A DNA stretch of 62,548 bases, the filler included. It is 6 parts of 6 records of this genome, joined end to end, with 100 filler letters (N's around TTAATTAATTAA, not from the genome) between each part and the next. Parts side by side here need not be neighbours in the genome. Positions count along the whole stretch, not along the records: positions 1 to 20,491 come from SRR31156797_29260; 5 more parts are not named here. The stretch is one strand, 5' to 3'. The position numbers and the translations under genes are program-made. The first letter of the stretch is position 1, and each line of letters begins with the position of its first letter. This document shows, piece after piece, positions 1 to 62,548 of this stretch. The notes below the pieces were generated by a model that saw only the letters and a program-made list of their open reading frames with translations, made no database searches and had not been told where the DNA came from.

Positions 1-500
1 ACCGTACACATGCTGCTGATTTCCACATTTTTATCGGTCTGCTGGGAAATAGCTCCCAAATCCTCCAGGCGGACCTCCAGCGCTTTTGCGATCACTTCCA
101 GGAAACGGCCTGTACCTGCGGCACATTTGTCGTTCATTATGAAATTCTCCACCCGGCCGCCATTGCCGATGCGGATGACCTTGCTGTCCTGGCCGCCGAT
201 ATCCAGGATGGTTGCCGCATCCGGAAACAGGAAATGGACACCGGCTGCGTGGCAGGTGATCTCGGTGACGTTTTTGCCGGAAAACGGCAGGTTGTCACGC
301 CCGTACCCCGTGGTCACCACAAAATCCACATCCTCTTGCGATAATCCGGCCCGGTCCAGTACCTGCTGATACACCCGCTCACCCGATTTTCGGCTCCTGC
401 CGCCGGTCAAATCAATGGTAGATCCTAAAATTTTTTTATCATCACCCAACACAACGCCCTTGGTGGCAAGGGAGCCGGAATCAATACCAATTGTAATCAT
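1..500 (-). CDS. 2-hydroxyacyl-CoA dehydratase activator (HgdC/FldI/BadFG-type ASKHA ATPase with [4Fe-4S]); 3' end truncated by window edge
   Basis: Absent from the ORF track because there is no stop in the window. Manual translation from ATG at 500: MITIGIDSGSLATK...TTGYGR...TEITCHAAG...DIGGQDSK...MNDKCAAGTGRFLE...ISSMCTV. ATGA overlap with the upstream stop; AGGAG RBS. Confidence 0.95.
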   Translation of the reverse strand, partial: MITIGIDSGSLATKGVVLGDDKKILGSTIDLTGGRSRKSGERVYQQVLDRAGLSQEDVDFVVTTGYGRDNLPFSGKNVTEITCHAAGVHFLFPDAATILDIGGQDSKVIRIGNGGRVENFIMNDKCAAGTGRFLEVIAKALEVRLEDLGAISQQTDKNVEISSMCT

Positions 501-1819
501 ACTTCACTCCTGTTTTTGAGCATCTCCGCAAATGCGTCTATCCGTATTTTGACCTGGGAAAATGAATAGCCCCGGCTGTCGATGAAATCGCCGTCTATGT
601 CCAGCATGGCGATGCCTGATTGGGTCAGGCGGTCCCTGATAATCTGGTTCACGCTTAGGTGGCGGCGGCAGCCCCACTGGTTGAACCGTATAATTCCATC
701 TATGCCGTATGGCTCAAGCACGTCAAATTTTGTATCATCAATGCCGGCAAAGTGCAGCTGCCGCTTGGCCATATACATGTAAGGGTCCTTTTCCGCCAGC
801 AACTCGTCGAGATTCCGGGTCATGGCCGGCATGAGATTTGACATGACTTCCAAGCCGCACGTCTCTTCCATATATCTGATAATTTCATTGTTGTAAAAGG
901 GCATCAGCCCATCCCATATCACCCGGGGCCTGTCTTTGGCGCGGGTTTGCCCTGCGGTTTCAACTAAATCCCGCAGCTCTTCATAGCAGAGCCGGACACC
1001 CTGGGTGGCCTCCGGTGCCCCCATCCTGCTGAGATGGGTGGTGGTGTCGGTGGTGAACTTATGCACCGACGGACAGACCTGATGGGCAAGGGAGAGGGAG
1101 ATCAGTTTTTCGTAATAGCGCATGGTCTCTTTGGATTCTGCCACCGCGGCTGCAATACGGTCCGGAACGGCCGTGACGCCCAGGGTATTCTCCACTTGGG
1201 CCACCATCTCTTTCATGCGTTGGGCCAGGTATTGGGCTGCCGCATTGCCCCGGCGCTCGGGCATATCCAGAAGGAACCAGGGGCAGTCGTAGGTATCGCT
1301 CAGGGCGTAGAACATCCTGGCTCCGCTGTCGCAGGGGAAATAGGCAAAGGTGATAAAATCCGGGGTGGGCAGGCAGTTTTCCACGGCCGCGCCCAGCACA
1401 CACCGGACCACCGGGCAGATATCCCTGGAAAGGTGGTTTTTTTCCGCAATATCCAGGAACGCTCCGGCCACCCCGGCCGCGGCCAGGAAATAGGAGAGGA
1501 CCTGCCCGTTAAAGGGTACGAAGTTCAGGGCGGACACGATCTCGGAACAGACCACGTTTCCCACGAACATGACCCGGGAGTCTTCCAGGTAGGCATCCTG
1601 GAACCCGCCTGCATTGGCAATTGTTCTCTCCACGGTGGAGGCCGCCCTGTTCTCCGGCAGCGAAAAATCAACTGCTTGGCCGGTACGGCCCACGATCCGC
1701 ATGAAGTTTTCCAACTGTATGCTTCTCTTGGATTTGGTCGGCTGTGCCGTTCCACCGGGCATGCCAAACCCTTTTTTCGCCATCAATTTTTTCAGCAACT
1801 TCTCTTTATCCGATAACAT
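497..1819 (-). CDS. 2-hydroxyacyl-CoA dehydratase subunit (HGD-D family Fe-S protein) with N-terminal docking-like extension
   Basis: Cys motifs DIC, PCD and QWGCR; C-terminal IDGDFIDSR...QVKIRIDAFAEML typical of the family; adjacent to its activator. Start moved from 1849 to ATG 1819, which follows an AGGAG RBS. Confidence 0.9.
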   Translation of the reverse strand: MLSDKEKLLKKLMAKKGFGMPGGTAQPTKSKRSIQLENFMRIVGRTGQAVDFSLPENRAASTVERTIANAGGFQDAYLEDSRVMFVGNVVCSEIVSALNFVPFNGQVLSYFLAAAGVAGAFLDIAEKNHLSRDICPVVRCVLGAAVENCLPTPDFITFAYFPCDSGARMFYALSDTYDCPWFLLDMPERRGNAAAQYLAQRMKEMVAQVENTLGVTAVPDRIAAAVAESKETMRYYEKLISLSLAHQVCPSVHKFTTDTTTHLSRMGAPEATQGVRLCYEELRDLVETAGQTRAKDRPRVIWDGLMPFYNNEIIRYMEETCGLEVMSNLMPAMTRNLDELLAEKDPYMYMAKRQLHFAGIDDTKFDVLEPYGIDGIIRFNQWGCRRHLSVNQIIRDRLTQSGIAMLDIDGDFIDSRGYSFSQVKIRIDAFAEMLKNRSEV

Positions 1820-1840
1820 ATCTCTCCTGTTACACTGCTT

Positions 1841-1894
1841 ATTTACCATGAAGAAATGCGTTCTTCATGCTCTTCATGTCTTTCATGGTGAAAA
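1841..1894. repeat. Imperfect inverted repeat built from 9-10 bp CTTCATG units (REP/MITE-like remnant)
   Basis: ttaccatgaagaa...ttcttcatgc tcttcatgtc tttcatggtgaaaa: three tandem TTCATG units; the outer arms ACCATGAA/TTCATGGT can pair. Confidence 0.5.
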
Positions 1895-1973
1895 ACTAAT
1901 TTAAACTTTATGGTAAAAACAAAACCCGGTAGTACCCCTACTTTTTTTAACAAATAGGTCCTTGCTGGTGCCG

Positions 1974-4900
1974 TCAGGCGTCACCCAGGGCCGCCCTGAT
2001 CTCCTCTTCGGACATCCCGTCGATTTCTTTTTGCAGGTGCGCGATGGTATCCACCTGTCCTTTTTGGGGCTCATGGGCAATTAATTTGCGGGTAATACCG
2101 GCAACCGTGGGAGCCTCAAACAGTTCCCGCACGACAATCCTGATTTCAAACAGACTCTGCACACGGTTTACCAGCTGCACCACCAGCAGGGAATGGCCGC
2201 CCAGGGCAAAGAAATCATCATGCCTGCCCACACGCTTTACCCCCAGCACTTCCGCCCAAATTTGGGCAACGATCTCTTCGGCAGGCGAAGCCGGTGCCTC
2301 ATACCCTTTGGTGGAGGTTAAAAGTTCCGGCGCGGGCAGTTTCTTCCGGTCCACTTTGCCGTTGGGGGTCAGGGGCAGGGCGTCAAGCAGTGTAAAATGG
2401 GCAGGTATCATATAATCGGGAACGCTTTTTTTGAGCCATTCCCGCAATTGGGGGACCAGTGAGGGGTCGTCGAACTTGCCTTCTCCTGTTATGTAGGCTG
2501 ACAACCGTTTGTTATCACCATCTTCCACCAATTTTACCACCGTATCCCCAACTGCCGGATGCCGGCGAAGCACGGATTCGATTTCCCCAAGTTCAATGCG
2601 AAATCCCCGCAGCTTGACCTGGTGGTCCATCCTGCCCAGAAACTCGATATTGCCGTTGGGAAGCCATCTTGCCAGATCACCGGTTCTATAAATCCGCTCT
2701 TTTTTCCCCAGAATTTTTATTTCATTAAATTTTTCGGTGGTCAGTTCCGGGCGATTGAGATAGCCCCGGGCCAGACCCGCGCCTGCGATGCACAGTTCGC
2801 CGGGAATGCCTGGGGGCAACGGTTGAAGATATGGGTCCATGATGTAGATGCGGGTGTTGGAGATGGGCCGGCCGATGGGTATCACGGTCCCCCCATCAAT
2901 ATGGATGGGCCGGATTGGGAAAAGCGTTGCCGCCACCGTAGTTTCCGCCGGGCCGTATGAATTCAATAACACCGGAAACGCCCCAAAGTGTTCCAACCAT
3001 CGTTCAACGTGTTCAGCTGAAACCGCCTCACCGCCGATCACCACCAGACGGATACTTTTGGGCCATAGTTTTTTAATGGTGGGCAGGTCCGTGAGCAGAC
3101 TGTGCCAAAAGGCCGTGGGCAGATCCAGCACAGTCAATTCATGGGCTGCGCAGGCCGTCAGGAATGTTTCGGTGGATCCGATCATTTCCTGGTTGCGCAG
3201 GATGAGAGCAGCACCCGAAACCAGGGTCATGTGGATCTCTTCCACGGCTGTATCAAAACTTAGCGAGGCGAATTGCAATACCCTGTCATGGCTTGTCAGG
3301 CCGTACGCATCAATTGCCGATCTAATAAAATTGCCCAGGCCAAGATGATGAATCATGACCCCTTTGGGGCTGCCGGTGGTGCCCGATGTGTAGATTACAT
3401 ATGCCAGATCAGCCGCCTCAATTTTTATGGCCGGATTTTGCCGGGATTGGCCGGTTAGGTCCAGATCATCCAACGAGACGACAGCAAAGGCCTGTTCCGT
3501 TTCCCCCAGGGGCAGCCGTGGCTTCAGAGTGCTTTGGGTCAGCACCAGGGACACGCCGCTGTCATCCAGGATATGGCGAATACGGGCCCCGGGATAGCCT
3601 GGGTCAACCGGCACGTAGGCGCCCCCTGATTTGAGGATGGCCAGCATGCCGATGACCATTTCCGGGGAACGGTCCATAAATATTGCGGCCAGCGGATTAT
3701 GCCCTGCTCCGAATTCAGGATGTGATAACAGGTGGTTGGCTGCCTGATTGGCCTTTTCATTCAGTTGTCCATAGGTCAGCCGGCTTCCTTTGGAAATTAC
3801 GGCAATACGGTCAGGGGTTTTCGCTGCCTGCCACTCAAACAGGTCGACAATGGTGGTGTCCGCCGGCATATCCGCGGCCGTGTCATTCCAGGATTGCACC
3901 AATGCCGCCTCCTTAGGCGTCAACATGGGCAGGTGGCTGACCGGTTGGGCCGGGTCGTCTGCCATGGCTTGCAGCAGCACCTGGAAATGGCCGGCCATCC
4001 GTTCAATGGTGGATGGCTGGAACAGGTCGGTGGCATATTCCCACCAACAATGCAGTTCCCCGTCCCGCTCCTCCATGTTCAGGCTCAAATCAAATTTGGA
4101 AATGGGATAATCAATGGGCAGGGACGTGACTGCCAGGCCCGGCAGATCCGGTGAGACCAGGTCATTGTTCTGTAGTCCGAACATCACCTGAAACAATGGG
4201 CTGTGGCTCAGGCTGCGGGTGGGTTGCAGCTGTTCCACCAGCATCTCAAAGGGGATATCCTGGTGGGAATAGGCTTCCAGGCAGGTTGTGCGGGTGTCTG
4301 CCAACAGGCCTGCCACGCTTTGGTCCGGATGAAGCCGGCTGCGCAGCACCAGGGTATTGACAAAAAAACCGATCAGGTCATCGGTGCTGCTGTGGGTGCG
4401 GTTGGCAATGGGGGTGCCCACGCAGACATCATCCATGCGGCTGTACCGGAAGAGCAGGATGTAAAATCCTGTGAGCAAAGTCATGAAAAGGCTCATGTTC
4501 AGCTCGCGGCTCAAGCCATTGAGTGCTTTTGCCAGGTCCGGCGGCAAAGAGGTGAAATAATGGGCGCCTTTATAGCTTTGCTGGGGCGGCCGGGGGGTGT
4601 CCAGGGGCAGTTCAAGCAGCTCCGGGGCATTGGCAAGCCGCCCTTGCCAATAGTCCACCTGCCGTTGCAGGACCCTGCCTTGCAGCCACTCGCGCTGCCA
4701 GATCGCGTAATCACCGTACTGGATGACAAGCGGGGGCAGGTCCGGCGCTTTGCCTTGGGAAAAAGCGGTGTAGGCCCGGTGCCAGTCCCGCATGAATACG
4801 CCCATGGACCAGCCGTCACTGATAATATGGTGCATGTTCAGCAAGAGTACCGATTTTTGCGCCGTAAGACGCAGCAGGTCAGCCTTGAACAGGGGGCCCT

Positions 4901-7900
4901 GGTCCAGGTCAAAGCAGATGCCGGCATGGCGTTGGGTATGGGTTTGGATCTCTTCGTCCTGCCTCTCAAGTGACAGTCCGGCAGGATTTTGAAGGGTCAG
5001 GTCGTGGATGCCCAGGACCTTTTTTTCGCCGGGTGCATGAATTTTTACCACCGGTTGTCCGTCCCGGGTGGGAAAGGTACTCCTCAACGCGTCATGGCGG
5101 CAGATCAGCCAGTGCAGGCTGCGTTCCAGGGCTTCAATATTCAGCTCACCCGTCAATTCAAGTGCCCCAGGCATGTTGTACACGTCGGTGCCACTGTCCT
5201 CCAGCTGGTTGAGAAACCAGAGACGCTGTTGGGCAAAAGATAGGACTTGGGGGATCTCATCCGGCTGTTTGTGGATGGAAGGCAGGCTGGCCGTGGTGCC
5301 GGCTGTATCAATGGCGTTGGCCAGCTCATTCAGCCGGGGATGCTCGAAAACCGCGCTCACCGGCAACTCCACCTGGAAATTGTCCCTGATCCGGGCGATG
5401 AGCTGGGTGGCTGACAGGGAATGTCCTCCCAGGTCAAAGAAATTGTCATGACGATGCACCGTTTCCCGCCAAAGCAGTGTGCCCCAGACGCCGGCCAAAA
5501 TTTTTTCGGTGGAGGTGACCGGCTTTTCACCGGCAGCGGTTTCCGCCTGGGGCAGGGGCAAAGCCTTGCGGTCGGTTTTACCGTTGGGTGTCAGCGCAAA
5601 TCTTTCCAATACCATGAAGTGGCTGGGAATCATATAATCGGGCAATAGGGATTTGAGCCGTTCTTTCACTTCGGCCGGATTAATCAGCGAACCGGCTTGG
5701 GGGGATTTGTCCCCGGTGAGATAAGCGATGAGGCGCTTGTCATTGTCAACCCCATGCAGTGTGACGACAGCTTCCTTGACGGATGGGAGCTGGCCCAGAA
5801 CGGTTTCGATTTCCCCCAGCTCAATGCGGAAGCCCCGCAGCTTGACCTGAAGGTCCATGCGTCCCAGGAACTCAATGTCGCCGCCGGGCAGCAGGCGCGC
5901 CAGGTCTCCGGTCCGGTAGATGCGCTGGGGCTTGCCGAAAATTTCGATTTCAATGAATTTTTCTTGGGTCAGCCCGGGGCGGTTAAGATAGCCTTGTGCC
6001 AGGCCCGGTCCGCCCGTGACCAGTTCCCCGGGGACACCTACGGGCACAGGTTGCAGGTTTTCATCCACGATGTAAACCGTGGTGTTGGCAATGGGCTTTC
6101 CAATGGGAATGGAACTTGTGTGTGCCTGGCGATTGATGGGATAACAGCAGGTAAAGGTGGTATTTTCCGTGGGGCCGTACCCGTTTACCAGCCGAGTATT
6201 GGGCAGCAGCCCCACTGCCTTTTCAATATGGGATACGGACAGGGTTTCCCCGCCGGTCATCAGCTGTTTGACCCCTTGCAGCGCATGGGGGTGCTCCTCC
6301 AGCATGACATTGAACAGGCTGCTGGTCAGCCATAAAATGGTGATTTTTTCCCTGCCTAACACCTTGGCAAGGGATGCCAGGTCCTTTTGCCGGGCCGGCA
6401 TAATCACGAGCTTTGCGCCGTTTAGCAGGGCGCCCCAGATTTCCAGCGTGGCCGCGTCAAAGGAGACCGGCGCATATTGGAGAAAGGTCTGGGTTGAATC
6501 CAGTTGGGCAAAGTTGTTGTTTTTCACCAGCCGGACCACAGCCTGGTGGGGAACGGCAACGCCCTTGGGCTGCCCGGTTGACCCCGAGGTATAGTTAACA
6601 TAGGCCAGACCAGTCACCTGGATGACCATGTCGGGGCGAGCCTTTGGCAGGCCGTTCACATCAATTTCGTCCAGAAAGACCGGGCGGCAAAGGGGGGGCA
6701 TCTCTTCCAGGGGCAATTGTGTTTTCAGGTCACTTTGGGTGAGCAGCAGGTGCGCGGCGCAATCCTTAAGCATATACCGGATCCGGTCGGCCGGATAAGC
6801 CGGGTCAATGGGAACATAGGTCCCGCCCGCTTTGAGAATACCCAATACCCCAACCACGGTTTCAAATGAACGTTCCAAAGCGATGGCGATCAAGGGCGTG
6901 TCCGGCTTTTCTGCCATTTGGACCTTCCGGCTGAGTCCGGATATGTAGTGGGCCAGCTGGTTGGCCTTTTCATCCAGCTCGCGGTAGGTAAGGCACCGCC
7001 CTTCAAAAGCCAAGGCAATGGCGCCAGGCGTTTTGTCCACCTGGATCTGGAACAGGTCCACGATGTTGCTCTCTTTGGGGTAGGCCGTGGCCGTGTCATT
7101 CCAGGTCTGCCATGCGGCCGTCTCCTTAGGCGTAAGCATGGGCAGGTCTTTGAGGCGCTGGGCCGGGTTGTTCGCAATGGCGGTGAGCAATACTTCAAAA
7201 TGGCCTGCCATGCGTTGGATAGTGGCTGCCTGGAACAGATCTGCGGCATATTCCCATTCACAGTACAGGGCGCCGTCCCGCTCCTCGGCGTTGAGGCTCA
7301 GATCAAATTTGGCCACAGGGAACTCAACATCCAAAGCCGTGGTCTCGATACCCGGTAGATCCAGGCAGATCGGGTCATTGTTTTGTACCCCCAGCATTAC
7401 CTGGAACAGGGGACTGTGACTCAGGCTGCGGCGGGGCTGAAGCCGCTCCACCAGCATTTCAAAGGGAAGATTCTGGTTTGCATAGGCGTCCAGGCAGGTT
7501 TTGCGGGTATCTGCCAACAGATCGGCAACAGATTGGTCCGGCCGGAGCCGGCCCCGGAGCACCAGGGTATTCACGAAAAAACCGATGGTCTCATGGGTGT
7601 CGCTGTGGGTGCGGTTCGCAATGGGCGTGCCCACGCATAGATCATCCACCCGGCAATAACGGGACAGCAGGATATAATAGGTGCTGAGCAGGGTCATGAA
7701 AAGACTCACGTTCTGCTTGCGGCTCAATTCCGTGAGGCGCTTGGTCAAGGCAGGTGACAATCGATGCAGGTGCCGACCGCCCTTAAAACTTTGGCGTGCC
7801 GGCCGGGGGGTGTCCAAGGGCAGTTCCAGCAGTTCCGGGGCACCGGCCAGTTGCAGGCGCCAATAGTCCTCTTGTTTTTGCAGCACCTCTCCTTGCAGCC

Positions 7901-10900
7901 AGTTGCGCTGCCAGGCCGCATAGTCCACGTACTGGATGTAAAGCTGCGACAGGTCCGGCTCTTTGCCCTGGGCAAACGCAATACAGGCCTGCCCCAGATC
8001 CCGAATCAGCACGCCCATGGACCAGGCGTCACTGATAATATGGTGCATATTCAGCAGCAGCACCGACTTTTCCCGGCCCAGTATCAGCAGGGCAGCCTTG
8101 AACAGGGGCCCCCGGCTCAAGTCAAAGGGCTCGACGGCATGGCGGTTGGCACGGTTGCGCACGGCCTCATCCTGTTCACTGGGAGCAAGTCCGGTGAGAT
8201 CATGAATTGCCAGGATCTGCTGGTCATCGGGTGCCTGGATCTGCACCACGGCCTCTCCTCCCTGGTCCGGGAAAGCGCTCCTCAGGGAATCATGGCGGCG
8301 GACCAGCCATTTCAGGCCCTGCTTCAGGGATTCGATATCCAGGTTGCCGGACAATTGCAGGGCTGTGGGCATGTTATATACCGCGCTGTTATTTTCCTCC
8401 AGGCGGTTCAGGAACCACAAACGCTGCTGGGCAAAGGATAGGCTTGGGTCTGCACCATCCGGCTGTTTGCGGATGGGTGGCAGACCGGCTGTGCCCATGG
8501 CAGCTTCAATGGCCTTTGCCAGGTCTGCCAGCCGGGGATGGTCAAAAACGGCCCGCACCGGCAGTTCTACCTGGAAGCCGTCCCGGATCCGGGCGGTGAG
8601 CAGGGTGGCTGTCAGGGAGTGTCCGCCCAGGACGAAAAAATGGGCCTGCCGGTTGATTGTTGCGCCGCTGAAAAGCCCGGACCACAGGCCCGACAATATC
8701 TCTTCGGTGGGTGTGGCCGGCCTGTTGTTTTTGGCAGTGGTTCCGGCCTGGGGATCGGGCAATGCCTTGCGGTCTATTTTGCCGTTGGGGGTCAACGGCA
8801 GTCTGTCCAGAACCATGAAATGATTTGGAATCATATAGTCGGGTAACTGCTGTTTGAGCTGTTCTCTTAATTGGGCCGGTTCAAGCCCGGATTCAGTTTC
8901 ATGGGATTGGGCCGAACTTGTGATATAGGCGGCCAGCCGCCTGTCACCATTGGTTTCATACACGGTTACGGCAGCTTCTTTGACAAAGGGGTGTTGTGCC
9001 AGCACCGCCTCTATTTCCCCCAGTTCGATGCGGAAACCGCGTAGTTTGACCTGGTGGTCCAGTCGTCCCATATAGTCCAGGTTGCCGTCAGGGAGAAACC
9101 GGGCCAGGTCTCCGGTTTTGTAGATACGTTCGGTTTTGCCGAACAGTTGGATCTCCACGAATTTTTCAGCCGTCAGCCCGGGACGGTTGAGATACCCCCG
9201 GGCAAGCCCTGCGCCGGCAATGCATAGTTCCCCCGGAATGCCCGGCGGGACGGGTTGGTTGTGGGTATCCAGGATATGGATGCGGACGTTGGGAATCGCT
9301 CGGCCGATGTGAGGCGCACCATCTTGGTCCGGGGAACAGACAGCCATGGTTGCGCAAACCGTATTCTCGGTGGGCCCGTAAGCATTGATAAAACGGACCT
9401 TGCCGGCCCATTGGCCCATCAGTTCCGCCGGGCAGGCCTCACCGGCCACTACAAGGGTTTTCAGCCCCTGGAGGGCCTGGCTTGGCAGGTTGTTGACGAA
9501 AGAGGGGGGCAAGGTGACATGGCTGATTTTTTCATCAGCCATCAAGGCGGTAAATTCCGTTGGATCCAGCAGGGTGTATTTGGACGCGATGTATAAGGTC
9601 CCGCCACTCAACAAAGTGGTGGTGATTTCAGAGACGGACGCGTCAAAACTAAAAGAGGCGAACTGTAACACCCGGCTGTCCGGCAGGAGTTGAAAAGTCT
9701 CGATTTGTGAAAAAACCAGGCTGACCAGCCCGGCATGTTCAATCATCACGCCCTTGGGCTTCCCGGTGGACCCCGAGGTATAAATCACATAGGCCAGGTC
9801 CGTCACGGTGGGGTTGGCCGAGAGATTATGCTTAGGCTGTGACCGGATTCCGTGGTCATCCAGGCAGATGACTTTCTGTGCCGTCGTATCAGTCGTACCA
9901 ATCGTATCAATGGAGAGGTGGGTTTTTAATCCGGCTTGAGTCAATAGCAGGGCAGGGGTGCTGTCCGTCAGCATATATTTGATGCGCTCCGCCGGATAGG
10001 TGGGGTCAATGGGCAAATAGGCACCTCCTGCTTTGAGTATCCCCAGAAGACCGATAACCATCTGGGCGGACTGCTCCACCGCAATGGCAATCAAAGGATT
10101 CTGCCGGTCCATTGATGCTGGAAAATGTTGCACCAGGTAATGCGCCAACCGGTTGGCGCGTTCATTGAGTTCGCGGTATGTTAACCGTTCGTCTTCAAAC
10201 ACAATCGCAATGGCACACGGCGTTTTTTCCGCCTGGTTTTCGAATAGCTCGACAATGGTTTCACCGAAGGGGAACTGCCTGGTGGTCTTGTTCCAGTCAA
10301 TGAGGCACCGGGTTTCGGCTTGGGTGAGCATGGGCAGGGTATGGATCTCCCGGTCCGGGGACACTGTGATACCTTCCAGGAGCACTTGCAGATGTTCTGA
10401 CATCCGTTGCACGGTTTCAGGCAAGAAGAGATCGCTGTTATAGCTCAAGCAGCCTGAAAGGGCACTTTTATCATCGTCAAAGGTCATGGAAACATCGAAC
10501 TGCCCTTCCATCTGGTCAAGGGCAATGCTGTGGGCTGTTACGCTTCCAGTGAAAAATCGCTTGGGGATCAGGGCCCGGGTCTCATAGGCGAAAAACGCCT
10601 GGACAAGGGGTGGATAGCTGGGGTCTCGTTCCGGCTGCAATTGTTCCATGAGCAAAGGGAAGGGATAGGGCTGGTGGTCCAGTCCGGTAAGTATCCGGTG
10701 CTGGTTTATCGCCAATTTTTTACGGAATGTTATTTGCGCTTCTTTGGGGAAACTTGCGCGCACTACCATGGGATTGACCAGGTAGCCCACCATGTCGTTA
10801 AACTCCCGGCGGCCCCGGACCGTGGAGGTGGGCACTCCCACAAGGATCTCCTCCTGGTCGGTATAGCGGTGGAGCATTATTTGGAAAGCGGTGAACAGCA

Positions 10901-13900
10901 CAGTGAACAAGGTACATTGCTCCCGGCGTGCTAAGGCCCTGAGCCGGCCGGTCAGTTCCGGGGGCAGGGTAAAGCGCAATGAGGCGCCGTTAAAAGTCTG
11001 TAGCCTTGGTCGGGGCCGGTCCGTGGGGAGCTGGAGAATGGATACGTGGCCTGCCAGCGTCTGATGCCAATAAGCGGCCATTTTTTCCTTTTCACCACCT
11101 GCCAGCAGGCGCTTTTCCCATTGAACAAAATCGGCATAGCCAGCCGGTAATGCGGGTAAATTGGCTTCTTTGTCCTGTATTTGAGCATCGTAAAGCGCAC
11201 AGATTTCTCTGCCTATGATGGCCATGGAACGGGCATCTCCGGCAATATGATGGAGTCCAAGCAGCAGCAGGGGGCCCTGCCGGGCATTCAGGAATCCGTC
11301 CACACGGAAAACGCCCTGTTCCAGCACAAATGGCTGTTGGGACGCTTGTCGCACCTCATCCATCAGCCGCTCTTCATTCCAGTCCGATGCGTCCCATTGG
11401 CGGTACGCAGGTTCCAGGGTTGGATCCACCCATTGGCAGGGCCGGCCATTTTTTTCAGCCACGCGGCTTTGCAGCATGGAATGGCGCGTGGCCAGTCGTT
11501 GCAGGGCGTGCTTGAGCAGGTCCGGATCCAGTCCGGTTTCGAACCGGAGCAGCAGGCCGGTGTTGTAAGCCGGGCTTTCAGGGGCGTTTCGGTAGATGAA
11601 CCAGAGGGCCTGCTGACCCGCTGACAGCGGAGTAAAATCGTTTTGGCCCCGGGCGCCTGTTTTACCTGTTTCTTCTTTAATTGGAAGGTGAGCCGCAAGG
11701 CCCGTCAGGGTGGGGTGTTCCAGGATGAGAGCGCTTGACAGGTCTGTTTCCCGGCCCATGAGGCCTTGGATCCGGTTGCGCAGCTCCATAGCCATGAGCG
11801 AATCCAGCCCCAGGTCAAAGAAATTGGTGTCAGGGTCCGGCAGGTCGTCCAGCCCCAAAATGGCCTGTAATGCCTGTTGAAGGCGATGAACCAGGGGTTT
11901 ATCTTCCTTTTCCTGGGACGCCCGGGGTGCAGGTTCCTCCAGCGCGGCTGTTACATCGTTTGCCGGATGGGGGGACGCGTCAGCCGTTTGAGTTGTTTGC
12001 ACCCAACAGCGGTGCCGCTGGAAAGGGTATGTGGGCAACGCCACTTTTCGCCGGGGCCATGGGGCGTCCCATGCAGCCCAGTCGGGATTAGTCCCGGCCA
12101 TGTACAGGCGCGAAAGGGCCTGGGCTGTTTGCCGGTTGTCCTCTGTTTTCCGGCGCAGGCTGGCGGCCGCGACCGGGGCTTTCCCTTCCGGCCAGCAATG
12201 CAGCGCCATGGCAGCAAGCACAGGGTGGGGACCGATTTCCAGCAGGATGTTGGCGCCCAATTTCGCGACAGTCGAGCAGCTTTTGGCAAACTGCACGGGT
12301 TTCCTGCTGTGGCGACGCCAATAGTCGCTGTCCGGCAGGTCAACCGGACTGAATGCGTTTCCGGTCAGATTACCGACCAGGGTGCGTTGGGGCGGCTGGA
12401 AGTTAAGGGTGGCCGCAAATTCGGCAAACTCATCCAGAATGGGTGAAAGCAGATGGGAATGGAAAGCCTGGCTGGTTTGCAGGCCCTGGATGCGCACGCC
12501 TGCCTGTTTAAACTTGCCCGCCACGGCATTCACCTCCGCTTCAGGTCCGCTGATGACCTGGTGGCCGCCGTTGTATGCCGCAATGGACAGCCCGGTGCCT
12601 GTTATGGCCTCGTCCACTTCGGCCGGCTGGGCAAAAATAGCGGTCATAGCCCCGCCCAGGGGCAGACCGCCCATGAGCAGACCCCGCCGGGTGACCAGGT
12701 GCAATGCATCTTTCAACGAGAATGCGCCCGCGGCATAGGCGGCCGTATACTCGCCCAGGCTGTGCCCCATCACCACATCCGGTTCAATACCCAGGGACCG
12801 CCACCATTCATACAGGGCCACTTCCAGGGAAAAAAGCGCGGGCTGGGTATAACGGGTTTGGTTGAGCTCTTCCCCGTGAGCCGGATCAAAAAGAAGGGAT
12901 GTGAGGGGGATATCCATCAAGGAATCTAAAATGGCGGCACACCGATCCAGAACTTTTCGGAATATTGGCTGGGTGTCATAGAGCCCCCGGCCCATGCCGC
13001 TATACTGGCTGCCCTGGCCGGTGAACAGCATCGCCACCACAGGGGCTTGCCCGGATTGGGCCGGGGGCGTCTGGGACAGGCGTTTTGAAAGTTGATCCAA
13101 GGTGTCAACCACGACGGCTGTCCTGTGTGCAAAATGGTCCCGTCCAGTGGCGGCGGTAAAGCAGATATCCGCCAGGGGGAGATCCGGATGCCGGTCCAGC
13201 CATTGGCCGTAACGGGCAGTCAGGTCCGCCACTGCCGGTCCTGTTTTCCCGGATATCGGTAAAATGTGCACAGGGCGCCGGACCACATTATCCCCAAGCG
13301 CTGTCGGCGCGTCTCCAGCTTCAACCAGCAGGTGGGCATTGGTGCCGCTCATGCCGAAACTGCTGATGCCTGCGATCCTGGACGTGGCAGGCCAGTCCCT
13401 GGTGACGGTCGACACCTGGAACGGCAGTTTGTCCCAGGGGATACGTGGATTGGGGGTCTTGAAATGGGGCTGCCCGGGAATCCGGCCGTGACCCATAGCC
13501 AGGATCACCTTGATAAACCCGGCAATACCCGCGGCTGCTTCGGAATGGCCGATGTTGCTTTTTACCGAACCGATGGCCAGAGGTCGTTCCGGGTCACGGC
13601 CGGGTCCGTACACCCTGCCCGCAGCCTGCATTTCCAGGGGATCTCCAAGTATGGTGCCGGTGCCGTGGGCCTCCAGATAACCAACCTGGTCGGGCGTAAG
13701 ATCGGCCCGTTGCAGGGCGGTGCGCAGCAGCTTTTCCTGGGCCGCGACATTGGGCACGGTCAAGCCGCCGGAGGGGCCGTCGTTGTTAACGGCGCTTGCG
13801 CGAATGACTCCGAGGATATTATCCTGGTCTTGCCGGGCGTCTGCCAGGCGCTTGAGTACCACCATGCCGCACCCTTCCCCCCTGGAAAAGCCGTTGGCAG

Positions 13901-14606
13901 AGGCGTCAAAGGCCTTGCTGCGCCCGTCCGGACTCAGGGCCTTGGCCCGTGACAGAAAAATATAGTTGTGGGGGCTGAGTATGACCTGGACTCCGCCTGC
14001 CAGGGCCAATTCACACTCTTTCAAGCGCAGTGCCTGGCAGGCCGTATGTACGGCCACAAGGGAACTGGAACAGGCCGTGTTTATGGACTGGGTTTGGCCC
14101 TGCACGCCCAGGACATAGGCGATGCGTCCGGCTACGAATGCCTGGAGATTGCCGGTACCGCTGTAAAGATCGATTTGGGCCGGGGCCTGAAACGCGGCCC
14201 GGCCATAGTCATTGTCACAAACGCCCACAAAGACGCCCACCTCGCAATTTCTAAGGCTGCCCGGCGCAATGGCAGCGTTTTCCAGGGCTTCCCAACTCAC
14301 CTCTAAAGCCAGTCTTTGCTGGGGATCAATGGCGTTTGCCGCACGGGGCGGTATCCCGAAAAAAGCGGGATCGAATTGGTCCACCTGGGACAGGAAACCA
14401 CCGTACCGGGTGGTGATGGTTCCCGGCTTTTCCGGATCAGGATCGTAAAAGGCATCCACATCAAAGCGGTCAGGCGGGATCTGGGTAATCGCATCTCCCC
14501 CCTTTTCCAAAAGGTCCCAAAAGGCTTCCGGATTTTCTGCGCCCGGGAAGCGGCATGACAAGCCTATAATCGCAATATCGAACTGGGTGTACTCTTTTGA
14601 CGCCAT
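1974..14606 (-). CDS. Hybrid type I PKS-NRPS: KS-AT-ACP-C-A(Tyr)-T-C-A(Val)-T-C-A(Lys/Arg/Orn-like)-T; no KR, TE or R domain
   Basis: KS motifs TACSSSL, HGTGT, KSNIGH; AT motifs GHSLG and QAFHS (malonyl-like); ACP GLDSL; C motifs HHIAGD, HHIISD, HHIISD; three A domains (YTSG.TG.PKG, YGP.E, TGD, NGK); three GGHSL T domains. A-domain codes read by eye against GrsA: DASTVAAVCK, DALWMGGTFK, DTEDVGSVAK. Confidence 0.95.
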   Translation of the reverse strand: MASKEYTQFDIAIIGLSCRFPGAENPEAFWDLLEKGGDAITQIPPDRFDVDAFYDPDPEKPGTITTRYGGFLSQVDQFDPAFFGIPPRAANAIDPQQRLALEVSWEALENAAIAPGSLRNCEVGVFVGVCDNDYGRAAFQAPAQIDLYSGTGNLQAFVAGRIAYVLGVQGQTQSINTACSSSLVAVHTACQALRLKECELALAGGVQVILSPHNYIFLSRAKALSPDGRSKAFDASANGFSRGEGCGMVVLKRLADARQDQDNILGVIRASAVNNDGPSGGLTVPNVAAQEKLLRTALQRADLTPDQVGYLEAHGTGTILGDPLEMQAAGRVYGPGRDPERPLAIGSVKSNIGHSEAAAGIAGFIKVILAMGHGRIPGQPHFKTPNPRIPWDKLPFQVSTVTRDWPATSRIAGISSFGMSGTNAHLLVEAGDAPTALGDNVVRRPVHILPISGKTGPAVADLTARYGQWLDRHPDLPLADICFTAATGRDHFAHRTAVVVDTLDQLSKRLSQTPPAQSGQAPVVAMLFTGQGSQYSGMGRGLYDTQPIFRKVLDRCAAILDSLMDIPLTSLLFDPAHGEELNQTRYTQPALFSLEVALYEWWRSLGIEPDVVMGHSLGEYTAAYAAGAFSLKDALHLVTRRGLLMGGLPLGGAMTAIFAQPAEVDEAITGTGLSIAAYNGGHQVISGPEAEVNAVAGKFKQAGVRIQGLQTSQAFHSHLLSPILDEFAEFAATLNFQPPQRTLVGNLTGNAFSPVDLPDSDYWRRHSRKPVQFAKSCSTVAKLGANILLEIGPHPVLAAMALHCWPEGKAPVAAASLRRKTEDNRQTAQALSRLYMAGTNPDWAAWDAPWPRRKVALPTYPFQRHRCWVQTTQTADASPHPANDVTAALEEPAPRASQEKEDKPLVHRLQQALQAILGLDDLPDPDTNFFDLGLDSLMAMELRNRIQGLMGRETDLSSALILEHPTLTGLAAHLPIKEETGKTGARGQNDFTPLSAGQQALWFIYRNAPESPAYNTGLLLRFETGLDPDLLKHALQRLATRHSMLQSRVAEKNGRPCQWVDPTLEPAYRQWDASDWNEERLMDEVRQASQQPFVLEQGVFRVDGFLNARQGPLLLLGLHHIAGDARSMAIIGREICALYDAQIQDKEANLPALPAGYADFVQWEKRLLAGGEKEKMAAYWHQTLAGHVSILQLPTDRPRPRLQTFNGASLRFTLPPELTGRLRALARREQCTLFTVLFTAFQIMLHRYTDQEEILVGVPTSTVRGRREFNDMVGYLVNPMVVRASFPKEAQITFRKKLAINQHRILTGLDHQPYPFPLLMEQLQPERDPSYPPLVQAFFAYETRALIPKRFFTGSVTAHSIALDQMEGQFDVSMTFDDDKSALSGCLSYNSDLFLPETVQRMSEHLQVLLEGITVSPDREIHTLPMLTQAETRCLIDWNKTTRQFPFGETIVELFENQAEKTPCAIAIVFEDERLTYRELNERANRLAHYLVQHFPASMDRQNPLIAIAVEQSAQMVIGLLGILKAGGAYLPIDPTYPAERIKYMLTDSTPALLLTQAGLKTHLSIDTIGTTDTTAQKVICLDDHGIRSQPKHNLSANPTVTDLAYVIYTSGSTGKPKGVMIEHAGLVSLVFSQIETFQLLPDSRVLQFASFSFDASVSEITTTLLSGGTLYIASKYTLLDPTEFTALMADEKISHVTLPPSFVNNLPSQALQGLKTLVVAGEACPAELMGQWAGKVRFINAYGPTENTVCATMAVCSPDQDGAPHIGRAIPNVRIHILDTHNQPVPPGIPGELCIAGAGLARGYLNRPGLTAEKFVEIQLFGKTERIYKTGDLARFLPDGNLDYMGRLDHQVKLRGFRIELGEIEAVLAQHPFVKEAAVTVYETNGDRRLAAYITSSAQSHETESGLEPAQLREQLKQQLPDYMIPNHFMVLDRLPLTPNGKIDRKALPDPQAGTTAKNNRPATPTEEILSGLWSGLFSGATINRQAHFFVLGGHSLTATLLTARIRDGFQVELPVRAVFDHPRLADLAKAIEAAMGTAGLPPIRKQPDGADPSLSFAQQRLWFLNRLEENNSAVYNMPTALQLSGNLDIESLKQGLKWLVRRHDSLRSAFPDQGGEAVVQIQAPDDQQILAIHDLTGLAPSEQDEAVRNRANRHAVEPFDLSRGPLFKAALLILGREKSVLLLNMHHIISDAWSMGVLIRDLGQACIAFAQGKEPDLSQLYIQYVDYAAWQRNWLQGEVLQKQEDYWRLQLAGAPELLELPLDTPRPARQSFKGGRHLHRLSPALTKRLTELSRKQNVSLFMTLLSTYYILLSRYCRVDDLCVGTPIANRTHSDTHETIGFFVNTLVLRGRLRPDQSVADLLADTRKTCLDAYANQNLPFEMLVERLQPRRSLSHSPLFQVMLGVQNNDPICLDLPGIETTALDVEFPVAKFDLSLNAEERDGALYCEWEYAADLFQAATIQRMAGHFEVLLTAIANNPAQRLKDLPMLTPKETAAWQTWNDTATAYPKESNIVDLFQIQVDKTPGAIALAFEGRCLTYRELDEKANQLAHYISGLSRKVQMAEKPDTPLIAIALERSFETVVGVLGILKAGGTYVPIDPAYPADRIRYMLKDCAAHLLLTQSDLKTQLPLEEMPPLCRPVFLDEIDVNGLPKARPDMVIQVTGLAYVNYTSGSTGQPKGVAVPHQAVVRLVKNNNFAQLDSTQTFLQYAPVSFDAATLEIWGALLNGAKLVIMPARQKDLASLAKVLGREKITILWLTSSLFNVMLEEHPHALQGVKQLMTGGETLSVSHIEKAVGLLPNTRLVNGYGPTENTTFTCCYPINRQAHTSSIPIGKPIANTTVYIVDENLQPVPVGVPGELVTGGPGLAQGYLNRPGLTQEKFIEIEIFGKPQRIYRTGDLARLLPGGDIEFLGRMDLQVKLRGFRIELGEIETVLGQLPSVKEAVVTLHGVDNDKRLIAYLTGDKSPQAGSLINPAEVKERLKSLLPDYMIPSHFMVLERFALTPNGKTDRKALPLPQAETAAGEKPVTSTEKILAGVWGTLLWRETVHRHDNFFDLGGHSLSATQLIARIRDNFQVELPVSAVFEHPRLNELANAIDTAGTTASLPSIHKQPDEIPQVLSFAQQRLWFLNQLEDSGTDVYNMPGALELTGELNIEALERSLHWLICRHDALRSTFPTRDGQPVVKIHAPGEKKVLGIHDLTLQNPAGLSLERQDEEIQTHTQRHAGICFDLDQGPLFKADLLRLTAQKSVLLLNMHHIISDGWSMGVFMRDWHRAYTAFSQGKAPDLPPLVIQYGDYAIWQREWLQGRVLQRQVDYWQGRLANAPELLELPLDTPRPPQQSYKGAHYFTSLPPDLAKALNGLSRELNMSLFMTLLTGFYILLFRYSRMDDVCVGTPIANRTHSSTDDLIGFFVNTLVLRSRLHPDQSVAGLLADTRTTCLEAYSHQDIPFEMLVEQLQPTRSLSHSPLFQVMFGLQNNDLVSPDLPGLAVTSLPIDYPISKFDLSLNMEERDGELHCWWEYATDLFQPSTIERMAGHFQVLLQAMADDPAQPVSHLPMLTPKEAALVQSWNDTAADMPADTTIVDLFEWQAAKTPDRIAVISKGSRLTYGQLNEKANQAANHLLSHPEFGAGHNPLAAIFMDRSPEMVIGMLAILKSGGAYVPVDPGYPGARIRHILDDSGVSLVLTQSTLKPRLPLGETEQAFAVVSLDDLDLTGQSRQNPAIKIEAADLAYVIYTSGTTGSPKGVMIHHLGLGNFIRSAIDAYGLTSHDRVLQFASLSFDTAVEEIHMTLVSGAALILRNQEMIGSTETFLTACAAHELTVLDLPTAFWHSLLTDLPTIKKLWPKSIRLVVIGGEAVSAEHVERWLEHFGAFPVLLNSYGPAETTVAATLFPIRPIHIDGGTVIPIGRPISNTRIYIMDPYLQPLPPGIPGELCIAGAGLARGYLNRPELTTEKFNEIKILGKKERIYRTGDLARWLPNGNIEFLGRMDHQVKLRGFRIELGEIESVLRRHPAVGDTVVKLVEDGDNKRLSAYITGEGKFDDPSLVPQLREWLKKSVPDYMIPAHFTLLDALPLTPNGKVDRKKLPAPELLTSTKGYEAPASPAEEIVAQIWAEVLGVKRVGRHDDFFALGGHSLLVVQLVNRVQSLFEIRIVVRELFEAPTVAGITRKLIAHEPQKGQVDTIAHLQKEIDGMSEEEIRAALGDA

Positions 14607-14656
14607 TGTGGTATCCCTAAAAACTAGATTATCGAGTTTTATTTATTTTTGCCTGG

Positions 14657-14911
14657 CTAACGGATCTGCCGGTGCTTGCCTTGGACAAATGCCGTCAAGG
14701 CATTGATCGACATAAAATGTTCCGGCACGATATCACCGTCATCAAAGGTGATGGTGTACTCTTTTTCTAGATGGGAGACCGTGTTGACGATGGTTAAGGA
14801 ATCCATGAAACCTGCGTCAATCAGGTTGAAGTCATCGTCAAACCCTTCGGGCGCAAGGCCTTTGAGGCATTGGTCAAGAATGTAGTCGCGCAGTGTCTGA
14901 TGTAGGTTCAT
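14657..14911 (-). CDS. Stand-alone acyl carrier protein
   Basis: 84 aa, acidic, with phosphopantetheine motif LIDAGFMDSL; lies between the ligase and the PKS-NRPS. Confidence 0.9.
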   Translation of the reverse strand: MNLHQTLRDYILDQCLKGLAPEGFDDDFNLIDAGFMDSLTIVNTVSHLEKEYTITFDDGDIVPEHFMSINALTAFVQGKHRQIR

Positions 14912-14982
14912 ATGTCTATGTTTAAAATTTTAGGGTTTAGGGTTAAAAGATCATTCGCGCTGGCCTGTAAAAAATCATAGTT

Positions 14983-16467
14983 TCAACTATTTAGCTGTTT
15001 GCCGGCATTCCGGATAATTTTGCCGCTGGCCGTGCGGGCCAGGGAAGGCACCCATTGGAATTGGACCGGGACTTTGTAGCCGGCCAGGTACCGGCTGCAA
15101 TGGGCTTTCAGCTCGGTGTCATCCATTGGTTCGGTGCCGTTGGCCGGCACCAGAAGGGCCATGGGTGTTTCTCCAAGCCGCTGCGCTTTGATGCCGAACA
15201 CGCAGGCCTCCAGGACGGCTGGATGCCGCGTTAGTACCGACTCCACCTCCTGGGGGAAAAATTTCATGCCTGCCACACTGATCATCTCTTTGCTTCGTCC
15301 GGAAATGGTGAGAAATCCTTGGTCGTCGATTACACCGAGGTCCCCGGTTGCCAGCCAGCCGTTGTTTCCGTGGAGAATATCGTTTTGGAGCTGCCAGGGG
15401 TCGTAGTAGGCATCCAGCAAGCCGGGACCCTTGAGTAGAATCTCTCCGGCCTCTTCTTTCGATTCTTTTTGAGGTTGTCTTGCCAGTTTGACAGTGTATG
15501 CTGGCAGCGGCTTGCCCACGGAGCCCCGTTTTTCCCAGGGTTGGTCAAGATTCACGGCCGGCAAACCGATTTCGATAATACCGTAGGTTTCGTTCAGGGG
15601 CTGGCCAAAGCGCCGGTAAAAGGCCTGGGCAAGTTCCGTGGCCAGGCGGGTGGTGGTGGCGATTGCCAGGCGAAGTGGCGGAAGAGATTGTCCGCTTTGG
15701 TCATGGGTCATCAATTCGTAGTGGGTGGGGGTTGCGTAAATAATGGTGGCCCGGTGACGGGTGGCGGCCTGCAAAATGCTGCGGCCAAAGGCATTTTGGG
15801 GCAGGATAATGGTGGCGCCAAAGCTTAAGTATGCCACAATGGAGACCGCAAAGTGGTAGGACATGGAGAGCATCCAGACAATGCGGTCCGCAGGTCCGAT
15901 GCCAAGTCCCTGGTTGGCGGCTTGGATTCGCGCAAGGATGGTTTCGTGGGAGAGCACTACGCCTTTGGCCGCACCGGTTGTGCCCGAGGTGAAACGGATA
16001 AAGGCCGGGTTCAGTTCGGCCAGTCCAGGCGGCGGTGTCCGCTGGGGTTTGACCGGAAAAAAGGAGGCCTGTTCAGTGAGGACGGCGGCGTCGGCCTGGG
16101 CAAAGGGGGCGAACGGGCTGCTGCCGGCACCTGTGGACCCGGTGGAGATGATGGCGTCAATGGAGATATGGTTCAGTATCCGCTGTTTTTCTTCCTCTGC
16201 CAGTTCCATGGGAATCGGAGTAACCGCAGCCCCGCAGGCCCAGATAGCGTAAGTCAGGGCAATGTACTCCTCTCCGCTGGGGCAGTGCAGGCCGACGTTC
16301 ATCCCTTTGCCGGTACCAAAGGTCCGAAGCGTCTCTTCCAGGCGCCGGATGGTGCGGCAAAAATCGCCATAGGTGACCCGGGTTTCGTCTGAGGGGCCCA
16401 GGATCACGGGCTGGTTGGGCTGTTCATCAGCCTGCCGGAAGAACAGGTCCGCTAAGTTCAATGACAT
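14983..16467 (-). CDS. AMP-dependent acyl-CoA/acyl-ACP ligase (starter loading)
   Basis: FTSGTTGAAKG, ETYGIIEIG, TGDLG, SGRSKEMI, PQEVE, RTASGKI adenylate-forming motifs. Confidence 0.9.
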   Translation of the reverse strand: MSLNLADLFFRQADEQPNQPVILGPSDETRVTYGDFCRTIRRLEETLRTFGTGKGMNVGLHCPSGEEYIALTYAIWACGAAVTPIPMELAEEEKQRILNHISIDAIISTGSTGAGSSPFAPFAQADAAVLTEQASFFPVKPQRTPPPGLAELNPAFIRFTSGTTGAAKGVVLSHETILARIQAANQGLGIGPADRIVWMLSMSYHFAVSIVAYLSFGATIILPQNAFGRSILQAATRHRATIIYATPTHYELMTHDQSGQSLPPLRLAIATTTRLATELAQAFYRRFGQPLNETYGIIEIGLPAVNLDQPWEKRGSVGKPLPAYTVKLARQPQKESKEEAGEILLKGPGLLDAYYDPWQLQNDILHGNNGWLATGDLGVIDDQGFLTISGRSKEMISVAGMKFFPQEVESVLTRHPAVLEACVFGIKAQRLGETPMALLVPANGTEPMDDTELKAHCSRYLAGYKVPVQFQWVPSLARTASGKIIRNAGKQLNS

Positions 16468-16470
16468 GGT

Positions 16471-19400
16471 TTACGCAGTCTTCCTTTCTTTGATAATCGC
16501 GTTGACAAGTCCTTGGCCCATGGCCCAGCAGGTTCCCACCACCCTTGCCGATGCCTGGGCCCTGGGCTCGGCTGAAAAGCATTTGCCTGCCGTAAACAGG
16601 TTGTTTAATCCACTTATTTTTAGTGCGCACAGCGGGATGTCATAGCGGTGGCCCGGCGGGAAGTGGTCCAGGCTCACCCCCTGGTCCGGGTCCCAGTATT
16701 CAATGGGCCAGCAGGCCTGGCATACGGCGTCGGGAAAACGCCGGCCCTTTTTGAGGTCAGATTCGGTGAGCGTATAATCGCCTTGGACCTGGTGTCCGTT
16801 GCGAATTCCCAGGCGTCCGCCGGCATCTATGACAGCCCGGCTGAACCCGGGCAGGACCTGGAGAAAGGCCAGCAGATCATTTGTCACCTGTTCCATGCGG
16901 GCCTCATTAAAGCCAGAAGGCTTGAGGTTGAATTTTACATAAACCTCATCCGGATAGACACCGCTGTCCAGCCAGATGGTGCTGCATTCCGGCGGCAGTT
17001 CACGGTTTTGCGCTGCCTTGCGGATGCGAAGCAGCAGGGCCACGCTTTTGGGGAATGTGACGGCATCCGGCGCAACCCCGCGCAGCCGGACGATCATCCC
17101 GGCAAGGGTCTGGCCATCGACCGTATCCCCCACGTTTTTCACATGCCGGACGATGTCGGCCCGGCCTGTGGTGTCGATGACGGTATGGGGCGTCAACGTT
17201 TGGGTCTCGCCGTCATGGGTGACGGTCATGGTCTCAATGTTTCCATTGGCCACCGAGACATCCGTGATGTGCATGTTATATCTGATATCAATGCCGGGGT
17301 ACTCATCCATCCACTCCCGGATTACCCGGGCGTAGATTTCAGGGTCTACGCTCAAGGTCCAGTTTTTTCCGATACGTCGCTTTCGGGTGTGCGGGCAGGC
17401 CTGGCTGAGCCTTTCCGCAAGTTCCACGGGCAGCCCCGGGTTCAGGAATTCACCCTGGTCATCAAACAGGCCGCCCAAGGTATGGATAAGGGTGTGGGCC
17501 ACAGTGCCGCCGGGCTGTTCCGATTGTTCCAGCAGCAGGACATCTGAGCCCTGGGCCGCTGCCGCCAGGGCGCAGGCCGTACCGGCGGCGCCGGCCCCGA
17601 CAATCACGATGGGCTTTGACGGGCCGGGTTCGGATTGGGCCTCTTTGGTCGGTTGAGACTGGCTGGCTTTCATCTCAGCCAGCGGCATCATGGCGTTGCC
17701 GATGGCAGCGGTGCCCAGGGCGAAATGGATTCCCATGGCCGTGATAATGTCGATCCGGCCAAAAAGGGTGCCCAGCAGTACTGAGCCCATGCCCATGTAA
17801 CAAATTCCCAGGCTGCGCTTGAGATTGGTCTCCAGCCGACCGGACAATTCCAGCAACTCACACAGGTGGGTGAGATCCGGATCGGTGAGGATGATGTCCG
17901 CAACATCCGTGGCAAGTGTGGTGGCCCCGCGCAGGGATATGGAAAGGTCGGCCTCCTGCATGGCAATGGCGTCGTTGACCCCGTCGCCGATAAAGCAGAC
18001 GCAGCGGCCTTCGGACTTGAACCGGCGGACGATATCCGCCTTGTCTTCCGGCAGCACCTCAGCAAAAATACTGTCCGCTCCCAGCGCTTCAGCCAGCTTT
18101 TGAGTGGGCGCGGCATAGTCGCCGGAAACGATGCCGATGTGTTGGATGCCCTTCTGTCGTAACGCGTTGAAGACCATCTGGACTTCCGGGCGCACCCTGG
18201 CCCAAAGTTCAATAAGGCCCGCGATTTGGCGGTCGATGGCCACCATCACCAGAGAGTGGCCGTCGGCATGGATCTCATCCTGCCTGGAAATGGTTTCCTG
18301 GGTCAGGGGAATTGATTCCGCTTCCATGAACCGGGCGCTGCCCACATGGATGGTGAGATCCCGGTACTGGACCATAATGCCGAAACCCTGCCGGTATTCG
18401 ATATCGTCCAAATTTTCCACGTCCAGTCCCGTTTCCCGGGCACGCCGGACAATGGCCTTGGCAATGGGGTGGGTAAGCTGGTGTTCGGCCAGGGCCGCAT
18501 AAAAAAGAATCTGTTCTTCTCCATAGTCCGGGTGGACGCAAAACAGGGAGTTGACCGTTAGTTCACCGTCGGTAAGTGTGCCGGTTTTGTCAAATAAAAA
18601 TGTGTCGATGGCGCTGATTTGTTCAATGCCTTGCCCCTGCTTAACCAGGATATGGCGATGGGAGGCCACGGATTGGTAGTTGAGGGTGGCCAGGGGCGCC
18701 AGCACACGGATGGCCTGAATCGTGTTGCCGCTGAGAATGACCATGGCCCCCACCGGGCCAAATGCCACAAGTCCGACGCCGGCTATGACCATGAACGGTA
18801 GATTGGCTTTTTCCGCCCACTGTTCCCCACGCAGCTGCAGCTCGGTCTTGGATTGCAGGGAGTTGGCCAGGATTTCACTGATCCGGCCAATGGTGGTTTC
18901 GCGGCCCGACTTTTCAACCCTTACATGAAGCCAGCCTGTCAGGATCAGGGTAGAGGCGAATACCGGTTCCCCAATGCCTTTTTCAACCGGATAGGATTCG
19001 CCGGTAAAGGCGTGTTGGTCCACGCTGGCCATACCCGACACCACTTGGCCGTCTATGGGAATGGTTTCTCCGGCCCGGATCACAAGGATATCGCCCTGCC
19101 TCGCCTCTTCCAGGGGATTTTCCAGCTCGATTCCCTCTTTAATGATCCAGACCTTTTGATGGGGGTCGAAAAGACTGTCAACCAGATTGCTGGTAAGTTT
19201 TTTCTCAGCCGTTTGCGACGCCTTGGCCTGGATGGCGTCCCCAACATAGGCAAATCCCAGGCCGATACCGGCCGTGATGTAACGGCCCGTGCCCAACAGC
19301 AGCAGGTTGCCGGTCCCCATGAGAAGGTGGCTGTCCACCTTGCCTTCCTTGAGAAGCCGTTGCCTGACAGCCATTTCCATCCGGCGGTAAAAGGGAAGCA

Positions 19401-19716
19401 TGGTGTAGGTGTAAGCCGCGATATTGAGCAGCGTAAAGGTGGGGGATATATAGCGTAGGAAAGCGGTGCCCAGGGTGACCGCACTCATTTGCTGGTAGTG
19501 GGATCGCTTTTGTTTCGCAAGAGCCCTGGGGGCTTCAAGCCGGGCCGGATCTTCCAGGTCCTTTTGCGCTTCCTGATTTACGGTTTCTTCGTCGTCCCTG
19601 TGCGGTTCTGCCGGGAAGGGGGCAGGCTCTTGTTTTTTTTCAGGTTCGTCTTTCATAAATTTTTCATAAAGCTTGACGCCTGCGTATGTAAGTAGCACAG
19701 CGGTGAGATCTAACAT
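16471..19716 (-). CDS. Fusion of an atypical P1B-type ATPase (about 19716-17680) and an FAD-dependent oxidoreductase (FAD_oxidored-like, about 17613-16471)
   Basis: ATPase motifs TGES, DKTGTLT, HP, GDGVND. After a Q/S/P-rich linker: VIVGAGAAG, LLEQ...PGG, DTTG, YDIP..L, NLFTAGKCFSA, ASARV.GTC.AMGQ. One continuous frame. ATG 19716 is 6 nt from AAGGAG (the track uses GTG 19722). Confidence 0.85.
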   Translation of the reverse strand: MLDLTAVLLTYAGVKLYEKFMKDEPEKKQEPAPFPAEPHRDDEETVNQEAQKDLEDPARLEAPRALAKQKRSHYQQMSAVTLGTAFLRYISPTFTLLNIAAYTYTMLPFYRRMEMAVRQRLLKEGKVDSHLLMGTGNLLLLGTGRYITAGIGLGFAYVGDAIQAKASQTAEKKLTSNLVDSLFDPHQKVWIIKEGIELENPLEEARQGDILVIRAGETIPIDGQVVSGMASVDQHAFTGESYPVEKGIGEPVFASTLILTGWLHVRVEKSGRETTIGRISEILANSLQSKTELQLRGEQWAEKANLPFMVIAGVGLVAFGPVGAMVILSGNTIQAIRVLAPLATLNYQSVASHRHILVKQGQGIEQISAIDTFLFDKTGTLTDGELTVNSLFCVHPDYGEEQILFYAALAEHQLTHPIAKAIVRRARETGLDVENLDDIEYRQGFGIMVQYRDLTIHVGSARFMEAESIPLTQETISRQDEIHADGHSLVMVAIDRQIAGLIELWARVRPEVQMVFNALRQKGIQHIGIVSGDYAAPTQKLAEALGADSIFAEVLPEDKADIVRRFKSEGRCVCFIGDGVNDAIAMQEADLSISLRGATTLATDVADIILTDPDLTHLCELLELSGRLETNLKRSLGICYMGMGSVLLGTLFGRIDIITAMGIHFALGTAAIGNAMMPLAEMKASQSQPTKEAQSEPGPSKPIVIVGAGAAGTACALAAAAQGSDVLLLEQSEQPGGTVAHTLIHTLGGLFDDQGEFLNPGLPVELAERLSQACPHTRKRRIGKNWTLSVDPEIYARVIREWMDEYPGIDIRYNMHITDVSVANGNIETMTVTHDGETQTLTPHTVIDTTGRADIVRHVKNVGDTVDGQTLAGMIVRLRGVAPDAVTFPKSVALLLRIRKAAQNRELPPECSTIWLDSGVYPDEVYVKFNLKPSGFNEARMEQVTNDLLAFLQVLPGFSRAVIDAGGRLGIRNGHQVQGDYTLTESDLKKGRRFPDAVCQACWPIEYWDPDQGVSLDHFPPGHRYDIPLCALKISGLNNLFTAGKCFSAEPRAQASARVVGTCWAMGQGLVNAIIKERKTA

Positions 19717-20257
19717 CTCCACTCCTTATGATTGTATTTTAAGGGACGCAGATTATGCAATAAATTATAAAAAGCTAAACCCATAGGAAAGAAAATTTTC
19801 CCAAGTTATGACATATAAATATATATTGATGAAAATCAATGGATAGCGATTTTTCTTTTATTAAGCAATGTATAACAAAGAATAAAAACATTATCAAGAG
19901 CTCGAAATATGGCTCCAACCAGGCATGACCCCATATGAAGATTTTCGCAGTTCAGATATTTATAAATCACGGTCATAACCAATGTCCGCCAAAGACCCAG
20001 GCGGGGTGTGTACATGTCATCGCATACCGGCTCCAGTATGCGTGAGAGCGGTCATTACAGGATTATTCGACAATTTCAATAAAAAGATGTTAAAAGATAT
20101 GATCCGGTCGGAATACGCTGCAAGCCGGGGTTTTTGAATAGTAAGGCATAAAGGTAAAAGGGATGCGACTTACCTGGCGCCCCTGATTTTTCCGTTACAT
20201 GTCATATTTAAGGTGAATGGGAACAAAAGAAACATAAGGGTAGTTGGAAAATTGAGA

Positions 20258-20491
20258 ATGATGAATCATTTTTTAAAGCTGTTGCATAAACCTGTAGCCA
20301 AACAGGTTTTTAATCCATGGGTTGAGGTCGATAAAGAAAATGACATTGATAAAACCGCTCCCGGGAAAAGAATATCTAACCTGAAATGTTATCTGGAAGA
20401 ACGTACTAATGCTGAATACCTGCTTCTTGCAGAGGCGCTGGGGTATCAAGGTGGACATTTTACAGGCATTCCCATGACCTCGGAAAGGATT
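20258..20491 (+). CDS. Uracil-DNA glycosylase superfamily protein, N-terminal fragment cut by the gap
   Basis: VFNPW and LLAEALGYQGGHFTGIPMTSER resemble UDG motif A of SMUG-like bacterial families. Confidence 0.7.
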
Positions 20492-20591
20492 NNNNNNNNN
20501 NNNNNNNNNNNNNNNNNNNNNNNNNNNNNNNNNNNTTAATTAATTAANNNNNNNNNNNNNNNNNNNNNNNNNNNNNNNNNNNNNNNNNNNN
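20492..20591. other. Artificial contig-joining spacer
   Basis: 44 N + TTAATTAATTAA (stops in all frames) + 44 N; identical at five positions. Confidence 0.98.
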
Positions 20592-20592
20592 T

Positions 20593-20625
20593 ATCATAAA
20601 CGAAAGCAAACAATCACAAACAAAC
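20593..20625 (+). promoter_or_regulatory. Possible DeoR-type direct-repeat operator upstream of chvE
   Basis: ATCATAAACGAAA and ATCACAAACAAAC with 20-bp period; a DeoR gene follows the operon. Confidence 0.3.
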
Positions 20626-20706
20626 AGACTTGGAGTTATGGTTTTGAATGGGATTGTTTGATGTAGCGTTAACGATAACGCAAGCGAAGTAAAAGGAGTG
20701 GTACAT

Positions 20707-21789
20707 ATGTTAAAGAAAAGAGCTATGGCCCTGATAATGATGGCTGTTATGGTAGCAGGTTTTGCCATGGCGGAAGGACAGAAAGACAGCAATTCCAAAG
20801 GATACATCGGCGTAGCCATGCCCACCCAGTCTTCCCAGAGATGGATTCAGGACGGCGGAAACATGAAAGAGCAGCTGGAAGCCAAGGGATACAAGGTCGA
20901 TCTCCAGTACGCCGAAGATGTTGTAGAGAATCAGGTCTCCCAGCTGGAAAATATGATTACCAAGGGCGTAAACGTCATGGTTATCGCCTCCATCGACGGC
21001 GAGGCCATTACAAATGTCCTTCAGAAGGCGGCGGAAGCCGATATTCCGGTGATTGCCTATGACCGTCTTATCAAAAATTCACCCAATGTTTCCTACTATG
21101 CTACCTTTGATAACTTCAAGGTCGGCGTTCAGCAGGGGGCTTATATCGTGGACGCTCTGGGGCTGGATGCAGGGGCCCGGGGACCCTTCAATATCGAATT
21201 GTTCGGCGGTTCTCCCGACGACAATAATGCTTATTTTTTCTATGACGGAGCGATGAGCGTTCTTCAGCCCTATATCGATAAGGGAGTGCTTGTCGTTCAG
21301 TCGGGTCAGACCGGTATGGAAAAATGCGCCACCCTGAGATGGGACGGAGCTACGGCTCAGGCCAGAATGGATAACCTGCTGACCGCTTTCTACGCTGACG
21401 GTGAAAAGGTGGATGCCATCCTGGCCCCCTACGACGGAATTTCCATTGGGGTTCTGTCATCGGTAAAAAACATCGGATACGGAACCGCCGGTCAGCCTCT
21501 GCCCATTATCACCGGCCAGGATGCGGAACTTCCTTCCATCAAATCCATAATCGCCGGAGAACAGACCCATACGGTTTTCAAAGACACGAGAGAGCTGGCT
21601 CGCGTGGCCGTGGGGATGGTCGAAGCCATCCTTAACGGGGGAGAACCTGAAATCAATGATACGAAGACATATGACAACGGAGTAAAGGTCGTTCCTTCCT
21701 ATCTGCTGGAGCCGGTCTCTCTGGATGTCAGCAACTATGAAGAGGTTCTGGTCGGCTCTGGTTACTATACCGAGGATCAGCTGCGGTAG
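20707..21789 (+). CDS. chvE: Multiple-monosaccharide ABC transporter substrate-binding protein
   Basis: [49 protein letters not shown]. Spirochaete-style signal (FAMAEGQK). ATG 20707 follows AGGAG. Confidence 0.92.
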
Positions 21790-21831
21790 TTAGCGGCATC
21801 TCTGATCCGAATGGATGTAAAAATGTATGAA

Positions 21832-21856
21832 CGGCGGCGGTGTTTCACCGCCGCCG
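21832..21856 (+). terminator. Strong intercistronic hairpin after the binding-protein gene (mRNA stabiliser or partial terminator)
   Basis: CGGCGGCGGTG-TTT-CACCGCCGCCG, perfect 11-bp stem. Confidence 0.75.
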
Positions 21857-21879
21857 GATTATTATGAAGGAGCCGGGAA

Positions 21880-23421
21880 ATGTCGGATTATATTCTGGAA
21901 ATGAGGAACATCACAAAGCTGTTTCCAGGAGTCAAAGCTCTGGACAATGTCAACCTCAAGGTGAAAGAGCATCAGATTCACGCCCTTGTGGGTGAAAACG
22001 GAGCAGGGAAATCCACCCTCATGAATGTCCTGAGTGGGGTTTATCCCGTAGGAAGTTATATGGGTGATATCGTTTATAAGGATGATATATGCCTGTTCAA
22101 AGAGATTAAAGAGAGTGAGAAGAAGGGAATTGTCATCATCCATCAGGAACTGGCGCTTGTCCCTTATCTATCCATCGCCGAGAATGTGTTTCTGGGGAAT
22201 GAACAGCAGTCCTCCAAAGGGGTTATCGACTGGAATCTGACCAGAACCAGGACAACCGAACTGCTGAAAAAGGTCCGGCTCGCAGACCATCCCGATACAA
22301 GGGTCAAAGACATCGGGGTCGGTAAGCAGCAGCTGGTTGAAATTGTGAAAGCCCTGGCCAAGGATGTGAAGCTTCTGATCCTTGATGAGCCTACGGCGGC
22401 TTTGAATGACGAGGATTCGGACAATCTCCTGAATCTCCTTCTTGAGCTGAAGGGGCAAGGGATCACATCCATCATCATATCCCATAAACTGAACGAGGTG
22501 ACCAAGGTCGCCGATGAGATTACGGTGATCCGCGACGGCGCCACCATCGAGACCCTGGTGAAAGGACGGGACGACATTAGCGAGGACCGGATCATAAAGG
22601 GAATGGTAGGACGCGAGCTTACGGACCGGTTCCCCGTCAGGAAGTCCGATCCCGGAGACGTCCTGTTTGAGGTTGCCGACTGGAACGTGTTCGATCCTAT
22701 GGATGATGAGAAAAAGGTCATCCATAATGTCTCCTTCAATGTCCGCAGAGGAGAGGTCGTAGGAATCGCCGGTTTGATGGGAGCCGGAAGAACCGAACTG
22801 GCCATGAGTGTTTTTGGAAGAAGCTACGGTCAGCATATCAGGGGAAAGACTTTTCTGGATGGCCGTGAGGTCAATCTGAAATCTGTCAGCGACGCCATCG
22901 ATAACGGGTTGGCCTATGTCACTGAGGACAGGAAAAACGCCGGCCTTGTCCTTATCGACGATATTAAACGGAACATTTCCCTGACGGCTCTTGATAAGAT
23001 CAGCAGGCGTCAGGTTATAGACAGCAATAAAGAGATTCACGTAGGAGAGGAGTACAGGAAGAAACTCAATATAAAGTCTTCCAGTATTCTTCAGAAAACC
23101 GGGAACCTTTCGGGAGGAAACCAGCAGAAGGTGGTACTCAGCAAATGGATCTTCGCCGAACCGGAGATCCTTATCCTCGATGAACCGACCAGGGGAATCG
23201 ACGTGGGAGCCAAATATGAGATCTATACCATCATCAATCGGCTTGCGTCCGAAGGGAAATCCATTATCATGATCTCCTCGGAGCTTCCTGAAGTGCTGGG
23301 AATGAGCGATCGGGTTTACGTGATGAACGAGGGGCGCATCGTGGGAGAACTGGATAAGAAAGATGCGTCCCAGGAGAGTATAATGAAGTGTATTATGCAG
23401 AATAAAAGGGAGAACGCTTGA
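21880..23421 (+). CDS. gguA: Sugar ABC transporter ATP-binding protein (two NBDs, GguA/MmsA)
   Basis: [35 protein letters not shown]. Confidence 0.93.
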
Positions 23422-24590
23422 TGGACAAAATTTTACATATCTTCAAAACCCATATGAGACAGTACGCGATGATTGTGGCGCTTGTCGCTATTATGATCCT
23501 GTTTCAGTTCCTTACAGGGGGAATCCTCCTGAAGCCTCTGAATGTCACGAACTTGATTCTGCAGAACAGCTATATCCTGGTTCTGGCCATCGGGATGCTC
23601 CTCTGTATCCTGACGGGAGGGAATATCGACCTTTCCGTCGGCTCCACCGCCGCTTTCGTCGGAGCTGTATCGGCGACATTCATTATTACTTTCGGAATGC
23701 CTGTTTTTCCTGCCATCATTCTGTCCCTGATGATCGGCGCTCTTGTCGGAGCCTGGCAGGGGTACTGGATCGCCTATGTAAGGATCCCCGCCTTTATCGT
23801 GACTCTTTCGGGTATGCTCGTCTTCCGCGGGCTGACGATGGTTATTCTCAAAGGACGGACTTTGGCGCCGTTTCCCGTCTCCTATCAGAAGATAGCATCG
23901 GGATTCATCCCCGACTTTCTGAGCGGCGGAGAGGGGCTGCATGTTACGACTATCCTGATCGGTCTGGTCTGTTCCGTTTTGTATGCGGTCGCCGCATTGA
24001 AGAACAGAAAGAACAAACAGAAATATGATTTCGCCGTGTCAGCCTTTCCTCTTTATATTGCCAGAGTGGTCATGCTGATGATGGTGATCAATCTGTTCAC
24101 CTACTGGCTGGCCCGTTACAAGGGAATTCCCAATGTGCTGCTTCTGCTGACTGTTCTGGTCCTGAGTTATTCTTTTATGACCAATAAAACCATTATGGGA
24201 AGGCATATCTATGCCTTCGGCGGGAATGAGAAAGCCGCGAAGTTATCGGGTGTGAAGACGAACCGGGTTCTTTTCGGGGTCTATGTTAACATGAGCGTTC
24301 TGGCGGCTCTCGCCGGAATCATATTTGCCGGCCGTCTGAATGCCGCTACTCCCAAGGCCGGTAACCTTTTTGAACTCGATGCCATTGCGGCCTGTTTCAT
24401 AGGGGGCGCTTCGGCGACCGGCGGCGTGGGAACCATCGTGGGAGCCATCATCGGCGGTCTGATAATGGGGGTTCTGAATAACGGAATGTCCATCATGGGC
24501 GTCAGCATCGACTGGCAGCAGACGATCAAGGGGCTTGTTCTTCTGTTCGCCGTCGCCTTCGATGTTTACAGTAAGTCAAAATCAAAGTGA
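23418..24590 (+). CDS. gguB: Sugar ABC transporter permease (GguB/MmsB)
   Basis: Multi-TM protein; [39 protein letters not shown]. Confidence 0.93.
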
Positions 24591-24634
24591 TTCCTTTCTT
24601 CATAAACAGAGCGGTTTAGAGTCGTTCTCCTCCT

Positions 24635-24668
24635 GCTCCTGCACCGTATGATGCAGGAGCTTCCTTTC
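24635..24668 (+). terminator. Probable rho-independent terminator after gguB
   Basis: GCTCCTGCA-8 nt-TGCAGGAGC followed by a pyrimidine tract. Confidence 0.6.
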
Positions 24669-24703
24669 CAAAAAGCAGGAAATCCTGTATAAATATTACT
24701 CAT

Positions 24704-25483
24704 ATGTTTGCTGTAGAACGGGTTAAGATCATAAAGAAATATCTACGTGAGAACCGAAAGGTCGAGGTTGCGGTTCTCAGCGATATTCTTGATGTCTCGG
24801 AAGTGACGATACGCCGGGATCTTGAGAAAATGGAGAAAGAGGGTATTTTAACAAGAACCCACGGCGGAGCCATGCTGAATGAGCCGGAAGAGAATTCCTT
24901 CTCCGTCACTCGCATCCCTGAAAACAGCGAGAATGCCGGAATCGGACAGATCGCCAGCCACCTGGTTGAGGATAACGATGTCATCATGATTACCCAGGGG
25001 GCCGTCGCCGTTCAGCTCGCGAGGCATCTGGGCGACAAGAAAAATCTGACGGTTCTTACCAATGATCTGCTTATCGCGCTGGAACTGACGGCTTTTCCCC
25101 AGCTGAAGGTCATCATCCTGGGGGGGGATCTGGAACACCAGTCCAAGGGGGTGTTTGGAAACTACACAATCAACAGCATCCGCAGTTTTTTTGTGAACAA
25201 GGTCTTTTTCGAAGTAAGCGGGATAAACGAGAACGCCGGCTTTACTGTTTCCAGCATCGAAAAAGCAAATCTGATTCAGGAGGCTTTGAAAATATCGTCA
25301 GAGGGCGTATGCCTTTGCTCCTCGGAATGCTTTGGAAATACGGCATTCTATCCTGTCGGGCCTCTTTCGCTGGCGACCAAAATCGTAACCGGTTCCGATC
25401 TGGAGGACAGGTATAAAAACCTGGTCTTCGATCAGAATATTCAGCTATTTACTTCTCTTCAGATGTATGAAGGACATGCTTGA
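24704..25483 (+). CDS. DeoR/GlpR family transcriptional regulator
   Basis: VSEVTIRRDL...RTHGGA HTH; C-terminal sensor domain with VLTND and ILGG. Confidence 0.92.
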   Translation: MFAVERVKIIKKYLRENRKVEVAVLSDILDVSEVTIRRDLEKMEKEGILTRTHGGAMLNEPEENSFSVTRIPENSENAGIGQIASHLVEDNDVIMITQGAVAVQLARHLGDKKNLTVLTNDLLIALELTAFPQLKVIILGGDLEHQSKGVFGNYTINSIRSFFVNKVFFEVSGINENAGFTVSSIEKANLIQEALKISSEGVCLCSSECFGNTAFYPVGPLSLATKIVTGSDLEDRYKNLVFDQNIQLFTSLQMYEGHA

Positions 25484-26987
25484 AACAACGTTATTAAGAC
25501 TTGAGAAGGTCAGCAGACTCTTTCCGGACGACTTCCGCCTCAACATGATCGATCTGGATTTGAAGGCGGGAGAAGTTCATGTCGTCATGGGAGAGAACGG
25601 CTCGGGGAAATCCTGTCTTATGCAGATCCTCAGCGGTTCGGTGAGTCCCGACCGCGGGAGTTATTTCATAATGGGGCATCGGGTAAATTTCAGCAGTACC
25701 GCGGAAGCTTATGAAAACTCCATTATCTATATCCGTCAGAGTGCGAATATCCTCCAGAACCTTTCGGTGGCGGAGAATATTTATTACGACAGAATGCCCT
25801 ACGGCAGCCGACTGTTCAAAGTCATCGATTATAACAAGCTAAGGCGGGACTGCAGAGATCTGATCGAGGATCTGGATCTGCCCTTTGATGTCGACGATCA
25901 GGTCTCCCAGTTAGGAATGGCCCAGCGCCAGATTATGGGATTCTGCAGGGCCTATGTTTCGGATGCGAAGATCGTGATACTGGATGAGCCTACGGCCTCC
26001 CTCACCGAACACGATCAGATTATCCTGCATACGATCATGGCGAGGATAAAGAGCCGGGGAGCCGGTATCCTCTATGTTTCCCATCAGCTGGATGAGATCA
26101 GACGCTTCGGGGACAGAGTCTCTATAATGAATAAAGGACGTCTGGCGGGGACCTTGGAACTCGATTCGGCGAGCGATGAAGATATTATTCACCTTATGTC
26201 CGGATCGGTTCTCAGTAAGCGATATCCAAGGATTCATGTCAGAAACATAGACAAGACGCTGCTGCAAATCAGGCGTATGACCGCGGCTCCCGTTTTGCAT
26301 AATATTAATCTCACCCTGTACGAAGGCGAGATTCTGGGCATAACAGGCCTGGCTGGTTCCGGAAGAACCTACCTGGCCCACTGCCTATTCGGTGATCACA
26401 GATGGGATGAGGGAGCTATGGCGGTTAACGGCCATGGAGTCGAAATCCATAGCCCGGGGGACGCCATCGACTGCGGGATAGCGCTTATTCCCGAGGACAG
26501 GATAAGGGATTCTCTTATCGGATGTCTCAATCTGGCGGATAATATATCTCTCAGCGCTCTGGGGCGTTTTTCACATTTCAAGACCCTGAATACGACGTTT
26601 CTCAATCAGGCGGCCGTCGATTATATCCGCAAATTCAATGTGGATTACAGGGAAAACCATAAATCCGTGAGCCAGTTCGGTCCCGGCGTTCAGCAGAAAA
26701 TCTCTCTGGCGAAATGGATTATGAACCGTCCCGGGATCTTCATCCTCGACGATCCGACCCGTTCGCTGGATATCCCAACCCGGGTGGATATATATAACTC
26801 AATGAACGATCTCATCCGCAAAGGCGCGGGCGTCCTGTTTATCTCTTCGGATATTGAAGAGGTTCTGGGAATGTGCGACCGGGTCATGGTTCTCTCCGGG
26901 GGGACGTTTGTCTGCGATCTGGATGCGAAAAAGACCAGCAAGGAAGAGATCTTGGCTTTCGCTACAGGAGATGTAAAAGGGAATTGA
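25467..26987 (+). CDS. Orphan RbsA-like sugar ABC ATPase with a degenerate second NBD
   Basis: GENGSGKS and ILDEPT in NBD1; NBD2 signature reads FGPGVQQK and Walker B reads ILDDPT; overlaps the DeoR stop. Confidence 0.85.
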   Translation: MKDMLETTLLRLEKVSRLFPDDFRLNMIDLDLKAGEVHVVMGENGSGKSCLMQILSGSVSPDRGSYFIMGHRVNFSSTAEAYENSIIYIRQSANILQNLSVAENIYYDRMPYGSRLFKVIDYNKLRRDCRDLIEDLDLPFDVDDQVSQLGMAQRQIMGFCRAYVSDAKIVILDEPTASLTEHDQIILHTIMARIKSRGAGILYVSHQLDEIRRFGDRVSIMNKGRLAGTLELDSASDEDIIHLMSGSVLSKRYPRIHVRNIDKTLLQIRRMTAAPVLHNINLTLYEGEILGITGLAGSGRTYLAHCLFGDHRWDEGAMAVNGHGVEIHSPGDAIDCGIALIPEDRIRDSLIGCLNLADNISLSALGRFSHFKTLNTTFLNQAAVDYIRKFNVDYRENHKSVSQFGPGVQQKISLAKWIMNRPGIFILDDPTRSLDIPTRVDIYNSMNDLIRKGAGVLFISSDIEEVLGMCDRVMVLSGGTFVCDLDAKKTSKEEILAFATGDVKGN

Positions 26988-27009
26988 TCCGGAAAAGGGG
27001 CGGGCCGCT

Positions 27010-28092
27010 TCAGCAGCGGGTGGATTCCCGCTCGATGAAGCGCCCGTCGACCAGCATCTTCCGGGGGGCGGACGCGGGATTGCGGAGACGCAGGCGCATC
27101 AGGTCCACCGCCATCCTTCCTATCTCCTCCATGCCGATGGCCAGGGAGGAGAGGGATACCTTCAGGTGCCGGGCGAACCGGGTGTTGCCCAGGCCGGCGA
27201 TCTGCACGTCGTCGGGTATCCGGATATTCCGGTCGAGCAGTTCGGCCATCAGGTCGGCCGCCAGGGAGTCGGATGTGCAGAAAAGGGCATCGATCCCGTC
27301 CTCCAGAATCCCGTCGCACAGGGTTCCGGGATCGCTTCCCTGGGGGATGGTATAGCTTTTCGCCTCCTGGGACGCTTCGCGGGACGCCTCTTCAAAGCCC
27401 TTGATCAGAAGGGTGTTGATCAGGGGGCACTTCTCCTCCCAGCAGACAGCCGGACGGGCGCTGCCGTTCCGGGTGAGGGCGCGGCCTATCCGGTATCCGA
27501 CGGCGTAGCTGTCCAGGCCGCAGAAGTCATAGGGGCTGATGTGGCTGAAGGAGTAGAGGTTCTGGTAGATGATCTGAACCGGGATGTTCGCCTTCTCAAA
27601 CATACGGATCATCTCTTCAAAGGTCTCTCGGGGGATATCCGGCGCGGGGTAGAGGAAGATGCCTGTCACCCTCTGCTTGATATATTTCTTACAGAACTCA
27701 AAGGACTGCTGGATCCTGTCCTCTACGCTCCCTATCAGGGAGCCCGACCAGATCAGGGTGTAGTCTTCTTCCTCGCAGGAGCGGGCTATCTGGGAGTAGA
27801 GGGGTTCCAGGATCTGGTTCTGCCCTATATCGGGGACCAGAAGGGCGAGGTATTTCTCCTCCGTTCCCTCGGGGATGTTCTTTACAAATGTGCCGGCCCC
27901 CACCTTCCGCTCTATCAGCCCCTCTTCCTGGAGATCGTTCAGGGCCTTGGCGATGGTGGGACGGGAGATGCCGTACTCCTCTACCAGCATGAACTCGGTG
28001 GGCAGCTGTTCGCCTTTCCTGTACTCCCCCGACTGGATCTTGCGGTACAGATCGTTATAGATGATTCTGTATTTTGATTCCTTCGTACTCAT
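27010..28092 (-). CDS. GntR-HTH plus LacI-type sensor regulator (AraR-like)
   Basis: LPTE..L..EYGISRPTIAKAL...GAGTFV, followed by a periplasmic-binding-fold domain (IPDDVQIAG). Confidence 0.9.
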   Translation of the reverse strand: MSTKESKYRIIYNDLYRKIQSGEYRKGEQLPTEFMLVEEYGISRPTIAKALNDLQEEGLIERKVGAGTFVKNIPEGTEEKYLALLVPDIGQNQILEPLYSQIARSCEEEDYTLIWSGSLIGSVEDRIQQSFEFCKKYIKQRVTGIFLYPAPDIPRETFEEMIRMFEKANIPVQIIYQNLYSFSHISPYDFCGLDSYAVGYRIGRALTRNGSARPAVCWEEKCPLINTLLIKGFEEASREASQEAKSYTIPQGSDPGTLCDGILEDGIDALFCTSDSLAADLMAELLDRNIRIPDDVQIAGLGNTRFARHLKVSLSSLAIGMEEIGRMAVDLMRLRLRNPASAPRKMLVDGRFIERESTRC

Positions 28093-28155
28093 TTGTCAAA
28101 TGCCTGGCCTGAGCTTATCAATTAATTTGACAAATGCATAGGGCCATGGTAGCTT
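28090..28155. promoter_or_regulatory. Paired ATTTGWCAAAT operators and a sigma70 promoter in the divergent region
   Basis: CATTTGTCAAAT (28090-28101) and ATTTGACAAATG (28125-28136) are exact reverse complements. TTGACA(28127)-17 bp-TAGCTT(28150) with an extended TG. Confidence 0.65.
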
Positions 28156-28163
28156 CCCTTTAA

Positions 28164-29491
28164 ATGGGCATACTCTTATCTCTGGAGAAAATATCTCGAT
28201 CATACAACTCGGTTCCTGTGCTCAAGGATATAGACGCGGAGTTCCATTCCGGCGAAATCCACTCCCTCGTGGGAGAGAACGGGGCGGGAAAGACCACTCT
28301 TGTCCATATTATAAGCGGTGTTATCAAGCCTGACAACGGAATCATTCACATAAGAGGGAGGCACTGGTCCTCCCTTAACTACCAGAACGCCCTGCGCATG
28401 GGCATTATGATCGTCCGTCAGGAGCTGATGCTTCCCGACAAGTCGACTGTGGGAGAGTATCTCTTTCTGGGGCGGGAACCCTCGACCCTGGGCTTCATCC
28501 GTTACGGCAGAATGTACCGGGACGCGGAAGAGATCCTGGAAAGGCTCCGGCTGGACTTTCCGGTCCATAAGACCGTCGGCGAACTGAACCTGGCGGAGAA
28601 GAGGATGCTGGCCATAGCCCGGGCGGTTTATCAGAATCCCGAGGTCCTCATCCTGGATGAGGCGACCAACCTTTTCTCCCGGGCCGAGAGCGAACTGTTC
28701 AACCGCCTGATCCGTATCCTGAGGGACGAGGGGATGTGCATCATCCATATCAGCCATAAGCTGGATGAGGTCATGAACATTTCAGACAGGATCACCGTGC
28801 TCCGGGAGGGGAGACTGATCGTCAGCTCCCCCGCGTCCGAGCTGACGAGGAACGACGTCATCTCCCATATGGTGGGGAAGGAATTCGTCAACACATACTA
28901 CTGGAAGCCCCACTTCCCGGGAGGGGAGACTATCCTGGAGATCAGGGAGCTAAGAAAGGACAGGCGTCTGAAGGGGGTCTCTCTGAGCCTGAACGAGGGG
29001 GAGGTCCTGGGGCTGGCGGGGCTTGTCGGGTCGGGGCGCACGACCCTGGGACGCATCCTGTTCGGGCTGGACCGCCCGGACGGAGGCGAGATCCTGTACA
29101 AGGGAGAGCCCGTTGCTTTCGACTCGCCCCGGAGGGCCCTCCAGATGGGGCTCGGCTACATATCCGAGGACAGGCACAGCTTCGGTGTGATGCCCGAACA
29201 GTCCATGGCCTTCAATCTGACGGTCAATATCCTGAAGAAGATCAGCCGCTTCATGCTTATCCGGAAGAAGAAGGAGAGGGCCGCCGTCTCCGACGCCATG
29301 GAGCGTTTCCTTCTGCGCCGTTTCGATCCGGGGCAGAAGGTGAAGACCCTGAGCGGAGGGACCCAGCAGAAGGTGGCCTTCGCTCGATGCACCGGGAACA
29401 AACCGGATGTCCTCATAGTGGATGAACCGGCCCGGGACGTGGATATGGAGGGGCAGAGAGAGATCTTTTCCATCATCAACAACCTGGCGGG
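28164..29491 (+). CDS. RbsA-like sugar ABC ATPase, 3' truncated by the gap
   Basis: GENGAGKTT, ILDEAT, LSGGTQQK, VDEPARDVD. Confidence 0.88.
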
Positions 29492-29591
29492 NNNNNNNNN
29501 NNNNNNNNNNNNNNNNNNNNNNNNNNNNNNNNNNNTTAATTAATTAANNNNNNNNNNNNNNNNNNNNNNNNNNNNNNNNNNNNNNNNNNNN
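29492..29591. other. Artificial contig-joining spacer
   Basis: N44-TTAATTAATTAA-N44. Confidence 0.98.
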
Positions 29592-30986
29592 GGCCGCCAC
29601 TATGAAAAAGACGGGTATGTGGAACATAGTGAAACCGGTAAAACGGTTGACGACCGGGAAAACAACTACGGCAAGCTGGTGCTTCGGTACACCCCGAGTT
29701 CAGACCTGGATATCTCTTTCATCAATTCCATGCTCAAGTATGATGACGGCGCCGCCTCCATGAATTATGCAAACATGCCCGGGCGCAAGGTATCTTCCGG
29801 ACTTGACGGGTATAACAAGTCCCGGTCTTTCATGTCCGTCGTGAAAGTTAAATATGATTTTGGCCCGGATACCGGTATGGAATCCATCACATCCCTTCGG
29901 GATTATGATGTCGACACGCGTCAGGATTGGGATTTCAGTCCGGCCGTGGGGTATCATGTTGACCGGAAGGGCAACAATAAAACCCTGGCCCAGGAGCTGA
30001 GGTTCCATTCCCGCATCAATGATAAATTCAAGTATACCACCGGTCTTTATCTGGAAAAGAACGATGATGAGCTGTGGGTCGGCACCAACTATTACACGAT
30101 TTCAACGGACTTCAAAAACAAGGCCCTTGGGCTTTTCGGTCATGGCACCTACCAGGCGACCGAGGACCTGGCATTGATCGGCGGGCTCAGGTACGACAAG
30201 GAAACCAAAGAGATCGAGGACAAGGCCCGGAATATTGACGAAAGCGAATCCTTTGATGCCCTGTCACCGAAAATTGCCGTGCAGTACAAGATCCTGCCCG
30301 GTATCATGACCTGGGCAAGCGCATCAAAAGGATACCGGTCCGGGGGATTCAGCACGTTTATTGTGGAAGGCGAAGCCCACCCCTTTGATGAAGAGCAGCT
30401 CTGGTCCTATGAGGTCGGAATGAAGAACAGCCTGTTCAATAACCGGTTAAGCATCAATGCCAGCCTGTACTATATGGATATTGACGATATGCAGGTTCAG
30501 CAGCCCCTGGGGCCGGAAATGGAGATCACCACCAATGCGGCAAAAGCCACGTCCAAAGGGATCGAACTTGAACTGAACGCCCAGGTCACGGATGCCCTGA
30601 GACTTTTTGCCGGCGCAGGGTATAATGACATTAAATTTGATTCTTTCAGTGATGTGAACGGCGACTATGAAGGTAACAGGGTGCCTTTTGCTCCCAAGTA
30701 CAATTACAACATCGGGGGCCAGTACAGGAACCTGTTCGGTATTTACGGGCGCATGGAAGTGGCCGGTTACGGGGATATGTATTTTGACAAGGAAAACCGG
30801 TATAAACGGGATGCCTATACCCTTGTCAATGCCAAGGTGGGATATGAAACCGATTATCTGGATTGTTATATCTATGCCAAGAATCTTTTTGATGAAACAT
30901 ATGATTCCGACGGCTATTACAACGGATTTTATACCATCTATTCCCCACCCCGTGAAATCGGCGTTCAGGTCGTTTTAAGGTTTTAA
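29592..30986 (+). CDS. TonB-dependent outer-membrane receptor (FyuA-like), 5' truncated
   Basis: Frame is open from the gap; beta-barrel motifs QELRF, GLRYD, KGYRSGGF, YEVGMK, NLFDETY; terminal Phe. Confidence 0.92.
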   Translation, partial: GRHYEKDGYVEHSETGKTVDDRENNYGKLVLRYTPSSDLDISFINSMLKYDDGAASMNYANMPGRKVSSGLDGYNKSRSFMSVVKVKYDFGPDTGMESITSLRDYDVDTRQDWDFSPAVGYHVDRKGNNKTLAQELRFHSRINDKFKYTTGLYLEKNDDELWVGTNYYTISTDFKNKALGLFGHGTYQATEDLALIGGLRYDKETKEIEDKARNIDESESFDALSPKIAVQYKILPGIMTWASASKGYRSGGFSTFIVEGEAHPFDEEQLWSYEVGMKNSLFNNRLSINASLYYMDIDDMQVQQPLGPEMEITTNAAKATSKGIELELNAQVTDALRLFAGAGYNDIKFDSFSDVNGDYEGNRVPFAPKYNYNIGGQYRNLFGIYGRMEVAGYGDMYFDKENRYKRDAYTLVNAKVGYETDYLDCYIYAKNLFDETYDSDGYYNGFYTIYSPPREIGVQVVLRF

Positions 30987-31000
30987 CTCCATTTAACAGA

Positions 31001-31033
31001 CAGGTTCCGGAGATCCGGGATTTCCGGAACCTG
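31001..31033 (+). terminator. Intercistronic hairpin after the receptor gene
   Basis: CAGGTTCCGGA...TCCGGAACCTG 11-bp stem. Confidence 0.65.
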
Positions 31034-31046
31034 AAAAGGACATTTC

Positions 31047-31670
31047 ATGAGCAACGTCAGTTTGATCGTCTATTCCGGGAAATCCGGAGCCACCCAGGCA
31101 GCGGCAACGGCCATTTCCCAGGCCATGGAAAAACAGAACATTCCTGCCCGGTGTGTCCCTGTTTCTGAAATTACCGATATTGCGGGGGTAGACCGCGTTA
31201 TTATCGGGACACCGATTTACTATGGGAAATGCCCCCCTGATATACTACGGTTTCTCAGCCGTTATGAAACCGAATTGTCAAAGATAAGGCTTCTCATGTT
31301 TTTTACCTGCATGCGACTGACCCACACCGGGGAGGAAATCTGTGACATTGAAGATCTCTATATTGATCCCCAGCTGCGGGAACCTTTCAAACCCTTTGAA
31401 AAGATGGGAATGATGGAAAAAAGCCATTCCGTGGGCCATTATCTGGACCAGCTCGGGCCCGAATTCAATCGGATCAGGGTCTCCGGCCTGGCCTTTTTTA
31501 AGGGCAACCTGAATCTGGGGATCCTGGATTTTAAGAGCCGGTTGGTGATGAAAATCATGTGTTATTTGATGAAACAGGTGTCTGAAGGTGAATTCCTGAA
31601 TCATGAAACGGCCGGCAAGTGGGCCCTGTCCCGGATGGGAGAAATTTCATCCCCCAAAGAGGGCTGCTGA
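31047..31670 (+). CDS. Flavodoxin-domain protein (HemG-like fold)
   Basis: IVYSGKSGAT, IIGTPIYYG, FFTC flavodoxin motifs. Confidence 0.8.
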   Translation: MSNVSLIVYSGKSGATQAAATAISQAMEKQNIPARCVPVSEITDIAGVDRVIIGTPIYYGKCPPDILRFLSRYETELSKIRLLMFFTCMRLTHTGEEICDIEDLYIDPQLREPFKPFEKMGMMEKSHSVGHYLDQLGPEFNRIRVSGLAFFKGNLNLGILDFKSRLVMKIMCYLMKQVSEGEFLNHETAGKWALSRMGEISSPKEGC

Positions 31671-31731
31671 AATTACTATGCCGGTATTATTTCTGTTGAA
31701 TCCTGTGTAAATCTAAAATATATATCCATCC

Positions 31732-32178
31732 ATGGATGAATTAAAACAACACACCCTTGAAACCTTTCAGCTGTTTCTCAACAAGTATGATCTTGTCAGC
31801 AAAAAGGCTTTTGATTTTAACGGCGTCACCCTCTTTCCCGCGGAAATTCATACCCTGGATTTTATCCGCCGCCGCGGGGTCACCTATGTTTCACAGATTG
31901 CAAAGGAAACCGGCATTACCCGGGGAGCCGCCTCCAAGGTGACCCTGCGGTTAAAAAACAAGGGGCTGATAACCCAAACCCCGGACCGCCGAAATAAATC
32001 TCGCCAATTGTTGAAAACCACATCAAGGGGCGAGGGGGCCTGCAAGGCCCATGGGGCCCACCATGAAAAACTGGATCGCCAGTTCCATGCCTTTTTTGAA
32101 GCCCTTGATACCGGACAGATGGAAACCGTAAATTCCCTGTTTAAGATGATGGATACCTGGATGGACAATTACCTGTAA
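31732..32178 (+). CDS. MarR family regulator
   Basis: EIHTL...VSQIAKETGITRGAASK...L..KGLI winged HTH. Confidence 0.9.
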   Translation: MDELKQHTLETFQLFLNKYDLVSKKAFDFNGVTLFPAEIHTLDFIRRRGVTYVSQIAKETGITRGAASKVTLRLKNKGLITQTPDRRNKSRQLLKTTSRGEGACKAHGAHHEKLDRQFHAFFEALDTGQMETVNSLFKMMDTWMDNYL

Positions 32179-32230
32179 TATTCAATCCAATCCATTACAA
32201 CAGGGACCAGATGAGTAAGGAGGCGTTTGT

Positions 32231-32734
32231 ATGTCAGTAAAGGAAGTTCTCATGATCGGGAATGATGAGCTGAGAAAAATATCAGAAGCGGTCGACTTCA
32301 ACGTCGACCCTGTCAAGCAGTACATCGAGGACTTGAGAGACTCCTTATATGACTGTCAGGAGAAAAAGCGGATCGGCCGGGCCATCGCCGGACCGCAGAT
32401 AGGGTATCTCAAAAGAATTATCTATATGGAAACGAGTGAAAAGAAGGTTGTCATGATCAATCCTCAGATTGTCATGAAAACGCCTGAAACATTCGAAGTC
32501 TGGGACAGCTGCTTCAGTGCGGATGTGGCTTTTTTCGGTAAGACCGCCCGCCATTCAGGTATTACCGTGGAATACCTGAATGAAGAACAGGAAAAGGTAA
32601 CGGAAACGTTCAACGGTGATTTGTCAGAGTTGTTTCAGCATGAAATCGATCATTTGGACGGAATCCTTTTTACAGATCGCATTGTGGACAATCAGATCAT
32701 GATGCGGAGCGAGTGGGAAAGGCGATCCCGGTAA
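32231..32734 (+). CDS. def: Peptide deformylase (divergent)
   Basis: GRAIAGPQIG, DSCFS, QHEIDHLDGIL. Confidence 0.85.
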   Translation: MSVKEVLMIGNDELRKISEAVDFNVDPVKQYIEDLRDSLYDCQEKKRIGRAIAGPQIGYLKRIIYMETSEKKVVMINPQIVMKTPETFEVWDSCFSADVAFFGKTARHSGITVEYLNEEQEKVTETFNGDLSELFQHEIDHLDGILFTDRIVDNQIMMRSEWERRSR

Positions 32735-32754
32735 ACCGGCGTATGTAACGGGGG

Positions 32755-33657
32755 TCATTCGTCCGAAGCGATTTCCAGCGTGATGGCGCTGTCTTCAACG
32801 CAGGCCAGTGATCCCCGGTCCTGTCCCTCTTCAAGGTAATCGATAAAGGCTTCGACCTCCTTAAGCAGGGGCTCATGCTTTTTTATGTGGCAGCCACGTA
32901 CGAGATAATCGGTGTTCATGTGAAAATCGGTATACTCGGTCAGTTTTTGGGTGAGAAGGTCGGCTTCGTAGTAAGCTTCCTTACAGGCGACTTCAATGGT
33001 CCGTTTTTTGAACGGTGTCAGCCAGCTGGTGGTGATGTCGGCCACGATGGCGTCTTCAAGCTCAAAGCTGAGAACGGCGTTGTCTTCGTGCTGGTTGTGA
33101 ATCTTGCGTGATTTGAAGATGGATTTATCCACGACTTTGCGGTTGGTAATAAACCGGATCAGGTCAATGTCATGGACGGATAGATCGGTCAGGACCCCCA
33201 CATCGGCAATCCGGTGGGGGAACGGTCCCACGCGTTTGATGGACACCGAATAGATCTCCTTATCCTTGAGTTCTTCTTTCAACGCCTGTACCACCGGATT
33301 GAACCGCTCCACATGACCGACGCAGCTTTTCAATCCCCTGGCTTCAACCGCGTCTTTGATGATCCGGGCATCTTCGACCGTGGAGGCCGCGGGCTTTTCA
33401 ATGAATACATTGACATTGCTGTCAATACACTTCAGGGCAATCTCCTTGTGTAAATAGGTCGGGGTGGCGATAATGGCGGCATCGGGCCTGGCCGTATCCA
33501 GCATGGTGTCGACATCGGTATAGAAAGGCTCGTCAAAGTTGTCGTTTTCAACCACGTCACACAGGGCGCAGAGGTCGATTCGTCCATTGAGCTTTTTCAA
33601 AATACGGTAGTGGTTGCGGCCCATGGAACCCAAGCCGATCAGAGCTATTTTAGCCAT
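32755..33657 (-). CDS. Gfo/Idh/MocA oxidoreductase, probable UDP-GlcNAc 3-dehydrogenase (GnnA/WbpB-like)
   Basis: GLGSMG, EKP, GHVERFNP, DLSVHDID; coupled to lpxB. Confidence 0.8.
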   Translation of the reverse strand: MAKIALIGLGSMGRNHYRILKKLNGRIDLCALCDVVENDNFDEPFYTDVDTMLDTARPDAAIIATPTYLHKEIALKCIDSNVNVFIEKPAASTVEDARIIKDAVEARGLKSCVGHVERFNPVVQALKEELKDKEIYSVSIKRVGPFPHRIADVGVLTDLSVHDIDLIRFITNRKVVDKSIFKSRKIHNQHEDNAVLSFELEDAIVADITTSWLTPFKKRTIEVACKEAYYEADLLTQKLTEYTDFHMNTDYLVRGCHIKKHEPLLKEVEAFIDYLEEGQDRGSLACVEDSAITLEIASDE

Positions 33658-34735
33658 TGTGTTTACTCCTTGATCGTTTCAACAATATGTCATTTCGATC
33701 TTCTATGAGTTGTGCCATGCGCCCGGCGCTGCCGTGCTGTAAATAGCCCCTCAGTTTCAGGGCGTTTTCGAAAAAACGCGCTTTATCCATGGTGTTGTAA
33801 GCATGCAGCAGGTTTTCGGCCGTAACGTCGTTTTGCAGGAATTCAGGGTGCAGCGGCGTTCCGTTGAATTTTTCAAACATGATATTGCTCAGCCCGATAT
33901 GTTCGACTTTTACAAATTTACTGGCAATGAAATAATCGATGGGCTTGGCAATATAGCTCAGTATGAACGGAATGCCGATGAGCGCCGCCTCCAACGTTGC
34001 GGTTCCGCTGCAGATAAATGCAAAGTCGCATTCATAGAGCGTTTCATGGGCATTGTGAACGGTTTTGAATCCTTCCACATTACCGTACAAGGTGTTGATG
34101 GCTTCCGTGTCGAAGTGCGGAGGGACGACGAGATACGCCTCTGCGTCCAGCCGGGTTCTCAGTGCCTTGTAAACCGGCATCAGCCTTTTGATTTCGCTGG
34201 CTCGGCTGCCGGGCATAAAGGCAATTTTTTTGGTATGGGTCAGGCCGTCTTTGTAGTGTGTGATTTCATCTAACAGGGGATGCCCCACGTATGTAATCGG
34301 TGCGTTTTTAGAGTAGAAGTTCGGTTCAAAGGGCAAAATGGAGGCTAATGTATCAATGGTGCGCTCCAGTACGGGAATCCGTTTTTTTTTCCACGCCCAT
34401 GCCTGGGGCAGAATGTAGTAGATAATTTCCTTGTCCGGGTAGCGTTTCCTGATTTTTTTTGCAAGGGGCAGGTTAAACCCGGATGAATCGATAAGCAGTA
34501 CCTTGTCCGCATCCCCGGCCAATTCAGCCAACTGATTGCTCAGTTTTAAAAAAAACGGTAGCTTTTTCAGGGCATCGACAAACCCCATGATGGCCAAAGC
34601 GCTGAGGTCATAGAGCGGCGTTCCCAATGATTTATCGAAAACGCCGACAAGTTCAACATGGTCGCTCAGCTCTTTTGTTAAAGCTTTCAGGTGATTGTTG
34701 GCAGAATGTTCCAGAGCGCTTACAAGCAGTTTCAC
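33650..34735 (-). CDS. lpxB: Lipid-A-disaccharide synthase
   Basis: MGF, IDSSGFN, YILPQAWAWK, ILPFE, YVGHPL, MPGSR, SGTATLE. Confidence 0.93.
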   Translation of the reverse strand: MKLLVSALEHSANNHLKALTKELSDHVELVGVFDKSLGTPLYDLSALAIMGFVDALKKLPFFLKLSNQLAELAGDADKVLLIDSSGFNLPLAKKIRKRYPDKEIIYYILPQAWAWKKKRIPVLERTIDTLASILPFEPNFYSKNAPITYVGHPLLDEITHYKDGLTHTKKIAFMPGSRASEIKRLMPVYKALRTRLDAEAYLVVPPHFDTEAINTLYGNVEGFKTVHNAHETLYECDFAFICSGTATLEAALIGIPFILSYIAKPIDYFIASKFVKVEHIGLSNIMFEKFNGTPLHPEFLQNDVTAENLLHAYNTMDKARFFENALKLRGYLQHGSAGRMAQLIEDRNDILLKRSRSKHNG

Positions 34736-35077
34736 GAGTTGTCCGTCTCCTTCGGTGTGGATGTCATGTTATGCGTTTCAGGCGGTGTGTCATTATCGTG
34801 TGGTGGCTCAGATCTCCAGCTTGTTTATATAAAAGCGGTTCGACTACTCTTTGTTCAAAAGCCCGACGCAAATCTGCAATGCGTTTGGCTGTAAAGTGGT
34901 TCCTGTACATATGAAGCGGATGAAAAATGCTAATGTTAAGGTATAGGATAGGTAAAAGTTGTTTGTCAATAGAAGTGTGGAAAAGTAGAAAAAAATATAC
35001 ACGATAGAAAGCCGGGAACAGCCCGAATCACTGAGGATCGAGGCGCATTAGTTCCCGGCTGAAGGGCATAAGCAGCA

Positions 35078-35440
35078 TCACCACAGGGTGATGAGCATTT
35101 TTCCTTCCTTGTTCCGGTGTCTCACCTTTTCCAGGTGGTGGAGGGTCGCAATTTCCCGTTTCAGATCAAAAATCGCTATTTCCAGGGCCTCGGCCATGAC
35201 CGGGAGCTCCATGCCGCCGTTGTTCCGCTTCAACAGGCCGAGTATCCTTGCCTGGGTCTCGTTGATCGCTGCGATGGAGCCCGTTTCCCTGACAAAGTTT
35301 TTGGCGCTGCGGCTGGCCCATGGATCGCAGTTGCGGGCCGGGGAAAGGGCGTCCATGTAGCACTCCTCGCAAAGGAGACTGCCGTTGTGTTTGTGAAGAT
35401 CTTCTTTTTTGGCCGGTTGGTTGCATCTGTCACACTGCAT
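35078..35440 (-). CDS. Conserved small protein: Zn-ribbon (CxxC...CxxC, CDPWA) plus winged-helix C-terminus
   Basis: ATG 35440 follows AGGAGG; MQCDRC...LCEECYMDALSPARNCDPWA; C-terminal ...LKREIATLHHLEKVR. Confidence 0.75.
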   Translation of the reverse strand: MQCDRCNQPAKKEDLHKHNGSLLCEECYMDALSPARNCDPWASRSAKNFVRETGSIAAINETQARILGLLKRNNGGMELPVMAEALEIAIFDLKREIATLHHLEKVRHRNKEGKMLITLW

Positions 35441-35609
35441 GGGATACCTCCTGGTGTCGGGGTTGTCGGTTGCGGCAGCCAGGGTGCCAGGCATGGGTGC
35501 CGCCCTGTTTTTCCTTGATTCCGAGAGGGTTTGGGGCTATCCTCCAGCCCATGTTTATGAATTGCTGAAGTAAGAAAGTCAAAAAGTAAAGAAAGCAAAA
35601 AAGGATACC

Positions 35610-36455
35610 ATGAAATATATAGGCGCCCACGTAAGTGCGGCAGGGGGCGTTGAGAACGCCCCGAAAAACGCCCATGATATCGGGGCAACCGCCTTTGCCC
35701 TGTTTACCAAGAATCAGCGCCGGTGGCAGGCAAAGCCCCTGACCCCGGAGAACATCCTGGGGTTTAAAACGGCCTGCGACACCTACGGCTATGGTCCCGG
35801 GCAGATTCTGGCCCACGACAGCTACCTGATCAACCTTGGCCACCCTGAAACGGAGGGCCTTGCAAAGTCAAGGGACGCCTTTGTGGATGAGATGGAACGG
35901 TGCGAGCAGCTGGGCCTTGGATCCCTCAACTTTCATCCGGGAAGCCACCTTGGAAAGAGTGAGCTGGACACCTGCCTTGCAACCATTGCCGACTCCATCA
36001 ACATTGCCCTGGACAAGACCCGGGGCGTCACTGCCGTTATCGAGAACACCGCGGGCCAGGGAACCAATGTGGGATTTGATTTTTCCCATATTGCGGCGAT
36101 CATCGACCGGGTGGAGGACAAGACCCGGGTCGGGGTATGCATCGATACCTGCCATGCCTTTTCAGCCGGCTACGACCTCAAGACCGAAGAGGGGTTTGAA
36201 GCCACCTGGCAGGCGTTTGACGCGGCCATCGGGCTGAATTATCTAAAGGGCATGCACCTTAACGACTCCAAAAAGGACAGGGGCTCCAGGGTTGACCGCC
36301 ACGAGAGCCTTGGCCGCGGTACCCTGGGCATGGCCGTGTTCGAGAGGATCATGAAGGATGAGCGGTTCGACAACATCCCCCTGATCCTTGAAACCCCGGA
36401 TCCCTCCATCTGGCCAAGTGAGATCCGGCAGCTCAAGGAGTTCCACGGCGCCTAA
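35610..36455 (+). CDS. nfo: Endonuclease IV (AP endonuclease)
   Basis: [43 protein letters not shown]. Confidence 0.96.
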
Positions 36456-38002
36456 TCCTTGTACTTTTCCCGGATGGCCATGAGCTTGTCCCGGTTCCTT
36501 TTGTAGGCCGCCACAACATCCGGATCAAAGAGCTTTCCGGTTTGCTCGCTGACAAAGTGTTCAACCTTGCTGACGGACCATGCCTTCTTGTAGACGCGGT
36601 CCGTCAGCAGGGCGTCAAAGACGTCCGCAAAGCAGGTGATCCGGCCCGACAGGGGAATCTTGTCTTTGGCAAGCCTTCTGGGGTAGCCCGTACCGTCCCA
36701 GCGTTCGTGGTGGCTGTAGGCGATGATGGCCGCGGTTTTGAGCAGTTCCCGGTCGGACCCCTTGAGGATGCGGTAGCCGATATAGGCGTGGGTCTTCATC
36801 ATGGCAAACTCGTCGTCGTTCAGGTGGCCGGGTTTGAGGAGAATGGCGTCCGGGATGCCGATCTTGCCGATGTCATGCATGGGCGAGGCCATCTTGAGAA
36901 GGTCTGTCTCCTCTTCGGAAAGTCCCATACCCCTGGCAATAATCCCGATATACTCGGCGACCCTTACCACATGGAAGGCGGTCTCCTTGGAGCGGCTTTC
37001 CACAACTTCCCCCAGGCGCTGGATCACTTCTTTCTGGGTGTCGATGATCTCCTGGTTCAGGTAGACGTTGTCAAAGGCGATCCCCACATTGGTGGTGAAG
37101 ATTTTCAAGAGATCGAGATCCTGCTCCTCTTGTTTCTCCCCGCAGTTTTCCAGATAGATGATGTGCTGCTTGTTCTTCCGGGTCGGGAAGTAGCCCACAT
37201 AGTCGTCGTCGTAGAACCGGCTGCTCTCTTCCGCTGCCACCTCTCGGATCCTGGATTTTACCTCAGGCTTGATGGGAAGGTGAGGGGGACCGGTGCCGTT
37301 GTCGGAAAATTTCCCGGTGGTGGCGATGATCTCCAGCTTACCGTCGCGACCCTGGGCGGCGGTGAATCCCCCCCGCTCCATGAAGATGGAGTCCTGAAGT
37401 CCCATAAGGGCCATGATCTGGGTGAGCACCCCCTTGGCCAGCTTTTTGATGGAATTCTGCTTGAACAGGCTGCCGGATGCGTCGATGATGTATTTCAGGC
37501 CGGTCCTGTTCTTGTCGATGGCTGTCAGGTCCCGGTAGGATCTCAGGGCGGTGTATAGGGCGGTGAACAGCCGCTGCACCGTAAGCTCGGTCTTGTCTTT
37601 GTAATCGTTGATATCAAAGTCGGTGATCACCTTGCGTTCGGGCGCCTGGCCCGGCTGCCCGGTGCGGAGAACGATGCGGACCAGGTTGTTCTGCAGCTCC
37701 TCCCGGATCACCTTGACTGCGTCCAGGCCCGCGCTGTTGGTCTCCATCACCACATCCAGGAGGATGACGGCGATGTCCCTGTGTTCTCTCATTACCGCCA
37801 GGGCTTCGGCCCCGGAATAGGCGCTGATAAACTCCAGGCCCCGGCCCTCAAACTCAAAGTCCCCCAGCACCAGGCGGGTGGTGGCATGGACCTCGTCTTC
37901 ATCGTCAGCGATCAGAATCTTCCAGCCGGGCGCCTTTGGTTTCCGTAAATCGCCACTCCTCTCCTCTTTAGGTTCATCTGCAAAGAGGCTGTCATCAATC
38001 AT
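36452..38002 (-). CDS. Response regulator with DUF3369-like middle domain and HD-GYP c-di-GMP phosphodiesterase
   Basis: REC (IADDE, LLDVVM, RTGQPG); [23 protein letters not shown]. Confidence 0.92.
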
Positions 38003-38302
38003 GTGATAGGTCCTTATGTTGATTGGTACAATAAAGAGCCGGGAGATTCGCGGGGTGGAACGATTTTTAGCGGGGCAGCAAAATGGGTCCCTGCCCAGGC
38101 CTTGGTCTTAACGTGAAAAGTAGATCCAGTAACTTAATTAGTACCAACATTTTAAGTGCGCCGCAAGGGAAAAAAACGGCGAGATAACAGTGGCTTTGAG
38201 GAAAATGACCTTGGGAGACGCCCGTGGGGCTGGCCGTTGCCATTGCATTTTGAACCCTGGGGGGGTATAGATGAAATATCTCTAAATCAAAAGGAATCGG
38301 TC

Positions 38303-40018
38303 ATGAAAGATAACAGGCAACTGGGGGATATCCTCAGCCGAATCGACGGCAAGGGGTTTAAGGCGTATAAGGATATCAAGGGCAGGTACGGGTTTAAGGC
38401 TTTCAAACTTTTCATCGACCATGTCCAGGGCGACCCCTACTCCAACCCCAGCCGGATCCGGGTTCGGGTGGAGCGGGGACGGACCGGCTTCGGTCCGGAG
38501 CTCACATCAAACCATAGCCGGACCATGGCCTTTTGCGATTTTTTGACCCGTACGTTCTATCGCAACTGCCAGCGGTTTGCCAAACAGGAGCGGGGCATTG
38601 GCAAGAGCGGTCTTGTCACCATGGACCGTCCCCAACAGGAGATTCTCGAGCGAACCGCCATGGTTGTGACCCCGGAATATGTTGAGGCTCGGTTCTTCAT
38701 GGGGTTGCCCGCCTTTGGCCGGAAAATCTCCGCCCGCAACGCAAAGGCCATGTTTTTTGAAGAGGTTCCCAAGATCGTGGATTATTCGCTGTTCCTCTCC
38801 CGCCTTGATCGAAAGGCGATCCTTCGGCACATCGAGGTGTCGGAGGATGCGGACACCCTGAGGGGACAGCTGGATTCCCTGGGGCTGGTGGCCTTTGTGG
38901 CGGATGGCTCCCTTCTTCCCAGGGCCAGCGGAATCGATCCCCGTCCCTTGAAACGCGGCAACATTATCCCGTTTACCTCTCCTGAAAGCTTCAGGGTGAA
39001 GGTGAGCCTTCCCAACCGGGGGGAGGTCCAGGGCCTCGGCATTCCCAAGGGGGTGACCCTGATCCTGGGGGGCGGGTACCATGGAAAATCCACCCTGCTC
39101 AACGCCCTGGAGCTTGGCGTCTACAACCACGTTCCCGGGGACGGGCGGGAGCTGGCCGTGAGTTCGGCTGGGGCGGTGAAGATCCGGGCCGCCGACGGCA
39201 GGAATATCGAGAAAACCGATATTTCGCCCTTTATCAATAACCTGCCCTTTGGCAAGGATACCAAAGCGTTTTCCACGGCCAATGCCAGCGGCAGCACCTC
39301 CCAGGCCGCCGCCATTTCCGAAGCGGTGGAGGCGGGGGCGACCACGCTGCTCCTGGATGAGGACACCTGCGCAACCAACTTCATGGTTCGTGATGTGCTG
39401 ATGCAGCAGCTGGTGGCAAAGGAGAATGAACCCATCACCCCCTTTGTGGACCGGGTACAGCAGCTCCACCGGGAGCGGGGCGTTTCCACGGTGCTGGTGA
39501 TGGGCGGCTCCGGGGACTATTTTGCCGTTGCCGACCAGGTGATCCAGATGACCAATTATGAGCCCTCGGATGTGAGTGAACGGGCGCGCACCATCGTTGA
39601 GACCCATGATACCGGCCGCAGGAACGAGGGGGTGGGGGAACTGGGCGGAATCCGGCTCAGGATTCCCGTGAAGAAGAGCTTCAGCGCCTTTACCCGGGAG
39701 GGGCGGCAGCGGATAAAGAACCAGGGCGACCGGGCCATCGTGTTCGGCAATACCCTCATCGATCTCTGGGATCTGGAACAGATCGTCCACACTTCCCAGA
39801 CCCGGGCCATGGGCCGGGCCATCCTCCATGCCATGCAGTACATGGACGGGAAAAGAACCCTTGAACAGGTGATGAACCTGGTGGAACGGGACCTGGACGA
39901 AAAGGGGCTCGATATTCTCATGCCCTTTGTGGTGGGGGATCTTGCACGGTTTCGGCCCCTTGAGCTTGCCGCCGCCATCAACCGCATGAGAACCCTGACG
40001 GTTCGCCAGCTTGCCTGA
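38303..40018 (+). CDS. ABC-class ATPase of unknown function (ABC_ATPase/PF09818-like)
   Basis: HVQGDP, GGGYHGKST, ASGSTSQA, DEDTCATNF. ATG 38303 follows AAGGA (the track's longer start looks spurious). Confidence 0.88.
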   Translation: MKDNRQLGDILSRIDGKGFKAYKDIKGRYGFKAFKLFIDHVQGDPYSNPSRIRVRVERGRTGFGPELTSNHSRTMAFCDFLTRTFYRNCQRFAKQERGIGKSGLVTMDRPQQEILERTAMVVTPEYVEARFFMGLPAFGRKISARNAKAMFFEEVPKIVDYSLFLSRLDRKAILRHIEVSEDADTLRGQLDSLGLVAFVADGSLLPRASGIDPRPLKRGNIIPFTSPESFRVKVSLPNRGEVQGLGIPKGVTLILGGGYHGKSTLLNALELGVYNHVPGDGRELAVSSAGAVKIRAADGRNIEKTDISPFINNLPFGKDTKAFSTANASGSTSQAAAISEAVEAGATTLLLDEDTCATNFMVRDVLMQQLVAKENEPITPFVDRVQQLHRERGVSTVLVMGGSGDYFAVADQVIQMTNYEPSDVSERARTIVETHDTGRRNEGVGELGGIRLRIPVKKSFSAFTREGRQRIKNQGDRAIVFGNTLIDLWDLEQIVHTSQTRAMGRAILHAMQYMDGKRTLEQVMNLVERDLDEKGLDILMPFVVGDLARFRPLELAAAINRMRTLTVRQLA

Positions 40019-40091
40019 CCCGGCAGGTTTGACGCAACAGGATGATTCCCAGGCTTGAACTTTGCCCCCGGTTTGTTCCGGGAACAGGGGA

Positions 40092-40631
40092 TCAGGGGGC
40101 CAGGGCTTTTCTGATGAACTGCATGATGCCCCGGACCATCTTTTCGTCGTTTTCCAGGGCGTCTTCCCCTGCAAAAATCTTCATTCGCTCGGCAAAATAG
40201 TCGGAGGCATAGGCGTACTGGAGCATGACCACGAGGTTGTCGATGCAGAACGCCCCCACGAAAGGATCGATGGCGGGTGAGACAATGCCTTGCTCCTGGG
40301 CTTCCCTGATCAACCGGTGGTAGAGGCCGGCCGTGATTGTTTCAAGCTGGTTGGAGAGTTTGCGTGAGAGGTGGCTGAGCCCCTGGGAGGTGATGTCCAG
40401 ATAGATCTGGTTCAGCTCCATGTGGAGCCTTGCGTATTTCTGGACCGCCCGGATCAGGGTTTCGATTTTGTGGAAAATATCTCCCTCCTGGGCGACAACG
40501 GTGTTGACCACCTCTGCGATCACCTTGTAGCCCTGGTCGTTCACCGTGAGGAACAGGTCCTCCTTGGAGGAGAAGTAGTTGTACATGGAGCCGATGCTGA
40601 TGCCGGCCTTTTTGGCAATGACATTGATGTT
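40092..40631 (-). CDS. TetR/AcrR family regulator, 5' truncated by the gap
   Basis: Frame is open to the gap: NINVIAKKAGISIGSMYNYFSSKEDLF HTH. Confidence 0.9.
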   Translation of the reverse strand, partial: NINVIAKKAGISIGSMYNYFSSKEDLFLTVNDQGYKVIAEVVNTVVAQEGDIFHKIETLIRAVQKYARLHMELNQIYLDITSQGLSHLSRKLSNQLETITAGLYHRLIREAQEQGIVSPAIDPFVGAFCIDNLVVMLQYAYASDYFAERMKIFAGEDALENDEKMVRGIMQFIRKALAP

Positions 40632-40731
40632 NNNNNNNNNNNNNNNNNNNNNNNNNNNNNNNNNNNNNNNNNNNNTTAATTAATTAANNNNNNNNNNNNN
40701 NNNNNNNNNNNNNNNNNNNNNNNNNNNNNNN
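40632..40731. other. Artificial contig-joining spacer
   Basis: N44-TTAATTAATTAA-N44. Confidence 0.98.
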
Positions 40732-41644
40732 ATTTAACTAAAAAATGAAATCTATCTTTTTTATTTGTTTTACAATCATTATAACAATTTTTACCACCTT
40801 TGTTAAGTTTATCATAAAATAAGTCTGAAGGGTTAGCTTCTTTTTTAATTTTTTCTTGTAGTTTCGGTAATGAATCAAAAGTAATAATTTTACACAATAA
40901 ATAAAAATCTAAATTAGTTTTATTTACAATATCACAAGCTGGATTTAAAATTATAAAAAGTTCCTCCTCTTTTTTGATAATATCTCCTGTATGATAGTGT
41001 TGTTTAATTGGTGGTATTATATACATTTCTCCAGGATGATATTTATCGAAACTTCCAATATTTCCGTTGACATAAAGTTGTTCATTTAAGCAAGCAACAG
41101 TATGTCTTGAAAGAATTTTTTCAATATCAGTTTCATGTTCTATGGCAACATTATTCCATGAGGTCAAACTTTCTTGTAAGTATTCCCAATAGAATTTATT
41201 TATTTTTTGTTCTAAAAAGCCATTTCTTGAGAAGTATTTAAGTGTAGGTGAATGGTAGTTAGTTTTAATTATATCTAAAAGTTCTTGAGTTGTTTTATCT
41301 CCTCTTGCAATCAATGAAACTAAATTATTATCGTGATATTTTTCAGCTAATTTATGTGGTTCTCCTGATACAACTAGTATAGGAATACGAAAGCTTTTTA
41401 TTAATTCATCAATAACTATATTTCCATCATTATTACTTAAATCATTTTCTTCTCCTGATAGATTTAAATCTACTATTGCTGAATCTAACTTGTTGTATTC
41501 GATAAATTGATTTGCCTCATCTAAGTTTTTTGCAATATAATATTTAAATTCCATAGTAATTCTATTTATTCGTTCAATGGATTTCTCATAATTTACTATA
41601 GCACTATCATCATCTTCAATAATTAATAATTTAATGTTACCCAT
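40732..41644 (-). CDS. Receiver-domain protein with uncharacterised C-terminal domain, 3' truncated
   Basis: LLIIEDD, IVDLNL, VVSG REC motifs; C-terminal TGDII...ILNPACDIV...RFHFL. ATG 41644 follows GGAG and overlaps the kinase stop. Confidence 0.8.
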
Positions 41645-43847
41645 TTTGTTTCTCTCCATTTAATATAATTCTAAAAAAAGCTCCATTTTCAGATTTGATA
41701 CATTCTATTGTGCCATTGTTTCGACTTATTGCTTGACCTACAAGAGTTAAACCAATTCCTGTTCCACCTTCTGGTTTTTGACTAAATCCTGCATCAAATA
41801 TTTCATTTGCAAATTTTTCATTAATGCCAGGTCCATTATCTTTAAAATCTATAATAACTTTTTCATTTTTTCTATAACAATCAAATATAATTTGTTTTAA
41901 GTCTTGCTTTATTGTATTCAACCAGTAGATAGAGTTTTCTATAAGATTGGTATATATAATAAAAAAATCTTCCTCTCTTCCAAAGTAATTTAAGGTTTTA
42001 TCACTATTCACTATAGGAATAATATTACTTTCTTTAAATTGTGTATTGAAAAACTCTAAGTTTTTTTCAATATTTGAATGTAAATTAAATTCTTTTTTTC
42101 TAGATAATCTTTTAGCAGTCAAAGGATCTAGAGAAGCAAAAAGTTTTGATATTGTTTTTAAGTTTTCATGGTTATCTGATATTGATTTGAAAATATCATC
42201 TTTAATATTGTCATTATTGGTATTTTGTAAAAAATATTCGATATCCATTTTTAAGTTATTTAGATTATCTCCAATAAATTGTAAAGGTTTTCTTCCCTCA
42301 TGTATTACAAGTTGAACTAATCGACCGAGGGCGGCATGAGCTTCATACATTACTAAAGTATCTTGAATTTTCTTTAAATCTTTTTGTTTAGATTTTTCTT
42401 CATCTTTTAATGTATCTTCAACTTTTAGAATTAAAGCATTATCTAAGCCTTTACTTTCAAGAAAACTACGTATTTTGTAAGAGACTGAATCGAAATTAAA
42501 TAAATCTTTTATTGCTTCTTTTATATTATTCTCAGCCTTTCTACCTCTCTTAGTATTCTTTCTAAAAATATATCTTCTTGATTCAACTTCAGAAATAGCT
42601 TTTAGTACAACATCTTTTAATCTTTCATAATTATTATTTTCTTTTAATCCTTCTCGTGCACTTTTTTCTACTAATCCTGAGATGTCTTCTGATTCTATAT
42701 TAATAAAACCTATTACTTGGTTTGTACTAAATCTGTATGTTGGGTTATTAACTCTTTTTTGATTCAACATTAACCAGTCATAATCAGGATCGCCGTATGG
42801 TCTTATTCTAAATAAGTTTCTATAAACTCCAATTCCTATAAAATCTTTTAATAAACTTCTTGCTTCATTTTTGCCAAGGTAATCTCCTGTAGTAGGGTCT
42901 TTTAATCCTCTATTAATAAGGGCTTGAATTGCGTCGGGTTCCAAATCAAAAAATCTTAAATCAATTTCAACAGTTCCACAGTGTTTTTTATCTGTAAGGA
43001 TTAAATCGATTTCAACTTTTTCATTGGATTCTTTATAGTTTTGATTTTCATAATATAATGTTGCTTTACCATCTTTTGATATTTTTCCAGAAATTCTATA
43101 GTCATATAAATTTATTAGTGGGAAAGGTTCTATTTCAATATTTAAATCATCAATACCAAATGTTTTTAAATCTTTATATATTAAATTAATGGTGAATATG
43201 TCTTTTTTCTCTTTTTCTAATGGAGACAAAAGGTTTCTGAGTTCTTTTAATAAGTTTTTAGAATCATTGGGTGTCCATATTATTTCTTTAATATTTTCTT
43301 CAGATATTTTTACTTTTGAATATATTTCTATTGTTGTTCCTGGAGATAAATTTGTTTTTTCATTTTCATAAGGTATATTTATTTCATCTAAATATTTTAC
43401 TTTATCATCAATATTTTCAAAAGTACTCCAGTCAATTTCAATAAGAGTGGTTTCTCCAAGTTTATCAGTTGTCTCAATTCTTAAATAATCACCTAAAATA
43501 GCAGAAGCATATCTTCCTATACCTTTTCTCCCTTGTAAAGGACGTTTTTTCATAGATGAATATTGTTTATTTAATTTATGGGAAGTGGCTGGAACCATCC
43601 ATGCTTTTTTAATAGTTTCAAGAGACATCCCTTCCCCACTATCTTTTATCGTAAATTTAATAAACTCTTCTTCTTGATTAAATATATTTGCAGTTTCATA
43701 TGATATAAGAATATCAACATTTTCGGAATCAGCATCATAGGCATTTTTTACTAATTCAATTACAGCTGCGTAGTAATCTTTGATTAAATCTTCGCCAATT
43801 GTTCGAATTAATCTGGCTTCAGGTCTTATGCTTAATGTGTCATTCAT
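41637..43847 (-). CDS. GHKL (MutL/MORC-like) ATPase fused to a C-terminal histidine kinase
   Basis: N-terminal ELVKNAYDA, DSGEGM, GRKGIGR; C-terminal HEGRKP, NLIENS, DNGPGI, GTGIGL; no TM sensor. Confidence 0.88.
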   Translation of the reverse strand: MNDTLSIRPEARLIRTIGEDLIKDYYAAVIELVKNAYDADSENVDILISYETANIFNQEEEFIKFTIKDSGEGMSLETIKKAWMVPATSHKLNKQYSSMKKRPLQGRKGIGRYASAILGDYLRIETTDKLGETTLIEIDWSTFENIDDKVKYLDEINIPYENEKTNLSPGTTIEIYSKVKISEENIKEIIWTPNDSKNLLKELRNLLSPLEKEKKDIFTINLIYKDLKTFGIDDLNIEIEPFPLINLYDYRISGKISKDGKATLYYENQNYKESNEKVEIDLILTDKKHCGTVEIDLRFFDLEPDAIQALINRGLKDPTTGDYLGKNEARSLLKDFIGIGVYRNLFRIRPYGDPDYDWLMLNQKRVNNPTYRFSTNQVIGFINIESEDISGLVEKSAREGLKENNNYERLKDVVLKAISEVESRRYIFRKNTKRGRKAENNIKEAIKDLFNFDSVSYKIRSFLESKGLDNALILKVEDTLKDEEKSKQKDLKKIQDTLVMYEAHAALGRLVQLVIHEGRKPLQFIGDNLNNLKMDIEYFLQNTNNDNIKDDIFKSISDNHENLKTISKLFASLDPLTAKRLSRKKEFNLHSNIEKNLEFFNTQFKESNIIPIVNSDKTLNYFGREEDFFIIYTNLIENSIYWLNTIKQDLKQIIFDCYRKNEKVIIDFKDNGPGINEKFANEIFDAGFSQKPEGGTGIGLTLVGQAISRNNGTIECIKSENGAFFRIILNGEKQNG

Positions 43848-43948
43848 TATTTCTCTTTTCTATATAGTATTAAATATAAGTAAATTATTTGGAAACTATT
43901 ATACAACAGAAGTGTCAAAAAAGTTGTCACATTAAGTACAGATTAAGT

Positions 43949-44200
43949 TTACCTGTTAAAAAAGTCCTTAATATCAACTTCTAAAACTTTAGCTATTTTA
44001 TAAAGTTGTTCAATATTATAATGTTTATTTTCTAACCCAGCTTCAATTTTACCTATAGTGCTAACTGATTTATGACCAATACTAAGTGCTAAATCAGTTT
44101 GTGTGATACCTTTTTTTTGGCGAAATTTTTTTACATTGTTAGCAATTTTTCTATGAAATATATCTATCTCTTCTGTATCAATTTCTGTGTATAACTGCAT
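43949..44200 (-). CDS. XRE-family HTH regulator (controller-like)
   Basis: NVKKFRQKKGITQTDLA..IG....IGKIE...NIEQLYKIAKVLEV. Confidence 0.9.
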   Translation of the reverse strand: MQLYTEIDTEEIDIFHRKIANNVKKFRQKKGITQTDLALSIGHKSVSTIGKIEAGLENKHYNIEQLYKIAKVLEVDIKDFFNR

Positions 44201-44203
44201 ATT

Positions 44204-44271
44204 TTCCCTATGGTGAAATATTTTATTAAGTATATATCAGTTAGAATATTTTTAATATTCCCTATAGTGAA
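44204..44271. promoter_or_regulatory. Two copies of the near-palindromic operator TTCCCTATRGTGAA
   Basis: TTCCCTATGGTGAA (44204-44217, abutting the XRE start) and TTCCCTATAGTGAA (44258-44271, before the divergent RBS). Confidence 0.75.
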
Positions 44272-44289
44272 TTAAAAAGGCAATAAACA

Positions 44290-44508
44290 ATGACCCAAAA
44301 AAACCTAAAACCCCTAAAAGAAAAAATAGAAAAACACTACGATCATCTCCATAAAAAATATCCCTTGACAAGACTTATCCTAGGGTCTATTGAGACACTT
44401 TTAAAGATAGATGCTACAGATGATCTTGTACGTTCTTGGTACAGTAGTAGTATGATTTGCATAAGGGAGATTGAAAAAGAGATTCGAGAGCTTGAGAGTG
44501 ATAAGTGA
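44290..44508 (+). CDS. Small hypothetical helical protein (paralogue 1)
   Basis: AAGG RBS; shares L.SI..L....A..D.V..W......I.EI with the next ORF. Confidence 0.65.
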   Translation: MTQKNLKPLKEKIEKHYDHLHKKYPLTRLILGSIETLLKIDATDDLVRSWYSSSMICIREIEKEIRELESDK

Positions 44509-44509
44509 T

Positions 44510-44737
44510 ATGAGCATAGAAGAGTTAAAAGAGTTAAAAACTAGGATAATGAACAATAAGAGCTATCTTCAAAAGCAGGTTTTGTATAGTGGGATTCTAT
44601 TGGATAGTATTGATATGCTTATATCAAATGAAGCTAATGAAGATATAGTATCTCTTTGGTTTGAAAAAGTTGAAAGAGAGATCGAAGAGATCATAGAGGT
44701 TCTTGATATCATTGAAAACTATCAAGCAAGACAATAA
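44510..44737 (+). CDS. Small hypothetical helical protein (paralogue 2)
   Basis: ATG 1 nt after the previous stop; similarity to the preceding ORF. Confidence 0.65.
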   Translation: MSIEELKELKTRIMNNKSYLQKQVLYSGILLDSIDMLISNEANEDIVSLWFEKVEREIEEIIEVLDIIENYQARQ

Positions 44738-44838
44738 GCCATATATTAAAAAATAATTAAATCTACAATATAAAACAACTTACCTCCCATATTCTAATTT
44801 ATCTATCAGTATCCTTTTATATACAATACAAGGAGCAG

Positions 44839-45525
44839 ATGATGAGAACTCTTCTAATAGCTATGTTTACAGCAACTATACTTTTTGCAATAAACCCAGA
44901 AAAACTACCCACAGTAGGGATCAAAGTCTCCCACTTTGATGGGAAAACTACACAAAACTATCTTATAGAAAGAGAAGTGCCAAAAGAGTGTATCAATATC
45001 CCTATCAATGAAGTAAACATCTGGGGAGAAGAGAAGCCAAATATCTCTACTAAGTGTAAAGAGAGCTTTATCGTCACAGGCGGGCATATCCAGCCTATGA
45101 GTATCCATAAAGATGTCAAGACTGTAGGTGAGATAGAGGTGTTGGATTTTATTCGTCAAAAGGTGCTAAAAGATCCTGAAAAGTATATCTTGGTGGATTC
45201 TAGAAAAGAGAGCTGGTACAAACAGATGACGATCCCTACAGCGATCAATATACCTTATACTGATCTAGAGTATGATGAGGACTTAGCTGAGTTTTATTAT
45301 GATGCTCTAAAAAAGCTTGGGATCAAAAAAACTAAAAGTGGCTATGATCTCTCAAAAGCAAAGACGATGATCATGTTTTGCAATGGTGCATGGTGTGGAC
45401 AGTCTCCAAAAGCTATAAAAGAGTTACTCTCTATAGGATATCCAGCAGATAAAATCATGTGGTATAGAGGTGGTATGCAAGGATGGATAGGAGTAGGGCT
45501 TACGACTACAAATGCAGAGTTATAG
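44839..45525 (+). CDS. Periplasmic rhodanese-like sulfurtransferase
   Basis: Signal peptide; LVDSR, TIPTAINIP, FCNGAWCGQS, WYRGGMQGW. Confidence 0.88.
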   Translation: MMRTLLIAMFTATILFAINPEKLPTVGIKVSHFDGKTTQNYLIEREVPKECINIPINEVNIWGEEKPNISTKCKESFIVTGGHIQPMSIHKDVKTVGEIEVLDFIRQKVLKDPEKYILVDSRKESWYKQMTIPTAINIPYTDLEYDEDLAEFYYDALKKLGIKKTKSGYDLSKAKTMIMFCNGAWCGQSPKAIKELLSIGYPADKIMWYRGGMQGWIGVGLTTTNAEL

Positions 45526-45615
45526 GAAATAGTAATCAGTTGTATAAATATCAATTTACAGAATTTTATAAATGGATATGATATACTTTAAAATATTGCT
45601 TCTAGGAGAGTAGTT

Positions 45616-45915
45616 ATGTCACAACAACTCAATAAAACAAATATCTTAAATTATTTAAAAGAGCATGACTCTGAATTTAGAGAAAAATACCAAGTAGAGA
45701 AGATAGGTTTATTTGGAAGTTATGCAAAAGATACCGCGACAGCTGATAGTGATATAGATATATTTGTGAAAATGAAGCCATCTCTTTTTGATATGGTAGC
45801 TATGAAAGAACAAATTGAACATGATCTAAATAAAAAAGTAGATCTTATTAGAGAGCATAAAAATATCAAACCTCTATTTTTACAAATGATCCAAAAAGAT
45901 ATAATATATGTATAG
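45616..45915 (+). CDS. Minimal nucleotidyltransferase (MNT) antitoxin
   Basis: GSYAKDTATADSDID (GSx10DxD). Confidence 0.9.
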   Translation: MSQQLNKTNILNYLKEHDSEFREKYQVEKIGLFGSYAKDTATADSDIDIFVKMKPSLFDMVAMKEQIEHDLNKKVDLIREHKNIKPLFLQMIQKDIIYV

Positions 45916-46297
45916 CGATGAACAAAAGTTAATGCTTTTATCAACTCTTGAAGATATTCGATTTTCTATTGAACTTATTCAAAGGAGATCTGAAAATATC
46001 AATTCCAGTGAAGATTTTTTAAAAGATGATGAAGGACTTGATAAATTAGATGGTATCTCTATGCGATTAGTAGCTATTGGAGAGGGGTTTAAAAATATTG
46101 ATAAAATAACTAAAAATGAGTTACTCATAAATTATCCTGAGATTCCATGGAAAGATGTAAAAGGTGTGAGAGATATACTTTCCCATCACTATTTTCATCT
46201 AGATTCAGAAGTGATTTTTGAGATATGTAAAAATGATATAGATAAATTATTAAAAACTACAATAGACATTATTAATTATATATCAACTTCCTCGTAG
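45908..46297 (+). CDS. HEPN (HepT/DUF86-like) RNase toxin
   Basis: IGE...YPEIPW..VKGVRDILSHHY (Rx4HxY); overlaps the MNT gene. Confidence 0.9.
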   Translation: MYSDEQKLMLLSTLEDIRFSIELIQRRSENINSSEDFLKDDEGLDKLDGISMRLVAIGEGFKNIDKITKNELLINYPEIPWKDVKGVRDILSHHYFHLDSEVIFEICKNDIDKLLKTTIDIINYISTSS

Positions 46298-47617
46298 TCT
46301 TTTTACAAAATCATTTTGCAAGATCTTATTAGGATCTTCCTTATCCACATACTCCCAAAACTGATCCCATTTTGGATATACTTTTTTAAAATCCTCTGTT
46401 GAGATTCTAAATTGTTTTCCCCAGTGTGGTCGTCCGTTATATTTGGCTAGGATCTCATCTATAGTAGTAAAGTAGTTTTGATATTCTGGTTTTCTTCCAT
46501 ATGGAAAATGTATCTTTGTCCCTATCCAGCAAGAGTCTGTATCTCCTGTAGGACTCATCCAGTAGCTATCACCTTTTACAAATCGCACTTCGATAGGGGT
46601 ATCGACGTAGATATTTTTCTCTTTGATAGTTTCTATCACTTCTCTAAATACTTTAAAAGTATCTTTCATATCAAAAGCGTATTCGACCACATCTTGTTTC
46701 AGTAGATGAGGTAAGAAAAATGCCCAGTATGAGTTCCATACTGTTTTGCTTGTCTTTTTAGGTAAAAGTATCTTTGTCATAAGTTTATTGATCTTTGGTA
46801 CAAGTGATCTTTTAAATGATGCAAAAAAGAGTAAAAACTCATGAAAGATATTGTTGATAAGTACACCTGTGACAAAGTAGCTCATAAACTTCTTCCATAG
46901 GCTTTCCTCTTTTTTGTCACATCTATTTCCAAGCCATACCATAAATTTATTGGTATGGGGTATCCAGATAAATTTGAAGTGATCATTTTCTTTTAGTAGT
47001 TCATCGAAGTTATCTTCGATATCATCTAAGTTCATCACCTTTTCAGTTACTTCCATATTAAATGATCTCTCACATTGAAGTGTGATTTGAGAAATGATCC
47101 CAAGGACTCCAAGACCTACTGCGTAGATATTAAACTCCTCATCACTATTTTTGATGATCTTTTTCTCTCCTGTTGGAGTGATGATCGTAAACTCTTTGAC
47201 AAAGGAGCTAAATATCTTATACTCGATCCCGCTTCCATGATACCCTGTAGAGCAAGCTCCTGCAACTGCATCAAAGATATTGGTTCCTAGATTTGAAAGG
47301 GTGAGGTTGTATTTTTTGAGCTGTTTTATAAGATCAGGGATCATCATCCCACCCTCAAAAGTAGCTGTGGCATTTTCTTTATCTACATCAAGGAGTTTAT
47401 TAAACCTTTCAAGACTCACTAAAAAGCCATATTCCCCAGGACAAAAGATATCATTGTAGCTATCTCCACCACCTACTACTTTTAGAGGGGTTTGGTATTT
47501 GTTACAATACTTTACAAGGTGGATGATCTCCTCTTCTGATTCAAGGTAAAGGATATCCTTTGGTTTTGATTCGTATGTTTTGGCCCAGTTTTGTGTGATT
47601 TTTCTATTTATTCTCAT
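46283..47617 (-). CDS. FAD-linked sugar 1,4-lactone oxidase family protein (ALO/GULO-like)
   Basis: NWA, VVGGGDS, GACSTGYHGSG, GLGVLGII, PIEVRF, RPHWGK. Real start is probably ATG 47617; the longer track ORF runs into ccdA. Confidence 0.85.
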   Translation of the reverse strand: MRINRKITQNWAKTYESKPKDILYLESEEEIIHLVKYCNKYQTPLKVVGGGDSYNDIFCPGEYGFLVSLERFNKLLDVDKENATATFEGGMMIPDLIKQLKKYNLTLSNLGTNIFDAVAGACSTGYHGSGIEYKIFSSFVKEFTIITPTGEKKIIKNSDEEFNIYAVGLGVLGIISQITLQCERSFNMEVTEKVMNLDDIEDNFDELLKENDHFKFIWIPHTNKFMVWLGNRCDKKEESLWKKFMSYFVTGVLINNIFHEFLLFFASFKRSLVPKINKLMTKILLPKKTSKTVWNSYWAFFLPHLLKQDVVEYAFDMKDTFKVFREVIETIKEKNIYVDTPIEVRFVKGDSYWMSPTGDTDSCWIGTKIHFPYGRKPEYQNYFTTIDEILAKYNGRPHWGKQFRISTEDFKKVYPKWDQFWEYVDKEDPNKILQNDFVKRLRGS

Positions 47618-47669
47618 AAAGCAAAGTGTACAGTTTTGAAGATTAAGAAACAAGTAATAGGTAAAACTA

Positions 47670-47696
47670 TATAATATGTGCATATGATATGCGTAT
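47670..47696 (+). promoter_or_regulatory. -10 box and palindromic operator of ccdAB
   Basis: TATAAT (47670) followed by the imperfect palindrome ATGTGCATAT-G-ATATGCGTAT. Confidence 0.55.
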
Positions 47697-47714
47697 AAAG
47701 GATAAATTACAACG

Positions 47715-47954
47715 ATGTTATACGATACAAAAGCAAAGAAAAAACCTACAAATCTTAGTGTAAACTCCGATCTTTTACGACAAGCAAAAGAGTATAATAT
47801 CAATCTATCCAGTACTCTTGAAGAAACTTTAAAAGAAAAAGTAAGAGCTGAAAAAATCAAAAGATGGCAAGAGGAAAATAAAGAGTTTATTGAGGCTTAC
47901 AATAAAAGAATAGAAGAAGATGGTGTTTTTGGTGAAGAGTTTAGGAGTTTTTAA
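47715..47954 (+). CDS. ccdA: CcdA-family antitoxin
   Basis: KKPTNLSVNSDLL..AK...INLS...W.EEN...I.AYN...G.F....RSF. Confidence 0.9.
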   Translation: MLYDTKAKKKPTNLSVNSDLLRQAKEYNINLSSTLEETLKEKVRAEKIKRWQEENKEFIEAYNKRIEEDGVFGEEFRSF

Positions 47955-48259
47955 TGGCTCAGTTTGATGTATATAAAAACTTTAATAATGCAACAAATAA
48001 ACAAGTTCCATATCTTTTAGATATTCAAAATGATATTTTTCAAAACTTTAATTCAAGAGTTGTAATCCCTTTAGTTCGTGATCCAAATATCATCAAAAAT
48101 TTAAATCCTCAGTTTTCTATCGATGGAGAATTATTGATGCTTTCAACTGCTGAATTAGCTTCTGTATCTAATAGTACCTTAGGTGATAAAGTGACTAGCT
48201 TAGAAGAGTATAGAAGTGAGATCATTTATGCAATTGACTTTTTAGTCACTGGATTTTAA
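47954..48259 (+). CDS. ccdB: CcdB-family toxin
   Basis: MAQFDVYKN, PYLLDIQ, RVVIPL, LNP, AIDFL..GF; TAATG coupling with ccdA. Confidence 0.9.
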   Translation: MAQFDVYKNFNNATNKQVPYLLDIQNDIFQNFNSRVVIPLVRDPNIIKNLNPQFSIDGELLMLSTAELASVSNSTLGDKVTSLEEYRSEIIYAIDFLVTGF

Positions 48260-48260
48260 G

Positions 48261-49169
48261 TTGTCAAGCCTATTAGCAGTTACTTCTATCTATATTTTTA
48301 TCCTTATAGGTTTTATAGCTAAAAAAGTATTTAAAGATGAGATAAATGAACGCACACTTATCTTACTCTCTATCTATTTTTTACAACCTTTTTTAACCTT
48401 TTGGGGACTTACCCGAGCGCCGATTGATTTTAATCTTATCTATACCCCATTTTTATATTTTATAATTATCACTATTTCTTTGTTTTTCTTGATAGTTGTT
48501 GGAAAATATATGTTTGAGGATAGAAAAGATAATACTATCTTTATAGCCACAGCTTTAGTAGGAAATACAGGAAACTTAGGAATACCACTTGGGATCGCTC
48601 TTTTTGGAGAGAGTAGTGTCCCTTATACGAGTATCATCAATATTGCCAATGTATTTTTTATCTATACTGTTGGGATCTATTTTTTTGCGAGGAGTAGTTT
48701 TACTTTTAGAGCTTCTTTGATGCAGATGGTGAAGATACCTATTTTATGGTTTGCAGTTTTTGCACTTTTGTTTAACTTTTTTGAGTTTACGATCCATCAT
48801 CAGATCGATCTTATTTTACAGATGGCGGCGTATGCTGGGATAGTGGTTCAGCTTATTATCTTTGGGGTATATTTGGCAAAAACTACTATACGGTCACATA
48901 ACTATAAGCTTAGTTTTTCTACTAGTTTTGCCAAGCTTGTTTTTGTCCCTTTTATCGGACTCATAGTATTATATTTTAGTGGTTTACCAAATGAATTGGC
49001 TATGATATTGATGGTCTCTTTAGCAGTTCCTTTGGCGGTCAATAATGTAAATATAGCTGCACTTTATGATTGTAAACCTTATGATGTGACAGCTATCGTT
49101 TTAGTGAGTACTGCGTTATTTTTAGGGCTTATTTATTTTGAATTGGAGTTATTGAGGTGGATTTTTTAA
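48261..49169 (+). CDS. AEC (auxin efflux carrier) family transporter
   Basis: About ten TM segments; GNTGNLGIPL; P.AVN repeat motif. Confidence 0.85.
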   Translation: MSSLLAVTSIYIFILIGFIAKKVFKDEINERTLILLSIYFLQPFLTFWGLTRAPIDFNLIYTPFLYFIIITISLFFLIVVGKYMFEDRKDNTIFIATALVGNTGNLGIPLGIALFGESSVPYTSIINIANVFFIYTVGIYFFARSSFTFRASLMQMVKIPILWFAVFALLFNFFEFTIHHQIDLILQMAAYAGIVVQLIIFGVYLAKTTIRSHNYKLSFSTSFAKLVFVPFIGLIVLYFSGLPNELAMILMVSLAVPLAVNNVNIAALYDCKPYDVTAIVLVSTALFLGLIYFELELLRWIF

Positions 49170-49170
49170 G

Positions 49171-49929
49171 ATGAAATATTTATTGATAATGGTTGTTTTA
49201 TTTTCTATTTGTAATGGTGATAAAATCGATCTTGGGAAATGGGATAGAAAGGAGTTCTCTTCTTTTTTACTTGAAACATCAAATAATACTCAAACTGAAA
49301 AAATAAAAAATATTTCAAAGGAGTTTTTAAATACTCCTTATAAAGCAAATACGATGATTGGATCAATTGATAAAAAAGAGGAGCTTGTGATTGATCTTGG
49401 GGGTGTGGATTGTTTTACCTTTATAGATTATATACAAGCGATGAAACATTCAAATAGTTTTGATACCTTTAAATCAAACCTTATAAATCTTCGTTATCAA
49501 AATGGAAAAGTTGAGTATACAAAAAGAAACCATTTTTTCTTCGATTGGATCATCTATAATAACTTTGAAAACATCACTTCAACCCTATCCTCAAAAGCAA
49601 AACAAGTGACAAAAACATTGAATTTATCCAAGCAAAACAAACCTTTTTTAAAAGGGATCAGAACAAAAAAAAGAGTGATAGAATATATTGATTCAAAAGA
49701 TTTAAATAGTGAAATAATCAATAAACTTCACACAGGAGATTATATAGGTATCTATACTCATATACAAGGACTTGATGTGACCCATGTGGGACTTTTTATA
49801 AATAAAGATGGCAAAGCTTACTTTAGACATGCTTCAAGTAAAAAAAACCTTTTAAAAGTTGTCGATGCACCTTTTGAAAGCTACATAAAAAATACTCCAG
49901 GATTTATAGTATTAAGGGAGAAAAACTAA
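49171..49929 (+). CDS. DUF1460 / NlpC-P60-like amidase, secreted
   Basis: Signal peptide; FLNTPY, DCFTF, RNHFF, GLDVTHVG, HASS. Confidence 0.85.
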   Translation: MKYLLIMVVLFSICNGDKIDLGKWDRKEFSSFLLETSNNTQTEKIKNISKEFLNTPYKANTMIGSIDKKEELVIDLGGVDCFTFIDYIQAMKHSNSFDTFKSNLINLRYQNGKVEYTKRNHFFFDWIIYNNFENITSTLSSKAKQVTKTLNLSKQNKPFLKGIRTKKRVIEYIDSKDLNSEIINKLHTGDYIGIYTHIQGLDVTHVGLFINKDGKAYFRHASSKKNLLKVVDAPFESYIKNTPGFIVLREKN

Positions 49930-50572
49930 TGCCTAAACTTTTTTTAACAGATCTTGATCATACTTTTTTACAAGATGATCTTAGTATTACTAAATTTAGC
50001 AAACAGGTTTGGAATAGTATGTCCAAAAATCATTGTATGGGAATAGCAACAGCAAGAAGCTATAAAAAAAGTGAACAGTTTTTAAGAGGAATTGAGCTGA
50101 ATGTACCGATGATATTGTTCGATGGTTCACTTATTGTCTCCCCTGAAAAAAAGATTTTAGATATGAAAATAATATCCCAAGAGATTGGAAATGAGATTAT
50201 TCACTATAGCTCAAAGCTTGGTATATATCCATTTGTACTAGCACTAAAAGATCAAAATCTGAATGAGTCTTTTTTATGCCCAACACAACTAAACCACTAC
50301 CAAAAAGAGCTTTTAACACGTTATAAAAATGATGATAATCTTCAATCACGTTCTAATCTAAAAGCGATGGAGAATAATTTTAAATTGGTTTACTTTGGAG
50401 AATTGGAACAACTTGAAGAATTAAAAGAGTATTTAGAGTCTATTTTTAAAGATGAGATAAAATATCTCTTAGCACCTGAAGCGTATCTTGGATGCTATTT
50501 TTTAACTCTTTTACATAAAGATGCTGATAAAGCCCATGGATTACAAAGAGTGCAAGATATGATGCAAATTGA
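49929..50572 (+). CDS. Cof-type HAD hydrolase, 3' truncated
   Basis: DLDHTFL, ATARS, DKAHGL. Confidence 0.88.
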
Positions 50573-50672
50573 NNNNNNNNNNNNNNNNNNNNNNNNNNNN
50601 NNNNNNNNNNNNNNNNTTAATTAATTAANNNNNNNNNNNNNNNNNNNNNNNNNNNNNNNNNNNNNNNNNNNN
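50573..50672. other. Artificial contig-joining spacer
   Basis: N44-TTAATTAATTAA-N44. Confidence 0.98.
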
Positions 50673-52184
50673 AAAAACCGATCCGCTTCCCGGATTGCTT
50701 TCCACGTTGATCGCGCCCTTCAGGCCCCTGACGATTCCAAGCACGGCGGCCAGCCCCAAACCGCGACCTGTAAATTTTGTGCTGAAAAATGGATCAAAAA
50801 TGCGTTGGGATATTTCGGGAATCATACCGCAACCCGTGTCTGAAATCCGCAGATATGCATACTCTCCTTCAGGCTGATCCTCGTAAAGATAGGTCCGGCC
50901 AAGCAACCTGTAATCACAATGCATTGCACCGGTGGCAATTGTTATTTCACCGCTGCCGTCGCCCAAAGATTCGGATGCATTGGTAAGAATATTCACGATT
51001 ATTTGTCCGAACTGGCCGGGATCGCCTTTTACAGCCGGAATGGATTGCATGAGGTCAAATTTAAGCTCCGCTTTTTTACTGACGGATGATTCAAGAAATA
51101 CTTTCATGTCCAGAATCATTTGCGAAAGATCGATTATTTCCGAGACAAACTGTCCTTTGCCGGAATAGTCCAGCATTTGTTTTGTCAATTCCTCAGCCCG
51201 CCGGCCGAGTGTTTCGATCTGCCTGATATTTCCGGCGGCGCTTGAATCGGGCGGTAGTTTATCGGCGGCAATTTCGGCATTTCCCAGTATACCCATCAGG
51301 AGATTATTAAAATCGTGAGCAATCCCGCCGGCGATCATACCCAGGCTTTCCTGTTTTTGGGATTGCTGTATTCTCTCTTCCAGGCGTTTGTGGTCGGTAA
51401 TGTCGACCATCACGCAGATAACGCCCGCGACGCGCCCCGTATCATTTAAAAAGGACGTCTTGCTAAAGATGATGTCCCGGATACCGTAGCCGGAATAGAT
51501 AAAAGTCGCTGCGTAACTCATTGCTCCGCTTGAAGCCATGAGTTCAACATCGCCCCGACCAAGCGCTTCGGCCATTTCGGCGGTCATTATTTCATTGGCG
51601 GTCTTACCGATAATTTCTTCGGGAGTAAGATTCAACACCCCCGTAAAAGCCCTATTGCAACCGAGAAAGGAGCCGCCGACATCCCGATAAAATACAGGGC
51701 TGGGTATGGTATCGAGCAATGAGGAAAGGAACGAATGCTGTTCCTCAGCCCGCAGCCTTGCGCTTTCAGCTTCATCCCTTTCCCTGTGCAATGCTTTTTG
51801 GCGTCTTACTTCAGCCAGTGTTTTATTGATAGTGTTTTCGAAATCTACAAAATCTATCGGCTTTGTTATAAAATCAAAGGCGCCGCTGTTCATGGCGGCT
51901 CGAATATTGGACATATCGTCGTAGGCTGAAACAATGACGACCCGGGTTTCAGGATCCATTTCCTTTATTTTCTTCAAAAGAGTGATGCCGTCCATGACCG
52001 GCATGTTAATATCGCTGAGAACAATGCTGAGATCGGGATTATCATTGATTATTTCCAAAGCCTCTTCCCCGTTACGGGCAAAAATGAATGAAAGATCTCC
52101 TTTTCGCAGGTGATGTCGAAACTTCTGGACAACAAGCGATTCCAGATCAGGTTCGTCGTCTACAACTAGAATTTTCGGCGTCAT
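50673..52184 (-). CDS. REC-PAS-histidine kinase hybrid, 3' truncated
   Basis: ILVVDDE, SDINMP; PAS; GGIAHDFNN, DTGCG, PFFSTK, GLGL. ATG 52184 follows GGAGG. Confidence 0.92.
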
Positions 52185-52264
52185 ACTTGGGCCTCCATGG
52201 CTCCACATATATTAAATCCGATCAATTGCCTCAGGCTTTTCCGCGGAACGAAATTAAAAAAGGA

Positions 52265-53692
52265 TTATTCCTGCGGAAACGGGCTTTCTCCTTGTACCCG
52301 GGGCAATTTTATTATAAATTCCGTAAAATCACCTTCACGCGTATCAATAGAGAAGGTTCCCCGGTGTTTTTTTACTATAATATCATGACTTATGGACAAT
52401 CCAAGCCCGGTGCCCCATCCGACGGGTTTGGTGGTAAAAAACGGATCGAATACTTTTTCAATAATTTCCTTGGGAATTCCAGTTCCATTATCTCTAACCC
52501 GCAACTCAACATCTCCATCCAAATCCCTCGTACTTACGGACAGAATCGGTTTGAACAAAGGATCATTTTCTTGTTGGGTCCATTCATTGGCGGCATAAAA
52601 ACCATTATTGAAAAGATTCAGGAGCACCTGTGAAATTTCCTGCGGAACAAGCTCCAGTTTTCCGGCTTCGGGCGAAAGGTTTGTTTCCAGAGTTATGTTA
52701 AAACTTTTGTTAATGGCCCTCATGCTGTGATAGGCCAGTTGCAGGCTGTCTTCAACCAGAACATTTATGTCCGCCAATTCGTACGAACCCGTATCTCCCC
52801 TTGAATGACGCATCATGCTTTTGACGATGTTATCGGCCCTAAGGCCGTGATTGGCAATCTTTTCCAGATTGCCGATCAACATGCCCACAAGTTCCTTGAT
52901 TTCTTCGGCTTGACGTTTGTTAACGCCGCTCGGATGCTCTTGGAGCAACTCCATTAGCTCTTCGAAAAGCTCTATGGATAATTCTGAAAAATTGTTAATA
53001 AAATTCAAAGGATTCTTTATTTCATGGGCAATGCCGGCCGTCAACTGGCCCAGGGCCGCCATTTTTTCATTATGTATTAAAATTTCCTGAGTTTCTTCCA
53101 ATTCGGCCAAAGCCTTATCGGTCAATTCCTTGGCTTTTTCGAGTTCATCATACGATTCGCCGAGCTTCCAGTTTTGCCATTCCAGGTCTTGAGTGAAGAC
53201 CTGGATTTGTTTTTCTATCCTTTTTTGTTCCGTGATATCACGAAGATAATTCAGAATAACAGTTTCTCCCCGCCAATGAACGCTTATGTCCATTGTTTGA
53301 ATCCATCTCATTCTTGCATTTTTGTCTATTATTCTGAAAACATAGCTTTGAGGCGTTATGTCGCTGTCCAGTGCTTCAAAAAAACTGTCGTCAATCTTCT
53401 GCTTGTCCTCTTCGAATACAAATTCGTTAAGGGATCTTGAAACCGGGTTTTCACTCAAACCGTCCAGGAGTTCGGCGGCCGTCTCGTTAAACAGCAGGAT
53501 TTCTCCTTCCTGGCTCAGGATTATTGCTTCATCCGCCTTTTCAAAGAGGGAGCGGTACCAGCTCCGGTCCTGTTCGATATCATAATTTCCACTGATTCTC
53601 AGACGTTTTTCCGCCTGCAGTTCCTTGACATAGATACGCAGCTCTTCCAGTTCGTCAATAAGTTCCTGCCTGCTCTTGAACTCGTAATCCAT
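52265..53692 (-). CDS. Cytoplasmic PAS sensor histidine kinase (NtrB-like)
   Basis: PAS domain; [27 protein letters not shown]. Confidence 0.92.
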
Positions 53693-53969
53693 TTTCTTCC
53701 TCAAATATCCGGTTATCCTTTAACTGATTTTAGTATACAATCTTTTCACGTAATTTAAAGTTCGCCAAATTCAGCGGGTTCGCCAGGGTTGAGCGCCCGT
53801 TCGAAGCAATTTATGGAGGCGACAATTATCTTGTGCATAAAAAGAATGCACCGCGTTGGATTCCAAGAATCAATGCCTGGAGTTTTCCTGATGTGAAAAG
53901 AAGCGGGGCGCGTAAAGCCTCTCATACCGTGATTTGGAGCAACATATTGTATTTCATGTTACAACCAAT

Positions 53970-55256
53970 TCAAGCCTGCGGGAATTCCCTGCGGAGTTTC
54001 CATAGGCGTCTGATTTTCCTTATATGAGGCACTTTTCCCGGTAAACGGCTGGACAATGCTTCCGGACGATCATCATATAAAAACGTCAAGATATGATTGA
54101 AATCAACTGCTCTCAACAAATCCATGGAATCATTAAAGTCGCTTTCAGTTTCACCCGGGAAGCCGATAATGATATGCGTTGAGATAATAATATTTTTAAT
54201 AAGCCGTCGAAGATCCAATATACAGTCTTTAAAATCGGACACACAGTGCCCACGCTTCATCAGGCCGACTATTTTTTCACTTCCCGATTGAACCGGGAAT
54301 CCAACGTGACCAAGGCGATCCGCATTATTGGCCAGCAACTCTATCAGTTCTTCCTTGTGTTCTATCAACCAGGCCGGATTGAAATCGTCCCAAAAGATTT
54401 TGTATTCGCCTTTATGGCTTAAAAGCTCCCTTAATAAATAGTATATATTTGTATCTCCGTCCTTTCCGTACGCTCCCACATCCGCGGCAACAAGGTAGAA
54501 AGCTTTATAGCCGACGTCGAGACCTTTTCTAAATTCTTTAACAATCGCGTCAATTGGTTTTGATTTTACATCTCCATGAGCGAACCTGATAAGGCAATAG
54601 GAGCATTCGGAGGCGCATCCATGAGAAATCCTCATCGTGAAAAATGGTCCGTAACCAGTTTTTAAATCCGAAGGTTGAGGTCCAAGGAACACCCTGGCCA
54701 AGGGGCTATGCAACAGGATATGATCAGCCATGCATGTAAGAGATTTCTTTGACGGATTAGTAATAAAACCTGTTTTGGCCCTGAGGTTATCCATGCGGGA
54801 GAAAGCTTCACAGGCTGAATTGAGGCAATCATATACATCGTTGGGATCGTCTATTTCCGAAATTTTAATATCAGCCCCGATCACATCATCCAGTTTGTCG
54901 ATATCTTTTCTCTCCAAGGGTATGGCTCTGGCTTCCGCGGTTAGTCTTTGGCGCCCTATATAAGCCAGGCAGCCAAAGGCTATCAGCATAGCATCAGGCG
55001 CCATTTTCTTTCTGATGAGGCGAAGGTAATTAATAGACATTTCCTCTGCAAAGGCAATGACTCCGCATGTTCCGGCCAACACCAAATCAGCGGACCCGAT
55101 GTTATTTACAATTGTCCAATTATTTAATACAAAGTATTCATTTAACAAACATGCGTCTATCCTGCTTCTAGGGCATCCTTGAATAAAGGCTACATACACC
55201 CTTTTCTCTATATTACTTAATTTATTTCTATTATCTGGTAAAGCAGCGAAATTCAT
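53970..55256 (-). CDS. Methylthiotransferase-like radical SAM enzyme (UPF0004 + radical SAM, no TRAM)
   Basis: N-terminal GC...TC...GC triad; CASECSYC; PVQSGS; IIGFPGET. Confidence 0.85.
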   Translation of the reverse strand: MNFAALPDNRNKLSNIEKRVYVAFIQGCPRSRIDACLLNEYFVLNNWTIVNNIGSADLVLAGTCGVIAFAEEMSINYLRLIRKKMAPDAMLIAFGCLAYIGRQRLTAEARAIPLERKDIDKLDDVIGADIKISEIDDPNDVYDCLNSACEAFSRMDNLRAKTGFITNPSKKSLTCMADHILLHSPLARVFLGPQPSDLKTGYGPFFTMRISHGCASECSYCLIRFAHGDVKSKPIDAIVKEFRKGLDVGYKAFYLVAADVGAYGKDGDTNIYYLLRELLSHKGEYKIFWDDFNPAWLIEHKEELIELLANNADRLGHVGFPVQSGSEKIVGLMKRGHCVSDFKDCILDLRRLIKNIIISTHIIIGFPGETESDFNDSMDLLRAVDFNHILTFLYDDRPEALSSRLPGKVPHIRKIRRLWKLRREFPQA

Positions 55257-55602
55257 TTCCCCCCCAAACTATATGAAACAAGGCGACAACTCACCAACTC
55301 CGGTTCCTCTGCTTCGTATCCTAGTTATAAATATTGACCTTTATTTAAAATTCTACATTCCAGGCGAATCTTGTCAAGAACAGAATCGGCGCAAAGGCTT
55401 CCCGTATGCTGCAACAAAAGCACGGGTTGCAGCCGGTCATGTCGGCGATGCGGTCCATCCTTTGCTTGTTCCACGTTAAGTTCTATAGTAAAATCATTTC
55501 TTTTTTATTATCCGCAAATACAGGGAAAATATCCGGTTAGATTTTTCGCCGGAAAAAGGCCGGCCCCTCAAATACATTTTTAATTGTGTATCAAAGGAGT
55601 TT

Positions 55603-57063
55603 TTGATGTTTTCCGATATTCAGCTGGAGGAAATGTTGAGTTGGGGCAAGGACTTGTATGATATGGGCTTCAAAAGGCCGGGGACGATGCAGGGTCGAAG
55701 GGCGGAAGATTATTTATACGGGCTTGTGAAAGGATTTGGCCTGCCTCAAGTAACGCTTGAAGATGTTCCATTTTGGGGCTGGCATCCCGACAAAGTGCAC
55801 CTGGCGGCCAATACCGGTTCCAAAACCCTGACTATATCTCCTCAACCCATAGTGTATACATCATTCACTCCCGATTGCGGCATAAGCGGGGAAATCGTCG
55901 ATATCGGCGCGGGAAAACCTGAAGATATCAGGAGTAGAAACCTTGAAGGAAAGATAGCGCTGGCGACTTACAACCATGGTCGGCTTGAATATGAATCCCT
56001 GCGCGAATTCGGTTACTACCTTCACGACCCGGATGATTCCCTGACGGGCAGGGGGCAGGTTATGTCCTGGATAACCGAGGAGGAAATGAGGGTTTACGAC
56101 GCATCCGTCGAAGCGGGCGCTATTGGATTTATAGGCGTGTATCCTATGAACCTGACGCCTTATCTTTGCTACGAGGGCGGGAATGCGTTTAGCGGCCATA
56201 CCGGTTCCATACCGGGCGTCGGATTAAGAAAATCCGAAGGGGAGCTTTTGAAAAAGCTGATGTCTTCCGGGGCGACAGATGCGACTATTATCCAAACCGG
56301 CGCGTTAGAACGGTCGTGCACACGGAATATAGTCGGCGTGATACCGGGGAAAAGCGAACGGGTCATCCAGGTAACCACGCACCACGACACCATGTGGCTG
56401 GGGGCGACCGAAGACATTTCCGGTGTGATGGTTGTGTTGTCTTTAGCCAAAGCCCTGGCCGGATTGTATGCGAAAGATCCGCCGGAAAAGACTCTGGCAT
56501 TTGTTCTGGAGGGGGCGGAGTGTCTTTACGTGCTTGGTTCGAGGGCTTATATAGGCCGGCATAAAAATGACCTTATAAAAAACCTCGTTGTGGATTTACA
56601 TATAGAGCATCTGGCCAGGGAATTCATTGAGGACGAACATGGTTTTTTAACCGATGCAGGAAATGTACAGCCCAGGGCTCTATTTGTGACGGATGCCGGA
56701 CCGTTGCCCCGGATAGTACAAGAAGCGGTTATAAAACATGATCTTCGCAGGACTATTCTCATGCCCGCGGACACGCCGCTGGGCGTGCCCACTGATGCAA
56801 CCGCGTACAACAGGGCCGGACTGCCGGTTGCCAGTTTCATATCGCCTCCTATTTATTGGAACGCACTGGAGGATACATGGGATAAAATAGCGGTTGATTC
56901 CCTGTTGCCCACGGCAAGAGCTTACGCGGATATAATCGAACGACTCATGGTTGTGCATCCCGACCTTATCAGGAAGCCCGGACCTCCGGCCCCTAATTAC
57001 ATTTGGTATAGAGACAGGTTTGCAGAAAGCAGCTATGAGGATTGGCTTCCGTTTACCGATTGA
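55603..57063 (+). CDS. PA-domain M28-family metallohydrolase, atypical
   Basis: PA insert; NIVGVIPG, HHD, GATEDISG, PTDA. AAGGAG RBS before a TTG/ATG start. Confidence 0.75.
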   Translation: MMFSDIQLEEMLSWGKDLYDMGFKRPGTMQGRRAEDYLYGLVKGFGLPQVTLEDVPFWGWHPDKVHLAANTGSKTLTISPQPIVYTSFTPDCGISGEIVDIGAGKPEDIRSRNLEGKIALATYNHGRLEYESLREFGYYLHDPDDSLTGRGQVMSWITEEEMRVYDASVEAGAIGFIGVYPMNLTPYLCYEGGNAFSGHTGSIPGVGLRKSEGELLKKLMSSGATDATIIQTGALERSCTRNIVGVIPGKSERVIQVTTHHDTMWLGATEDISGVMVVLSLAKALAGLYAKDPPEKTLAFVLEGAECLYVLGSRAYIGRHKNDLIKNLVVDLHIEHLAREFIEDEHGFLTDAGNVQPRALFVTDAGPLPRIVQEAVIKHDLRRTILMPADTPLGVPTDATAYNRAGLPVASFISPPIYWNALEDTWDKIAVDSLLPTARAYADIIERLMVVHPDLIRKPGPPAPNYIWYRDRFAESSYEDWLPFTD

Positions 57064-57260
57064 AGAAATTGTTTTGGCGAGGATTTTTTATGGGGTTATT
57101 GACCGGACGAGGGCGCCTTCCGGTCAAAGGCCGGGATTTACTACGAACACAGCCTTCAAACATCAACCATAGGCCGGCTTATCATTTTTTAAAGGGAGAA
57201 TTTGAATCCATCCCCGATCTTTTGGGAGAAATCGGACCAAAATCCAAGGGGCTGAATAAA

Positions 57261-57360
57261 NNNNNNNNNNNNNNNNNNNNNNNNNNNNNNNNNNNNNNNN
57301 NNNNTTAATTAATTAANNNNNNNNNNNNNNNNNNNNNNNNNNNNNNNNNNNNNNNNNNNN
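57261..57360. other. Artificial contig-joining spacer
   Basis: N44-TTAATTAATTAA-N44. Confidence 0.98.
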
Positions 57361-57719
57361 CGCAGGTTTTCATATATTTTCTCAATTTTGAATTTATACT
57401 CGGGCAGAAACTTGCAAAAAGGATCGAAGACCGCGATTTTCAAGCTGGCGCCCAGCGGTATGATGGCCCCCACAAGTTGATCAAGCCTTTCCCTTGCCGA
57501 CAGATCGCTTTCCAGGATCGGATAGGCAACGGCATCCATCTTCTCGCTCGAATAAATCAATAGCTCGCGCATCAAGACTGATCGGGATTCAAAATGCCGG
57601 TACAGGGTGGCCCGGCCCACGCCCGCGGTTTCCGCTATATCATCCAGAGAGGCCAGAGGATTGGTGGCCAGTGCGGCAGCGGCGCCCTGTATAATCTTGT
57701 CATGGGTCGTTAGTTTCAT
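57361..57719 (-). CDS. TetR family regulator, 3' truncated
   Basis: ASLDDIAETAGVGRATLYRHF; ATG 57719 follows GGAG. Confidence 0.9.
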
Positions 57720-57739
57720 GTTAACTCCAAAATCCATCC

Positions 57740-57768
57740 AAATGATACTTTAAAGTCTCATTTGAGAC
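57740..57768. promoter_or_regulatory. TetR operator palindromes
   Basis: AAATGATACTTT|AAAGTCTCATTT (11/12 symmetric) overlapping GTCTCA-TT-TGAGAC, just upstream of tetR. Confidence 0.75.
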
Positions 57769-57947
57769 AGGATGTTATGCATCTCCTTTCAAATGTCAAC
57801 TCTTTTCTAATTCGATTTATGGGTAATCAACACCTTATTTTTGACTTCATGCAAAGATGAAAAGGCTGCTTTTTCTGAAGCGATCTGATAATATGCCGCT
57901 TTAAAATTTTCGGTATGAATATAAAAACGGACGAAAAGGATTGAAGT

Positions 57948-58169
57948 ATGGAATTGTGGGTGATAGGTATCTCGGCGTTTCTATTGTTCTGGATCAGCAT
58001 GTTTCTCTCGGATTTTATTTTAAAAAAAATAAAAAGGCCTAAAATCATAGGGCTTTTGTTTGTTTTACTGGCGGTTTTGATCGGGTTTGAGTTTTATGAT
58101 AAGAATCAGCTTGTGGCCGGCTTATCCGTTTTCATCGCTTTTGCGGGTGCCAGGATATTGATGAAATAA
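57948..58169 (+). CDS. Small hypothetical membrane protein
   Basis: 73 aa with three hydrophobic stretches; AAGGA RBS. Confidence 0.6.
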   Translation: MELWVIGISAFLLFWISMFLSDFILKKIKRPKIIGLLFVLLAVLIGFEFYDKNQLVAGLSVFIAFAGARILMK

Positions 58170-58252
58170 CACGGGAAAATTTGGATTTTTCATTTGCCCC
58201 AATGATTCCATGGGGGCATTAAACATACCGGAATACGGAGGAAAATGATCAA

Positions 58253-59677
58253 GTGTCTCAAAACAAATCCCAAAAAAACGATTTCACCCCCTTTTTTGAG
58301 CCTGAAAGTGTGGCCGTTATCGGTTCTTTCAAGGAAGGTGTTTTCGGCGGGTATGTGGTTGTTAAATCGTTGTTGGAAGCCGGTTACAAAGGAAATATCT
58401 ATCCTGTCAACCCCGGTAGTTATAAGGAGGTTCTAGGCTTTAAGGTCTATCCATCGCCCCGGGACATTCCCGGAAAAGCGGATTTGGCGCTGGTGATGAT
58501 CAACGCCCGTTACGTTGCGAGCGTCATTAAAACTTGTGCCGAAGCCGGCATAAAATCCATAGTCCTGGTGGCGGATGGTTTTGCGGAAAGAGATGCTGAA
58601 GGGGCCAGGCTTCAGGATGAAGTGGTTCATCTTGCAAATTCCCTGGGGGTTCGCATCATCGGGCCCAACACCGCCGGTATTGCCAATGCCATGAACGGTT
58701 TAAACCCCTGCCCCTATGATGCGGGATACTACCGGTTTAAAAAGGGAACCGTTTCCATCTGCTCGCAAACCGGGATGATCAATCCACAGGCCTATGGTTA
58801 TGGGGACTTAGGTTACGGCATCAGCAAAATCTGCGATTTTGGCAACAAATGCGATCTGGATGAGTGTGATTTCCTGGAATACCTGGAGAACGATGCCGAC
58901 ACAGAGGTGATCAGCGTCTATGTGGAGAGCGTCAAGGATGGAAAGCGGTTCCTGGAGGTCTGCAGAAGAGTGGCTGCAAAAAAACCGCTAATGGTCCTTA
59001 AACTGGGGGCCACGAAAGAGGGGGCCCGGGCATCGGCATCTCACACCGGAAGCCTGGCCATTGATGATGAAATCTTTGATTCGGTCTGCCGCCAGACGGG
59101 GGTATTGCGACTGGATCAATTCAGTGAAATGTTCGAAATGCCCCGTTTTTTTGCTTCCCAGCCGCTACCCCGGGGAAACCGCTTCGGCATGGTCAGTTTT
59201 ACGGGCGCCGTGGGCGTTGCGGCACTGGATGAGGGCGGCAGGCACGGCCTGGTCCGGGCCCGGTTGTCGAGTGATACATCCCGAATGCTGGAGGACATGT
59301 TCCCCGGTCTGGGTCATGTTCCGGTGGATCTCGGCCCCATGATCCCTTCCGTAAAGGATTTTTCCAGCGTGTACACCAAAATACTGCTTGCTGTCATGGA
59401 TGACGAAAACGTGGATTCCCTTTTCAATGTCATTTGGGCAGATGCCAAAGGCAACAATACCAAGGCCTATGTGGAAGGGTATGAGGCGCTGAAAGAAAAT
59501 CTTCGTAAGCCCGTGGTCACCTGGGTTTACGGGCCCAGCATCAATATGACGCGTGATGTGATAAAGAGAGTGGAATCCCTTGGGTTTCCGGTTATTGCCG
59601 AACCTGAAGGATGTATCAAGGCGCTGGGTCTGGCGTACCGGTATGCCAACGGGAAACAAAACAGGACAACCCTCTGA
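58253..59677 (+). CDS. CoA-binding acyl-CoA synthetase (NDP-forming) alpha-like subunit
   Basis: PESVAVIGS, YPVNP, GFAE, IIGPN, GNKCD, ASHTGSLA phospho-His motif. Confidence 0.88.
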   Translation: MSQNKSQKNDFTPFFEPESVAVIGSFKEGVFGGYVVVKSLLEAGYKGNIYPVNPGSYKEVLGFKVYPSPRDIPGKADLALVMINARYVASVIKTCAEAGIKSIVLVADGFAERDAEGARLQDEVVHLANSLGVRIIGPNTAGIANAMNGLNPCPYDAGYYRFKKGTVSICSQTGMINPQAYGYGDLGYGISKICDFGNKCDLDECDFLEYLENDADTEVISVYVESVKDGKRFLEVCRRVAAKKPLMVLKLGATKEGARASASHTGSLAIDDEIFDSVCRQTGVLRLDQFSEMFEMPRFFASQPLPRGNRFGMVSFTGAVGVAALDEGGRHGLVRARLSSDTSRMLEDMFPGLGHVPVDLGPMIPSVKDFSSVYTKILLAVMDDENVDSLFNVIWADAKGNNTKAYVEGYEALKENLRKPVVTWVYGPSINMTRDVIKRVESLGFPVIAEPEGCIKALGLAYRYANGKQNRTTL

Positions 59678-59719
59678 AACGACATCATCCCCGAAACGGG
59701 TAAGTAAGGAGAAAAAGCC

Positions 59720-60373
59720 ATGGAAAAACCGATCCTGAATTACTGGCAACTTCGTCTTGAGAATCTGAAAGAGGTCTTGAAATCAAACAATTTTGAGGTG
59801 TTCATCGCGAACAATGCCCGTGAAGCCGGCCGCATGGTGATGGACAAAATTCTTCCAAAAGTTGCTCCCAAAAGTATTTCCTGGGGGGGCTCCATGACGT
59901 TTGTGGCAACCGGGCTCTATGACATGCTCAAAGCCTATCCAAATGCAGAGATCCTGGATACCTTTGATAAATCGCTCTCCCCTGAAGAGAGCCTGGAACG
60001 GAGAAGAGAGTCTCTTCTGGTGGATCTGTTTATCACCGGAACCAATGCCGTGACCCGTTCCGGTGAACTGGTCAATTTGGATATGATCGGAAACCGTGTG
60101 GCAGGCATTACTTTTGGCCCCGTAAACGTGGTGGTGATGGTGGGCCGGAACAAGGTTGTGGAGGATCTGGATGCCGCCATTGAGCGGATTAAAGATTATG
60201 CAGCCCCCGTAAACGCCATGCGGCTGAACAAAAAAACACCGTGCGCCAAAACCGGCGTGTGTGAGGAGTGCAAAAGCCCGGAGCGCATCTGCAATAGTTG
60301 GACCATCACGCAGAAGTCCTTTCCCAAGGGCCGGATCAAGGTGGTTCTGGTCAATGAAAGCCTGGGGCTGTAA
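59720..60373 (+). CDS. LUD-domain (lactate utilisation-like) protein
   Basis: WGGSMT, TGTNAVT, GNRVA, GRNK, PC..TG.C.EC.SP.RIC. Confidence 0.88.
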   Translation: MEKPILNYWQLRLENLKEVLKSNNFEVFIANNAREAGRMVMDKILPKVAPKSISWGGSMTFVATGLYDMLKAYPNAEILDTFDKSLSPEESLERRRESLLVDLFITGTNAVTRSGELVNLDMIGNRVAGITFGPVNVVVMVGRNKVVEDLDAAIERIKDYAAPVNAMRLNKKTPCAKTGVCEECKSPERICNSWTITQKSFPKGRIKVVLVNESLGL

Positions 60374-60500
60374 AATTAAAACCATTACGGCAATGTAATG
60401 GCCCCGAAAGGTTCCTGAAAGATCCGTGCCCTAGATTGTGTCTGCAAAGGCGGATAGCGGACAAAATCATTAAACCCATGGAAAATGAAAGGAAAACATC

Positions 60501-61529
60501 ATGGAAACAGGAAAAAGGGCTTGGAGAAAGGGGATCCTCATTTCGGTTGTTGCGGCTCTCATGGGCGCATTGGCGCTGAACGGTTGGGCGTTGAACTCAC
60601 AGGACGAGAAGAGCCGACTGTTGGTTACGGTTGAGGATGTCAAAATTACCCGTGGTGACGTGGATCAAAAAATAGACACCCTTCTGGGTCCTCAAGCGGG
60701 GACCCTCCCACCGGAACAAATGGCAAAAATCAGGGATAACCTGGACCAGAGGGTCCTTCAGAATATGATTATTGAGGCCCTCCTCACAAAAGCGGTTAAG
60801 GCGGAGCAGATTGCCATAACGGCGGATGAAGTTAACCGGGAGATAGCGCATTTGAAAACGTCTCTTCCCCCGGACACAGACTTTTATGTCTATCTCAAGG
60901 GCATCGGTTTTTCAAAAAAAGACTTGACCCGGGCCATTTCGAAAGACCTTAAAATCAAAAAGCTTCTGGAGGCCCGGGTGGCCGGAGCATCCGCCCCCAC
61001 GGATAAGGAGATCCAGCAGTTTTATGATGAGAATTCGGACCAGTTTAAGACACCTGAAGGGGTGGAAGTCCGGCATATCCTCATTGCGGTGGCAGCGGAC
61101 GATGATGAGGCGGAAGGTAAGAAAAAACTGGCTAAGGCTGAAAACATTCGCCGACGCCTGCTTGAGAACAATGAAGATTTCGCCACCATGGCAGCAGCGG
61201 AATCGGATTGTCCGAGCAAGGCAAAAGGGGGAAATATCGGGGTGGTGACAAAGGGGAGCACCGTAAAGCCTTTTGAGGATGCGGTTTATACCCGGAAAGT
61301 GGGTGACATAGGCCCCGTTGTGAAAACGCAATTCGGGTATCACATTATCCAGGTTATGAACCATCGGAAGGCGGGCATGGTCCCTTTGGCTGAAGCCGAA
61401 CCATCGATTTCGGATTATCTTATTTCCAAACAGAAGGAAGAAATGCTGAAGGCTTACATCGATTCCTTGAAAAGCAAGGCGAAAATCGTTTACCATCATG
61501 AAGGACTGGAAAAAGCTAATCCAGCCTAA
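60501..61529 (+). CDS. Parvulin-type peptidyl-prolyl isomerase (SurA/PrsA-like)
   Basis: Signal peptide, SurA-like N-domain, VRHILI, SDCPS..KGG, VKTQFGYHII. Confidence 0.92.
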   Translation: METGKRAWRKGILISVVAALMGALALNGWALNSQDEKSRLLVTVEDVKITRGDVDQKIDTLLGPQAGTLPPEQMAKIRDNLDQRVLQNMIIEALLTKAVKAEQIAITADEVNREIAHLKTSLPPDTDFYVYLKGIGFSKKDLTRAISKDLKIKKLLEARVAGASAPTDKEIQQFYDENSDQFKTPEGVEVRHILIAVAADDDEAEGKKKLAKAENIRRRLLENNEDFATMAAAESDCPSKAKGGNIGVVTKGSTVKPFEDAVYTRKVGDIGPVVKTQFGYHIIQVMNHRKAGMVPLAEAEPSISDYLISKQKEEMLKAYIDSLKSKAKIVYHHEGLEKANPA

Positions 61530-61543
61530 TAATCAGGTTCCCA

Positions 61544-61575
61544 TCTCGTTCCCACACCGGAGCGCGGGAACGAGA
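61544..61575. repeat. REP-like palindrome / hairpin
   Basis: TCTCGTTCCC-12 nt-GGGAACGAGA between co-directional genes. Confidence 0.6.
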
Positions 61576-61595
61576 GGAAAAATGGAAACTATTGA

Positions 61596-62123
61596 ATGAT
61601 AGATAAAATCGTGACACAACAAAGGGATGATACCGTTGATGAGGCCGTTCCGGAGTTCATGGCTGAGATGGTTGATGATCTGGAATACATCCCGAGAAAT
61701 GAAAGGCTTGGGCGCGCCGGTCGTCTGAAACGCAAACACCGTTCAAAATGGCTCCTGGCAATTGTTTCAGGTGCATTTGTCCTGATTGTCGTACTGGCCA
61801 TTGCCTTTGACAATGAGGAAAAACCGGCCCGGGGAACCCCAGGCTCTTCGGAAACGGGTTTCGTACGGATTGAAAAGCGTTTGGAGGCTCTGGAGACGAA
61901 AATCGCCTTAATGGAACAACGCATGCGCCCCCATCCGCTCGAAAAGAAAGGCCGGCCCACATCAAGACCCGGAAACCGATATCACACTGTTCGCCCCGGG
62001 GACAATTTGTCGGCAATTGCGTCAACATACGGCATTACGCTGGACCGGCTTTGCCGATTGAACCGGTTGACAATAGACGAACCCATCAAACCGGATCAGA
62101 AGTTGCTGGTTTCCGGGAACTGA
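61596..62123 (+). CDS. Membrane-anchored LysM-domain protein
   Basis: One TM segment, coiled coil, C-terminal YHTVRPGDNLSAIA..YG...L..LN....I.P.QKL. Confidence 0.88.
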   Translation: MIDKIVTQQRDDTVDEAVPEFMAEMVDDLEYIPRNERLGRAGRLKRKHRSKWLLAIVSGAFVLIVVLAIAFDNEEKPARGTPGSSETGFVRIEKRLEALETKIALMEQRMRPHPLEKKGRPTSRPGNRYHTVRPGDNLSAIASTYGITLDRLCRLNRLTIDEPIKPDQKLLVSGN

Positions 62124-62132
62124 AAAGATGCT

Positions 62133-62548
62133 TCATGCACCCACGGTGTCTTTATAGGAATCCTGAAGCGCCTCCACCAGACAGCTCAATGTAAAATTGA
62201 CGGGCGTTGGAATGCCCAGCCCAAGGCCTTCCCTGACAATAGCCCCATTGATAAAGCGGATTTCCGTGGCCCGTTGCGCCAATACATCCTGCAGCATGGA
62301 CGCAATATTGTCGGCTGTACCGGCACATACTTCCAGGACCCTTTCAACGGGATCGGGATACGGCAGGTTTATGCCTAACGCATCCGCAACCCTCACCGCT
62401 TCACCAACGGCCTCTTTCATCACCTGATGCGTGCCCTCAATGTTCGGCAACCGGCCGTTTTTGAGTCTTGTAATGGCCGCAAGGGCGTTGATTCCAACGT
62501 TTACGATCAGTTTGCCCCAGATCAGGTCTTCCACCCCGTCCACGGAAC
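62133..62548 (-). CDS. panE: Ketopantoate reductase, C-terminal part (5' end beyond window)
   Basis: WGKLIVN.GIN, SMLQD, TEIRFINGA, PTPVN. Confidence 0.9.
   Translation of the reverse strand, partial: SVDGVEDLIWGKLIVNVGINALAAITRLKNGRLPNIEGTHQVMKEAVGEAVRVADALGINLPYPDPVERVLEVCAGTADNIASMLQDVLAQRATEIRFINGAIVREGLGLGIPTPVNFTLSCLVEALQDSYKDTVGA

Follow-up and report, generated by a model that had tools for sequence, protein, structure and literature searches.

The ATP-activated [4Fe-4S] ketyl-radical enzymes take in the 2-hydroxyacyl-CoA dehydratases and the benzoyl-CoA reductases. Here we describe a clade of such proteins that is probably recruited to NRPS/PKS assembly lines, starting from a locus in a 62,548-nucleotide stretch of DNA (the window, filler included) in which all genes described lie on the minus strand. 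Like the dehydratases (HadBC/HadI, PDB 3o3m; HgdAB/HgdC), this type of enzyme combines two PF06050 subunits with a single BcrAD_BadFG ATPase gene and has three invariant cysteines in alpha; the best solved matches of its subunits include HadB (alpha) and HadC (beta), and the one-electron ketyl-radical logic of the dehydratases is probably common to it as well. However, alpha is only remotely similar to HadB (chain 3o3m_A, E 2e-10) and has about 50 extra N-terminal residues (query residue 120 corresponds to chain residue 69). In further contrast to the dehydratases, alpha has no CoA transferase to serve it but a T/ACP domain, as a partner or by fusion, and its substrate is probably a phosphopantetheinyl-carrier thioester, mostly N-acylated aminoacyl and not 2-hydroxyacyl. 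With the class I benzoyl-CoA reductases (BzdNOPQ, PDB 8s02; MbdN, 9g87) it would share the ATP-driven transfer of low-potential electrons to a thioester, but it has one ATPase gene instead of two and three genes instead of four, and nothing points to an aromatic thioester as its substrate. Among solved structures, alpha matches the double-cubane cluster protein (DCCP, PDB 7yyl/6eno; chain 7yyl_C, 7e-11) best, by a negligible margin over HadB. DCCP, too, is reported to have an ATP-dependent reductase partner (PMC9351452), whereas in the enzyme described here a separate beta-type subunit exists.

The assembly-line side of the arrangement also has known counterparts. NRPS/PKS docking domains (the TubC_N beta-hairpin, PKS Docking, COM helices) are, like the head and tail described below, short, paired and conserved termini of consecutive proteins that are dispensable after protein fusion, but here the protein on the downstream side is a radical Fe-S enzyme and not another synthetase. 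TE and R release domains share with the HGD-D domain of fused forms the position after the final T/ACP, but are unrelated to it in fold, in cofactors and in their source of energy: they are a serine hydrolase or an SDR that depends on NAD(P)H, whereas HGD-D is an Fe-S enzyme that uses ATP. A radical Fe-S enzyme occupies the assembly-line place normally taken by a release domain, an arrangement of which we found no report in the literature searched.

The synthetase and the genes that follow it

The synthetase is a hybrid PKS-NRPS of 4210 aa (1974..14606), identified by ORF and translation, in which Pfam detects KS, AT, four PP-binding, three Condensation and three AMP-binding domains in the order KS-AT-ACP-(C-A-T)x3. 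As an earlier note on this DNA had read it, the protein ends at its third T domain (T3; 2088..2273), which matches PP-binding over residues 12-73 of the last 110 aa and carries a GGHS phosphopantetheine-serine motif; Pfam found neither a TE or R domain nor a terminal C domain in the synthetase or in the other scanned ORFs of the window. The same note had allowed for a TE- or R-bearing NRPS just beyond the window start, and there is none in the 92%-identical locus of Desulfobacter vibrioformis (L001), where the activator is followed by a second HGD-D subunit and then by a convergent catalase-related gene. T3 itself is followed by a tail of about 33 aa (1977..2075), whose end has the sequence previously quoted.

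Between the synthetase and the next gene lies a spacer of 154 nt (1820..1973), and these two genes are not coupled. The spacer, as judged from its sequence and from alignment with L001 and L102, contains inverted copies of a CATGAAGA motif and an AGGAGA ribosome-binding site, and a scan of 1820..1973 gave no consensus promoter or terminator. The gene beyond it (497..1819) encodes the 440-aa alpha-type Fe-S subunit of the HGD-D family (PF06050, residues 90-434, 185 bits against a cut-off of 28.4). Its longest ORF starts at 1849, but the ATG at 1819 is the likelier start because it stands behind an AGGAGA and two relatives show conservation from this point on; the N-termini of the homologues are consistent with this choice. 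The alpha stop and the activator start share four bases (ATGA), which bears out the coupling proposed earlier for these two genes. The HgdC/BcrAD-type ATPase activator (1..500, with its ORF at 3..500; PF01869 at 4e-45, BcrAD_BadFG) is represented by the first 166 of about 260 aa, as the window edge cuts its ORF, and its L001 orthologue is full length at 260 aa with an identical 4-base overlap. The picture of a single HGD-D protein with an activator has to be amended, however, since a second, beta-type HGD-D gene follows the activator in all six related loci whose sequence extends far enough downstream (L001, L002, L003, L004, L103 and L104). The gene order in these relatives suggests a three-gene unit, alpha-activator-beta, of which the beta gene of this locus would lie beyond the window start. 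The best solved matches of the L001 beta protein are BzdN (5e-44) and HadC (5e-34).

Because of the PF06050 and BcrAD_BadFG matches, the ATGA overlap, the three invariant cysteines (C135, C163 and C384 across 27 homologues) and the beta subunit, we assign alpha on sequence grounds as the substrate-side subunit of an ATP-activated ketyl-radical family enzyme. Its similarity to any solved enzyme is remote (E about 1e-10) and its match to BzdO weak (1e-6), and its chemistry may have diverged from that of its solved relatives. The arrangement of a TE-less synthetase, a head-bearing HGD-D protein and an activator is confirmed as real.

Fused relatives and clade

In six proteins of other organisms, HGD-D is the C-terminal domain directly after a T or ACP domain. 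P0036, P0039 and P0041 read C-A-T-HGD-D, P0037 reads A-T-HGD-D without a C domain, and P0038 (L003) and P0040 read KS-ACP-HGD-D. Such fusions are five of the seven best matches (E<=1e-140) in a representative library of 1.84 billion proteins, and together with the head-bearing and the headless split forms they make up one small clade (SH-like support 98 with 27 rows, FastTree; SH-aLRT 93 with 29 rows, or 99 with P0029 included, IQ-TREE quick). The linkage to NRPS/PKS genes, for which genomic context covers 11 of the 27 rows of the FastTree clade, is specific to this HGD-D clade, and outgroup loci have no NRPS/PKS neighbours. At 76 other genome loci there were no C, KS, T or AT domains, with many outgroup contigs short and a short T query that could miss stand-alone carrier proteins; AMP-binding matches occurred there only at L005 and L072. 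Among 80 metagenome loci, NRPS/PKS domains were found at L102-L104 only.

Head and tail as a docking pair

The N-terminal head of alpha (1730..1819), delimited by alignments and a complex model, consists of a helix (residues 1-17) and a G/P/T-rich linker to about residue 30. The basic helical head and linker ahead of the enzyme fold were correctly read in the earlier note. The head recurs in 13 homologues at identities as low as 42%, L8, L9 and G17 being invariant, and is found only in split forms of the clade. The enzyme proper opens with a conserved helix, KR..QL.NF (residues 31-47; 1679..1729), in which R32, Q35, L36 and F39 are invariant and which lies on the NRPS side of the split in L004. 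In all five fused junctions that were read, the carrier end is followed by a linker of 8-25 aa and this helix, with neither tail nor head, and the fused forms align to alpha from about residue 28-30. The tail, in turn, is kept in five of five partner NRPS ends, with conservation no lower than that of the T domain. The conservation of head and tail is more than chance.

Every head-bearing gene with readable context (window, L001, L102, L103, L104 and L002; six of six) has an NRPS partner that ends in T plus tail. For L002, whose three-gene unit sits amid housekeeping genes, this partner lies on another contig and is the best T match of the genome (2e-32 against 1e-24 for the next). A head-bearing homologue unlinked to NRPS, named beforehand as an observation that would speak against docking, does therefore exist, but it is no refutation because its genome encodes an NRPS ending in T and the cognate tail. 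Presence in split and absence from fused forms support the view that head and tail form a matched docking pair, as had been proposed. The likeness to standard NRPS/PKS junction motifs claimed at the same time was not confirmed, as no Pfam docking family matched tail or head at E<=1.

The complex model also supports binding of the alpha head to the synthetase tail. This single-sequence language-model fold, run three times with the seed as sole difference, scored 0.68, a value that 51 of 78 solved complexes attained, as against 2 of 108 mismatched pairs, while the best of three controls scored 0.00; the runs agreed in at least 78% of contacts, with a partner pLDDT of at least 85. In the model, head residues 4-19 pack helix-on-helix against tail residues 81-107, and T residues 36-44, including the GGHS serine, contact alpha residues 63-77, among which R65, T66, F73, Q74 and Y77 are invariant.

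These data bear on one alternative, an ordinary CoA-dependent dehydratase that supplies a building block or merely neighbours the synthetase, with no direct link to a carrier. Such an enzyme would suit the 154-nt gap, which leaves alpha without translational coupling to the NRPS, the housekeeping surroundings of the L002 unit, and L005, where an outgroup alpha is adjoined by stand-alone AMP-binding ligases and not by carriers. It is nevertheless very improbable in view of six independent fusions directly after T/ACP, the clade-specific linkage to NRPS/PKS, the co-occurrence of tail and head in the six split cases and loss of both in the five fused junctions, the model score relative to its controls, and the tail-bearing NRPS elsewhere in the L002 genome. 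We consider it likely that the docked HGD-D enzyme acts on a T-bound thioester, having been recruited as a terminal component of NRPS/PKS lines; recruitment and carrier-bound action are well supported by the fusions, the pairing, the phylogeny and the complex model, and the fusion to the last T/ACP in six proteins speaks for the action on a carrier-bound thioester suggested earlier. The interpretation in the earlier note is supported in part. Throughout, we infer docking at T3, the substrate and the product from sequences and the model.

Proposed reaction and its alternatives

In some organisms alpha is a covalent C-terminal domain, and here it is a separate protein that would be held to T3 by tail and head. 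T3, and not coenzyme A, would be the carrier and would present the active site of alpha with its phosphopantetheinyl thioester. The activator would spend ATP to inject one low-potential electron, turning the thioester carbonyl of the last unit into a ketyl radical, whereupon the alpha-substituent would be expelled and a beta-proton lost, leaving 2-enoyl-S-T behind. With a 2-hydroxyacyl-S-T substrate this would be the ordinary dehydration of the family, whereas with a peptidyl-aminoacyl-S-T the C-alpha-N bond would be cut and the upstream chain freed as a primary amide. Taken alone, we put forward this elimination chemistry only tentatively. The A domains that precede HGD-D have six different specificity codes, which, with codes and meanings based on presumed residue positions, indicates backbone rather than side-chain chemistry. 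P0037, in addition to having no C domain, has an A domain without the FDxS aspartate, which we take to be the binder of the alpha-amino group, which is consistent with the loading of a 2-hydroxy acid or another non-amino acid on T and its dehydration there.

If C-alpha-N elimination is right, the enzyme would resemble the MtaG/MelG monooxygenase domain and peptidylglycine amidating monooxygenase, in which a last residue is sacrificed to yield a primary amide. The monooxygenase systems need O2, use glycine and have a TE that clears the remnant; here, in contrast, the last residue varies and needs a beta-hydrogen, with no TE close by. After C-alpha-N elimination T3 would still hold a 2-enoyl unit, and the cluster has no thioesterase to clear it. 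The PKS fusions do not directly fit alpha-elimination: the Cys-His-His residues of their last KS are present, so that the thioester on the ACP should be a 3-oxoacyl one, without a leaving group at the alpha position.

These two features of the PKS fusions, the functional last KS and the missing leaving group, would suit on-line tailoring, in which the docked or fused enzyme modifies the unit on the last carrier before the chain moves on or another enzyme frees it; 2-hydroxyacyl dehydration, prolyl ring opening by C-alpha-N cleavage and reverse hydration at C-alpha of an enoyl thioester are possible forms. At L004, alpha-activator-beta comes after a C-A-T module whose last domain is T, and beta itself is followed by an ATC-hydrolase-like gene, by a pair of B12-radical-SAM genes and by a PKS gene that starts with KS. 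This mid-cluster position suits tailoring as well as release, and gene order does not demand release because the unit precedes tailoring genes and a KS-first PKS gene; the L004 A-domain code is, moreover, similar to a code for proline. In D. vibrioformis, TE matches are confined to other contigs; stand-alone thioesterases encoded elsewhere in this genome would also suit tailoring. However, L004 gene order need not mirror the order of synthesis, and HGD-D is the very last domain in six of six fused proteins, in the place of TE or R. P0036 and P0041 open with a TubC_N docking domain, as is often seen in final subunits, and neither the window cluster nor the sequence beyond beta in L001, L002 and L003 contained a release enzyme. 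We regard tailoring in place of release as possible, if on balance doubtful.

Reductive release, in which ATP-driven electrons would be consumed as in benzoyl-CoA reductases and not used catalytically, would reduce the carrier thioester and free the chain as an aldehyde, an Fe-S substitute for the NAD(P)H-dependent R domain. Any thioester would serve, which fits both NRPS and PKS fusions and the six last-residue codes, and the carrier would be left free without a thioesterase. The best solved match of beta is a reductase subunit, BzdN, ahead of HadC, and the last A-domain code of the window has two acidic pocket residues, suggesting a basic residue of the kind that occurs in known peptide-aldehyde protease inhibitors. 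We nevertheless judge this route improbable. The single ATPase gene makes the gene content that of a dehydratase, class I reductases having two different ATPase subunits, and an ATP-driven system has no obvious advantage because thioester-to-aldehyde reduction is thermodynamically within reach of NAD(P)H. No member of the HGD-D family is known to reduce a thioester carbonyl, and the literature searched gave nothing to the contrary.

Two further genes lie upstream of the synthetase. A stand-alone AMP-binding enzyme (14983..16467; Pfam AMP-binding and AMP-binding_C) probably activates the starter acid of the cluster, as its position suggests. Next to it, a 1083-aa protein in which a P-type-ATPase-like region (E1-E2_ATPase, HAD hydrolase) is fused to an FAD_oxidored domain (16471..19722; Pfam) is a possible member of the cluster by strand and adjacency.

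Results

All of the relevant cluster genes lie on the minus strand. The hybrid PKS-NRPS ORF (1974..14606, minus strand) encodes a 4210-aa protein in which Pfam recognizes 1 KS, 1 AT, 4 PP-binding, 3 Condensation and 3 AMP-binding domains, a content that indicates the order KS-AT-ACP-(C-A-T)x3. The final PP-binding match stops 37 residues short of the stop codon, and the tail of about 33 aa that follows the third T domain (T3) is net acidic and ends with the residues quoted in the earlier note. Neither this synthetase nor the products of the two genes upstream of it gave a Pfam match to a TE, R or terminal C domain; these two genes encode an AMP-binding enzyme that stands alone and a 1083-aa fusion of a P-type-ATPase-like region with FAD_oxidored. 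The latter (16471-19722, minus strand) has an odd architecture, with Pfam matches to E1-E2_ATPase and HAD hydrolase and a C-terminal FAD_oxidored domain; its gene precedes those for the AMP-binding enzyme and the PKS-NRPS and may be a member of the cluster.

The synthetase gene is followed, after a spacer of 154 nt (1820-1973), by the gene for a 440-aa HGD-D protein, here called alpha (497..1819, minus strand). Alpha matches PF06050 with 185.1 bits (cut-off 28.4) over residues 90-434, spanning positions 4-342 of the 342 in the profile, and this is its sole Pfam match; no hydrolase, SDR or condensation fold is present. The longest HGD-D ORF starts at 1849, and we consider the ATG at 1819 the likelier start because it is preceded by AGGAGA and because both the nucleotide conservation with two relatives and the N-termini of homologues begin there. 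Three cysteines of alpha, C135, C163 and C384, are invariant in 27 sequences and also in a set of 13 sequences that includes fused forms and, by analogy with the HGD-D family, we infer that they serve as [4Fe-4S] cluster ligands. The alpha stop codon and the start codon of the next gene overlap by 4 bases, ATGA. This next gene encodes the activator, a BcrAD/HgdC-type ATPase that matches PF01869 (BcrAD_BadFG) at 4e-45 and is cut by the window edge at residue 166; its fragment has Cys at positions 125 and 164, which we take to coincide with the positions of the bridging-cluster ligands. ORF and Pfam analysis therefore bear out the gene order described in the earlier note, in which an NRPS without a TE is followed by a head-bearing HGD-D gene that is joined through ATGA to an activator gene. 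A scan of the 154-nt spacer returned 0 consensus promoter or terminator sites. A CATGAAGA motif able to form a hairpin is repeated in the spacer in both direct and inverted orientation; a longer version of this repeat occurs in Desulfobacter vibrioformis and none in the related locus L102.

This enzyme also occurs fused to carrier domains. A search for longer relatives gave five such proteins and the representative library added one, and 6/6 of them end in HGD-D, which follows the final carrier. P0036 and P0041 read TubC_N-C-A-T-HGD-D, P0039 reads C-A-T-HGD-D, and P0037 (1049 aa) reads A-T-HGD-D without a C domain. On the PKS side, P0038, identical to the 2019-aa ORF of locus L003, reads DH-KR-ACP-KS-ACP-HGD-D and the N-terminally partial P0040 reads KS-ACP-HGD-D; in L003 the HGD-D fusion is followed by an activator and a second HGD-D subunit, beta. 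The HGD-D domain thus shares the place of TE, R or terminal C release domains, as the last domain after the final carrier in all six fusions, but does not match their hydrolase, SDR or condensation folds. In the 1.84-billion representative library the HGD-D family is represented by 2987 members at E ≤ 1e-3, of which 475 reach E ≤ 1e-30. Of the seven best matches (E ≤ 1e-140), five are fusions, one carries a head and one is a short form. About 7/2987 representatives fall in the clade.

In the split forms, the space between carrier and enzyme is filled differently. In 5/5 fused junctions that were read, the last helix of the carrier is followed by 8-25 residues and then by the KR..QL.NF helix of the enzyme, whereas the window counterpart has, between the carrier helix and this KR..QL.NF helix, the 33-aa tail, a gene boundary and the head, the approximately 30-aa N-terminus of alpha. 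Accordingly, fused forms align with alpha only from about residue 28-30, and both terminal elements, at the C-terminus of the NRPS and at the N-terminus of alpha, are missing from the five fused proteins compared with the window. The head is kept in 13 split homologues at 42-91% identity, with L8, L9 and G17 invariant, and is not present in more distant relatives. All six head-bearing genes with readable context (window, L001, L102, L103, L104 and L002) are accompanied by a tail-bearing NRPS, a co-occurrence that rests on few independent lineages (about 3-4), and in 5/6, all but L002, an NRPS ending in T and the conserved tail lies directly upstream. Similar to NRPS/PKS docking-domain pairs, head and tail are thus terminally placed, occur together and are absent from the fused junctions. 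The earlier note had also likened them to standard docking motifs, a likeness that was not confirmed: none of the Pfam docking families (Docking, TubC_N and others) matched at E ≤ 1 in either the C-terminal 110 aa of the NRPS or the N-terminal 90 aa of alpha. In L103 and L104 the charge pattern of the window pair is inverted, with a net acidic head and a tail that is less acidic or more basic; counted by eye over few lineages, this may reflect charge compensation between partners.

A head on a homologue unlinked to an NRPS had been named beforehand as an observation that would speak against docking, and among the six genes with readable context it was met only in L002, from a Candidatus Magnetocorallium MAG, where the unit lies among YidC, HlyD, amylase and pyruvate-kinase genes. 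The L002 genome has 24 condensation-domain matches, and a different contig encodes an NRPS that ends in T and the same tail and gives the best T match in that genome (2e-32, residues 11-118/120). Because the cognate tail-bearing NRPS is present in the same genome, we do not read this locus as a refutation; the unlinked head-bearing gene rather speaks for docking. We also considered whether the tail is an ordinary T-C linker, and rejected this because a T-C junction of G001, aligned to residue 106, has no real likeness to it past T. The ACP-methyltransferase linker of G001 shares a short acidic E.EGLTEEEI-type stretch with the tail, so that this part of the tail is not unique.

Two further split forms show where the linker can be divided. 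In L004, a delta-proteobacterial MAG locus (9701-16724), the QL-type helix, with which the enzyme begins elsewhere, belongs to the NRPS tail, and 49 nt after the NRPS comes the gene for an HGD-D protein of 394 aa that lacks a head; the same linker is here divided at a different point. Downstream of the L004 unit lie an ATC-hydrolase-like gene and two genes for B12-binding radical SAM proteins, all within a trans-AT PKS/NRPS cluster. A second split form with a head, P0045, shares 59% identity with the fused P0038 but only 36% with the window protein, and this closer relation to a fused form indicates that fused and split states changed more than once. The P0045 head (residues 9-40) aligns with P0038 1554-1590, the last ACP helix and linker; the head may derive from carrier-domain sequence and not from a docking module acquired elsewhere.

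Modelling of full-length alpha with the last 110 aa of the NRPS, in a fold that did not use the alignments, gave a complex score of 0.68, a mark reached by 51/78 solved complexes and 2/108 mismatched pairs; the best of 3 controls scored 0.00. Between runs at least 78% of contacts agreed, and the pLDDT of the partners was at least 85. In the first modelled interface, head residues 4-19 pack against tail residues 81-107, and the best-defined pairs include head L8, L9 and L12 with tail positions 91, 95, 103 and 106; of these, L8 and L9 in the head and positions 91, 95 and 106 in the tail do not vary in the alignments. In the second, T residues 36-44, the stretch with the GGHS serine, and 58-63 face alpha residues 63-77, which hold the invariant R65, T66, F73, Q74 and Y77. 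The model therefore supports predicted binding of head to tail and of the T domain to alpha.

The region beyond the window start was read from relatives only. The closest relative, L001 from D. vibrioformis DSM 8776, encodes an alpha protein 92% identical over residues 1-440, and downstream of its NRPS come the head-bearing HGD-D, an activator of 260 aa whose gene likewise overlaps that of alpha by 4 bases, and a 378-aa second HGD-D, beta, after which lies a convergent catalase-related gene. The order alpha-activator-beta holds in 6/6 loci with enough downstream sequence (L001, L002, L003, L004, L103 and L104); the window ends inside the activator, and a beta gene would fall beyond its start. 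The window HGD-D protein is the alpha-type subunit. Its best solved matches are all remote (DCCP 7e-11, HadB alpha 2e-10 and BzdO 1e-6), and those of L001 beta are BzdN (5e-44), DCCP, HadC beta (5e-34) and MbdN. Class I benzoyl-CoA reductase has four subunits, two different BcrA/BcrD-type ATPase subunits among them. Here, a single ATPase gene lies between alpha and beta in all six loci; one ATPase gene with two HGD-D genes is a dehydratase-type gene set and not a four-subunit reductase set. Among outgroup sequences, HGD-D is also found fused to the activator (HGD-D + BcrAD_BadFG, as in P0115) or in tandem (P0062), and such fusions were noted at loci L042, L051, L061 and L129.

Head-bearing, fused and short forms fall into one group in the FastTree phylogeny of 110 rows (27 rows, SH-like support 98; P0004 and P0014 stand for the omitted L001 and L002), with the fused forms paraphyletic around the head clade. 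The IQ-TREE quick tree of 56 rows, which omits P0038 as identical to L003, has this group at 29 rows with an SH-aLRT support of 93, or 99 when P0029 is included, and joins P0045 to P0037 and L003 at 99. Among 80 genome loci, C/KS/T/AT domains occur only in L001, L003 and L004, and AMP-binding domains only in L005 and L072; among 80 metagenome loci, C/KS/T/AT domains occur only in L102-L104. Because contigs are often short and the T query has little power, the lack of hits in the outgroups is soft evidence. A close match was found in 1/401 genomes sampled from the phylum and 2/301 from the order and, together with the share of about seven library representatives, this marks the arrangement as rare.

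Discussion

First, our analyses place a known kind of enzyme in a new setting. To our knowledge, the described end-points of assembly lines are hydrolytic, NAD(P)H-dependent or formed by condensation-type domains, apart from a small number that are assisted by oxygenases. In the present case the terminal position is taken by an ATP-activated Fe-S radical enzyme, fused in several organisms and, by our model, docked in the window organism; the HGD-D enzyme kind is known and its proposed role in an assembly line is new. Our full-text search, outside which lay subscription-only papers and supplementary files, brought up no account of HGD-D/BcrAD-type proteins in NRPS/PKS lines; the papers that it returned were unrelated. 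If our reading is correct, strict anaerobes would gain an extra oxygen-free route to finish or edit NRPS/PKS products, the 2-hydroxyacyl-CoA dehydratase/benzoyl-CoA reductase family would reach from CoA esters to carrier-protein thioesters, and the head and tail would be a natural docking pair that recruits a non-synthetase enzyme.

Second, beyond the family, gene set, fusions and pairing, which can be read from sequence, we propose that the carrier would hand its thioester to alpha and that the activator would give one ATP-primed electron, as in the HGD-D family. The fusions to T and ACP domains and the modelled docking argue for a carrier-bound substrate and not a free (R)-2-hydroxyacyl-CoA. 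On the same evidence, it is very improbable that a CoA-dependent enzyme, working on the esters usual for its family, merely lies alongside the cluster. Six different specificity codes occur among the A domains that immediately precede HGD-D (at code positions taken from GrsA numbering), so that a last residue that is always the same can be rejected and the variety points to backbone chemistry. P0037 lacks a C domain, and its A domain has NHITG in place of FDxS and so lacks the FDxS aspartate; both features fit a non-amino acid, for example a 2-hydroxy acid, that is loaded on T and dehydrated there. This would be the HGD-D family's own reaction shifted onto a carrier, and of all members P0037 may be the simplest in which to test it.

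Third, we have considered what the enzyme could do to a peptide. On an N-acylated aminoacyl-S-T, the expelled group would be the amide nitrogen, which is about as acidic as water; this would yield a peptide primary amide and a 2-enoyl-S-T. Such an amide-releasing elimination, the first option of the earlier note, is possible, and we hold it tentatively. The last KS of the PKS fusions is catalytically complete, with Cys-His-His present. A non-elongating last KS, which would have helped elimination, is thereby rejected, and the thioester on these fusions would be a 3-oxoacyl one, which lacks an alpha leaving group. The further PKS genes downstream in L004 were likewise counted against elimination, and no thioesterase to clear the remnant was at hand in the window ORFs or next to the cluster in D. 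vibrioformis, where TE matches lie on other contigs and the cluster is flanked, after beta, by the catalase-related gene. On-line tailoring, in which the enzyme would edit the T-bound chain instead of freeing it, is an alternative that we hold about as tentatively, and the same KS and L004 findings speak for it. Reductive release appears unlikely; the gene set is of the dehydratase type. The fullest form of the elimination proposal, an undescribed terminal module, is rather doubtful: an ATP-primed ketyl-radical 'eliminase', fused or docked through head and tail, that would cut the C-alpha-N (or C-alpha-O) bond of a sacrificial last residue and free the upstream chain as a primary amide (or acid) without oxygen, its fused and docked forms having interconverted more than once.

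Finally, the window past 20 kb holds sugar-transport and unrelated genes. A low-GC island at about 40000-50000 (GC 0.26-0.34 versus 0.45-0.62 elsewhere) is probably acquired DNA; its genes specify a protein of 736 aa that has two HATPase-type domains, and also a rhodanese protein, an ALO/FAD-binding oxidase, a permease of the Mem_trans type, an amidase resembling AmiA and a HAD hydrolase.

What the first reader, a model, noticed from the sequence alone, without database searches (positions are those of the whole stretch)
16471..19716. P-type ATPase fused in frame to an FAD oxidoreductase at the head of a biosynthetic operon
One reading frame of about 1080 aa joins a P1B-like pump to an apparently complete flavoenzyme through a low-complexity linker (MKASQSQPTKEAQSEPGPSK). 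No clear RBS for a separate start is visible. I know no characterised P-type ATPase with this fusion. It could couple transport to redox modification or anchor the assembly line to the membrane. It could also be a recent chance fusion.
Basis: partly seen in the sequence, partly recalled or inferred. Interest (0 to 1): 0.78.

Follow-up and report, generated by a model that had tools for sequence, protein, structure and literature searches.

The report
Membrane pump fused to biosynthetic flavoenzyme
A real, conserved gene joins an unusual cysteine-less P-type ATPase pump to a flavin enzyme that prepares the starter unit of a polyketide-peptide assembly line, hinting that this pump family serves natural-product pathways and not classical heavy-metal export.

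Summary
On the minus strand, 19716..16471 is one open frame of 1081 aa: a P1B-lineage ATPase (1-679), a low-complexity linker (680-701) and a complete PF12831 flavoenzyme (702-1081). It is the first gene of an operon: acyl-ACP ligase, ACP, PKS-NRPS, then dehydratase-like genes.

It is not an artefact or a recent accident. Fourteen fused homologues (60-91% identity, independent assemblies) exist, and an independent re-assembly reproduces the gene exactly.

The origin is simple. In nine split relatives (Methylobacter-like) the ATPase stop is followed by one codon and then the flavoenzyme ATG, in the same frame. Loss of one stop codon gives the fusion, and the tree needs at least 2-3 fusion or fission events.

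The flavoenzyme belongs with the ligase and ACP: the ligase directly follows it in 45 of 51 loci, and FAD-ligase fusions exist. The ATPase is an optional, recurrent partner, present in 10 of 31 loci.

The pump has all catalytic motifs but no CPx metal site (0 of 126 family members). Relatives carry other C-terminal enzymes: a SAM methyltransferase and a radical-SAM domain.

What the pump transports and what the flavoenzyme does chemically remain unknown. I rate it a new variant of a known kind, of moderate to high interest.

The parts
16471..19716 (-). Fused ORF, 1081 aa plus stop (P0001): ATPase, linker, flavoenzyme
19722..19727 (-). Shine-Dalgarno-like AAGGAG, 5 nt before ATG 19716
   Evidence: read from the sequence
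17680..19716 (-). P-type ATPase part, residues 1-679: conserved N-terminal helix, variable charged stretch, TM helices, A, P and N domains
18577..18591 (-). DKTGT phosphorylation motif (residues 376-380)
18679..18699 (-). TM4 motif APLATLN (residues 340-346) in the place of the CPC metal site of CopA; invariant R337 just before it
17614..17679 (-). Low-complexity linker, residues 680-701. Its length ranges from about 20 to 80 aa among fused homologues. Contains the internal ATG (M682, 17673-17671) with no SD-like run before it
16474..17613 (-). PF12831 FAD oxidoreductase domain, residues 702-1081; GAGAAG at 17581-17598
16465..16473 (-). Junction TAA-ACC-ATG between the fused gene and the ligase gene: stop, one codon, start, in frame
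14983..16467 (-). Stand-alone adenylating enzyme (494 aa), acyl/aryl-CoA-ligase-like; probable acyl-ACP ligase
14657..14911 (-). Stand-alone carrier protein (84 aa, PP-binding, DSL serine motif)
1974..14606 (-). Hybrid PKS-NRPS, 4210 aa: KS-AT-T, then three C-A-T modules; ends in T, no TE or R domain found
497..1849 (-). HGD-D family protein (2-hydroxyacyl-CoA dehydratase / double-cubane reductase-like)
3..500 (-). BcrAD/BadFG-type activase; runs off the window end
19728..20212 (.). AT-rich non-coding region upstream of the operon

Best explanation
The ORF encodes a genuine bifunctional membrane protein. It arose when the stop codon was lost between the first two, translationally coupled genes of a conserved operon: ATPase, flavoenzyme, acyl-ACP ligase, ACP, PKS/NRPS.

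The N-terminal two thirds is a catalytically competent P-type ATPase of P1B descent. It belongs to a distinct cysteine-less subfamily whose TM4 and TM6 carry Arg, Thr, Asn and Pro instead of the Cys-Pro-Cys soft-metal site. It is therefore not a classical Cu/Zn/Cd pump.

The C-terminal third is a cytoplasmic flavoenzyme of the single-FAD, PHBH/GR2-like fold. Functionally it belongs with the next two genes. The ligase loads a carboxylic acid onto the ACP, the flavoenzyme oxidises or otherwise modifies that tethered starter, and the KS of the PKS-NRPS takes it up.

The fusion fixes a 1:1 ratio and holds the flavoenzyme at the inner face of the membrane beside the pump. The pump most likely serves the pathway, by exporting the product or by moving a pathway-linked solute. 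The two activities probably work side by side, not as one redox-driven transporter.

Shown: the reality and conservation of the fusion, its origin, the gene linkages, the intact catalytic motifs and the missing CPx site. Inferred: the flavoenzyme's substrate and reaction, the pump's cargo, and any physical or kinetic coupling.
For: REALITY OF THE FUSION. Fourteen fused homologues are listed among the best 120 hits (62-90% identity, 986-1140 aa; sources ENA, Logan, NCBI, JGI). The same 14 are recovered from the flavoenzyme side. The Logan contig of run X1 is identical over all 3246 nt, and one contig of run X13 from another organism spans 16489-19716.

ORIGIN. In 9 of 9 split loci the junction reads stop, one codon, ATG, in the same frame. 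L081 has no stop.

REPEATED EVENTS. In the tree, 14 of 15 fused forms lie in one clade that also contains the solo P0016. P0016 is seen as 4 members on 5 contigs. Fused P0015 sits with a solo clade. At least 2-3 changes are needed.

FLAVOENZYME BELONGS WITH LIGASE AND ACP. The ligase gene directly follows the flavoenzyme gene in 45 of 51 loci with enough DNA: 42 by the 300-nt rule, plus 3 that overlap by 1-4 nt. This holds down to 40% identity. Two FAD-ligase fusion proteins exist, P0392 and P0394. The ligase part of P0392 is 46% identical to the window's ligase. The window has the same stop-codon-ATG in-frame junction before its ligase gene.

ATPase LINKED TO THE CASSETTE. An ATPase lies directly upstream in 6 of 31 loci and elsewhere in the locus in 4 more (L085, L089, L094, L098). 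Those four belong to a different subclade and stand in different positions.

PUMP COMPETENT BUT NOT A SOFT-METAL PUMP. TGES, DKTGT, GDGVND and the HP dipeptide are invariant. CPx is found in 0 of 126 family proteins, whereas 34 of 47 ordinary P1B loci have it.

FAMILY FUSES TO OTHER ENZYMES. P0307 carries a C-terminal SAM methyltransferase and is seen on 4 contigs. P0365 carries a radical-SAM-like domain with a CX3CX2C motif.

FOLD. The AF2 model has pLDDT 91.2. Its best structural matches are single-FAD enzymes at Z 17-19.
Against: A closely related cluster, L111, has no ATPase in the 10 kb upstream and none in the 21 kb fetched (flavoenzyme 64%, ligase 66%, KS-AT 67% identity). Twenty-one of 31 cassette loci show none. 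The pump is therefore dispensable for the chemistry.

Most of the more distant ATPase relatives (L002-L031) have no flavoenzyme within 10 kb, and their neighbourhoods are heterogeneous.

Some family members carry N-terminal HMA or HMA_2 domains (P0305, P0284, P0360, P0115). A metal cargo is therefore still possible for the wider family.

The fusion mechanism is so easy that persistence alone is weak proof of benefit. The flavoenzyme also fuses to its other neighbour.

The fold search cannot name a reaction: reductases, oxidases, monooxygenases and halogenases tie. No expression data were found.
Confidence: 0.55

Rival explanations
1. Neutral neighbour fusion. The ATPase is an ion pump of unknown specificity that is only loosely, or not at all, connected with the pathway. 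It happened to lie in frame before the flavoenzyme gene, so losing the stop cost nothing.
For: The junction needs only one point mutation. Fusion and fission both occurred. The flavoenzyme also fuses to its downstream neighbour. Clusters without any ATPase exist (L111; 21 of 31 loci). HMA-bearing relatives suggest ions as cargo.
Against: An ATPase of this same cysteine-less family appears in 10 of 31 cassette loci, in four different arrangements and from two subclades. That is far above what a gene present in a few copies per genome would give by chance (my estimate, not computed). The family has also acquired two other C-terminal enzyme domains. In split loci the stop and start are 3 nt apart, which implies coupled translation.
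Confidence: 0.25
2. Mechanistic coupling. The flavin domain acts on the very molecule that the pump moves, for example oxidative maturation during export, or it gates the pump by redox state.
For: Three different tailoring-type enzymes are fused to the same C-terminus in this family. The linker is short here, about 22 aa, which keeps the enzyme near the cytoplasmic exit of TM6.
Against: Linker length varies from about 20 to 80 aa and is low-complexity, which suggests a loose tether. The flavoenzyme's invariant genomic partners are the ligase and ACP. These act at the start of the pathway, not on the finished product. Stand-alone flavoenzymes work in clusters with no pump.
Confidence: 0.1
3. 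Membrane anchor for electron disposal. The flavoenzyme is a dehydrogenase that passes electrons to membrane quinone, and the ATPase serves mainly as its anchor.
For: Quinone-linked or membrane-associated flavoenzymes are among the tied top structural neighbours: FixC/ETF-QO 7koe, protoporphyrinogen oxidases 1sez and 2ivd, phytoene desaturase 5mog, and Proteus L-amino-acid deaminase 5i39. The hosts include strict anaerobes, where an O2-dependent reaction is unlikely. That last point rests on general knowledge of Desulfobacter, not on a call.
Against: The roughly 380-aa stand-alone homologues are the rule (501 hits). Hydropathy finds no membrane segment in the flavoenzyme part beyond the Rossmann strand. 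All ATPase catalytic motifs are conserved, which a mere anchor would not need.
Confidence: 0.1
4. Assembly or sequencing artefact: a lost stop or a frameshift at the junction.
For: The window is a draft made of concatenated contigs.
Against: The independent Logan assembly is identical. Fourteen fused homologues come from different projects. No N lies within the gene.
Confidence: 0.02

Closest known systems
P1B-type heavy-metal ATPases (CopA of A. fulgidus 7r0g/3j09, L. pneumophila CopA 3rfu, ZntA 4umv)
   Same: Best solved relatives by sequence (E 2e-59 to 4e-42). They share the A, P and N domains, TGES, DKTGT, GDGxND and the HP dipeptide. The protein passes TIGR01525.
   Different: No CPC/CPx in TM4; the region is 4-5 residues shorter and reads R..APLATLN. 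No HMA domain. It has a conserved N-terminal helix instead, and a C-terminal enzyme domain.
P1B-5 ATPases with a C-terminal hemerythrin-like domain (e.g. S. meliloti Nia)
   Same: A precedent for a soluble redox-type domain fused to the C-terminus of a P1B-lineage pump. The hemerythrin detail is recalled from memory. Nia as a Ni/Fe P1B-5 pump was seen in passages of PMC4932525.
   Different: The domain here is a 380-aa flavoenzyme of a biosynthetic cassette, not a small metal or O2 sensor. The TM4 motif is not PCP.
Carrier-protein starter cassettes with a flavoenzyme (PltF/PltL/PltE-type prolyl-carrier dehydrogenation; PltA, Bmp2, Mpy16 halogenases)
   Same: The same logic: a stand-alone adenylating enzyme of about 490 aa, a carrier of about 85 aa and a flavoenzyme acting before chain extension. 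PltA, Bmp2 and Mpy16 are among the tied structural neighbours. The Plt gene roles are recalled, not tested here.
   Different: The ligase is closest to aryl/acyl-CoA ligases (MenE 1e-45, feruloyl-CoA synthetase, FadD13), not to amino-acid A domains. The flavoenzyme is PF12831, not an acyl-CoA dehydrogenase or a PF04820 halogenase. No WxWxIP motif is present.
Split orthologous operon in Candidatus Methylobacter oryzae KRF1 (L001) and Methylobacter-like metagenome contigs
   Same: Same gene order: ATPase, flavoenzyme, ligase, ACP, NRPS, at 60-64% identity. The ATPase is the first gene there too (L083).
   Different: There are two genes, separated by stop plus one codon. No KS-AT module was detected in L001.

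Membership tests
P-type ATPase superfamily | DKTGT phosphorylation site, TGES (A domain), GDGxND (P domain) | tested here: met
   TGES at 238, DKTGT at 376, GDGVND at 577. All are invariant in the 24-sequence alignment A1.
P1B (heavy-metal) ATPase subfamily | Score above the curated cut-off of the NCBIfam subfamily model TIGR01525 | tested here: met
   355.2 bits against a cut-off of 346.25. The subtype models IB1_Cu (243.7 vs 397) and IB2_Cd (273.9 vs 313.5) are not reached.
P1B (heavy-metal) ATPase subfamily | CPx / xPC metal-binding motif in TM4 (signature listed as CPC, CPH, SPC, PCP in passages of PMC4932525) | tested here: not met
   HMMER aligns CopA 'ACPCAFGLATP' to 'LA-P----LATL'. CPx is found in 0 of 126 family proteins and in none of the ATPases of loci L002-L031.
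P1B (heavy-metal) ATPase subfamily | HP dipeptide in the nucleotide-binding domain (motif recalled from memory) | tested here: met
   THPIA, with H416 and P417 invariant.
P1B (heavy-metal) ATPase subfamily | Cytoplasmic HMA or His-rich metal-binding domain (common, not obligatory) | tested here: not met
   No HMA or HMA_2 hit at E <= 0.01. Some distant family members do have one.
P1B (heavy-metal) ATPase subfamily | Transition-metal-dependent ATPase activity and transport | not testable with these tools
   Needs biochemistry.
P1B (heavy-metal) ATPase subfamily | Eight TM helices (MA, MB, M1-M6) | tested here: inconclusive
   A simple hydropathy scan finds clear hydrophobic blocks only at 138-156, 310-342 and 635-679. 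The alignment to CopA covers the protein from residue 133 onward.
PF12831 FAD_oxidored | Pfam gathering score, full-length match, GxGxxG | tested here: met
   191.9 bits against 27; profile positions 2-389 of 416. GAGAAG at 707-712. The AF2 model has pLDDT 91.2 and a single-FAD fold with Z up to 19.4.
Flavin-dependent halogenases (carrier-protein type) | PF04820 match and WxWxIP motif (motif recalled from memory) | tested here: not met
   PF04820 is not among the 12 Pfam hits at E <= 0.01. The sequence has CWPIEYW and no WxWxIP. Structural similarity ties with many other flavoenzymes.
Acyl-CoA-dehydrogenase-type carrier-protein dehydrogenases (PltE/RedW-like) | Acyl-CoA dehydrogenase Pfam domains | tested here: not met
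   None among the Pfam hits.
Stand-alone loading pair (adenylating enzyme plus carrier protein) | AMP-binding plus AMP-binding_C domains; PP-binding domain with the conserved serine | tested here: met
   The DSL motif is present in the 84-aa protein.

The most novel reading that the evidence does not exclude
The cysteine-less, P1B-derived ATPases form an unrecognised class of P-type pumps whose cargo is an organic secondary metabolite or its precursor, not a metal ion. They work in physical complex with cytoplasmic tailoring enzymes. Three independent C-terminal enzyme fusions mark this partnership: the PF12831 flavoenzyme, a SAM methyltransferase and a radical-SAM domain. Repeated recruitment into PKS/NRPS clusters points the same way.
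Probability: 0.2. Interest if true: 0.85.

Novelty: new variant of a known kind. Interest (0 to 1): 0.6.

Why it matters
To my knowledge, bacterial natural-product clusters are known to use ABC, MFS, RND or MATE exporters, and no P-type ATPase has been shown to serve one. Two full-text searches found none.

Here a whole subfamily annotated as 'heavy metal translocating' lacks the metal site. It is recruited again and again to a conserved flavoenzyme-ligase-ACP starter cassette, and it is fused to three kinds of tailoring enzyme.

If the pump carries the product or a precursor, that would extend the known shift of P-type ATPases towards organic cargo (lipids for P4, polyamines for P5B) to the bacterial P1B branch. 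It would also give genome miners a new marker.

The natural pair of split and fused forms, differing by one stop codon, is a ready-made experimental system.

At the least, the annotation 'Cu2+-exporting ATPase' on these genes is probably wrong.

Tried and rejected
COMPLEX PREDICTION. ATPase residues 90-685 were tested against the flavoenzyme domain (met a full queue; the job ran). The verdict was 'no answer' (score 0.00, controls not run). This is no evidence either way.

WHOLE-GENOME SEARCH. No genome is held for this window, so genome-wide co-occurrence could not be counted.

RNA EVIDENCE. No RNA holder was listed among 18 runs, so expression is unknown.

PDB SEQUENCE SEARCH WITH THE FLAVOENZYME. 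Only the dinucleotide-binding motif matched (best E 5e-4).

FOLD SEARCHES. Foldseek (TM 0.40-0.54) and the VIA-align wide search (Z 16-19 for 50 unrelated flavoenzyme classes) give the fold class only, not a reaction.

ESM ATLAS. It returned only unnamed PF12831 clusters.

EARLIER FINDINGS OF THIS SCAN. Nothing by sequence or by words.

LITERATURE.
- (listings and abstracts only) found no paper on such a fusion or on a P-type ATPase in an NRPS cluster.
- (FUPA) returned only Francisella FupA papers.
- PMC11672702 showed no passages within the 300,000 characters held.
- Smith et al. 2014 (PMC4119550) is not held. Whether this family equals one of their P1B-6 or P1B-7 groups, or a TCDB 'FUPA' family, could therefore not be checked.
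- The M. capsulatus genome paper (PMC517821, passages only) describes a different NRPS and ordinary CopA genes.
- No supplementary files were consulted.

NEIGHBOURHOODS OF 27 MORE DISTANT ATPase LOCI. They are heterogeneous and show no common theme.

ATPase REMNANT UPSTREAM OF THE L111 CLUSTER. None was found, even at E <= 10.

PROMOTER AND TERMINATOR SCAN. No minus-strand promoter-like site was found upstream of the gene. The scan covers sigma-70 consensus only.

TREE. The careful tree search did not finish, so the quick IQ-TREE result was used.
Full report
1. OBSERVATION

The reading frame lies on the minus strand. From ATG 19716 to the stop at 16471-16473 it translates without interruption to 1081 aa, stored as P0001. 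An AAGGAG sits 5 nt before the ATG.

Pfam finds E1-E2_ATPase (residues 187-322), the HAD-type Hydrolase domain (370-590) and a full-length FAD_oxidored PF12831 domain (703-1069, E 3e-56). NCBIfam TIGR01525, 'heavy metal translocating P-type ATPase', scores 355 bits against a cut-off of 346.

No Shine-Dalgarno-like run precedes its internal ATG.

Upstream lie 490 nt of AT-rich non-coding DNA and a divergent, truncated ORF. The contig then ends: an N-run at 20502-20591 with a TTAATTAATTAA spacer marks a join, and the sugar-transport genes beyond it belong to another contig.

Downstream, tightly packed on the same strand, are:
- a 494-aa AMP-binding enzyme, starting 3 nt after the stop (TAA-ACC-ATG, in frame);
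- an 84-aa carrier protein;
- a 4210-aa KS-AT-T-C-A-T-C-A-T-C-A-T megasynthase with no terminal TE or R domain;
- an HGD-D family protein;
- a BcrAD-type activase.

2. IS THE FUSION REAL?

Yes, on three counts.

First, among the best 120 database hits, 14 are fused proteins of 986-1140 aa with 62-90% identity. They come from ENA, Logan, NCBI and JGI assemblies, and named sources include Desulfobacter vibrioformis, a Desulfobacterales MAG and an Alteromonadaceae MAG.

Second, a search started from the flavoenzyme domain for longer proteins recovers the same 14.

Third, Logan's own assembly of the probable source run gives a 5760-nt contig identical over all 3246 nt. A contig from a different organism (run X13) spans 16489-19716 in one piece, with 275 differences and 29 gaps.

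In the library clustered at 50% identity, only one of the best 150 representatives matches over the full length (P0003). All known fused forms are therefore one moderately diverse group.

3. HOW THE FUSION AROSE

The remaining 106 listed relatives carry no flavoenzyme domain; all but one (P0115, 1064 aa, with an HMA_2 domain) are ATPase-only proteins of 598-740 aa.

In Candidatus Methylobacter oryzae (L001) and nine Methylobacter-like metagenome contigs, the ATPase is followed at once by the flavoenzyme, ligase, ACP and NRPS genes at 60-64% identity.

In 9 of the 10 junctions I examined, the ATPase ends '..AA*'. One codon later, in the same frame, the flavoenzyme starts 'MS..'. The tenth junction, L081, has no stop and is fused. 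One point mutation therefore converts one form into the other.

A quick maximum-likelihood tree of 62 ATPase parts gives this picture:
- 14 of 15 fused forms lie in one clade (SH-aLRT 89).
- That clade also contains the solo P0016, which is seen as four members on five contigs.
- Fused P0015 sits next to a solo clade.
- At least 2-3 changes of state are needed.

The window's own flavoenzyme-ligase junction has the same geometry. Two FAD-ligase fusion proteins exist, P0392 and P0394, and the ligase part of P0392 is 46% identical to the window's ligase.

4. WHO BELONGS WITH WHOM

I scanned metagenomes with an alignment of the flavoenzyme family (A2). This gave 80 loci, 58 of them with at least 40% identity.

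The ligase gene directly follows the flavoenzyme gene in 45 of the 51 loci with enough downstream DNA:
- 42 by the 300-nt rule;
- 3 more overlap by 1-4 nt;
- 2 have the order ligase-ACP-flavoenzyme;
- 4 show no ligase.

What follows the ACP varies: a PKS module here, NRPS in Methylobacter, a lone C domain in L085. The conserved unit is thus flavoenzyme plus ligase plus ACP, a starter cassette.

The ligase is closest to aryl/acyl-CoA ligases: MenE at 1e-45, feruloyl-CoA synthetase and FadD13. It reaches no NCBIfam cut-off.

The ATPase is optional. Among the 31 loci with at least 2.2 kb upstream:
- it is directly upstream in 6;
- it is elsewhere in the locus in 4, namely after the ACP in L085 and L098, on the other strand in L089, and 3 kb upstream in L094;
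- it is absent from view in 21.

A closely related cluster, L111, starts with the flavoenzyme after a 1-kb AT-rich gap and shows no ATPase remnant. In L117 an ABC exporter lies 1.7 kb upstream of the flavoenzyme gene.

The four 'elsewhere' ATPases form a separate, deep subclade. The association with the cassette therefore arose more than once.

5. THE PUMP

All catalytic motifs are invariant across the 24-sequence alignment: TGES, DKTGT, GDGVND and the HP dipeptide. The best solved relatives are CopA and ZntA.

However, where CopA has CPC, this family has a shorter segment with an invariant Arg followed by APLAT(L/I)N. TM6 carries a conserved Asn and Pro.

None of 126 family proteins has a CPx-type motif, and 92 have the xPLxTxN form. 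Of the ordinary P1B loci caught by the same scan, 34 of 47 have CPC, CPG or CPH, and 13 have other motifs such as SCA.

There is no HMA domain here. A deeper subgroup, mostly Planctomycete-like, does carry HMA or HMA_2.

Two other relatives carry different C-terminal enzymes:
- P0307 (947 aa, seen on 4 contigs) has a class I SAM methyltransferase.
- P0365 (1023 aa) has a radical-SAM-like domain. The Pfam match is weak (E 8e-5, below the cut-off), but a CX3CX2C motif is present.
- P0283 (958 aa, seen on 10 contigs) has an unassigned 265-aa tail.

6. THE FLAVOENZYME

A 21-sequence alignment gave an AlphaFold model with pLDDT 91.2 and pTM 0.90.

Foldseek and an independent all-against-representatives search agree only on the fold class. 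Geranylgeranyl reductases, FixC/ETF-QO, HspB, protoporphyrinogen oxidases, PqsL, UbiH and the carrier-protein halogenases CndH, Bmp2 and ChlB4 all tie at Z 17-19, with 10-17% identity.

There is no halogenase Pfam match and no WxWxIP motif. Only one cysteine is invariant, so an iron-sulfur cluster is unlikely.

The reaction cannot be named from these data. The family occurs in both aerobes and strict anaerobes.

7. INTERPRETATION

The protein is a real bifunctional product of read-through between coupled neighbours.

The flavoenzyme works with the ligase and ACP on the starter unit. I consider this well supported by linkage and by a second Rosetta-stone fusion.

The pump is a recurrent but dispensable companion of the cassette. 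Its cysteine-less site and its repeated fusion to tailoring enzymes argue that it is not an ordinary metal-resistance pump and that it serves such pathways. Its cargo is unknown.

A neutral fusion of an ion pump remains a serious rival. Direct redox-transport coupling and a pure anchoring role are less likely. An artefact is practically excluded.

The complex prediction gave no verdict, and no RNA data were available.

8. NOVELTY

The architecture is present in public databases under the name 'heavy metal translocating P-type ATPase'. I found no study of it.

I could not compare the family with the P1B-6 and P1B-7 groups of Smith et al. 2014 or with TCDB families, because that paper is not held.

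I class it as a new variant of a known kind. The bolder reading, a P-type pump class for organic natural-product cargo, gets about one chance in five.

Noticed in passing
window 20502-20591: An N-run with the six-frame stop spacer TTAATTAATTAA (20536-20547) shows that the window is built from concatenated contigs. Genes to the right (sugar ABC transport, DeoR and GntR regulators) are not linked to the cluster.
   Followed up: partly
window 16465-16473: The junction between the fused gene and the ligase gene is TAA-ACC-ATG in frame. This is the same stop, one codon, start geometry as the ATPase-flavoenzyme junction of split relatives. Natural FAD-ligase fusions exist (P0392 of 899 aa, P0394 of 885 aa).
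   Followed up: yes
P0307, P0365, P0283 (relatives found): Other members of the cysteine-less ATPase family carry different C-terminal additions: a SAM methyltransferase, a radical-SAM-like domain with CX3CX2C, and an unassigned 265-aa tail.
   Followed up: partly
window 3-1849: An HGD-D family protein (weak match to double-cubane-cluster reductases and 2-hydroxyacyl-CoA dehydratases) and a BcrAD-type ATP-dependent activase follow the PKS-NRPS. This is oxygen-sensitive radical chemistry inside an assembly-line cluster. The cluster runs off the window.
   Followed up: no
window 1974-14606: The megasynthase ends in a T domain with no thioesterase or reductase. Only the third C domain has a canonical HHxxxDG. 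The PKS module has no KR.
   Followed up: no
L010, L012, L016, L017, L023, L026, L027, L030: In a Planctomycete/Kuenenia-type subgroup of the same cysteine-less family, a second protein of about 800-870 aa lies next to the ATPase. It matches only the E1-E2_ATPase domain and gives little or no Hydrolase match, so it looks like a possible degenerate paired pump.
   Followed up: no
run X1, record 2: The probable source run also holds a second, diverged copy of the whole gene region on a 5146-nt contig at about three times the depth. It is either a related organism or a paralogue.
   Followed up: no
L111:9950-10040: In this ATPase-less cluster, the flavoenzyme homology begins before the first ATG, GTG or TTG of its frame. 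This suggests a non-canonical start or a small error.
   Followed up: partly
P0393: A 936-aa protein combines the same flavoenzyme domain with methyltransferase and luciferase-like monooxygenase domains. This is a third fusion partner of the flavoenzyme.
   Followed up: no
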